Positions 1 to 64,000 of a DNA stretch of 64,000 bases are shown here, in pieces. The stretch is from Neocallimastix sp. 'constans' (taxonomy: Eukaryota). The position numbers were made by a program, and so were the translations under genes. Position 1 is the first letter of the stretch; each line of letters begins with the position of its first letter. The notes under the pieces were generated by a model that worked only from the letters and a program-made list of their open reading frames with translations, had not been told where the DNA came from and made no database searches. The stretch is taken from NCBI GenBank assembly GCA_050613775.1, contig JBODTK010000001.1, forward strand, positions 434,001 to 498,000, in the 5' to 3' direction.

Positions 1-800
1 AGTAATAATTTTTATTATATTTAATATTAATAAAATATTTAATAATTATTTTTATTAGATTTGATATTAATAAAAGATTTTAATAAGAATATTTAATAAT
101 AATTTTTATTATATTTAATATTAATAAAAGAATTTTATAAGAATATTTAATAATAATTTTTATTATAAAAGATTTTAATAAGAATATTTAATAATAATTT
201 TTATTATATTTGATATTAATAAAAGATTTTAATAAGAATATTTAATAATAATTTTTATTATTTTTGATATTAATAAAAGAAATTTATAAGAATATTTAAT
301 AATAATTTTTATTATATTTAATATTAATAAAAGATTTTTATTAGAATATTTAATAATAATTTTTATTATATTTGATATTAATAAAAGAAATTTATAAGAA
401 TATTTAATAATAATTTTTATTATATTTAATATTAATAAAAGAATTTTATAAGAATATTTAATAATAATTTTTATTATATTTGATATTAATAAAAGAAATT
501 TATAAGAATATTTAATAATAATTTTTATTATATTTAATATTAATAAAAGAATTTTATAAGAATATTTAATAATAATTTTTATTATATTTGATATTAATAA
601 AAGAATTTTATAAGAATATTTAATAATAATTTTTATTATATTTAATATTAATAAAAGAAATTTATAAGAATATTTAATAATAATTTTTATTATATTTAAT
701 ATTAATAAAAGAAATTTATAAGAATATTTAATAATAATTTTTATTATATTTGATATTAATAAAAGATTTTAATAAGAATATTTAATAATAATTTTATTTT
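1..800. repeat. 54-bp tandem repeat array, truncated by window start
   Basis: Unit aataataatttttattatattt(g/a)atattaataaaaga(a/t)tt(t)ataagaatattt recurs with period 54 (e.g. 361 and 415). Confidence 0.9.
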
Positions 801-847
801 ATTATTATTAAGAGTATTTAATAGGAAATACAAGGTATTTAGTGACA
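1..847. mobile_element. Possible end of a further LTR containing the 54-bp array
   Basis: Ends ...TTTAGTGACA (CA end) 13 bp before the insertion stack; other end lies outside the window. Confidence 0.3.
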
Positions 848-860
848 CCCCGTATTAAAA

Positions 861-1807
861 TGTAAGAAATAATAATTATTTATTAATAAATAATTACTAT
901 TTCTTAGTCTTTATAATTATTGATAATAATTATAAATTTATTTAAATTATAATTAATTCATACATTGAAATATTATTATCAAATTTATTAAAAATATAAT
1001 TATTCATACACTAAAATAATATTAAAAAATTTATTTAAATAACTATTATATATTCTTTTATTAATATTATTAATTTTATTTAGTTATTCATTTAATTATC
1101 AAGTTAATGTAAACATTAGTTTTATTTATTTTGTACATTGTACATTTAAAAGAACAATTAATAAGTTTCTGTATTTTTTAAAAATAGTTTTATGTTAATA
1201 AGTTTAGATTAGATTTTAAAAATAATATTTAGAAAATAGAATAATTTAGATCATTCCGGTTATTATTTATTTTTCCTTTTATTTGATGATCTAAATTAAA
1301 ATTTAGAAAATCGATATATTAAGGTTTTATCCAAATATAAAATAATATATTTGGTTTTACATAATATATACGATGATCGATATGAATAGAATATCGATCA
1401 AAACTTATCTAGTTTTTTCTTCTAATCTTTTTCTAGATAAGATAATTTTTAAGATTAGAAAAACTTTTTATTTAACCTTAATTTAATAAAAAAATATAAA
1501 AGGGCTCTTGATTTCTCTTTAAGAAATCAAGAGTTATTATTATAAAAATATAGTTATAATAATAGCAATTTTATATTTTAAACTTTAATAAATTAATAAA
1601 ACATTTTATTCAAAAACATATTTTTTAAAACAAATTTATTCAAATATTCCTTCTTTTGCTCTTTGTGTTGTTATTATAATTAATTTTATAATAAACTCGT
1701 TTTTAGGTAAAATTTTTATATTTATTTTATTTCTCAACTTAATGAATTAGTCATTAAGTTGAAGTTAATAATCATATTTAGTGATAGAACTTAGTATGAT
1801 TATTACA
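861..1807 (+). mobile_element. Solo-LTR-like unit A (family 3)
   Basis: TGTAAG...ATTACA termini; flanks taaaa/caaaa; homologous to 1813-2689 (inverted) and 10442-11440; no ORF. Confidence 0.75.
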
Positions 1808-1812
1808 CAAAA

Positions 1813-2689
1813 TGTAATAATTCTATTAAGAACTAACTCAAAATAGAATTATTAACTACAACTTAACGACTAATTCATTAAGTTGAGAAAATAAAATAAA
1901 ATAAATTTTTTTACCTTTAGAGTAGAGTTTATTATAAAATTAATTATAATAATAACACAAAAAGTAAGAAAAGAATTGTTTGTATAAATTGATTTTAAAA
2001 ATATGTTTTTGAATAAAATATTTTTATTAATTTATTAAAGTTAAAAATATAAAATTGTTACTATTATAACTATGTTTTTTATAATAATAACTCTTGATTT
2101 CTCAAAGAGAACTCAAGAGCCTTATTTATATTTTTTTATGAAAATAAGGTTAAATAAGAAAGGGTTTTCTAATCTTAACAAATCTCTTATCTAGGAAAAG
2201 ATTAGATAGAAAAACCTAGATAAGTTTTCGATCGATATTCTATCCATATCGATCATCGCATTAATTAAGTAAAACCGATTACTTCTAAAAAGTAATTGGA
2301 AAAAATCTTAATTAACCGATTTTCCAATCTAATGATCGAAAATAAAAGAATAAAATAATAAAAGATATTTCGATCATATAATTTATCCTTATATTAAAAA
2401 TATAAAATTAAATAGTTAATAAAATACAGAATACATTATAAAATACAGAATACATTATAAAATACAGAATAAAATACAATACAAAATACATTAGTTACAG
2501 TAGAGAATTTAACATATTGTAAATATATTATTTAAAATTAATTAAATAAATTTTGTTAAATTAATGAATATTTAAAATTAAATTAAATAAATTTAATAAA
2601 TATTATATGTAATTAAATAAAGTTATAGTTATAATAACTTAACTAAGAAAATATAATTATTTGTTAGCAAATAATTATAGATTCTTACA
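1813..2689 (-). mobile_element. Solo-LTR-like unit B (family 3), inverted
   Basis: Reverse-complement homolog of units A and C; perfect 5-bp TSD CAAAA (1808-1812 / 2690-2694). Confidence 0.8.
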
Positions 2690-2695
2690 CAAAAA

Positions 2696-3256
2696 TGGTA
2701 CGTTATTTTTATATATTGTACCTTTTATATGATTTGGGGAAAGCAAGTTGTAAAATTATAAAATAATATATTCTAATAAAAGAAATAAATAAAAAAATTA
2801 TAACACAAAATTAATAATAAATTTTTAATAAATAATAATGTGTTACTTTTAAGTCTTTATTTTATTTATAAGTTTTGTTCTTTAAATAAGTACATTTAAT
2901 TTTATTATAACTTTATTATATCTTTAAATTTATATTTTAATAATAATATTAACCAAAATATCCTAAATATTTATTCACCCGAATAAATATTTTATAATTC
3001 CTATTCTAACTATTATATTCTTTTAAAGATATTAAATTATTAAGTTCCTCCTTTGTTAATATTTTATCTTTCACTTATTTTTATACTATAATTTATCTTA
3101 ATTCTTATTGGTTATCTATTAATTAAAATTATTTTTATTAATATTATAATTTTATATACTAATTAAACCTTATACCTATTATAATAAAATAACTAAAGAA
3201 TTATTTATTTTCTTATATTTTTAATAATTTATTCTATTTTAGTGAGTAACGTACCA
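2696..3256 (-). repeat. 3' LTR of element 1
   Basis: Direct repeat of 9878-10438 with one substitution noticed; 10-bp terminal inverted repeat. Confidence 0.95.
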
Positions 3257-3272
3257 AGACGCCCCCACTTTG
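3257..3272 (-). promoter_or_regulatory. Polypurine tract of element 1
   Basis: Minus strand AAAGTGGGGGCGTCT abuts the 3' LTR. Confidence 0.75.
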
Positions 3273-3504
3273 TCTAGACTTCGTCCCTTGAAGTCGTGAT
3301 TTATGGATATAATGGATAAAATTAAAAAAAATGTTATTATATTCTTTAAATATTTTTTTTTTTTTTTTTTTTTTTTTTATATTTGAACTATATAACTATA
3401 TAAATTTTTTTTTTTTTTTTTATATTATATATATACAATTTCATGCAATAATGTACATGTATACATTACATATATGTAATTTTATATTATATTGTATATG
3501 CATA

Positions 3505-3561
<57 letters not shown>

Positions 3562-3947
3562 TAAGTAAATTGTAAAATTATGTTATATTGTTTATAAAAT
3601 TTTATAAAATTATATACTTGTTTACTAATTTAATTTATATATATTCTGTCTATATATCTTTGTATATTTTAATATTATATTTTACTATTCTATTTTACTA
3701 TTCTATTTTACTATTCTATTTTACTATTATATTTTACTATTATATTTTACTATTCTATTTTACTATTATTTTTTTTACTATTATATTTTACTATTATATT
3801 TTACTATTATAATCTATTATTATATTTTTATTATATTTTATTATTTATATCTAATAAAAGAAATTGCTGGATTAGAAATGTGAATTAATTTATTAAACTT
3901 TTCAACAATAGCTAAATGTTTATTTTTGTAAGTTGAAATTCAAACGC

Positions 3948-3980
<33 letters not shown>

Positions 3981-4085
3981 TCGTTATCTATATTCTGAAA
4001 ATTATATAATTGTATTATTTATCTATCTCTATAATTTTTTTTTTAAAGCGTGTTATTGTCAGGAAGTTATAGGTTGTATTAAAAT

Positions 4086-4142
<57 letters not shown>

Positions 4143-4335
4143 TAAAAACCATATTTATTTTATATATATTATTTTTTAATTTATAATTGATAATAAATAT
4201 TAATAAATAAAAAAAAAAAATTCTTATGTAAATATTATTATTATTTTATCTACTTATTAAAAAAAACTTGCTATAAATATTGTTTTAATTATTTAATAAT
4301 TATTGTAAATATATTTATATTATCTGATAAGTATC

Positions 4336-7300
4336 TTAGTCTTCATTTGTGAGGTTTAGTTCCGTAAAGTATGGAATAATATTCTTCAGGTGGATATTAC
4401 GTTCTGCTAGTTCACCAGTCGTTGGGTCGCATACTGTCACTGTGTTTAATTCTCTTTTAACAATTTGTAATGGTCCTGTGAAGAATGGGTCTAGCTTCGT
4501 TCGATTAAATACTTTCACTAATACTAAGTCCCCTGGTTTATAGTCACTTCTCATTCTTTTGATTTGTTTCCTTCTATCGGACCAAAGTTTGTTTGCGGTT
4601 TCAATATTTCTTATGGCTTCCTTTATCCACTTATCATGTATCAAAAATTTTCTGAGCCAGTACTCTTCATCACTTTCCCATTCATTTTTCTTTTCAATAT
4701 TAATGGATAATTCGAAAGGTTGTATATCCCTCCTTCCATACAATAATTCGAAGCTACTGTGTTTTGTAACTTCACTTTTACAAGTACGTAGTGCCCATAA
4801 AGCACTATGTAAAGTCTCATCCCAATGCTTATCTTTTTTTCCCAGGATTCGTAGATACTTCCCAATTTCTTTGTTTCTGTTTTCAACTTCTCCATTCGAG
4901 GCTGGATGGTAAGTTGAAATATAGTGAACATAAACATCGTGTAGATCTAAGAATGCTTTTGTTTTATCTGCGGTGAACTGTGGACCATTGTCTGTTACCA
5001 GTATCTCAGGGATACCATGTCTTGAGAATACTTTCTTTAAAAAGTTTATCACGTCATCTGCTTCCGATGTTACTAATGGTTCAGCCTCTACCCATTTGGT
5101 TAAATAGTCAACTAGAACAATTATAAATCTATTACCTCTTGGAGTTTCTGGTAGGGGTCCAATTAAATCGAGTCCAACTCTTGAGAAAGGGTATCCTGGA
5201 GGAGTGGCATTATCTTCTGGAAATTGATTTAATGTTTGTGGCTTACATGTTTGGCATTTGTAACAACATCGAATATAATTATTAATATCCTTTTTCATAT
5301 TTTTCCAATAATAATCTCTTTTTAGTCTGTTGTATGTTTTATATACTCCCTCATGGCCAATTTGATGAGCTTGATCAATTAATGTTAATTTTTCTTCTAT
5401 GCTTTTCACTATGTACCTTAATTTATCGCCTTGTTTATAATATTCTTTGCCATCAATAATTATTATTCTTTTTTTGATATAATTTTCTATAAATTTATTA
5501 ATACTATTACTATTATTATTATTATTATCACTTATACCATTATCACTATTATCAACTTCATTATTATTGTTATATATAATATTTATTGTTTCTTTAGGTT
5601 TATCAGAAGTTTCCAATCTAGACAGAGCATCAGCTATGACATTCTTCCTCCCCTCTTGATATTCGACTTTAACATTCAAGATGGATAATTCCGTAACCCA
5701 TTTGAGATGTCTACTATTGGTAGGTTCACGATTATTAAATATACCAACAAGCGGTTTATGGTCAGTATAAACTATAGTTATAAAAGAATTACCAGTGATA
5801 AATTGTTTAAATTTCTGAACACAATGGAAGACAGCTTTACCTTCCAGGTCAGTAATACTATAATTTTCTTCCGATTTACTTAATGATCTACTTTCATAAA
5901 AAATAGGAACCTCAAGATTATTTTTATCTCGTTGTAGAAGAACACCTCTTAGTCCATCTCTAGAAGCATCGGTACGTATAATAAATGGTTTAGAAAAATC
6001 TGGGGGAGTTAATATAGGTGCTTGTATTAATTTATTTTTTAATTCTTCAAATGCTTTAATACACTCTTCGGAAAAGTTAAATATCGAGTTCTTCTTTAAA
6101 AGGTAAAACAATGGTTCTGCTATTTGAGCAAAATTTTTAATAAATTTGTGATAATATCCTATAGCACCAAGAAAAGATTTAAGTTGTGTAGTATTTTTAG
6201 GTGGTAACCAATTAACAATTGTTTTTACTTTTTCAGGAATAGGAGAAATACCATCTGTCGAGAGCTTGTGACCAAGTAGTGAAACTTCTTTTTTAAAGAA
6301 TGAACATTTTTCCAAATTAATTTTTAATCCATTGTCTTTTAGTATCTTAAAAACACGACGTAAGTGTAAAATATGTTCATTTATATCTTTAGAAAATATA
6401 ACTATATCATCAATATAAATAAATACACATTCACCGATTAATTCAAAAAATATTTTGTTCATTTCTCTCTGAAAGGTTGCTGGGGCGTTACATAAACCAA
6501 ATGGCATTACTCTGAAGTTGTAATTGCCATACATTGTGGTAAATGCAGTCTTTTCTTTATCTTCGGGAGCCATTGGGATTTGGTGGTATCCTGAAAAAAG
6601 GTCAATCGTAGACAGGATTTGTGAATTATTTCCGATTTGCAAAAGAATTTCATCGATTAAAGGTAATGAATATGAATCTTTAATTGTTATATTGTTTAAT
6701 TTACGGTAATCAACGCACATTCTCCAATCTTTATTATTCTTTTTAGGTACTAAGACAACAGGAAAGGACCAGGCAGAGAAAGACGGTTCAATCAACCGAT
6801 TATTGATTAAAAATGTAAGTATTTCTTTGAGAGCCATAGATTGAGCTTTAGAAAGTTTATATGCTTTCAGTTTTATTGGTTTAGCATTTGGAATTAAATT
6901 AATTCTATGTGGTAATAATTTAGAAGTTCCAAGGTCATCAGTCTTCACAGCTAATATGTCTTTAAAAATTTCGAATAACTCTTTTATAGAGTTCTTATGT
7001 TCACTAGGTACGGCATTAATAATATCATTTATTAGATTTTCTTTAACATTAATAGTTTGTTCTAATTGTTTATCTTTATTCTGAATAACTATAGTAAGTA
7101 GTAAGGGTGTAGATGCATTTGTGTTTTCTTTATTAATTTCTTCTCCTGAGTCAATTGGGTTTTTCAGATTAATATCGTAGTAAAGGTCAGCTAATTTCTT
7201 GTAAGTATTATCTTCATTAATATAATATAATGAGTCATTAACTAGGTTAATATCAAACCTATTTTTCTTTAATGAATCAACTCCAATTAGAATGTCGAAA

Positions 7301-8469
7301 AGGTCATCTTTTTCAATTACTCTAAAATAATCTTGGAAAGTCTTGTCTCCTATAGTTATTTCTAGCTCATATATTTCGGATTCAATTGTCGAGTTTGAAC
7401 AAGCTTGAAAAATAGTTTCTGAGATTCTTCCTATGGCAGGTTTGTTTATATTATATTTTTCTAAAGCAGATCTTGTAATAGCATTAACACTAGCGCAAGT
7501 ATCTAAAAATATCTCACAATTGGTATTTTCAACTTTTCCTTTTACTTTAATTATTTTAAATTTATTAACTATTGTCATCACATTATTAATAGCATTACTT
7601 TTAGGAGTAAGCTTCAAAGCTTTACTAAATGCTGTTCTGAATTTTGGGAATAGATCAAGTAAGTATCCTAATTTAGTAATAACTTCAGTAGATGCAACTT
7701 CTTTTAATAGATCTTGTATTAAATAATCATCAAATTGTTCTATTAATTTAATATGTTTTTCTTTAGATTCTTTGTTGTTACTTAAAGAAGGTGGAGATTT
7801 CTTTGCATTTTCTATAATATCCTTAATTCTTTCTTCATGATTGTTTCTTTTACTCGTTCTAATATTCTTCTCGGCTATAATTGAAGGATCTAAGTACTCC
7901 AATTTTTCGGTTTGATTACTATTAGAGGTAGTTTTATTATTTTTATCTAAAGTAGTATTCTTATCTACTGTATTTGTAGACTTATTTTTATTAATTTCAT
8001 TATTTTGTATACTATCTTCAATATCATCTTTAATCATAATTACATCTTCAATTGGTAAAGTATTAGTTTCCATATTTTGATCCTTTTGGTTATGCACCTT
8101 TTTTCCTTCATTAAGACAAGCATCATATTTGTTGTTATGTCTCATAGCTGCTGTTTGAATCGGCGTCGGATTATTCTTTAATGTATCATTGGATTTCTCT
8201 TTATTATAAGGAATGGAACTTACGTTTTTTTCTTTTTGTTTTCTGACAGCTGGTGCAAGAACTTCAATTGGTTTATTAATATGTAAAGGTTGATAATTTG
8301 TAATTGATTTATTATGGTTATTCATATTATTATTATTAATATATTTATTATTAATATTGTTACTATTATTATTAATATTTCTATTATGATGATAACAATT
8401 ATTAGCATTGTCTTCCATGTGGTTGGTTTGTTTACTGGAAGTCATCCTTCTCCCATTTAGTGGTTTAAA
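4336..8469 (-). CDS. pol: Pol polyprotein of element 1 (protease, RT, RNase H, integrase), probably made by -1 frameshift
   Basis: LDTCAS protease, MPFGLCNAP/YIDD RT, TDAS/TDHKPL RNase H, HHCC, DLIGP/TDNG/E integrase, GPY/F-like TGPLQIV; no chromodomain; frame open up to the slippery site. Confidence 0.95.
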   Translation of the reverse strand, partial: FKPLNGRRMTSSKQTNHMEDNANNCYHHNRNINNNSNNINNKYINNNNMNNHNKSITNYQPLHINKPIEVLAPAVRKQKEKNVSSIPYNKEKSNDTLKNNPTPIQTAAMRHNNKYDACLNEGKKVHNQKDQNMETNTLPIEDVIMIKDDIEDSIQNNEINKNKSTNTVDKNTTLDKNNKTTSNSNQTEKLEYLDPSIIAEKNIRTSKRNNHEERIKDIIENAKKSPPSLSNNKESKEKHIKLIEQFDDYLIQDLLKEVASTEVITKLGYLLDLFPKFRTAFSKALKLTPKSNAINNVMTIVNKFKIIKVKGKVENTNCEIFLDTCASVNAITRSALEKYNINKPAIGRISETIFQACSNSTIESEIYELEITIGDKTFQDYFRVIEKDDLFDILIGVDSLKKNRFDINLVNDSLYYINEDNTYKKLADLYYDINLKNPIDSGEEINKENTNASTPLLLTIVIQNKDKQLEQTINVKENLINDIINAVPSEHKNSIKELFEIFKDILAVKTDDLGTSKLLPHRINLIPNAKPIKLKAYKLSKAQSMALKEILTFLINNRLIEPSFSAWSFPVVLVPKKNNKDWRMCVDYRKLNNITIKDSYSLPLIDEILLQIGNNSQILSTIDLFSGYHQIPMAPEDKEKTAFTTMYGNYNFRVMPFGLCNAPATFQREMNKIFFELIGECVFIYIDDIVIFSKDINEHILHLRRVFKILKDNGLKINLEKCSFFKKEVSLLGHKLSTDGISPIPEKVKTIVNWLPPKNTTQLKSFLGAIGYYHKFIKNFAQIAEPLFYLLKKNSIFNFSEECIKAFEELKNKLIQAPILTPPDFSKPFIIRTDASRDGLRGVLLQRDKNNLEVPIFYESRSLSKSEENYSITDLEGKAVFHCVQKFKQFITGNSFITIVYTDHKPLVGIFNNREPTNSRHLKWVTELSILNVKVEYQEGRKNVIADALSRLETSDKPKETINIIYNNNNEVDNSDNGISDNNNNNSNSINKFIENYIKKRIIIIDGKEYYKQGDKLRYIVKSIEEKLTLIDQAHQIGHEGVYKTYNRLKRDYYWKNMKKDINNYIRCCYKCQTCKPQTLNQFPEDNATPPGYPFSRVGLDLIGPLPETPRGNRFIIVLVDYLTKWVEAEPLVTSEADDVINFLKKVFSRHGIPEILVTDNGPQFTADKTKAFLDLHDVYVHYISTYHPASNGEVENRNKEIGKYLRILGKKDKHWDETLHSALWALRTCKSEVTKHSSFELLYGRRDIQPFELSINIEKKNEWESDEEYWLRKFLIHDKWIKEAIRNIETANKLWSDRRKQIKRMRSDYKPGDLVLVKVFNRTKLDPFFTGPLQIVKRELNTVTVCDPTTGELAERNIHLKNIIPYFTELNLTNED

Positions 8470-9638
8470 GATTTGTTGATCATTCCCCTTTCTTCCATTT
8501 CCGCTAATTGTTTGAACGAATAGGGGCAGTTTGAAGCCTTATGCCCATTTTGGAAACAACGGAAACAAGTAGTTTTCCTATTTTGGTAGTCTTTATTAAA
8601 ACTTTTATTATATTCCTTATTTGGAATAACCCCTGGATTTCTATTTATGGTAGTTGTAAGTATATTAGCATCAATACTGTTATTATTGTCATATACGTTA
8701 CTATTTTGAGAAACTGCGGTAGCTATATTGTTGGTATTGTTATCGTTACTAATATTATTGTTTTTATAATTGTAATTAGAGTTATTACTATTTTGTATTC
8801 TATTAGGTAAATAATTATAATTATAGTTGTTGTTATCCATGATATTATTCATATTTTGATTGACGTTAGTATTATAATTATTATTGAGGTTCATAAATCT
8901 TGAACCATTACTAAAGTTTCGGTTGTTCCTTCTAAAAGGTGGACGAAAATTATTATTGTAAACATTTCTATTAGTATTTTGATTTATATTATGTTGATAA
9001 GAAGGTTCTCCATAAAAATTCTGATAAAATGGGTGGTTTATTATAGGACTATCCAAATTTTGCACAAACATTAAATTAGATCTATTTTTATTATTATCTT
9101 GCCCAATATTACTGATTATTTCTTTTTCAGCTTCTTCGGATACTTCAGCTACCTTAAAAGCTTCAGATAAAGTTTCGCATTCGGTTGTCATAACTCTTGA
9201 ACAAGGAAAGACCCGTGTACTTATAGCAGTAGTATAGTCCTTTATTGAAATTAGTTTTTGATATTCTCTTGGTAGGCCTTTATATAATATTTTGTATCTA
9301 TGATTAAATTTTTTAATAGTTTCTTTATTATTAATTTTTAATGATTTTAATACTGCACATTTATCATTTGGTGTGATGTGCAAGTACTCCTCAACAGCAG
9401 CTTGGATTTCTTTGAAGCTGGGATATCTAACTTCGTTTCCATTCTTACTTTTTAAAGAGTTTAAGGCCCCATGCATGTCTTCTTCGACTGCTTCTTTGGC
9501 CCAGACAAAAATTCTTCTTGGTTCCACAACATCGTAGAGCTCCATCACTCTGACGAATTCATGCATCCATCCATCAACATCTTTTCCATAGTCGATGAGA
9601 TTTGGTAATGCTTTCTGTAATTTGGCAGCGTCAATCAT
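8457..9638 (-). CDS. gag: Gag of element 1
   Basis: 393-aa ORF upstream of pol with CCHC knuckle CFRCFQNGHKASNC. Confidence 0.9.
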   Translation of the reverse strand: MIDAAKLQKALPNLIDYGKDVDGWMHEFVRVMELYDVVEPRRIFVWAKEAVEEDMHGALNSLKSKNGNEVRYPSFKEIQAAVEEYLHITPNDKCAVLKSLKINNKETIKKFNHRYKILYKGLPREYQKLISIKDYTTAISTRVFPCSRVMTTECETLSEAFKVAEVSEEAEKEIISNIGQDNNKNRSNLMFVQNLDSPIINHPFYQNFYGEPSYQHNINQNTNRNVYNNNFRPPFRRNNRNFSNGSRFMNLNNNYNTNVNQNMNNIMDNNNYNYNYLPNRIQNSNNSNYNYKNNNISNDNNTNNIATAVSQNSNVYDNNNSIDANILTTTINRNPGVIPNKEYNKSFNKDYQNRKTTCFRCFQNGHKASNCPYSFKQLAEMEERGMINKSLNH

Positions 9639-9856
9639 GATAAATAGAATTTATTAAAAAAAGTAATATAAAATAGTTATATTTATTTATAATATAATAA
9701 TTGTTTTGTAAAAAAAAATGAAGAAATAAAAAATAAAATTTGTTTTATAATAATATAATAAATGCTTTTGTACTATAAATATATAAAATAAAAAAATGAA
9801 TGAATTAAAGTAAAGTAATTTCTCTTATTATTTTCATATTATTTTATCTTGCTTCC

Positions 9857-9873
9857 GCCCGGATTCTCCACCA
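9857..9873 (-). promoter_or_regulatory. Primer-binding site of element 1 (tRNA-Ala type, different isoacceptor from the local gene)
   Basis: Minus strand TGGTGGAGAATCCGGGC, 4 nt from the LTR; complementary to an ...ATTCTCCACCA tRNA end typical of tRNA-Ala. Confidence 0.75.
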
Positions 9874-9877
9874 ATTT

Positions 9878-10438
9878 TGGTACGTTATTTTTATATATTG
9901 TACCTTTTATATGATTTGGGGAAAGCAAGTTGTAAAATTATAAAATAATATATTCTAATAAAAGAAATAAATAAAAAAATTATAACACAAAATTAATAAT
10001 AAATTTTTAATAAATAATAATGTGTTACTTTCAAGTCTTTATTTTATTTATAAGTTTTGTTCTTTAAATAAGTACATTTAATTTTATTATAACTTTATTA
10101 TATCTTTAAATTTATATTTTAATAATAATATTAACCAAAATATCCTAAATATTTATTCACCCGAATAAATATTTTATAATTCCTATTCTAACTATTATAT
10201 TCTTTTAAAGATATTAAATTATTAAGTTCCTCCTTTGTTAATATTTTATCTTTCACTTATTTTTATACTATAATTTATCTTAATTCTTATTGGTTATCTA
10301 TTAATTAAAATTATTTTTATTAATATTATAATTTTATATACTAATTAAACCTTATACCTATTATAATAAAATAACTAAAGAATTATTTATTTTCTTATAT
10401 TTTTAATAATTTATTCTATTTTAGTGAGTAACGTACCA
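9878..10438 (-). repeat. 5' LTR of element 1
   Basis: Direct repeat of 2696-3256. Confidence 0.95.
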
Positions 10439-10441
10439 AAA

Positions 10442-11440
10442 TGTAAGAATCTATAATTATTTTTAACAAAATAATTATATTTTCTTAGTTAGGTTATAAT
10501 TAATATAACTTTTATTTAGCTCATATTTCATTTATACAATTAATTATAATTAATAATTTATTTAATTATATATTAAAATTTTATTTAGTTTAATATTAAA
10601 AATTTATTTAATCAAATAATTTTTATACATTTAAAATAATATTAAATTTATTTAATTATTCACTTAATTATTAAATTTATTAGTTTTAGTTTTCTCTCAC
10701 TTATTAAATCATAAACTAAAACACTATTCTGTATTTTATCATGTATTCTGTATTCTATCATGTATTCTGTATTGTATTAATCATGTATTTTATTATTAAT
10801 GTATTGTTTTATATTTTTTATGTAAAGTTCTATAAAATAGAACTAAATAGATTAAATTTTAAATTTTATGATCGAAATAATTTTCATTATTTTATTCTTT
10901 TATTTTCGATCATTATATTAGATTAAGTAATCGGTTAATTAAGGTTTTTCCAATTACTTCTTAAAAGTAATCGGTTTTACTTAATTAACGCGATGATCGA
11001 TATGGATAGAATATCGATCAAAAAACTTATCTAGGTTTTTCTTCTAGTCTTTTCCTAGATAAGAGATTTGTTAAGATTAGAACCCCTTTTGATTTTAACC
11101 TTATTTTGACAAAAAAGTATAAATAAGGCTCTTGAGTTCTCTTTGAGAAATCAAGAGTTATTATTATAACAATTATAATATAATAATAATAACAATAAGT
11201 TTTAACATTTAAAATTTTTAATAAATAATAAAACAAATTATTTTAATAAAACAAATTTTATAATTAAAACTTTTCCTTATCAATTTTAGTGTTTCGTCTA
11301 TTATAATTCGTTATAATAAACTCGATAATTAGAAAGAACCATAGGTAAGTATGATTCTTTTCTAAACCTTTAATATTAGCAGTTAGAGCTAATATTAATG
11401 ATTAATAATTTAATTATAATTTTTTAATTAAATTATTACA
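10442..11440 (+). mobile_element. Solo-LTR-like unit C (family 3)
   Basis: TGTAAGAATC...ATTACA; homologous to A and B with a divergent 3' end; A-run flanks. Confidence 0.8.
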
Positions 11441-11446
11441 AAAAAA

Positions 11447-11750
11447 TGTTAGGGTTTTAGAGAATTAAATAAAAATAAAGTAAGGAAACACAAATTTTAT
11501 TTATTTATTTATTTTATTTATTTATTTTATTAAATTTATTTGATGATATTTAAAAATTAGTAGCAAAATTTACAACTATTTATACTTTTTTCAAGGCATA
11601 AAAGTTGTTCTTGCCACTAAATTACATTTTATTTATTTTTTTTTTTTTTTTTTTTATAAAAACTATTAAATTTAAATTGATTTTTATAATTAATTATATA
11701 AAATTTAATTATAACAATATAAATAAAATACATTTATAATATTAATAAAA

Positions 11751-11809
<59 letters not shown>

Positions 11810-12308
11810 TTATTTATTTAAAAATATCTAAAATATTACTAATAAGAATTTATTTAATTGGCTATAATTTTTATTACAATCTGTTAAAATATTCAAATAA
11901 AAATAAAAATACTATTCTAATATAAAGGTTTTTAATAAAATAAAATATTTTTCAATATAAAATAAAACATTTCGATATAAAATTTTATAATAAAAAGTTA
12001 AAATATAATATATAAATTTTTAATTATCAATATATAAAAATATTATTAATATAAATTTTCATTATTAATATAAAAAAAAAAATAAGATTTATTATTAATA
12101 TTGCTAATATAAGTTTTAAATATATAAAAATATTACTTTTAATATAAGATTTAATATAAAAATATAAAGTTTAATATAATATTTGATTTAATTTTTGATC
12201 TTTGGATTTAAAAATTTATTAAAGTACAAAAATAATAATGTACACATAATGTATTAGAAATAAATCGTAGATTTAATTAAGAATGCATTATTTAGTACAT
12301 TCTTATCA
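11447..12308 (-). repeat. 3' LTR of element 2
   Basis: Direct repeat of 18617-19477; only homopolymer-length differences noticed; preceded on the minus strand by GTCGGGGCATCT. Confidence 0.95.
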
Positions 12309-12326
12309 AGATGCCCCGACGAAGAC

Positions 12327-15300
12327 TCAAGCTTCTCTGTAAGCGGAGTTAAACTTTACTAAATTTTTAAAGTGAACATTCCTATCGAGTTGCTTTCCAG
12401 TCTTCTGATCGATTAGGGTTGCCGTGTTGAATTGAATTTTTAAAATTTTAAATGGTCCATTGTAATATGGTTCTAGCTTAGTGCGGCTAAAGTTTCTAAC
12501 AAGAACAAGATCACCAGCCTTTAATTCTTTTCCCTTTTTCATACTTATTTGTTCTTCTCGTCTTGTTGCCCAATACTTGTTAGCATTCTTCACATTTTCG
12601 CATGCTTCTCTAGTCCATTGATAATGACGAACAAATTTTTCCATTAAAATTTCATCATATGATTTACCTGCATTTTCAATTGTTCTTATGGCTATATCAT
12701 AAGGCTGTTGGTCTTCTCTTCCATATACTAATTCAAAACTAGAATGTCCAGTAGCTGTATTTTTGGTAGTTCGAAGTGCCCATAAAGCAGAAGGTAAAAC
12801 TTCATCCCAATCTTGATTTTTCCTTCCTAATAAACGAAGTAATTTTCCAATTTCTTTATTTCGATTTTCAGTAAGGCCATTTGATTCAGGGTGGTAAGTA
12901 GCTACAAATTTAACATATACATCATAAAGATCAAGAAAGATTTTAGTCATATCAGAAGTGAATTGGACTCCATTATCAGTAGTAATAACTTGAGGGACAC
13001 CATGTCTTGCAAAAACGTTTATTAAAAATTTAATTATATCAGAGGAAGTTATGTTTTCAGTGGGTTCGGCTTCAACCCATTTGGTAAAGTAATCAACAGT
13101 TACTATAATATATTGATTATTATTTCTTGTTTTTGGTAACGGTCCTATAATATCTAATCCTAAATGCACAAAGGGACCCTCCACTTTAGTTGGATGGTTT
13201 TCGGTTGGTTCTGGATATGGTTGAGGACGATTTAACTGGCATTTTTCACAATTACTAACAATTCTTTTGATATCTTTAATCATATGATTCCAATAAAAGT
13301 TTTTCTTAAGTCTTTGATATGTTTTGTAATATCCTTCGTGGCCAATATTATGAGCTTCTAAAATTAATTTAAACCTTTCATTTTCGTCCGTTATTAATTT
13401 TCTATAATTTCCATTGTCGATAAAGTAATCTTCACCATCAATAACAGTAAACTTTTCATTAATAAATTCCTTTATAACTTTAGATAATAATTCTTCATTA
13501 TTTCCATTAGTAATTTTTGTTAATAATATCTTTCTCTCTTCCTTACTTTTCATTCTTGAAAGAGCATCAGCTAACACATTCTTTTTGCCTGATTCATATT
13601 TTATATTAATTCCGAGCATACTAGCGGTTAGACACCATCTTGTTTGCCTTGCATTCAAAGGTTCTTTATTCTTAAATAAACCAACTAATGGTTTATGATC
13701 TGTGTAAATAGTTGTAGGTAATGGATTTCCTTCAATATAAGATTTAAATTTAGTCATACAGTAAAACAAAGCGGTTCCTTCTAAATCGGTAATACCATAA
13801 TTCTTTTCAGCTTTCTTTAAACTTCTACTTATAAAGTGTATTGGATGCTCCTTACCGGTTTCTTCTTCTTTTTGTAAAAGAACTCCACCAATTCCATTAT
13901 ACGAAGCATCAGTTCTAATGATAAAAGGTTTGTCAAATGACGGAAATTTTAGAATAGGTGCATTGATTAATTTTTCTTTTAGGAGTTCAAAGCTTTCTTG
14001 TTGTTCTTTATTCCATTCATATTTGGTATTCTTTTTCAATAATTTACATAAAGGTGAGGTAATTTGAGCATATTTAGGAATAAAATCACGATAATATCCC
14101 ACTGCTCCTAAAAATGATCTTAATTCATGAAGTGATGAAGGGGCTTCCCACTTCTTAATAGCTGTTATCTTACTTTCCATGGGACTTAATCCTTTAGTAG
14201 TAAGTTTGTGACCTAATACATCAACTTCAGTTTGAAGAAAATGGCACTTTTCAATATTAATTTTTAATTTGTTTTCTTTAAATACTTCTAATACTTGTTT
14301 AATATGAATTAAATGTTCTTCGATACTTTTTGAATAGATCAAAACATCATCAATAAATACGTAAACAAATTCACCAATAAAAGGGAATAAAATTTTATTC
14401 ATTTCTCTTTGGAAGGTTGAGGGAGCTCCAGTAAGTCCAAAAGGCATAACCTTAAATTGATAATTTCCAAACTTAGTAGTGAAAGTGGTTACTTCAACGC
14501 TTTCTTCATCCATTAAGATTTGGTGAAAACCAGAAAATAAATCAAGAGTTGTAAATATTTTAGCTCCTCCGAGACTATCAAAAATTCCATCTATATATGG
14601 AACTGAATAAGAATCTTTTTCTGTCATATCATTGACTTTTCGGTAGTCAATGCACAAGCGCCACTTTCCATTGTGTTTTAGAATAAGTACTACTGGAGAT
14701 GACCATTCTGAACAGGATGGTTCTATCAATCCTTTCTTAATAAGTTTTGTAAGTTCTTCTTTTAAGATATCTGATTTTAATTTAGTTAACCTATAACTTC
14801 TTAATTTTACTGGCTTTGCATTTGCTTTTAAACGGATCTTATGTGGTGAAAGTTTAGAAGGAGTTAGTTCTTCTGTTGAAGTGGCAACTATGTCAATCAT
14901 TTCTTTGAGAATTTTAATAATTTGTTCTTTATAATCTTTATTTAAGGTACTTAAAAATTCATCACTCTCAATAAATTCCATTGGAGTTAATTCCTTTATA
15001 ATTTCCTTTTCATTATTCGTTTCTTTAACTTTTCTAATAGTGCAAATTATACTTTCTTCATCATAATATTGATTATTTATTTTAGCTATTTCTTCGTATT
15101 CACTTTCTGACAAAAGTTTACATAAACTGTTTAAGGTCGGATGAATAAATAAACAATGATCGATTTGAGTTTTAAAGTTTATTAACATATCATAAAAAGA
15201 GTCTTCTTTCTCAATAATTCTAAAGTCCGCATTAAATTCATAATTATTAATTTTTACTGGTAATCGAACAATAATTCCTTCCGAGTATTCTTCATCTTGT

Positions 15301-16337
15301 GTTGCTAGTTGGATTCTTCCACGACTTTTTCCAACTGTTTCATATTCACCAGGTAATTTATCAAAATACTGCTTAGTAACGATGCTTAGGTTACTACAAG
15401 AATCAATTAAAAGTTTTCCTAGTACTCCGTCAACACTTGCATCAACCATTGCTAAGTCTTCTTCGGCTACTTCATTACTTTTACTTATGTAGCTATGATC
15501 ATAGTTATTCACTAATAAAGTTCGTGCTATTACATTGTCTACAGTTCCAATTATTTTAGATTTTTCTAACTTTAAACCTTGAGTTAATTGTGAACGAATT
15601 TTCGGACATGCATTCAAGAGTTGACCTATCGTAATACTGGATTTAAGATTATTTAAATCATCCATAATATTGTAAGGTTCTTTATTATTCATCATTTTGA
15701 TATTCCTTTTTACTAACTGAGTATTTTCATTATTAGTTTCTTTAGTTTTTGTTGAAATTAATTTTTCCAAAGTATTAGTTTTATTTTGTTGATTATCTTT
15801 ATTCATTTCTATATCTTCTATTTCATTATCGATTACAAGTATATCTTCAGATTCAACTTTTTTCTTTCCTTTTGATGAATAATTGTTGTTTTCTTCTTTA
15901 CTTTCTCTTACTCTTGTTATATTTCTTAATTCCTTTTCTTTTTGTTTTTCTTTGTTAATATTTGGTTGAGTTAAAATTGAAGGAAGTATTTGATTTTTAT
16001 AAACTTTATTTGGTTTATTATGTAGCTCATTTTCTTTCTTCTTTCTTAAAGCAGGAGTTGCGAAAGGACGTGGATTATCTTTTAAACTTTTATGTACTTT
16101 CTTGGAATTATTTTCTTCCTTTTCGCTGTTATTATCATTCATTTTTCTTTTTATAGCATTTATAATGATATTATCCTCACTTTCAGTTGTGTCACTAAAA
16201 TCAGATTCTTCAGATTCTTTATTAAAGGAATTATTATCAATTGGGGTATTCTTGGTAAAAGTATTATTTTGTAAATTATTTAATGAAGCTATTGTTTTGT
16301 CATTGGGAGTGCTTCTGCTCCCATTTAGAAGTTTAAA
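12327..16337 (-). CDS. pol: Pol polyprotein of element 2, probably made by -1 frameshift
   Basis: IDSCSN protease, MPFGL/FIDD RT, TDAS RNase H, HHCC and DDE integrase, YNGPFKIL; frame stays open upstream of the ATG at 16142 to the TTTAAAC site. Confidence 0.95.
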   Translation of the reverse strand, partial: FKLLNGSRSTPNDKTIASLNNLQNNTFTKNTPIDNNSFNKESEESDFSDTTESEDNIIINAIKRKMNDNNSEKEENNSKKVHKSLKDNPRPFATPALRKKKENELHNKPNKVYKNQILPSILTQPNINKEKQKEKELRNITRVRESKEENNNYSSKGKKKVESEDILVIDNEIEDIEMNKDNQQNKTNTLEKLISTKTKETNNENTQLVKRNIKMMNNKEPYNIMDDLNNLKSSITIGQLLNACPKIRSQLTQGLKLEKSKIIGTVDNVIARTLLVNNYDHSYISKSNEVAEEDLAMVDASVDGVLGKLLIDSCSNLSIVTKQYFDKLPGEYETVGKSRGRIQLATQDEEYSEGIIVRLPVKINNYEFNADFRIIEKEDSFYDMLINFKTQIDHCLFIHPTLNSLCKLLSESEYEEIAKINNQYYDEESIICTIRKVKETNNEKEIIKELTPMEFIESDEFLSTLNKDYKEQIIKILKEMIDIVATSTEELTPSKLSPHKIRLKANAKPVKLRSYRLTKLKSDILKEELTKLIKKGLIEPSCSEWSSPVVLILKHNGKWRLCIDYRKVNDMTEKDSYSVPYIDGIFDSLGGAKIFTTLDLFSGFHQILMDEESVEVTTFTTKFGNYQFKVMPFGLTGAPSTFQREMNKILFPFIGEFVYVFIDDVLIYSKSIEEHLIHIKQVLEVFKENKLKINIEKCHFLQTEVDVLGHKLTTKGLSPMESKITAIKKWEAPSSLHELRSFLGAVGYYRDFIPKYAQITSPLCKLLKKNTKYEWNKEQQESFELLKEKLINAPILKFPSFDKPFIIRTDASYNGIGGVLLQKEEETGKEHPIHFISRSLKKAEKNYGITDLEGTALFYCMTKFKSYIEGNPLPTTIYTDHKPLVGLFKNKEPLNARQTRWCLTASMLGINIKYESGKKNVLADALSRMKSKEERKILLTKITNGNNEELLSKVIKEFINEKFTVIDGEDYFIDNGNYRKLITDENERFKLILEAHNIGHEGYYKTYQRLKKNFYWNHMIKDIKRIVSNCEKCQLNRPQPYPEPTENHPTKVEGPFVHLGLDIIGPLPKTRNNNQYIIVTVDYFTKWVEAEPTENITSSDIIKFLINVFARHGVPQVITTDNGVQFTSDMTKIFLDLYDVYVKFVATYHPESNGLTENRNKEIGKLLRLLGRKNQDWDEVLPSALWALRTTKNTATGHSSFELVYGREDQQPYDIAIRTIENAGKSYDEILMEKFVRHYQWTREACENVKNANKYWATRREEQISMKKGKELKAGDLVLVRNFSRTKLEPYYNGPFKILKIQFNTATLIDQKTGKQLDRNVHFKNLVKFNSAYREA

Positions 16338-17230
16338 GACTTTTTGGAATATATTTCTTTTTTATTTTTTTCCATAATCTTATTTAATTGAGGGCAATAG
16401 TATGAGTAATGACCTTCTTCCTTACAGAAGAAGCAAGTTTTAACAGATAAATTTCTCATTTTCTGGGTTGATTCTTCTATAATATCTTGAGGTTTCAGTT
16501 TATTATTTGTTTGACTTGTTTGGAAAGTTTCGTTTCTTCTTTTAGGATAAAGTCTTGAAGTAGTACTGTTTTGATTATTTTGATTATGCTGGGAATTATT
16601 AACATTATAGGTATTAATATTATTGTTCCTTACAGAAAGTCTATCTACTTTCTCGGCAATTTTGAAAGCTTTCTCCATACTTATATCATCTTTAAGGGAT
16701 AATTTCTTCCAGGCTTCATAATTATTTTGAATAGAGTCAATATAATCTAGTACACCAATGCGCTTTCTTCTCTTTTTATCAAGTTTAGTGTACAAAGTTC
16801 TATATCTTACATTAAAGTCTTTAATCTTTTCGTTTCTTTTAATTCGCATTGCACGAAGTTCTTTAAGAAGTAAATTTTGGTCTTCTTTAATACCGTAAAA
16901 ATTTTCAAGACTTGAAATAATTTTTTCAAGAGAAGGAAATTTATCATCATCAACATTTTCTTCTTCATCATCTTCTTCTTCATCTGATGAATCATCACTT
17001 TCATCATCACTATCTTCTCCCAAATCTTCAATAACGCGTTGTACTTCACCAGAGCTGGTAAGTAAACAAGCATTAAATATTGTTTCCGGATCTGTGATAC
17101 CTTGTATCTTGATCCAAAGTTTTAATTCAGTAGCCCAGGACTTTATATCTAAATTGTCCTTGCTAAGCTTCACTATGTCTCGTAATTCTTTCTTTAATTC
17201 TTTAAAACTTAAAGTACTTTTAGTAGACAT
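16325..17230 (-). CDS. gag: Gag of element 2
   Basis: 301-aa ORF with CFFCKEEGHYSYYC knuckle and an acidic insert. Confidence 0.9.
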   Translation of the reverse strand: MSTKSTLSFKELKKELRDIVKLSKDNLDIKSWATELKLWIKIQGITDPETIFNACLLTSSGEVQRVIEDLGEDSDDESDDSSDEEEDDEEENVDDDKFPSLEKIISSLENFYGIKEDQNLLLKELRAMRIKRNEKIKDFNVRYRTLYTKLDKKRRKRIGVLDYIDSIQNNYEAWKKLSLKDDISMEKAFKIAEKVDRLSVRNNNINTYNVNNSQHNQNNQNSTTSRLYPKRRNETFQTSQTNNKLKPQDIIEESTQKMRNLSVKTCFFCKEEGHYSYYCPQLNKIMEKNKKEIYSKKSLNF

Positions 17231-17410
17231 TTCGTTTTTAGTTAATAATTTTTTTATTGTAAATTAACGAGGTTATTAAATACGAATAAATTTGAAAGTC
17301 CAACTTTAAAAATATAATTTAACAAGTAATTTAATATCGAATCAAATTTTAAAACAATATATCTTAGTAATTTTTGAAAATAATAATTTTATTTGCTTTC
17401 TTTAGTAAGT

Positions 17411-17602
17411 ATAAGCTCGAAATCCTTATCGACAACTTAGTAGAAATTATAAAGCACGAGGTTCTTTTCGACTACTTTTTTAAGAATAATTTTAAGTTCG
17501 AAATCTTTATCGACAACTTAATAGAATAATTTTAAGTTCGAAATCTTTATCGACAACTTAATAGAATATTTTTCAAGCTCGAAATCTTTATCGACCACTT
17601 GA
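17411..17602. repeat. Five ~40-bp hairpin-forming tandem repeats in the element 2 leader
   Basis: Unit ttaagttcgaaatctttatcgacaacttaatagaataatt. Confidence 0.85.
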
Positions 17603-18592
17603 ATTTTGTAATTTAGTATATTTGTAGTAATAAATTTAGAAGCAAAGTTTTATTTATTATTTTCACCTTTCAAAAATTTTTCTTTTTAAACGATAAATAT
17701 TGTATTGTTATAGCTAATAAAATTATTAATTAATTATAATTATTAAATACAAAAAAAATAATCTTTATTGTCGTACAATCTGATAGTACACACTGTCTGA
17801 CGTGCAGCTTACCTAATGGTGTCATGCCACGCGTGTGCCACGATTACTATATTCAATATAAAATATAGCAGTTCAGAGCCCACTAGCCCAATTACTATGT
17901 AGGATAAACTTAATCCGATAATCTATGTACGGAATAAAAAAATTTTAAAAGTATTCAATAATATTTTTATTAACTAATAAAAATTAACTAAAAACACAAT
18001 ATTTTCAAAGTAAATTAAGATTCTATTACAGGAATTATATAACAAATAAAGTACCAGTAATAAAAAAAAATAAAAAAAATTTAAATGGCGAAGTTAGCCA
18101 AAGTCTGATACTTTATATAATAAAGTGCCTTATAACTAGCACAAAGAAAAGTAAAAAAAATTATATAAAAAAAACAATCTTACGCCTTCGGTGACGTAAG
18201 CTCCTTATTCGCCAGTGCTTGGAAAGTACCCGCACCTTCGTGTGTTGAAACGTTGAAGGTTGAACTATTATTACCGGGTCGGTAACCAAATACCTTCGTC
18301 TACTTTCCAATTAATCTCCAAATTAACTACTATTCAATAACCTACTATGAATAGAGTTAATTTGTTGCTATCTGAGAATACACTGTGTATGAGCTCTATC
18401 CGCTCCTTGTTATAATTTTACAAAATTTGTTTTTTTAGAATCTTAATTTTACTTATTTAAAAAAAAATTTTTTTATATATATATCAAACAAGCGCCATGG
18501 GTTAATCAAAGGATTAACGACTTACTTGTTTATCAATATAAAATAAAAAAAATTAAAAAAATCTATGTTATTTACTATTATTTCTATTTAAT

Positions 18593-18610
18593 TCCCCGAT
18601 ATCTCCACCA
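18593..18610 (-). promoter_or_regulatory. Primer-binding site of element 2, tRNA-Ala(TGC)
   Basis: Plus strand TCCCCGATATCTCCACCA equals the last 15 nt of the tRNA at 19491-19562 plus CCA. Confidence 0.95.
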
Positions 18611-18616
18611 TATAAA

Positions 18617-18920
18617 TGTTAGGGTTTTAGAGAATTAAATAAAAATAAAGTAAGGAAACACAAATTTTATTTATTTATTTATTTTATTTATTTATTTTAT
18701 TAAATTTATTTGATGATATTTAAAAATTAGTAGCAAAATTTACAACTATTTATACTTTTTTCAAGGCATAAAAGTTGTTCTTGCCACTAAATTACATTTT
18801 ATTTATTTTTTTTTTTTTTTTTTTTATAAAAACTATTAAATTTAAATTGATTTTTATAATTAATTATATAAAATTTAATTATAACAATATAAATAAAATA
18901 CATTTATAATATTAATAAAA

Positions 18921-18978
<58 letters not shown>

Positions 18979-19477
18979 TTATTTATTTAAAAATATCTAA
19001 AATATTACTAATAAGAATTTATTTAATTGGCTATAATTTTTATTACAATCTGTTAAAATATTCAAATAAAAATAAAAATACTATTCTAATATAAAGGTTT
19101 TTAATAAAATAAAATATTTTTCAATATAAAATAAAACATTTCGATATAAAATTTTATAATAAAAAGTTAAAATATAATATATAAATTTTTAATTATCAAT
19201 ATATAAAAATATTATTAATATAAATTTTCATTATTAATATAAAAAAAAAAATAAGATTTATTATTAATATTGCTAATATAAGTTTTAAATATATAAAAAT
19301 ATTACTTTTAATATAAGATTTAATATAAAAATATAAAGTTTAATATAATATTTGATTTAATTTTTGATCTTTGGATTTAAAAATTTATTAAAGTACAAAA
19401 ATAATAATGTACACATAATGTATTAGAAATAAATCGTAGATTTAATTAAGAATGCATTATTTAGTACATTCTTATCA
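18617..19477 (-). repeat. 5' LTR of element 2
   Basis: Direct repeat of 11447-12308. Confidence 0.95.
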
Positions 19478-19490
19478 AAAAATTTGTGCT

Positions 19491-19562
19491 GGGGATATAA
19501 CTCAGTGGTAGAGTGCTTGCTTTGCATGCAAGAAGCCTCAGGTTCGATCCCCGATATCTCCA
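19491..19562 (+). tRNA. tRNA-Ala, anticodon TGC
   Basis: Cloverleaf: GGGGATA/TATCTCC acceptor with G3:U70, anticodon arm CTTGC-TT-TGC-AT-GCAAG, GGTTCGATCC B box, T-run terminator; one A:C mismatch in the T stem. Confidence 0.93.
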
Positions 19563-19689
19563 GTAATTTTTAAAAAAAATTTTTTTTATATCGAACTAGG
19601 TTTTATCCTGTTTGTCAGCGTACATTAAGCTTTTGGTTCAATACCGTCCATGATCACTTTCCAGGTTTTACTGAGAAGATATTTTCATG

Positions 19690-20120
19690 GAATAATTATA
19701 GGTAAAGTATTGAAAGAATAATTAAGGAACATAAATTGAACAACATTAAAGTTTTGAGCATTTTAATAAAATTAGTAGATACAAAAGTTAGAAATAAAAA
19801 GGAAAAGAAAAATTCAGAATACTATATATTAGAGGTACTTAAGAACAAATATCATGAAGAAGAATTCAATAATAATGCCAAAACTCTTCAGAAGATTAGA
19901 AAATATGAGGGCCAAAAGTGATAAAGAAACCTTGGAATATATTGAAGAATTATTAGAAATCACTCAAAAGCTAGGAAAACTATATAGTAAGCTTAGTAAC
20001 AGGGAAAAATTAAACTACTTATTTAAAAGACTACCAGAGAAATGATTAAACTTCTTGGAAATAAAATACAGTATCTCGGAAAATGCCGATAAGAAACAAT
20101 AAGGTATGAAAAAACAGAAT
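19690..20120 (+). pseudogene. Degenerate Ty1/copia-type gag relic
   Basis: Frameshifted pieces YYILEVLKNKY / LFRRLENMRAKSDKETLEYIEELL...SNREKLNYLFKRLPE resemble copia gag (UBN2-like). Confidence 0.55.
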
Positions 20121-22075
20121 AGAAATCGTAGAATCTTTATCCCAAAAAAAAAAAAAAGGAAAAAGAAAAAAAGAAAAAGAAATACTATATGTCTCTAAAG
20201 AAAAAAATATGAACAAAAATAAGGACGAAAGCATTAATTTCGAAAGTTATAGTCAAGATGATTTATTTATTAGAGATATAATAATAAAAGAGGAATCGAT
20301 AGTGAAGAACATTTTGTTTACAACTGCCCCTATAATCCCAAAAATCCTCGTAACGACATAAAGCACATAGCCGAACAATTCAGAAAATTAAATATTTCAG
20401 TAGATGAAATAAATAACATTGTATTATATTACAATAATGATTAAGATAGTGAAAGTAATATAGTTGAAATAAAAGAAATAAATTTAGTTGAACCTGAAAA
20501 TAATATTAAGGAAATAAACACTACTTCAGATGATAATCATGATAATCAATACTTAGAATTTGAGACAGTAAACAATACTAGACAAATCAATTATGATATA
20601 AATCATTGTAATAAAAGTAGTGAAAATAACAAATTTAAAAGCAATAACACACTGAATAAAACAGAAAGCACGAATATTTTTCAAAAAGAAAACAATATTA
20701 ATTATGATTTAAATAATTATTTTATTAATAATATTTATGATAGTAATATATATAATAATAATAACTATAAAGATTTAGGTATGAATAATAATACACACAA
20801 TAACGAGATGACAAGTATGTAAAATAATAATGTTTCAAATAGTTACCAAAATGATGAAAAGGAAAATTTGTTATAACAGATAAATATATAATTGAGTTAT
20901 TTCTTGATAAAATAAATAAAACAAAATGTAAACTGAATAAATTATTTGAAAGTTTGAATGAAATCAACCGAAAGAACAATAACATCCAGAAAATTATTAA
21001 AGATTATTTACCTATTATGAATTTTAATACTATATATTATGAAAGTTATCAAAAATATATGATAATAATTATTCAATACAATAATATTTTAAAATTTGAT
21101 TATAATAGTTCAGTAAATAAAATTGATAAAAATTAAACAAAAAAAAAATTTAGGCGAAAATACTGGAGAAATTAAAAAAAAATATGATAAAAATTCGTCA
21201 AAAATTAATCAAAAAATAAAATTAATACGAATGTGCAAAATTTTGAATTTTAATTTAAATATATATACATTTTGAATTAGAATCTGATTTGTTTCATAAA
21301 AATTACCAGCAAATTATTAAAGATACAGAAATATTAAAAAAATTAGTATATTTTCTTAGTAAATAAAGATTTTTACAATATTTTGTTTAAGTGAAAATGT
21401 AAGAAAATTAATATTTTTAGTATATAATTTAATTAACATTTATAATTTTAAATATTAAATAGTTTATTATTTATAAATATGATTTATTTTATAATAAAAT
21501 GAAGTATATATAGTTTATGAATATAGTTTCAAATGTTTTATATTTTTATAAGCCTCTTTAATATAGTTAATATGAAAACATGTATTTAATGTATTAAAAT
21601 ATGTATGATCCATCATATGTATTTTATATTTATAAATATCATTAAAATATGTATTCTTAAAAAAAAAATAAGACTTATGCTTCAAATAAATAAAGTTAAT
21701 AAATAAACGAATGTTGAGATTTTTATAAAAATTAAAAAAAAAAAAAAATTAATCCATTCATATTTCTAGTTTTATTAATTTATTTACAATTATATTAAAA
21801 AAAATTAAAAATATGAGGTGTTAAATTACCAATAAAATTATTATTTATAATTCATGTTCCAAAATGCAACGTTCCGAAAGTGAAACACATTCGTGCTAGT
21901 ACTGTAATTTAATATATTTAAGAGGGAATTACTAGCATTTGGATATATAGTTTCATGCATCTATGTAGATTTATACTCAACTTAAGTGATGTAGATGTAT
22001 TCTACTAAATTGCGATCTTTCTAATATTTATACATTTGCCAAGAGAGCTAGTATAAGGGAGTGGTTCATTTCTCC

Positions 22076-34935: not shown

Positions 34936-35658
34936 AGTACTTTATTATTATTATTTATTGTGGGAACCCTTCATTAATAATTTGAACAATATATTACGTT
35001 TTCAATGATCATCTGGTAGTTTTTAAATTATTTGGTTCAAAAGCCAAAAGCAATAACTCTACATAAATCTATCAATGAAATTAAATCCCTGTTGATTAAA
35101 ATTCTTCATCCTACTTATTAATATAAAGATTTTATGAAATCTAAATGTTTTTTTTTTTTTTTTTTTTTATTTTTTTATAAATTATTTTAATAAATAGAGA
35201 ATATAATTTTATTTATTAAATTATTTTAATGAATAATATATTATTAATGTATATGTGTATAAATATAAAAAAAAATATAATTAATAAATAAGAAAAAGGG
35301 AAAAAGTGATTTTTTAAAAATATTTAATAGGTTCAATAATGTCTATAGTTGGATATTTAGTTATTTATTATACGGCACAAACTTAATATTTAAATATTTC
35401 GAACTAATTAATAATTGGAATTAGATATTTTGATATATTTAATTGCTCTTAACTAAAATAAAATAACTATTCCACTTTATCATATAATTAGTTGCTATGA
35501 TAATAATTATAAAGATTATCTTTATTTAAATATGTACTTAAATATTGTATTGATTTTTTAAATGATCATGAAAGTGAAAAAGTTATTTTTTATTTAAAGA
35601 AGAAAAAAGAAAAAAAAGGATGATAAGGAAAAATATTTGGAGATGTAAGAGGTAAAAT

Positions 35659-35692
<34 letters not shown>

Positions 35693-36229
35693 AAAATCAA
35701 ATATATTAAATAAATGCTTTACTATAGATTTCCTATCTTTTTTTTCTGTTATTCGAAAAATTTTAATTGGTTTAATAAGCTTTATTAATTCTCATTAAAA
35801 GATACTATTCTTGATACTATAAGTAACCAAAATGAATTAGATATATTAAGTTTAATAATAAATTTAATGATTAATATCATTTTTTTTTTTTTGTATTTCT
35901 CTTAATAAAAAAAATTTTAAGGCTTTATAGAATAATTATAATATTATAATCAATAAATATCATATTTTATCATATTAATGATGAAGATAAAAATTAAAAA
36001 GATATTAATAATTATTATTTATAATATAATAATATATAAATATTATATTTTTACTTTGTGTTTACATTTTTTAGTTTAAATTTAAAATAGCGATTAGATT
36101 AGAATATTTAATTAAATTTAAAATAGTGATTAGATTAGAATGTTTAATTAAGTTTTTATTATGATAATTGGATAAAAAATAATTTCTTTCATTACTTTAT
36201 TTTATTCCATTTTCTTATATTTTTAATTT

Positions 36230-36272
<43 letters not shown>

Positions 36273-36387
36273 AATAATTTAAATTTTTAAATATTTTTAA
36301 TTCTAAATCTTTTTTATAATTTTTTTACTTTTGAACTTTTTATTATTATTATTTTAATATTTATAATTAATTAAATTCTATTTTAAA

Positions 36388-36424
<37 letters not shown>

Positions 36425-36879
36425 AAGATATAAAATACAAAAAATATTAAATATTATTAAATTATATTCCTCAAATTATTTAATATATTTATAATTGATT
36501 GTAATAATTTTATTGTATTAATTTCTAGTTAACACTATTTTATTTTATTTTAAATAAATAAAAAGATAAAAGTATCAAAAAAAAAAAAAAACGATCAAAT
36601 CAAATTTTTTATAATAATTATTTAATTGATAATTAAAGAAAAGAAAGGCAAAAAAAAAAAAAAAATTTATATATATATATAAATATATAAAACTAATATA
36701 TATAAAATAAAATTATTTTTTATTTTTTATTTATTTTTTTTTTTTTTATTTTTTTTAATTTTTTCTTTTTTTGATTTAATTTAAATTTATTTTAAATTTT
36801 AATTTATTTTAAATAACTAAATTTATTAAAAATAAAAATTAAAAATAATATTTTTTTTTTGTCTTTTTTTTTTTTTTGT

Positions 36880-36920
<41 letters not shown>

Positions 36921-37101
36921 TTAATTTTTATTTTTATTGCCTAATTTCTTTATTTAATATTAAACATATTTTATTTTTATCTACTTAATTTCAGTTGAAA
37001 TTAAGAAACTAGAAATTAAAATTTAAAATCTAGAAATTATATTTGTATAGAATAAAAATTCATATTTAAATTAATAAATAAATAATATAATAAAAAAAAA
37101 A

Positions 37102-37299
37102 ATGTCATATCAAAATACTGATACTAGTTCTATTGAAATTTTAACTACCGAAAACATTATTGAAGAAGGCAATGGAGAACAGAATATTAGAATTAATAGG
37201 TAAACGAAAATTTTTATTTAATTTTATATTATTTTTATTCTTTTTTTTATTTTTTTTTTATTATTTTTTTTTATCTATATATATAAATTAAAAAGAATA

Positions 37300-37346
<47 letters not shown>

Positions 37347-37919
37347 ATATATAAGTATATTTATTCTAATAAATTACTTTTTAAAATAACTTAATAATTA
37401 TATAATATCATTTTATCCATATATATATATAATTTAAATATTCGATATCTTAAAAAAAATGTTTTCCTCAATTTTTTATCTTATATAAATCTAATTATTT
37501 ATAATAATGATAATTTAATAATTTTTTTTTTTTAAAAATAATATTTATTAATATAAATATAAGATATGAAACTGCTGTACCTATGAGAATTGATATTGAA
37601 GCTGCCTGTACCTATGTTATTGGTGGTGTATCAGGTAATAAACAAATAAGCAAATAAATAAACAAATAAATAAATGAATAAACAAGTAAAGAAAAAAAAA
37701 AAAAAAGTAAAGGATAAACAAAAAATTTTATTAACAACTAATTATTTTGATAAATAATAAATTAATAATAACTTTTCTAATTCATATATATAATCACATA
37801 ATTATATATAATATATATATATATTTTTTTTCATATTCTATTATAATCTAATTATAAAAATTTATTATATATATTTTCATATTCATATTCATATAAATTA
37901 ATATATAAATATATTCTAT

Positions 37920-37967
<48 letters not shown>

Positions 37968-38897
37968 ATATTATCGAAATCCTCAAAATCTAATTCAAAA
38001 TCTAAATTCAAAATCCAAATTCAAAATTCAAAATTTGAAATTCAAAATCCAAATTCAAAATTCAAAATTCAAAATAATAAATATATATATATTATATATT
38101 TTAAATTTTCATATTCATTCATAATCATAAACTATTTAAAAAAATTTATTATAAATATTTTTATATTTATATTTCAATAAATTTATATATAATTATATTA
38201 TATATATATAAATCAAAATTAAATTCGATATCCAAATTCAAAATTCAAAATCTGAAATAATAAATAAAATAACAATTACAACATCAACAAAATAATAATA
38301 CTAATCAAATGAATAAATATAAATATTATATATTTCAATAATACTAATAAAATGAATAAATATATATATTATATATTTAAATAATAATAATAAAATAAAT
38401 ATATATTATATATTTAAATAATAATAATAAAATAAATATATATATAAAAAATATATATATATTTAAACAAAAATAAATAATAATAATAAAAACAGGTATT
38501 TTCTTTTTAATCTTAGAAACAAAAAATGACTATGTTCGTTTCCATGCCTGGCAATCATCTGTTCTTTTCTGTGTGTTAATGGTATATATATAAAAATTTT
38601 CAAAATTTAATTTTTTAAAAAACTTCTTAATTTTGAATATTCTGTATATAAATATTTATTCACTTTTATATATAAAAATTATATTATCCAATTTAAAAAA
38701 AATAAAAAAAAAATAATTATGAAAAAAATTTTTTTTATTGATTATTATCATTATTATTATTATTATTAATAAAATAATAATATATATATATATATCATTT
38801 AGGTTATAAATTTCATATTCCTTAAAACTTTCTTGATTCATTTATTAATTCCTAGTGAAGTTGGAATTATGTGTTTCCTCGCGTAATTAATAATAAA

Positions 38898-38937
<40 letters not shown>

Positions 38938-39428
38938 AATAAATAAATAATAAATTTTAGTTTTATATAATATTTAACTGAAAATTCATCTCAAATATTA
39001 AATATATTAAAATATTTTAATTATATATATATATATATATACTATAATATTATATCTCTATATAACATATTTTTATACAATAATTAATATTATACTTCTA
39101 TAATATTTGTACTAAATTTATATTGTATAACATTATTCCTCTCTATAATAATATATTATAATCTTTTTATACCTAAAATTTTTAATATTTTTTACGATTT
39201 ATCTAATCCATAAAAAAAAAATAACAATAATTAATAATTATAATTAATAATTTTAATAATAATTAATAATTATAATAATAATTAATAATTATAATAATAA
39301 TTAATAATGATGATGATAATGATAATGATAATGATAAAAAGTTACCAAGCCTATATTAATGCAGATTCTTTATTCCGATATGAAATTCCAATTATTGGAA
39401 GTATTGCCTCCGATTGGGTTGATTCTGA

Positions 39429-39432
<4 letters not shown>
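37102..39432 (+). CDS. UPF0132-type small membrane protein, 5 exons, 141 aa
   Basis: Exons 37102-37199, 37564-37634, 38496-38581, 38803-38882, 39342-39432 join in frame via GT-AG; YETAVPMRIDIEAACTY, ETKNDYVRFHAWQS, RYEIPIIGSIASDWVDSE. Confidence 0.88.
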
Positions 39433-39473
<41 letters not shown>

Positions 39474-39501
39474 TATAAAGAATAATATCAAAAACAAAAA
39501 T

Positions 39502-39548
<47 letters not shown>

Positions 39549-39689
39549 TATATTTATTAAATTTAATTTATTTTTAATAATAATAATAATAATAATAATT
39601 TATAGTAAATATTTAAAAAAATAGAGTAGAAATAATAATAATAATACTAATAATTATTTCAAATCAATAAAATAAAAATAAAATAAAAA

Positions 39690-39722
<33 letters not shown>

Positions 39723-39772
39723 TATTATTTAATAATAAATATATTATTATAAAAATTTTCTTTATTAATTTC

Positions 39773-39811
<39 letters not shown>

Positions 39812-39974
39812 CATACTATTAGTATTTTTTATTATTTAATTCTTTACTTATTTTTCATTTTTCATTTGTATTTTCAATTTTATTATTCCAATAAATAATT
39901 TCAATTTAAGGTATTTTTAAATATTATACCTCTATATATATATATGATTATTATTGTTGTTGTTATTATTATTT

Positions 39975-40213
39975 TACTGAAAGTGTCACCCTCTTGGCAG
40001 AAATACAGTATATGAAATATTAAAGATCGATTTCGGAGGAAGGAAGAGCGTCGACCTTTAAACAATAAGACAAAAAAAAGCTATTCTGATACAGATTCGA
40101 TGATGATCACTCCATGTGAATAAAAATTATGATAATTTTTATCCACATGGAGGTAATCATCGATGAATTGGAAGGGTTAGAGGCCTTTTCGTCCTTCGAA
40201 ATTCATAATGTAG
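39975..40213. ncRNA. Candidate structured ncRNA, unassigned
   Basis: Isolated GC-rich island without a useful ORF; nested helices 40030-40040/40192-40202 and 40053-40057/40181-40185; long hairpin 40097-40163. Confidence 0.55.
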
Positions 40214-41679
40214 TTTTTTTTTTTTTTTTTTTTTTACTATTAATATAAAAATTTTCATATATTTTTCTTTTCATGTATTTTGTTTTTAATATATATTATT
40301 TAATAAAGTTTATTATTGTTTAAAAATAAAATAAAATAAAATAAAATAAAATAAAAAAAAAAAAATAAAATAAAAAAAAAAAATAAAAATAAAAAAAATA
40401 AAAATAAAAAAAAAAAAAATAATAACAAAAGAAAGAAATTGTATATTGTATAACCACTATCATCCATTTTTATATATATATATATATATATTGTTAAAAA
40501 CTATAAAAAAAAACATATATATATATATGTTTATTTATATATTGTATATTTAAGATAAATAATTTTAAAAATGAAATAAAATAAATGATAATGATAAAAG
40601 TTAATAAAACAATAATCCCATTAATATAATTTCAGGTATTATTGATTAATTATAATTATATAAAATAATGTATTGAGGTTTTTTTATTATTTGTTTTATT
40701 ATTAACACCATTTTTAATAAAAATATTTATTTATTTATTTTTATTTATATTTCATATCTACATTTCATTATTTGTTTTATTTATATTTCATATCTACATT
40801 TCATTATTTGTTTTATTTATATTTCATATATACTATTTTTTATTTATTTCATTATATTAATATTTTAGTTATTTATATTATTCAATTATACTTTTTATTT
40901 TTCTTTATTTTAAATTAATATTTACATTTTATAATTATTTCAATGGAATAATAATATTTCTAAATATAAATTTGAGAACAAATTTATTATTTCTGAATAA
41001 TTTGGTTTTTGTAATCTTGAAATATGTAATACTCTTTAATTTTCTATATTTCCTGAGGAGAAATTTGTATAGGAAAAGATATAAATAATAAATTTAAATA
41101 TATTTTGTATAAGAAAATTTATTTAAACATGGAATACTTTTAAATTTTCTACATTTCTAGAGGAGAAATCTGTATAAGAAAAAAAAAATTAAATAATAAA
41201 TTTAAATATAAATTTTCTTTATACAAAATATATTTAAAGTAAAGCTGAAAAGAATTTAATTTATCATATATATATAATATTACATAAATAACATAAAACT
41301 TTGGTGATTATTTTCTATAAAATTTATTTACTAATATTTATTACTCTATATTCTTATATATTTATATTTATTTTATTATTATAAGAAATATTTTTTAAAT
41401 GTTATTTATTTTTTATGTTCATTAAATAAAATATAATATTCATTTTATATATAAAAAAAAAAAAAATAAATTTAACACTTGAGTCCATTGGTACAAATAA
41501 TAAAATTTGCGAATAAATATATATAATATAATAAATTATAAAATTGAATGATAATATTTTAAATTAAATGATGAGGTTCGGCTTTAACTAAATAAATTTT
41601 TTACAATAGCTAAAGCGATATTTTAAAAATAAAAAAAAAAAAATTTAAAAAGAAATCATATTTTTATTGCAGATTGTCC

Positions 41680-41976
41680 TTAGACTCTAAGTAGGAATTC
41701 ATGATATTAAAACTATATGATATTGAGAGTGTGTTTGTTACGGTATCACAATAAATGTCTTTTGTACTTAATGAATGACATACAGTACAATATTTTATTT
41801 CCAAACGGTCTGTATTATTTTTAAACAAGTCTGGTAGTTTGGCCTCAGCATCATGAGCTAATTAAATACCATCTTTTTCTATTTCTTCAATACGTAATCA
41901 ATCATTGCATGATTTACCTATAGTTGGCTGTTTATCTTTTTATCTATAGCATTAACATTTTCTAGAATATAATAAA

Positions 41977-42010
<34 letters not shown>

Positions 42011-42400
42011 CAACTTCTAACTACAATGTTGTATAATAACAAATTCTAACAAAAACTTTTTCTATGAATTTACCGGTTATTGAATCTACTAATTTTTTCA
42101 TAATCGGAACTGCCATTAAAATTTTTGATATCATTACTCTCATTGAACGCATCAAAACATGTTCGATAACGTTGATTTTGACCTCCATACATTTCCCCAT
42201 AAATATTTCAATTAAATGACCTAATGTCATACGAGAAGGAAAAGGCGTGAGAATAAACAATAATATACGGAATAATTCAAAACTCTGTAGATGAGATATT
42301 AATTCCTCTGGTATAATAGCTAAAATTATATCCATTCTGTGCATATCTATTTGAAAAAATTTTATATAAATGACCATATTCAACACAACAGTAATAAATA
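41680..42400 (-). pseudogene. Decayed RNA polymerase second-largest subunit (beta/RPB2-like), C-terminal part
   Basis: KIFSNRYAQNG, AIIPEE, IIPYIIVYSHAFPSRMTLGHLIEIFMGK, DSITGKFIEKVFVRICYY, KQPTIGKSCND*LRIEEIEKD, LAHDA, YCTVCH, ISYSFNIM in collinear order. Confidence 0.85.
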
Positions 42401-42980
42401 TCATTCTCAACAAAGGTAGTACAATAATCCAAATAAATTGGCCTTCTAAATATATTTTTGATACTTTTTGACTTCATTTTTTAATAAATTTATATTTACA
42501 GAAAAGTGGTTCAATTACTTCAATACGAATTTCTAAAGCAATCAGTGTAACTGGTTAAGATAGTATATTTTCGTAATTTGAATTGATTATCAATCAATTA
42601 TTTTTTCAAATAATAAATTACTATTATTTGAAATTTAAAAAGTCTTTTCTATTATTAATTATATGAATTTTAATTCGTATCATTGATATATTTAAATATG
42701 TTATTTCAATATTAAATTAATTATTTTAATAAAGTAAATGTATAATTTAAAAAGTATTTTCTCTTATGATTATATAATTTTAAAAAAAAAAAAAAAATTT
42801 CTTTATTATTATATATTTTACTTTTTTATTATATTATGTTATAATTTCAAATATTTTAAATTTCAATAAATTTTAAAAAAATTTCAAAAAATTTCAATAA
42901 ATTTCAATAAATTTTAAAAAAAAAAAAAAAAAAAAAAAACCTGACATTTAGGAAGAATACCACTTCATCATTCAATTATA

Positions 42981-43028
<48 letters not shown>

Positions 43029-43059
43029 TTTTTTTTCCCCATCATTTCAAAGGTTATTA

Positions 43060-44961
43060 TTATTCCTTTTTTTGCCTCTTTTTAAAAATTGCTTCATGTT
43101 CAATTAAATATTTCGCTAAATTTTCATGGTCATTTTCAAGTGCTATAGTTAATTCATCATTTATATATTCATTATTTATTTTTGTTCCATATTCAATTAA
43201 ATATTTCATTAAATTTTCATTTTTTCCATAAACAAGAGATAATGGTGTTTCGTCGTCGTCGTTTTTTATATTTATATCGGCTCCATTTTCAATTAAATAT
43301 TTTACTAAATCTTCATTGATGTTTTTACACGCTTTAAGTAATTCTTCATTTATATCTATATTTGTGTCATATTCAATGATATATTTCATTAATTTTTCAT
43401 TTCCCCAGGAATATACTGAAGATAATACCGTTTCACCTTCTTCATCTTCTCTATTTAAGTCAGCTCCTTGTTCAATTAAATATTTTATTAAATTTTCATT
43501 TCTACTCAAGCATGCACTAAATATTGGTGTTTCCCATCGCTCATTTTCTTTATTTATATCAGCTCCATTTTCAATTAAATATTTTACTATATTTTCATTT
43601 CCACTTTCACATGCATCAAATAATGATGTTTGACCATAATCGTTTTCTTTATTTATATCAGCTCCTTTTTCTTCAATTAAATATTTTACTAAATCTTCAT
43701 TTTTACCTGAACAGGCATAAAATAAAGGTGTTTCACCACTAATACATTCTTTATTTATATCTGCTCCAAGTCCTATTAAATATTTTACTAAATTTTCATT
43801 TCCACTCAAACATGCATTAAATATTGGAGTAATACCTTTATTACTTACTTTATTTATATCAGCTCCTTTTTGTTCAATTAAATATTTTACTAAATTTTCA
43901 TTTCCACTTGAGCATGCATTAAATAATGGTGTAGTACCAGGAAATTTATTTACTTTATTTACATCTGCTCCTTTTTCTACTAAATACTTTACTAGAATTT
44001 CGTTTCCAGTTGAACATGCATTAAATAATGGCGTAATACCTGCATTATTTTCTTTATTTATATCAGATTGTTTTTGTTCAATTAAATATTTAACTAAAAT
44101 TTCATTTCCACTAGAACAGGCATTAAATAATGGGGTTGCACCATATTTACTTTCTTTATTTATATCAGATTGTTTTTGTTCAATTAAATATTTTACTAAA
44201 TTTTCTTTTCCACTATGACAGGCATTAAATAATGGCGTTTCACCATAGTCGTTTTCTTTATTCATATCTACTCCTTTTTGTTCAATTAAATATTTTACTA
44301 AATTTTCATTTCCACTTGAACAGGCATTAAATAACGGGGTTTCACCCTTACTTCTATTTTCCTTATTTATATCTGCTCCCTTTTTTTCAATTAAATATTT
44401 TACTAAATTTTCATTTCCACTTGAACAGGCATAAAAGAAAGGTGTTTCACCGTTAATACCTTCTTTATTTATATCTGCTCCATGTTCAATTAAATATTTT
44501 ACTAAGCCTATTTTTCCACTTTTACAAGCATTAATTAAATAAACACAACTAACACAATTTGCGTGTTCATAATAAAAAATATTTTCTGAATCTTTTTCTG
44601 TTGATATACTGTAATTATTAATTAATTTATTTAATTCTACAGTTGATTTTGGAATATTATTTTTATAAATTAAAATTAATTTTATTATACAGTCGGTATC
44701 AAAAAATTTAAAATTATTAAAAATAATATCTAACAATCTCAATTTATTATCTTTTAATAATTGTTTCAAGAGAGAAGAAGTAACTTTAAAAATATTATCA
44801 TTTTTAACTATAAATTGTAAACGTTCAGTTGTCAATAAACCCTTTTTATATATTTCATAAACAATATCGTTAACACTTTCATTATTTTGTATAAGTTTTA
44901 TTTCATCAACATTTCCATTATCAATTGCTTTTATATATGAATTTATTTCAAAAGTATTCAT
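43060..44961 (-). CDS. Ankyrin-repeat protein (633 aa)
   Basis: Tandem GETPLFNACSSGNENLVKYLIEQKGADINKE repeats; intronless. Confidence 0.95.
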   Translation of the reverse strand: MNTFEINSYIKAIDNGNVDEIKLIQNNESVNDIVYEIYKKGLLTTERLQFIVKNDNIFKVTSSLLKQLLKDNKLRLLDIIFNNFKFFDTDCIIKLILIYKNNIPKSTVELNKLINNYSISTEKDSENIFYYEHANCVSCVYLINACKSGKIGLVKYLIEHGADINKEGINGETPFFYACSSGNENLVKYLIEKKGADINKENRSKGETPLFNACSSGNENLVKYLIEQKGVDMNKENDYGETPLFNACHSGKENLVKYLIEQKQSDINKESKYGATPLFNACSSGNEILVKYLIEQKQSDINKENNAGITPLFNACSTGNEILVKYLVEKGADVNKVNKFPGTTPLFNACSSGNENLVKYLIEQKGADINKVSNKGITPIFNACLSGNENLVKYLIGLGADINKECISGETPLFYACSGKNEDLVKYLIEEKGADINKENDYGQTSLFDACESGNENIVKYLIENGADINKENERWETPIFSACLSRNENLIKYLIEQGADLNREDEEGETVLSSVYSWGNEKLMKYIIEYDTNIDINEELLKACKNINEDLVKYLIENGADINIKNDDDETPLSLVYGKNENLMKYLIEYGTKINNEYINDELTIALENDHENLAKYLIEHEAIFKKRQKKE

Positions 44962-45055
44962 TCAAAGAACAAATTATTTTATAATTTATTATTATTATTA
45001 CTATTATTATTATTGATGTTTTTATGAATACATATATATATATATATATTTTTAT

Positions 45056-45128
<73 letters not shown>

Positions 45129-45539
45129 TTTTAAACGCAGCAAATACTTCTATAGCCTTTCTGGAATCTAAATTATAACATATTATATATTATGTATTAC
45201 ATATCATATATAATAAATAAATAGATAGATAGATAGAAGATAGATAGATAAAATTGTTAACTTTTATTTTAATATAATTTTATTAGTTCATTGCCTAATT
45301 TTTTTTAACTAAATTGGAATTATTCCATAATAATGAAAATAATATTTTAATAATAAAAAAAAGAATAAAATTAAATATTTAAAAATTTTTATAAAATATA
45401 TTTTTCTTGAACAAGCCACAATTATAAATATAATTATATAATTTTTTCTGTACTTGGTTAATCATTTATTTATATTCCATAAATAATAAATTTATGTTAA
45501 TAAATAATCTTTTATAGAATAAGAGTTTCATTCGAAAAT

Positions 45540-46050
45540 GACTGATAGCGCTGAATGTCAATGTTAAAGATTCTAATTGGAAAAAGTTGTTACTTATTAA
45601 CATTTTGAAAGGCTAAATACCTTTCTGATTACATGCCACTTCTAATGCTTTTAATGAAGCCGATAGAAATGATGATAAACTTTGGAGAAATTGAAAAAAT
45701 AATAATAATAATAATAATAATTCAAAGGTTGTGTCTATCATTATCAAATTTGTTGATGAATCAATTTATAAAGATATTGAAGATTTAAATTCTTCTTATG
45801 ATATAAACAAGAAATTGGAAGAAATAAACCAAGAAATGGATGTTCTTATTGTTGAAAAATTAGTCAACCAATTGAAAACTATGAAGCCACGTAACGATAT
45901 AGAAGATTTAAAGTATCTATCTGATATGTTAAACATTTTTAAACAAACTTAAAAATACCAATTATGATATAAGTGAAAACGATAAGATCCAGTATAGGTT
46001 TAAAGCATTACTAAAAGAATTTCAAATTGTTTTCCTGCAAGAACCTAGTT
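45540..46050 (+). pseudogene. Second degenerate copia-type gag relic
   Basis: SIIIKFVDESIYKDIEDLNSSYDI...LKTMKPRNDIEDLKYLSDMLNIFKQ...ENDKIQY.FKAL parallels the 19.7-kb relic. Confidence 0.5.
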
Positions 46051-47330
46051 AAATAACTGAAAATTTTTATGATTTTATCAAATGATATATTTATGCAAGA
46101 ACCTAGTTAAATAACTGAAAATTTTTATGATTTTATCAAATGATATATATTTATTAGATACATGAATATTTATAAATAATTAATGCAACTTTAATAAAAA
46201 TAAAATTAAAATCATCTTTATAATTATAATTTATTATTATAGTTTTATTAATATTATCTATATTTATATTATTTATTTCTTTTAATTATTTTTTCCTAAC
46301 CACCACTTATTATAATACGTCATATTATGAAATGCAATGCTTTCAAACAACAAAATAAAAAAAAAAAAAAAATAATAATTATACTATTGATTATTGATAA
46401 CATATCAATATATAATTTTCATAGCAATATAAAAGCAATAGAATTTAAAACTATTTTGAAATTAATATTTTTCAAACGACCTTTAAATTTACTCAGTTGG
46501 TTTTAAAATAATAATAAATTAACTTATTTAGATATATTTCTTTTTTTATTTTTTATTTTGTTTTATTTTAAGAAAAAAAAAAAAATCTATTAATTATATT
46601 TTTATTCTTTAAATATATATATATATATTTAATTCTATCAATAACCAAATGATTTGTGATTAAAAATACATTTTAAATATTTATGATTATTATATAAATA
46701 TATATTTTTATTTATTCTTTATATAAATAAAAAATATTTATTATTATTTATTTAGTATTATATAAATAAAAAGGGTAAATTTTGGATTATTAAAAATGAA
46801 ATAAAAAAAAAAAGATAAAAAATAAAAAGATAAAAAATATAGCATAAATTGAAATATATATTATATTATAATTATTATTTATCATTTTTTATAAAATATT
46901 AAAGTCTTTAGAAATAATTTTTTATAATATAAAATTCTTTGATACATTTTTTTTTTTTTTTTTTTTTAAGATTTTTTATAAACAATTTAAAAGTTGAACG
47001 TTTTTGGTTGTTGTTGATTTGGTAGGGTTTGCTTTCATTTGATTAATTATTCTATTTTGTTAATATTAATATTATTAATATATTAATAATAAAAATATAA
47101 AGATAAATGAAATAAAAATAAAAATAAAATAAAAATTAAAATCAACATAAAAAATAAAAATAAAAATAAAAATAAAAATAAAAATAAAAAAAAAAAAAAT
47201 TTTTTTTTATTTATTTTATTTTTATTTTTTTATTTTTTTTATTTTCTTTTTTCTATATTTTATTTTTTTTTTAAATATATATATATATATTTCATTTTTT
47301 TTTTTCTATTCATTTTCATTTATTTTTATT

Positions 47331-48851
47331 TTATTTCTTATGCTTCGTTTTTTTAGGAGCAGCATCGGTCGAAGAACCCACATCACTACCTGCATAAAGC
47401 ATTTGATTATTAACGATACCACCATTCATCATGGCTTGACCATAGAGTTGTTGATATTGCATCATATCAACCGATGGCATACCTCCCATGACACCAGCAT
47501 TTCCCATATAATATTGATTCATAAGAGCTTGATTTTGAAGTTGCTGTGCTTGAAGTTGTTGAGCAGCCAACATTTGTTGATAATAGATAGCATTCATTGG
47601 ATCTGTCGGTACAGCTTGACCGAAATAATTAGAAGAAACGGTACTACTGGCACCACCACCACCAAAGTAGTTCGAATAGATACCACTATCAGCAGCACTC
47701 ATACCAAATCCTGTACCTGCTGCTAATAAACCTTGATGAGAATTGGTATCTGAATATTCTGAATTGACAATAGATTTTGGTTTTTTTGGTTTAACGGCAG
47801 CACCTGCTAAATTAGTATTGGATTTTTTATTTTTACGAAGTTTTTGTGTCTCCAGTGTTGCTTGACTACTCTTATTATTTAATACAGGAGTTGTAGCAGT
47901 ACCTGCTGTACCTAAGAGATTTAAATTATTAGCAATGGTAGAATTAGAAGAACTAGAAATGGAAGTTATCGCTCCACTGCCATTACCATCACCTGTATTA
48001 AGATAGGATTTTAACATATCTCCCTTATAATCGGAAGTAGAATCGGGTATAAGACGTTCTGAAGAAACTCCATTATATTTGGTATCTAATTCTTTTTCAT
48101 TATTTTTAAGAACCATTTTATTTCTTTTTCTTTCCTCTTCTTCGCGATAACTTTTACGACCAATGGAGAGACCCCAAAGAATAACAACAAGGAAAACAAC
48201 AGGAACAGTGCATACTGTAATGAAACCCCAAAGGGGTAAACCAATAATTTCTATGGGTTCATCTTTTTTTTCTTCATCATCATAATCTAAATCGAGAGTA
48301 GAAGTAGAATTGGTATTTTTATTACTGGGTTTTTTATTTGAATTAGCATTAGTGGTTGAATTGGTATTTTTATTATTGATTTTATCATTCGAATTAGCAT
48401 TCCCTGCAGTACCTGCAGTACCTACTTTACCGTTAGCATTATTTGAATTATTTTCTCCTGTACTTGCAGTACAAACATTATTTGAACAAATTAAACCTTC
48501 ATTACAATGACTATCTTCAAGACAAGTTCCACCCTCTGAATGAATGGTGAAGCATTGTTTTTGAGAATTTTTATTAGTAATCCAAGGGGGAACATAACAA
48601 AATTTAAGAGCTTCATTAAAACCTTGACAAGAAGCATCAGTAGTACAATATGCTTCTGCCTCTAAATAGCATACATAATCCTTTTGACCATCCCACCTTA
48701 TACAAACATGAGAATCTACTTCAGTATTAAATTTTGCACAATCTAAATTTGAGGTACATTGATTATCTGCTCTAACATTTGATATATATTCTATTGAAGA
48801 TAATAATAAAATATATTTTAAAATATTCCAACATGTTTTATCTGTTATCAT
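47331..48851 (-). CDS. Type I membrane protein with Cys-rich ectodomain and low-complexity cytoplasmic tail
   Basis: 506-aa ORF: signal peptide, C..D..C repeats, TM segment LPLWGFITVCTVPVVFLVVILWGLSI, Q/M/G-rich tail. Confidence 0.85.
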   Translation of the reverse strand: MITDKTCWNILKYILLLSSIEYISNVRADNQCTSNLDCAKFNTEVDSHVCIRWDGQKDYVCYLEAEAYCTTDASCQGFNEALKFCYVPPWITNKNSQKQCFTIHSEGGTCLEDSHCNEGLICSNNVCTASTGENNSNNANGKVGTAGTAGNANSNDKINNKNTNSTTNANSNKKPSNKNTNSTSTLDLDYDDEEKKDEPIEIIGLPLWGFITVCTVPVVFLVVILWGLSIGRKSYREEEERKRNKMVLKNNEKELDTKYNGVSSERLIPDSTSDYKGDMLKSYLNTGDGNGSGAITSISSSSNSTIANNLNLLGTAGTATTPVLNNKSSQATLETQKLRKNKKSNTNLAGAAVKPKKPKSIVNSEYSDTNSHQGLLAAGTGFGMSAADSGIYSNYFGGGGASSTVSSNYFGQAVPTDPMNAIYYQQMLAAQQLQAQQLQNQALMNQYYMGNAGVMGGMPSVDMMQYQQLYGQAMMNGGIVNNQMLYAGSDVGSSTDAAPKKTKHKK

Positions 48852-49159
48852 TTTTGTTTATTTTTTAATTAATTTAATATTATTTATTTTTTATATTAAT
48901 TTAATGTTTTATATAGGTTTAAAAATTTATTTGTTCTTGTCCTATATATAAAGGACAGTGAATAAGTTTTTATTTTTTTTTTTTTTATTTTTAATAAAGG
49001 TATCTTATATATATATATTTGTTTAATTTATGTTTTATTTGTAATAATAATTATTTTTTTCTACTTTTTTGTTAAATAAATTATTTATTTAAAAATGTAA
49101 AATTTCTTATTTCTTTTTTATTTTTTAATTTCTTATTAGATATTAATAATTAATATTGA

Positions 49160-49196
<37 letters not shown>

Positions 49197-49358
49197 TCTT
49201 AAAATATTTTATATTATGTAAAAACAAAAGCTAAATAAAAATAAATTAATATTTAGAAAATAAATAAAAAATATATATATAAAAATATTTATTGAAGAGG
49301 GATATATAAAATGAATTAAAAAATTTATATGAGTTTATTATATTACATTATTATATAG

Positions 49359-49389
<31 letters not shown>

Positions 49390-50769
49390 GTGATATTGTT
49401 AATATTGTTAACTTGATACTACTCTTTTTATATATATATATAATAGTATAAGTTTTATATGTATATGTATGGATTATATTGAACTTTTTATGTGTATTTT
49501 TTTCTTAAATGAAATTAAACATGATTATAACAGATAAATATATATTATGAAAAATATTTTGTTTTAGTGAATTAATGCCTTCTATAGTTATACTATATAA
49601 AAATATATACATAGACATATATATATTATAATATAAAATAAAATAGTATTTTAATTAGTCTATCTTATTTTAAAATACATATAATATTTTAATAAAAGAT
49701 TAAGTTTAAAAGTATTTAATAAAAGTTTAATATTTTCAATATATTGTTTAAAAAGTTTAAAATTTCAATTCAATTTCATTATTAACAATTGTAAAATATT
49801 TTATATATTTTATTACATAAAAAAAAAAAAAAAAAAAAAAAAAATAAAATAAAATATAATAAAAATGTTTTATATTATAGATTTTAATTGTTTATTTCTT
49901 TTTATTTCGTCATTATATTATTTTTTATGAAGCCTTTTTTTTTTATTATAATTATTAAACAATTTATAAATATACAAATATTTAATTTAAAATTGTATCT
50001 TTCATTTTTAAAATTATACCCTATAAAAAAGGTTTATATATGAAAATTAATAATTTAGAGTTTACTACTATATAATTTACCTTCTATTATTTTTATAATA
50101 TTATAAACTGATAAAACAACAAAAATAAAAAAAAATAAAGAAAAAAAAATAAAAAAAAGACAGAAAAAAATATTATTTTTTTACTTTTTTTTTTTCCTTA
50201 AACTTTTTTTTATAATATTTCGATATATATATTTAAAAAATTATAATAAAAAAAAATTAAAATAAAAAAGAAGAAAGTAAAAAGATTTCCTTTAATAAAT
50301 AAATAAATAATAATTAAAATAAATAGTAAATAGTTGATAAAAAAAAAGGATTAAGAAAAAAGGAAAAATTAATTAAATAAAAAGTCTATATAATAATAAA
50401 TAATATATATATATAAAAAAAAAAAAGAATAATCAATCATTAAATATGGAAATAATTAATCGTCATAAGAAATGAACTGGCGATAGAATATTAAAAGTTA
50501 ATATAATGATTAAAAATAAAAAAAAATTTTTCTTAATATTCTTCAAATTATTTAATTATTAATATTATATAATTATCTAATAATGAAAAATATTTAATAT
50601 ATCTATCAAATTTTATTATTATTTATATATTAATTATTTAATATTAAGATTAAATTATTTAATAATTAACAATTCTTATTAAATAATGAAAATATTAAAT
50701 ATTAATAATTAAAAAAGATACTATTAATGATGATGATAAAAATATTGAAATAGTAAATGCTTACTATTT

Positions 50770-50878
50770 ATGATTAAATGAATATTATTTATGATTAAAT
50801 GAATATTATTTATGATTAAATGAATATTATTTATGATTAAATGATTACTATTTATGATTAAATGAATATTATTCAATG
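50770..50878. repeat. 21-bp tandem repeat, about 5 copies
   Basis: Unit tatgattaaatgaatattatt. Confidence 0.85.
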
Positions 50879-51844
50879 ATGAAATAATAAATATTTAAAT
50901 ATTCTATATTCATTTTCTATCTCTTAATTAATTATAATATAATAATTTATATAATAATTTATATATAAATTCTTTTTTTTTTTTTTTTTTTAAATAATAT
51001 ATTCATTATTAAATAATAAATTAAATAATTATTAAATAATTAAATTAAATTAAAAATTTTATTTTATTTTATTTTTTTATATAATTTTAAATTTTTTTAT
51101 TTGTAAAACTTTATTTTATATATAAATTTAAAATGTTTCTTTTTACATTTGAATTAATTGATTTATAAAAATAGAACATATAAAAATAATTGTTATCATA
51201 TATTATAATATAATATAATATATTACTCTACTAATAAACTTATTTAAGAATTTTAATTTTTTTTAAAAAAAAAGAAATTCTGATAGATTATAAATATACT
51301 GTAATATATTATGTATTTTATTAGTAATTAAATAAAAAATAAATTTATTAATAATACATTAATTCATTTATTATGATATACTTTATATATATAATTTTAA
51401 TTTAATTCATTTATTTTAAAATTAGTAATAAAATGAAAATTTTGATTATGATCATGTCATAAACATGGTAAAAATAATAAATAATAAATAATAAATAATA
51501 AATAATAAATAATAAATAATAAATAATAAATAATAAATAATAATAAATAATTAAATATTAAATATTAAATATTAAATATTAAATATATATTAGTAGCTAT
51601 ATATAAATATACATAAAGAAAATAAAAATATATAATATATAAATAAGTGAATAAATAAATAAATAATGACAAATAATTAATTAAAATCCTATAAATTAAT
51701 TAAGTAAAAAAAATTTTATATTTACAATTCTTTTTTTACCGTTTTATGCGGTATATGCCAATTTTGGCTTATATAAAATAACTATTTACTATTATAATGA
51801 ATTTATTGATCTATATTAATAATCTTATTTTTTTTAATGCATAT

Positions 51845-53005
51845 AATTATTTATTATTTATTATTTATTATTTATTATTTATTATTTATTATTTATTATT
51901 TATTATTTATTATTTATTATTTATTATTTATTATTTATTATTCAATTATTTATTATTTATTATTTATTATTTATTATTTATTATTTATTATTTATTATTT
52001 ATTATTTATTATATATTATTTATTATTTATTATTTATTATTTATTATTTATTATTTATTATTTATTATTTATTATTTATTATTCAATTATTTATTATTCA
52101 ATTATTTATTATTTATTATTTATTATTTATTATTTATTATTTATTATTTATTATTAATTATTTATTATTTATTATTTATTATTTATTATTATTTATTATT
52201 TATTATTTATTATTTATTATTTATTATTTATTATTTATTATTTATTATTTATTATTAATTATTTATTATTTATTATTATTTATTATTTATTATTTATTAT
52301 TTATTATTTATTATTTATTATTTATTATTTATTATAAATTATTCAATTATTTATTATTTATTATTTATTATTTATTATTTATTATTTATTATTTATTATT
52401 TATTATTTATTATTTATTATTTATTATTTATTATTTATTATTTATTATTTATTATTTATTATTTATTATTTATTATTTATTATTTATTATTTATTATTTA
52501 TTATTTATTATTTATTATTCAATTATTTATTATTCAATTATTTATTATTTATTATTTATTATTTATTATTCAATTATTTATTATTCAATTATTTATTATT
52601 TATTATTTATTATTTATTATTTATTATTTATTATTTATTATTTATTATTAATTATTTATTATTTATTATTTATTATTTATTATTATTTATTATTTATTAT
52701 TTATTATTTATTATTTATTATTTATTATTTATTATTTATTATTTATTATTTATTATTAATTATTTATTATTTATTATTATTTATTATTTATTATTTATTA
52801 TTTATTATTTATTATTTATTATTTATTATTTATTATTTATTATTTATTATAAATTATTCAATTATTTATTATTTATTATTTATTATTTATTATTTATTAT
52901 TTATTATTTATTATTTATTATTTATTATTTATTATTTATTATTTATTATTTATTATTTATTATTTATTATTTATTATTTATTATTTATTATTTATTATTT
53001 ATTTT
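51845..53005. repeat. (TTTATTA)n heptamer satellite
   Basis: About 1.15 kb of the 7-mer with recurring TTCAATTA variants; reverse-complement run at ~51472-51550. Confidence 0.95.
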
Positions 53006-54251
53006 TTATTGTGAATAAAATTATTATTACAAGAAAAGCAATATTTATTATTTTAATTACCATCTTTACTATTATTACTACTATTGTTATTACTACTATT
53101 GTTATAAAGTCCATCAATGCATTATAAATACCACCTTTTATATTATATTTACTCTTTCTTAATATATGGAGTATTTTCTATTATTTATAATCTATTAGTA
53201 ATCATAGAATCTTAAAAATGATAAATATAATAAATTTATAATAAATTTTATATTAATTATCAACTTTTATTAATATAAAATTTATAATTAATTTTATATT
53301 AATATATAATTAATTATTGATATATTATATTTCTCTATATAACATTTGTTGTATTACCAGATACACTTACAATTAATTGTAATATATTACATATTACAAT
53401 TTAAAAGATTTTAATTTTTATTCTTCTTTTAAATTATTTCATTCATTTTTTTACTTTAATTTCTTCTATTTCATGATATATATACTTTTTTTTTTAGTTA
53501 ATGAAATATTATATTTATTTAAATTTTTTTTATCTATTATATTATTTTAATTGTTTAATTGCTAAAAGTGAATAAAAAAAAAAAAGATATGTTATTTTAC
53601 TTTTAATTTTTTAATATTAGTGCAACTTTTTTTTATTTATTTAAATGCGTGTTTCCTTTACTATCTTTATAATTTTTTGATAATAATCCAAATTAAAAAA
53701 AAATATATATATATAATGATATAATAATTATTTAAATAAGATACCCTATTCATTTTATAAAATATCATAAAAAATTTTTATTTTAATTGTATTTTATTTT
53801 ATTTTATTTATTCATATTTTTATTATAAAATTTAAATATGTAATAATAAATAGCAATAAAAATATTTAAATAAGGTAAATTTAAATTTATTTAATGTTAA
53901 TTAAAATTAAAAAAAACAAAATATATTTGAAAATATGAAAAATGATTAAGATATTAATTAAATATATATTTATTTATATATATGTTTGCTTAATAAAATT
54001 ATTTATATATATTACATATAATTACATATAATTTGAAATCATAATTAATATGTATTTTTTTTTTATTTTTTTTTTTTTTTTTTTTTTTTTATCCTTTGTG
54101 AAATTGTATAAAAATTTAAAATAATTATAAAAAATTTTTTTAATAAATCTTTGATATATATTATATATAATTCTTTTCGATAAATTATTTTTTATTGAGA
54201 AAATAATAACAAAAATAAATGTATAAAAAATGCTAATATTATATTAATTTT

Positions 54252-54283
<32 letters not shown>

Positions 54284-54397
54284 TGATCAAAATTCTTTAA
54301 GTTGTTATAACAATTTTTTTTCCTTTTTTTCTTTCTTTTCTTTTAAAGTTTAATAATATTTTTTAAAGAAATTTTTTTATTTTTTAATTTTATTTTT

Positions 54398-55270
54398 TTA
54401 CTGGTAGACACTAATAACAAGACATTCTTCCATAGTCACTAGAGTGTATCTATTATTCAACATGATTTCAATTTCAGCTCTGGCAAAAGCTAGAATATTA
54501 TCCATCGTAGCACCTCCATACTTTAAGTGATTTAAAGTAATAATTGGTTTAACCTTAGCTTGATTAATAACTTACTTAACATAATTAAACTGTAATACAT
54601 TGGATTCCTATTCCAATTAACTGTAGCCACATATCCAGCTGCTTGAAAAGCTCTCATCACCGTTTGACTACCTTTATCTGAACATTATGGTGGACTCATG
54701 AAGGTAGATTTCTTATTAATGGCATTATAAATGGCATGAATAATGTTATTCATTTCATTAATAATTTGGTGATGTGAAGGTCCAAGTTAAATATTAGTAG
54801 ATACGGGTGATGGCTAACAACATGTCCTTAATTAAACATTTTCTTAACTATTATCTTTCATTCAGAGCCGTTTGAATCCATATACATTTAATTGAGAACA
54901 AAGAAGGTGACTTTAATGTTTTTTCCTTTAAGTGATTTAAAATAGTATCAACAAATCTCAACAAATTCAGTTGGTGCATAAGGCATATCCCAGTTCATTG
55001 ATTTAACACATTGGATGTAAAACCTTAATCTTGAACCTTTTGGATAATTTGAAATTGAGTCACCATCCTTGTTTCCTGTTTTATCAATATTACTTGTATT
55101 TTCATTAACGGTATTATTACTACTAATATCATTACTATTATCGTCTTCATCAATATAAACTCTATCCTACAGAAAATTAGCTGTACTCATTGTATCGGAA
55201 CCATTACTACCAGTTTCTCCTAAAATTTTAACTTCATGAATCTTATCTAATTTCAAGCCAAGCTTTAGAG
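54398..55270 (-). pseudogene. Polysaccharide/chitin deacetylase (CE4) pseudogene
   Basis: KNIKVTFFV, HVVSHH, AIYNAINKKSTFMSPP, VNWN, ITLNH, YTLVTMEECL with stops and frameshifts; catalytic TFDDGP motif not recognisable. Confidence 0.8.
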
Positions 55271-57419
55271 TTAAAAGTATATTTTTTCAGATAATTAATA
55301 TTTATTAAAAAATAAGATTAATTAAAAATAATTAATGGTAAAGTTTAATATTATCTCAATGATTCAATTTTTATTTTTTTTTTTAAAAAAAAATTTATTA
55401 AATAAATTTTTAATCCTTATTTTTCCTTTTTAAAAAAAAACTTATCATTAATAATTATTGATACAATGATTAAGTAAATTTAACTTAAATACAAAAAACA
55501 TTATTCATTTTATATTTTATTCATTCATTTATTTATATAAAAATAAAATTATATTATTATAGTGTATTCATTTACTTTTTTTTTTTTTTTTTTTACTTTT
55601 CTTAATTTTACTTTATATAACTTTAAATATTTAAAAAAAATTATAAAATAAACTTTAAAAGAATTCCTATTTACACTTATTACTCCACATAGCAATAAAT
55701 AAATAATTAAGATAAAATCATTTTATTTTTAAATTTTCTTACATTATAATTTTATTTAGTTTAATCTTTTCTAATTGAATTTTTTATAATTTTTATATTT
55801 TATTATTAATTAATTATTATTTTATTCAAAATTTTTTTTTTTTTTTTTTTTTTACTAATATTTTTAGTTGTTATATATTATATTAATATATAAAATTTTT
55901 ATAATTTAACAATAAATTTGTACTTTTTTTCTTTTCTTAATTTTATGGTAATATACTTTTAAATAAATAAAAAAAATATAAACTTTATAAATTTCTTAAT
56001 ATAATTTATTTTTACACAAAACAATAAAAATAATCAAAATGAGCAAGTTTATTTTTAAATTTGCTTATTTTATTATAGTTTTTATCTAATTTAATTTCTT
56101 TATATTTTATTAAACTTTTTTTTTTTTTTTTTTTTGATAATATTTTATTTATTTCCTTATATTAATTAATTATCATTTATTTAAAAATTTCTTTTAGTTT
56201 TTTATTTATTTTTAATATTTTTATTATTTATAATTTCATATTTAAAAAAAAAAATAATAAAAATGATATTATAAAAAGATATATACTGATTTAAATATAT
56301 TTCTTTTTATATTATCTTTTTTATTAATATTATATTAATTATTATATTTTATATATTGATGAAATAAAATTTTTTAATTCAAATTTTAATTTATAAAAAC
56401 TTATTTTCTTTGATTTTTTAAATACTAGACAGACACTAATTCATTATTACTTTCTATTAAAATTATATTTATATTATTGATTATAAATAAATTTTTTTAA
56501 TTCTTATTTTATTTTATTTAAATAGAATTAAAATTAAAACTTTTTTTTTTTTTTTTTCATTTTGAATTTAGAACTTTAATAAAAAAAATAATAAAATAAT
56601 TTTTTAACAAAGAAATTATTGTTAATTCGTCTGAATTTCAAAGAGATTTTTTTATTATTTTTTTTTTTTCAATATAAAATATTTAAATTTCTTTATGCTC
56701 ATCAATGAATATCTGTTGACTAGACTGCATTTTAAAACTTTCAATTTTTTATTGCTGAAAACTGTCTAAATTAAGTTATAGCTTTCAAATTCAAAAAATC
56801 ACTAGCTAAAAAGGATTACAGTAAATTTCTAACACAAGACAGAGATTTCGCTTTCATTATATTTTCATTTTTATTTAAATTTTAGGTAAAGAAAAATAAA
56901 TAGTATATTTATTTTTAAAACAAAATTCAAATAAAAAGATAGAATAAAATCCAATTCAATGGTAGTTATTATTTCTTATTTTTTCTTTTATTTCATTTCC
57001 AATGGTTTTTAAAGATTCCAAAGATGAAACTTTTAATTATTTTATTTAAAGTAGAATTACCTTAATAAAATTATCTTCTTTCTTTTTCACTTGAATCGTT
57101 TCTTTTTTTTTTATTATTATTAATTTCTTCTTAATATTAATTATCAAAAATATTTATTTATTTATTTTTTTTTTTTTTTTTGATAAATTAAGTAACTTTT
57201 CTAATTCTTTTAAAAGTCTGAAATTCAGAAAATCTGAAAATATTTTGTTCTTTTATATCATTTTTTTATTATAATAATCACTATAATAATATAATAAAAT
57301 ATAAAAATTACATAATAAAAATGTTTTTATTTATTAATTAATTTCATAAATACTAAATAACAGTTTTATTATTAGTGGCAAAGTAAATTTTTTCAGATAG
57401 CTAATATTTATCAAAAAAT

Positions 57420-57900
57420 AGATATTATGAAGATTCTTAAGAAATACTTTTATGAAATAAAGCTCTTTTCTAACTTTATTTTTCATTCTCTGTATGGTAG
57501 GTTTCAGTTCTAAATCATTTAAAAATAGTACAAATAGATAGGTACAGCAATTTGTTTTAGGTAACTCTTGTCTTTAAAGATAAAAGGAAATGTCTTTATT
57601 ATTATGAAATCCGGAAACTTCTCCTCATACAACAAAACTTGTATATTTTTCGATACCAAATTTCATTTCATTATTTATAGCCCACTTACTAGCTAATTTT
57701 AGCAATTTCTTAAGTTGAAATCTTGTTAGAGCAAAAAGCACAATATCATCTGCAAAGAAACCTCCACAGCAGCGTTTATCGCCAATCGAGATTCCATATT
57801 TATCATATTTAATAGAAATGTCATTAATGAACAAGTTAAATAAAATTGGAGAGAGAAGGGACAATCTTGATAAACATGTAAAGAGTATTTCTTAGTAGGA
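57420..57900 (-). mobile_element. Non-LTR (LINE) reverse transcriptase fragment
   Basis: SPILFNLFIND, GGFFADDIVL, WAINNEMKFGIEK, ELPKTNCCTYL. Confidence 0.88.
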
Positions 57901-59157
57901 ATATAAACATTACCTACAGAACACTAAAAGTGATTCCAAAGACTATATGTTGTTAAAGAAGCAAGATGGGTATAGGAATTATCTTCAAGGACTATTTGAC
58001 ATGAGATATAATTTACCCAAGATATAACTATATGGAACTTGGCGTATTTGGATCCATTCTTTTTTTGAAAATATTCGTGGTTGGAAAGTATTACTATACA
58101 TGGATTCTATAATCCTTGATACCATTACCTATTTCCTTAAAACATAGGAATAATAGTTTAAAATTGAGTTGAAGTACTCAATACTATCTCTTTTCACAAA
58201 ACTTAATCCATTGGTATTTCAACTAAGAAAAAATGAAAACTTTTCTGAGAGTATTAAGTACACGATTTTATGATTGGCATTTACAAAATTTACTAAATTG
58301 GTTGAACTGGAATTTGTTGAGTTTTTATTATTAGAAGTTCTATTACATATTAAATTTTGTTTTAAATGCTGAAAAGAAACCTTATGATTCTATTTGGAAC
58401 ATCTACAATATGAAATTTATATAATAATAAAATTATTAATTATTTCTATGGTTAAACTATAGTAATCTTTCTAATTATTTTGATATAATATAATTAAATT
58501 ATTATAGAAAAATAGAAAATAATTTAACTTTTTTAAAATAAATATAAATATAAATATAAAAATATTTAAAATCATATGTATTAATATTGATAATTAGTTT
58601 TGAATTGTTTTATTGTATAAATAATATTAAGGTATTAAAAACATTAAATTTTTTGTTATATTAAATAAAGTATATATAAAATTTATTGATCTTTTTAGTA
58701 TAATTAAATTTTTTACTTTTTTTTTTTTTCTTTCTAGTTTAATAATTTTATATTAAATAAAATAAAATATATGACAATATAAAATCTTAAAAAGCAAAAA
58801 ATAGGAAATTTTGTAGTAAAAAAAAAAAAAAAAAAAATCAATGAAATTAAGATATTTAGAATAAAAATAATTATTTTTTTGATATAAAAAAAAATTTATA
58901 TTTAACAACCGTTTTATTAAAAATTATCAATTCCAATATGTATTATTTTTTTTATTTGTTATGAAATTAAAAGAAGAAAAGATAAAAAATCAGTTTAATT
59001 AATTATTGAAAAATGAAAATATATACATATATTAATATTAGTAATTAATATATTTTAAAAATATTATATTTATTTATATAAATATAATCTTGTATGTTAA
59101 ATATAATTATTGACATTAAATAATATTTATCAACATTATTACAATAATAAAGCAAAA

Positions 59158-61504
59158 ATGAAAATTTTCATTATAATTTTTTTTCTTTTGATTATTGAAG
59201 AAAAGATATGGACAAAAAAAATAAATACAAAAAATAAGATAAAAATTCCCAATATTAGAGAATATGATAGGACTAACGGAGAATGTAAATTTGTCAATAG
59301 TTTATTGGGAAGGGACTTATCTGATGATTGTTGTGATGAAGTGACTTGTAAAGATGGTCATATAACAAAAATGTAATTAATAATACAATAATTTTTTTTT
59401 ATATTTTTATAATATATTAATAATAGTTTAAATAATCTTTTTTTTTTTTTTTTTTTATTTTTCAAAAATAATTTAATAAATATATATATGTTTTATTCTT
59501 TTTAATATTAAATTTTTATTTCATAAATAGTTCCTTTTTTAATTTAAAAAATCAGACTTTACCAAATTCTTTTGGTTCAATGCCATATTTAAAATCAATG
59601 TAAATAAATTTTAATAATATTTTTAAATTTAAATAATTTATTTTTTATTTTAAAAAAAAAAAAAAATTTATAAAGCGTTTTGTTTTTTATTACGAAAAAA
59701 TGATGTATAATTTTCAATATAATTAATAAAATAGCTTTAATGATAAATCCATACTAAATTTATTTTTTATATATGAAAAATTTTATTTAAAAAAAAAAAA
59801 AAAAAAAAGATCAATAATTTGTGGTTTATTTGGATCAATTCCGACAGATATTGGAAATTTAGGAAGTTTACAATTATTGTAAATATATAATATAATGCAA
59901 TATAGTATATATTACTTAATACAATATATAATACAGCATAATCCTAATTTTTAATAATTTATACTGAACATAAAAAATTAGATATTTACAAAATAATAAT
60001 TTAACTGGTTCAATTCCTCCTGAAATTGGAGATTTAGAGAAATTGGAATATTTGTAAAGCATTATTAAAATATTTATTATTTATTTCTTTAATCCCATAA
60101 ATAATTATCATATAATATAATAATAAAATTTTTTATTATATTATTTGAAATAATTAATATTAAATATATATAAATTAACAAAAAATACATTTAAAAACTG
60201 CTAATTTCCTTTATTTACAAATTTATTTGTTTATTAACAATATTAGATATTTACGGAATAATCAACTAAATGGTACCATTCCTCCTGAAATTGGAAGATT
60301 ACATAATTTAAAATATTTGTAAATATTAATAATACACTATATAATATAATAAGAATAAGTATAATATGATTTATAATATGATAATGTTTTTTAATAAATT
60401 TTTTATTATTTTATTTGTTTTATTAAAATTCAGTGATTTAAGTGATAATCATCTTATTGGTCCAGTTCCTTCTTCATTTGGAAATTTATCAGGATTGAAA
60501 GAATTGTAAATTATATGATTTTTTAAGTTTTTTTTTTTTTTTTTTTTTTTAATTAAAATTTTAAAATTTATTAAATTTTAAACTATTTTAAATTATTAAA
60601 AAAAAATTAGATATTTAAATAATAATAACTTAAATGATACAATTCCTTCAGAAATTGGAAACTTATCAAGTTTGGAATATTTGTAAAAAATTTTATATAA
60701 ATAAGTATAATTTATTTCATATAAACATATATTAATCATATTTAATATTAAATATTAAAATAATTAGAGATTTACAAAATAATAATTTAACTGGCTCAAT
60801 TCCTCCTGAAATTGGAGAATTATCCAATTTAGAACTATTGTAAAAATATTATTTAAATATTTATTTTTTTATTTTAAAAAGTATATTTTTACTTCATATT
60901 TTTTATAAATAACATTTTATACAAATAATATAAATTAAAATTTTATGCAGAAATCTTAAAAATAATTCTCTTTCTGGTTTAATTCCAACAAAAGAATTAG
61001 AAAAACTAACTAATTTAAATACAATGTAATAAAATATTTACTTTTTTTTTTTTTTTTTTTTTGAAATTTCTTTAGTAAATGTTTTTTTTTTTTTTATTTT
61101 TTTGAAATTTCTTTAGTAAATGTTTTTTTTTTTTTTTTTTACATTAATATTAATATTATAATTTTATTTTATTTAACAGTAATTTAGAAAAAAATATAGA
61201 TTTATATGGAAAAATACCATATAATTCTAAATATGATAATTGTAATTTCAATGAGACCAGTTTGTGTTACTTGAAAAAAGATAAAAATCCAAAATGTACT
61301 TATCCTGATACTTTTTATGATTGCACTATTTGTAGGCAAAATTCCGTTTCTGCTCTTGTTGAAGGAATTTGTTTATGTAATACTGGATATAAAGGTGTTG
61401 GTTATATTGAATGTTCACATGGAGCTACATTTTTATTGAATAATATTCTTACCATGTCGAATTTCATTTTAATTATATTGACTATTACAATATTACATAT
61501 CTAA
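59158..61504 (+). CDS. Secreted or GPI-anchor-like LRR protein with C-terminal EGF-like module, 10 exons, about 370 aa
   Basis: Exons 59158-59372, 59531-59599, 59810-59878, 59982-60053, 60247-60318, 60434-60505, 60611-60682, 60768-60839, 60951-61025, 61180-61504 join in frame; repeats LQNNNLTGSIPPEIGDLEKLEY; CLCNTGYKGVGYIEC; hydrophobic tail. Confidence 0.9.
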
Positions 61505-61619
61505 TTATTATCACTAATATGTAAAATAATTATAGATTTCACTAATATGTAAAATAATTATAGATTTTCGTATAATTAATAACTTATATATGCTTCAGTA
61601 ATTATTTAAATATTAATAA

Positions 61620-61885
61620 GTAATAAAATAAATAAAATGTAATAAATAATAATATTAATAATAAATAAATAAAATGTAATAAATAATAATATTAATAATA
61701 AATAAATAAGATGTAATAAATAATAATATTAATAATAAATAAATAAAATGTTATAAATAATAATATTAATAATAAATAAATAATATGTAATAAATAATAA
61801 TATTAATAATAAATAAATAAAATGTTATAAATAATAATATTAATAATAAATAAATAAAATGTTATAAATAATAATATTAATAATT
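61620..61885. repeat. 37-bp tandem repeat, about 7 copies
   Basis: Period 37 (tgt at 61638, 61675, 61712). Confidence 0.85.
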
Positions 61886-62443
61886 ATTTATTATTATTAC
61901 GATTTATTATCGTTAATATTAATTTATTATTATTATTATTATTATTAAATACAATTTATAACTATAATATTAAACTGTTTATAATTATTAAAAATTATTA
62001 AATATTTAAAATATAGAATTTGCTTTACTTTTTTTTTTTAAAAAAAAAAAAAACAAAGAAAGTAAAACATTTTGTTTGCTTTATTTTTTAAAATAATTTA
62101 TTTTATTTTTTTTTTTTTTCTTTTTAAAATATATATTTTAAATAATAATTAAATAAAAATAAAAAATTTATTAAAATGAAAATAAAAATTTGGTTTTAAT
62201 AATTATAGTAACATAATAATTTAAAATATTGAATAACATATAACATATGTATTTTAATATTTTTAAAAATTTTAAAGTTAAATATATCATATTTTTAAAA
62301 TATCTTAAAATACTTATATTTTATATATAAAATTTTTTGAAGACTTGTTTTAATTTTTTTTTATTAACATTATTTAATTTTTGTATATATATATATATTT
62401 TTTTTAATTATTATTATTTAAATGTTAAAAACCACAAACAAGC

Positions 62444-64000
62444 ATGTTTAGTAAAACAATTATTAAGTAAGTATAATGTCTAGTAAAATTTTGTTTAATA
62501 ATATAAATAAATTAAATATATACACATTATTTTTTCAAAAATAATTTATATTATTAAATAATGGATTAATTATTATATTAATTTAAATAATTTATATATT
62601 ATTTAAATTTCAATATACTATTTAAGACTTTTTGGACTGCAAATTCTTGGCAATAATACACTTTCACCTTCGTCTGAACAAAGTAATTCTTAATTTATTT
62701 TGATAAAAATAAAAATAAAAAAAAAAATTTTTTTTTATAAATAAATATTTCTATTTCTACAATATTATAATAATATTATAATTTTTTTTTTTTTTTTTTT
62801 TTTTTTTTACTCTATTTTAATTATATTATTTAGGGTGTGATGTTATTTCTGGAACTAATTGTAAATTACAAAAAAATTTTATAATAGTTTTTTTTTTTAA
62901 AAAAATTTTTAAAAAAATATATTTGATTTACTTATAAAAATTTTTTTTTTAAAAATAATGATATTAGGTCTTCCAGATACGTATTATTTAGTAAATCCAA
63001 CAGATGTGAGCATTATTTATGATGATTACACAAATTATGGTAATCTTTATTTCTGTCATGAAGATAAAGCAGTCACTTGCTCAGAAATGACAAATGTAGG
63101 TTATTATATTGTCAATAAAGATATAATGTATACTTGTCAAAAAGGTTTGAATGGTAAACTTTGTAAAAAAGAAAAAGTAACACATACAAGTTGTACTCCC
63201 TCTAATATTGGTGAAGTTATTTTATCAAATTCTATAACAAATACGTTTTCTCTTTGTTTGGATTACGAATCTTATCGTGGAATTACTGTTGATTTAATTA
63301 CCGGTCAAACTGGTAATTATTTTGTTCACAAGAATAATGATCCTACTATAAATGTCTTTGGTATTAATGGTGTCAGTGAAGAATATGCTATTGTTAATGT
63401 AAAGGATAAAGTGGCTAATTTAAATTCTACCCATTTTAATAGAATAAATTATATTTTTTCATCTAAAGATAGTAATAAACTCATTGAAATGAATAATTCT
63501 CAATGCTTATTTAATGGAATAAACGAATTTGAAAATAACAAAAATAAAATCAATGAATATTTATGTATTCATGGTTATTGTAAAGATATCGATAATGAAA
63601 TAGAATTACCTCCAGTAAATGTTGATATTAATATAGTTAAATTTAATATTGAAGGAAAAATAGTTGAAGGAGGAAGTACCGGTATAGATATAAATTACGT
63701 ATCTAATGAAGATAAAATTAAAATGATGTATTGTAATGAACAAATTATTTGTCAACAAACTGTTGGTTACTTTTATACCGGCTATAAATATAAAAAACTT
63801 GGTTTTGATGGTATTACTGATGTAGATAAATTTAATGAATCAGAAATAGATTGTAATGACAACATAGGTCTGGTCTATTATAATAAAACAGACTATAATA
63901 TTTGTATTGACAATGGTACCAAGGTAAAGATTACAAAACCTATCGTAAAAAAATATATTCTTGGAAAAGGTAAAGCTGGTGGTGTATTCCAAGGTACTGA
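62444..64000 (+). CDS. Cys-rich scaffoldin-like protein of gut fungi, 5' part, runs off window
   Basis: Exons 62444-62466, 62627-62682, 62834-62860, 62968-64000 join in frame; LYFC..C..GYY..YTC..C..IG..LC pattern. Confidence 0.7.

Follow-up and report, generated by a model that had tools for sequence, protein, structure and literature searches.

A stack of LTR-type units upstream of a tRNA-Ala gene in an anaerobic gut fungus, probably formed by targeted integration

The stack upstream of tRNA-Ala(TGC)

The window studied here is a stretch of 64 kb from Neocallimastix sp. 'constans', and its sole tRNA gene according to ARAGORN and Rfam is tRNA-Ala(TGC), at 19491-19562. Upstream of this gene five units of the LTR type, belonging to three families, adjoin end to end in both orientations, in the order U1, U2, E1, U4, E2, tRNA; none is nested inside another. 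All five units have TG...CA termini. They are separated by spacers of 5, 6, 3 and 6 bp (CAAAA, CAAAAA, AAA and AAAAAA), and 13 bp lie between the end of E2 and the start of the tRNA. The un-nested arrangement, the C/A spacers and the 13-bp distance had been proposed in the original prediction, and we recovered the same spacer letters and measured the same distance for E2. The features are:

856-860, +: left copy of the U1 target-site duplication, with one C/T difference from the right copy
861-1807, + (strand relative only): U1, family-A unit of 947 bp, TG...CA, probable solo LTR
1808-1812, +: spacer of 5 bp; serves U1 as its right duplication and U2 as its left one
1813-2689, -: U2, family-A unit of 877 bp, probable solo LTR, inverted relative to U1 and U4
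2690-2695, +: spacer of 6 bp; right duplication of U2, overlapped by the left duplication of E1
2696-10438, -: E1, full-length Ty3/gypsy element of 7,743 bp
10439-10441, +: spacer of 3 bp; the U4 duplication takes in the terminal A of the E1 LTR
10442-11440, +: U4, family-A unit of 999 bp whose core is conserved and rich in hairpins; probable solo LTR
11441-11446, +: spacer of 6 bp, all A; right duplication of U4, overlapped by the left duplication of E2
11447-19477, -: E2, full-length Ty3/gypsy element of 8,031 bp
19478-19490, +: gap of 13 bp between E2 and the tRNA; its first 5 bp are the E2 duplication
19491-19562, +: tRNA-Ala(TGC) gene with A and B boxes (Rfam RF00005, 64.4 bits) and a T5 run at 19567-19571

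The possibility that the tRNA gene is a pseudogene was rejected on the basis of its score (64.4 bits), intact boxes, terminator and exact match to a primer site (see below).

The three family-A units (U1, U2 and U4) have their first 8 and last 9 bases in common and are 69-78% identical. They are probably solo LTRs left behind by LTR-LTR recombination. Since family A carries no coding sequence in the stack, we can only infer that it belongs to the Ty3/gypsy class; among the viral, metagenome and genome contigs searched, no locus was found in which a family-A LTR is joined to a coding region. MITEs or TRIMs were rejected as an alternative identity, as the terminal inverted repeat measures just 5 bp and the start motif occurs once per unit. 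Similarly, U2 is not a truncated unit with a mutated end, as it runs from 1813 to 2689 with TG...CA termini. In one of four runs, a single contig has the end of one family-A unit followed, 5 bases on, by the start of another, which hints at another stack.

Two full-length elements of one clade

E1 and E2 each have two LTRs with TG...CA ends, a primer-binding site, a polypurine tract and a target duplication, and in both gag and pol are intact. The order within pol is protease, reverse transcriptase (RT), RNase H and integrase with a GPY/F motif (Pfam; the protease was matched in E1 only). Both the LTR-element structure and the pol order identify E1 and E2 as Ty3/gypsy elements (Metaviridae). 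Their parts are:

2696-3256 and 9878-10438: E1 LTRs, 561 bp, one substitution
4336-8538, -: E1 pol frame, 1,400 stop-free codons; protease, RT, RNase H and integrase (HHCC, core, GPY/F)
8457-9650, -: E1 gag frame, with a CCHC knuckle at its end
9856-9873, -: E1 primer-binding site, 4 nt inside of the 5' LTR; its first 9 nt are common to the E2 site
11447-12308 and 18617-19477: E2 LTRs, 862/861 bp, no substitution, one indel in a poly-T run
12327-16361, -: E2 pol frame, 1,344 stop-free codons; RT, RNase H and integrase, ending ~43 residues past GPY/F
16325-17263, -: E2 gag frame, with a CCHC knuckle
18593-18610, -: E2 primer-binding site; its 18 nt are all complementary (18 of 18) to the tRNA-Ala(TGC) 3' end plus CCA

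In both elements gag and pol are two overlapping frames, and the slippery heptamer TTTAAAC lies just ahead of the gag stop, with pol in the -1 frame; Pol is thus predicted to be made by a -1 frameshift. Judging from its primer site, E1 may be primed by a tRNA-Ala isoacceptor. The pol of E1 and that of E2 gave no Pfam match to a chromodomain, so that the elements do not qualify as chromoviruses of the Skipper or MAGGY type. The match of the E2 integrase to the Ty3 Gag-Pol (1547 residues) extends to Ty3 residue 1444, and 7 residues of the E2 integrase remain after it; among the full-length clade members listed, the tail past GPY/F comprises ~40-65 residues. Contig depths, a crude estimate, suggest that E1 and E2 are present in tens to more than 100 copies.

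In a tree constructed without Ty3 and DGLT-A sequences, E1 and E2 fall within one well-supported clade, of which about 100 protein clusters were seen and whose named members all come from anaerobic gut fungi. On this tree each forms a deep branch of its own within that clade, and the two are related lineages. The integrase of E2 scores higher against that of foamy virus (113 bits) than against that of Ty3 (84 bits), and there is therefore no sign of a special kinship between E2 and Ty3. A search for a named relative such as Ylt1 among the longer proteins returned only animal, plant and unnamed elements, 32-43% identical.

Target site, insertion order and origin of the stack

When the units are taken away from the right, a single empty site is restored, and the corresponding left-to-right insertion order gives distances to the tRNA of 14, 14, 13, 14 and 13 bp. 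The offset is then constant per family, 14 bp for family A and 13 bp for E1 and E2, with 5-bp duplications at -14..-10 and -13..-9 relative to the tRNA, respectively. The duplications and distances that had originally been read from the right (13, 14, 13, 14, 14 bp) are hereby reproduced, with two departures: the C/T mismatch of U1, and U4, which has either a 4-bp duplication or a one-base homopolymer error (a lost A). Out of 120 possible orders, left-to-right is the only one in which every insertion occurs 13-14 bp from the tRNA, and it has the minimum cost (2, versus 4 for the reverse order). Because all the spacers are A-rich, the duplications are weakly informative. Judged by the scars alone, 60 of the 120 orders are equally good. 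The sole step fixed by the scars is that E1 inserted before U4, since the U4 duplication contains the terminal A of the E1 LTR; this step agrees with growth of the stack from the tRNA side. As predicted, the LTRs of the tRNA-proximal element carry no substitution (apart from the poly-T indel in E2) and those of the other full-length element carry one, but dating the insertion order by LTR divergence was rejected, as a difference of one substitution (1 versus 0) does not amount to a gradient. The proposed chronological stack therefore holds for the step from E1 to U4, while the remainder of the order is left unconstrained.

For a single site, the chance probability of lying 10-35 bp upstream of the one tRNA is ~6e-4. 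The remaining 44 kb of the window contain 2,599 A5/T5 positions, and a search of these 44 kb for other copies of the LTRs or of pol gave low-complexity matches only.

We consider it probable that integration targeting of the Pol III start region at tRNA-Ala(TGC) is what explains the stack at this one locus. This is the best reading because a single site was used by three families, at the distance known from Ty3 and DGLT-A and with an offset, 13 or 14 bp, that is specific to the family. In the left-to-right order all five insertions fall within a narrow interval at the tRNA start. The earlier proposal of several diverged Ty3/gypsy lineages with near base-precise targeting is borne out in the 13-14 bp of all five units under the left-to-right order and in the class of E1 and E2, whereas it has to be narrowed in that one locus is concerned, the class of family A is an extrapolation, and E1 and E2 belong to the same clade.

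Mechanistically, the integration complexes probably attach to Pol III machinery that occupies the tRNA-Ala gene, and for that reason each newcomer would land beside the tRNA, displacing the older copies upstream. The landmark would be the internal promoter of the tRNA (recognized by TFIIIC, then TFIIIB), and the site would therefore stay usable even once the upstream DNA has been replaced. Targeting through TFIIIB in the form known from Ty3, the route originally suggested, is unlikely, since the integrases of E1 and E2 stop where the chromodomain would begin and have no room for it. Accepting this from the sequences, the tether would not be a chromodomain-Brf1 contact as in Ty3; more probable candidates are a contact of RNase H or the integrase N-terminus with TFIIIC, by analogy with DGLT-A, or an SH3-loop contact with TBP. 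Extrapolating from this one locus, the preference for tRNA sites may hold across the genome.

The stack could also have started with a founder that alone was tRNA-targeted, or arrived by chance, after which the elements that followed were drawn to the A-rich end of an LTR already in place, with no growth from the tRNA side. The equal fit of half of the orders agrees with this, as do the overlap of the U4 duplication with the last base of an LTR and a locus from another rumen sample (L050), where TG-starting units abut an LTR end on a contig without a tRNA. Nevertheless we hold it to be unlikely: despite 18.6 kb of A-rich element DNA no unit interrupts another or adjoins the inner end of an LTR, strict outward growth (the reverse order) costs 4 versus 2, and the constant offset per family from the tRNA would be a coincidence. 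Even less weight can be given to an ordinary hot spot, in which nucleosome-free A-tract DNA next to an active tRNA gene draws elements that mostly go elsewhere, with no protein tether. Although every duplication is an A-run and the elements are seemingly high-copy, such a hot spot is at odds with the 1-bp precision across five events and three families, and the 2,599 equivalent positions elsewhere in the window were not used.

It is very improbable that, rather than to Pol III genes generally, the elements go to the genes of their own primer tRNA, for instance by co-localisation of the tRNA or cDNA. The primer site of E2 is the exact 18-nt complement of tRNA-Ala(TGC), that of E1 starts with the same 9 nt, and a relative (L045) shares 15 nt of it; other clade members (L050 and L054), however, have different primer sites. 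We know of no precedent for primer-linked targeting, and Ty3, whose primer is the initiator Met tRNA, targets all tRNA genes regardless of that primer; both count against this explanation. Moreover, N. californiae has 39 genes for tRNA-Ala with the TGC anticodon (PMC6883316 Table S3), and a match between the primer site and the neighbouring tRNA is hence not very unlikely. Least credible of all is an assembly artefact made of joined repeats. The region is highly repetitive and none of the listed contigs spans 9800-12400, but a single coherent empty site results when the junctions are undone, each of the five units has TG...CA ends and duplications that match, and the family-A units, being only 69-78% alike, are not collapsed copies.

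Targeted integration at the tRNA start was also looked for beyond the window. The genome contigs yielded 78 loci, nine of which lie inside the E1/E2 clade in the tree. At none of the 78 was a tRNA found beside a clade element, on contigs that are short and rarely reach the outer LTR flank; the sole tRNA among these loci sits in a non-clade locus. In the five genomes with such contigs, 11 of 157 tRNA matches were inspected; these look prokaryotic and none adjoins an LTR, and LTR searches in the same genomes gave low-complexity matches only. In the metagenome contigs the family-A terminal motif had 44 matches, all of them chance by BLAST, and thus no real copy. The viral contigs gave no match to the family-A core motif and no confirmed relative with E1 pol, E2 pol or the clade alignment. 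Contigs from 4 of 24 runs over 9800-12400 showed abundant variants, with no readable flanks at the LTR ends, and none of these short contigs from four runs spans that stretch of the stack.

Significance and comparison with known systems

Anaerobic gut fungi form an early-diverging phylum with large, repeat-rich genomes. Their LTR retrotransposons are reportedly catalogued by Navaratna et al. (2024; doi 10.1016/j.fgb.2024.103897), whose abstract is not known to mention tRNA targeting; that catalogue probably includes E1 and E2. That gut-fungal study aside, our search found no report of tRNA targeting in gut fungi or chytrids, as the original prediction had supposed for gut fungi. The behaviour as such is likely the one already known from yeasts and amoebae, and the gut-fungal case would be new. 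In Table 1 of a review of targeted integration, ascomycete yeasts and dictyostelid amoebae are the only hosts with LTR elements that target tRNA starts, and the review explains such targeting as an adaptation to compact genomes (PMC5911963). If the targeting is real, it would represent another, probably independent, origin in an early-diverging fungal phylum, and the large repeat-rich host genome would test the compact-genome explanation. More tentatively, at somewhat less than even chance in our estimation, targeting of the Pol III start site would have arisen in a whole Ty3/gypsy clade found solely in anaerobic gut fungi, as an invention separate from those of Ty3 and DGLT-A; it would work without a chromodomain, have a family-specific one-base register and have evolved in a large repeat-rich rather than a compact genome. 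As the integrases of E1 and E2 lack the tether of Ty3, a direct comparison would become possible of the same site found by different contacts. Gut fungi still lack a tool for site-specific integration; E1 and E2 are intact and nearly undiverged, and intact clade members could, if the targeting is real, serve as natural safe-harbour integration vectors for these hard-to-engineer fungi.

Among the known systems, DGLT-A of Dictyostelium resembles the stack in several respects. It inserts 13-33 bp upstream of the tRNA's mature sequence in either orientation in D. discoideum, and as DGLT-A.1 at 13-16 bp in D. purpureum (PMC5006619 Table 1), a range that includes the 13-14 bp observed here; repeated insertion at one tRNA gene has been described as well (PMC5006619 Table 1 footnote). 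DGLT-A is a Ty3/gypsy element without a chromodomain, with an integrase tail of 32 residues past GPY/F and many solo LTRs (PMC5006619, PMC6101501), and its RNase H / integrase N-terminus binds the TFIIIC subunit Tfc4 (PMC6101501). The integrases of E1 and E2 are built like that of DGLT-A, with a short tail and no chromodomain, since they end where the TFIIIB-binding chromodomain of Ty3 would begin, and the stack likewise has probable solo LTRs and repeated insertions at one tRNA gene. E1 and E2 differ in having a fungal host, LTRs of 561 and 862 bp, and gag and pol in two frames linked by a predicted -1 frameshift; DGLT-A has a single gag-pol ORF, LTRs of 160-600 bp and an amoeba as its host.

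Ty3 of S. cerevisiae shares with E1 and E2 the domain order and an insertion position that is almost base-precise with respect to the Pol III start region, and it is the best PDB match for the RT-RNase H of the elements here. The 5-bp duplication and the use of both orientations are common to Ty3, DGLT-A and the stack (PMC8632968, PMC5911963). In contrast, residues 446-511 of the Ty3 integrase form a vestigial chromodomain, which binds Brf1, as described in the structural account (PMC8632968; PDB 7Q5B), whereas that of E2 ends before this position, and Ty3 gag-pol uses a +1 frameshift (PMC6101501), whereas pol of E1 and E2 is in the -1 frame behind TTTAAAC. Finally, the same review table places further fungal Ty3/gypsy elements just upstream of tRNA genes: Tj1 of Schizosaccharomyces japonicus, Tca8/beta of Candida albicans and Tyl3, Ylt1 and Tyl6 of Yarrowia lipolytica (PMC5911963 Table 1). 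These are all ascomycete elements, and their likeness to the elements of the gut-fungal stack lies in the position given in that listing.

Anatomy of the stack

Directly upstream of a tRNA-Ala(TGC) gene, the only tRNA found in the window, five LTR units lie end to end, a feature that is real and clean. Their limits were set by self-comparison and inspection of the junctions; the GC content of the window is ~17-23%.

Units of the stack and other features of the window
861-1807: U1, family-A unit
1813-2689, inverted: U2, family-A unit
2696-10438: E1, full Ty3/gypsy element
10442-11440: U4, family-A unit
11447-19477: E2, full Ty3/gypsy element
Spacers, left to right: CAAAA, CAAAAA, AAA, AAAAAA
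19491-19562: tRNA-Ala(TGC), 13 bp beyond the end of E2
26389-28221: CotH kinase gene
29622-33083 and 43060-44961: ankyrin-repeat ORFs
47331-48857: 508-codon ORF without Pfam match

The C/A-rich spacers of the original prediction are present at the junctions, including that of U1 and U2, and the LTR pairs also agree with it, with one substitution in 561 bp for E1 and none in 861 bp (besides one poly-T indel) for the tRNA-proximal E2. Both elements are directed away from the tRNA (n=2). The stack is preceded, 57 bp to its left, by a tandem array of 54-bp AT-rich units (128-803; 6% GC in this region). Just 3' of the tRNA, at ~19700-21400, short broken frames resemble decayed gag and had no match among the proteins and loci compared.

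The 8 bases at the start and the 9 at the end are the same in all family-A units, which are 77, 69 and 78% identical to each other. A family-A coding region was found neither in the window nor in any related locus retrieved; the TG...CA ends, 5-bp duplications and length suggest that all three are solo LTRs. The best-conserved 170-175 nt of this LTR (~1365-1535 in U1, 2075-2250 on the minus strand in U2, 10985-11160 in U4) contain several hairpins (z = -4.3 to -6.8 on either strand relative to dinucleotide-shuffled controls; three sequences) and are predicted to form what is possibly an R/U5 RNA structure.

The gag frame of E1, like that of E2, contains a CCHC knuckle; their pol frames are unbroken and encode RT, RNase H and integrase, arranged as in Ty3/gypsy elements. 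In both elements, a TTTAAAC heptamer immediately precedes the gag stop, and pol follows in the -1 frame. The heptamer also stands ahead of a similar downstream motif in seven of 13 related loci, several of the others not covering the junction; a -1 frameshift signal between gag and pol is predicted across the clade.

Gag-pol junctions with TTTAAAC, stop and conserved purine-rich motif
Window: 8457-8475, 16325-16345
Loci on genome-collection contigs: L049, L050, L053, L054, L055, L130, L136

All 18 nt of the E2 primer site are complementary to the 3' terminus, CCA included, of the adjacent tRNA-Ala, and the first 9 nt recur in the E1 site. Primer sites vary within the clade: that of L045 has a 15-nt match to this tRNA-Ala, while those of L050 and L054 differ and are presumably Arg-like and Lys-like. 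A short conserved inverted repeat lies just before the polypurine tract (window 3277-3296; L050:5207, L052:3099, L054:30). Where pol runs into this repeat it ends, in many homologs, in a TSRDEV-like peptide; being the repeat read through by pol, this peptide probably arises as a side effect of a signal at the nucleic-acid level.

Order of insertion, and probable targeting versus chance

The units were removed in all 120 orders, permitting duplications of 4-6 bp. The minimum cost of 2, made up of one C/T mismatch at U1 plus, at U4, either a duplication of 4 bp or the loss of one A, was reached by 60 orders, and the other 60 cost 4, among them the right-to-left order. The only constraint from the scars is that E1 preceded U4, because the U4 duplication takes in the terminal A of E1. 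The left-to-right order is among the best and is the sole one in which every insertion falls 13-14 bp from the tRNA (14 for the three family-A units, 13 for E1 and E2), which bears out the predicted distances. Most simply, then, the stack may have grown from the tRNA side, a reading that agrees with the one test that the scars allow. The chronology originally proposed is thus compatible with the scars, E1 before U4 included, but shares the minimum with half of all orders.

A preference for A-tracts alone does not explain five insertions within one base, since the other 44 kb of the window hold 2,599 A5/T5 positions and yet no further copy of the stack LTRs or pol, only low-complexity matches. 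A given stack would fall by chance within 10-35 bp ahead of the one tRNA in the window with a probability of ~6e-4. The genome of the gut fungus N. californiae is near 190 Mb in size. With its ~880 tRNA genes, summed from the published counts (PMC6883316 Table S3), the genome-wide chance is smaller still. This number offers targets enough for some hundreds of insertions. The same table, with 39 genes for this anticodon, is very skewed (154 Met, 110 Arg(AGA), 91 Cys, none at all for several major codons). Amplification may have affected the dispersed genes for minor tRNAs too and would then multiply the targets, and those missing from the counts may reside in unassembled arrays. Targeting of the Pol III start region is in our judgement quite probably the best explanation of this single locus.

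Relatives and other copies

With the E2 integrase region as query, 101 proteins matched at E < 1e-73, followed by a gap to 1e-46. The named members are gut-fungal (Pecoramyces/Orpinomyces), and the 90% cluster that contains E2 pol includes Neocallimastix lanati; of 60 gag matches, the 7 with a named source came from N. lanati, N. 'constans', Pecoramyces and Anaeromyces. An RT-RNase H tree (FastTree, midpoint root) was built from 146 sequences that cover part of the homologs and include neither Ty3 nor DGLT-A; 4/78 candidate proteins were removed for too short an alignment. The gut-fungal sequences, 49 in all, group there as a single clade supported at 1.0. E1 and E2, 55.5% identical, are on two deep branches inside it. 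The several diverged lineages that had been proposed are in this respect present, but within one clade, and family A has no coding region to place.

Searches of viral and metagenome contigs gave no genuine match. Among genome-collection contigs, clade elements turned up on isolated contigs within bacterial and archaeal bins from rumen and faeces, one of them (L136) 99% identical to E1; no tRNA lies beside them on these contigs, which at 2.6-6.5 kb seldom reach the outer flank. Several such prokaryote bins hold eukaryotic LTR-retrotransposon contigs (L045-L055, L093, L103, L129-L137) and are contaminated. Of the 24 sequencing runs listed, 20 (6 of them RNA) contain at least 50% of the words sampled from window 12300-22200. 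Contigs of four runs over window 9800-12400 show many LTR variants; in run X5, individual contigs within the E1 LTR and at the E2 LTR-PPT junction exceed rare variants in depth ~60- and ~150-fold, a crude sign of high copy number.

On one contig of run X3, a family-A end is followed after 5 bases by a family-A start, and in L050 two TG-starting units follow the 3' LTR of a clade element head-to-tail (5246-6251, 268-bp period, T-rich spacer). Neither contig carries a tRNA, that of L050 being too short to show one. These hint at stacks elsewhere, for L050 perhaps in another gut fungus; either could be an assembly effect.

Comparison with known tRNA-targeting elements

In line with the original statement on gut fungi, no report of tRNA targeting in them or in chytrids was found in the full-text literature searched, a scope that takes in few subscription papers. 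Navaratna et al. 2024, cited in PMC13728883, deal with gut-fungal LTR elements and may bear on novelty. Targeting of the tRNA start is itself already known from other groups: Table 1 of PMC5911963 lists the Ty3/gypsy elements Ty3, Ty3p, Tj1, Tca8, Tyl3, Ylt1, Tyl6 and DGLT-A, with ascomycetes or dictyostelids as hosts throughout. Nor is stacking as such new, since repeated insertion at one tRNA gene is recorded for Dictyostelium (PMC5006619 Table 1 footnote).

Ty3, with a target duplication of 5 bp, is described as finding its site via integrase contacts with TBP and, through a chromodomain at residues 446-511, with Brf1 (PMC8632968). The E2 integrase aligns with Ty3 Gag-Pol (1547 residues) as far as residue 1444 and stops 7 residues beyond that point; with Ty3 RT-RNase H ending near residue 1009, the chromodomain lies past the aligned part. 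Full-length clade members terminate ~40-65 residues past GPY/F, and no Pfam match to a chromodomain was obtained in E1 or E2. For DGLT-A, an integrase tail of 32 residues and insertion 13-33 bp upstream of tRNA genes are given (13-16 bp for D. purpureum DGLT-A.1; PMC5006619), and its RNase H contacts the TFIIIC subunit Tfc4 (PMC6101501). Given the same build and a similar distance, we infer that gut-fungal intasomes would dock on Pol III factors assembled at the internal promoter of the tRNA, more probably either as DGLT-A does or by way of an SH3 loop and TBP, and would cut at a family-specific distance. As the internal promoter survives each insertion, the site could be used again.

Like E1 and E2, DGLT-A has a short integrase tail and no chromodomain, but it has one gag-pol frame where they have two, whereas Ty3 has a chromodomain and a +1 frameshift, neither of which occurs in E1 or E2. 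The stack seems to behave as DGLT-A and Ty3 do, yet it departs from defining features of both families.
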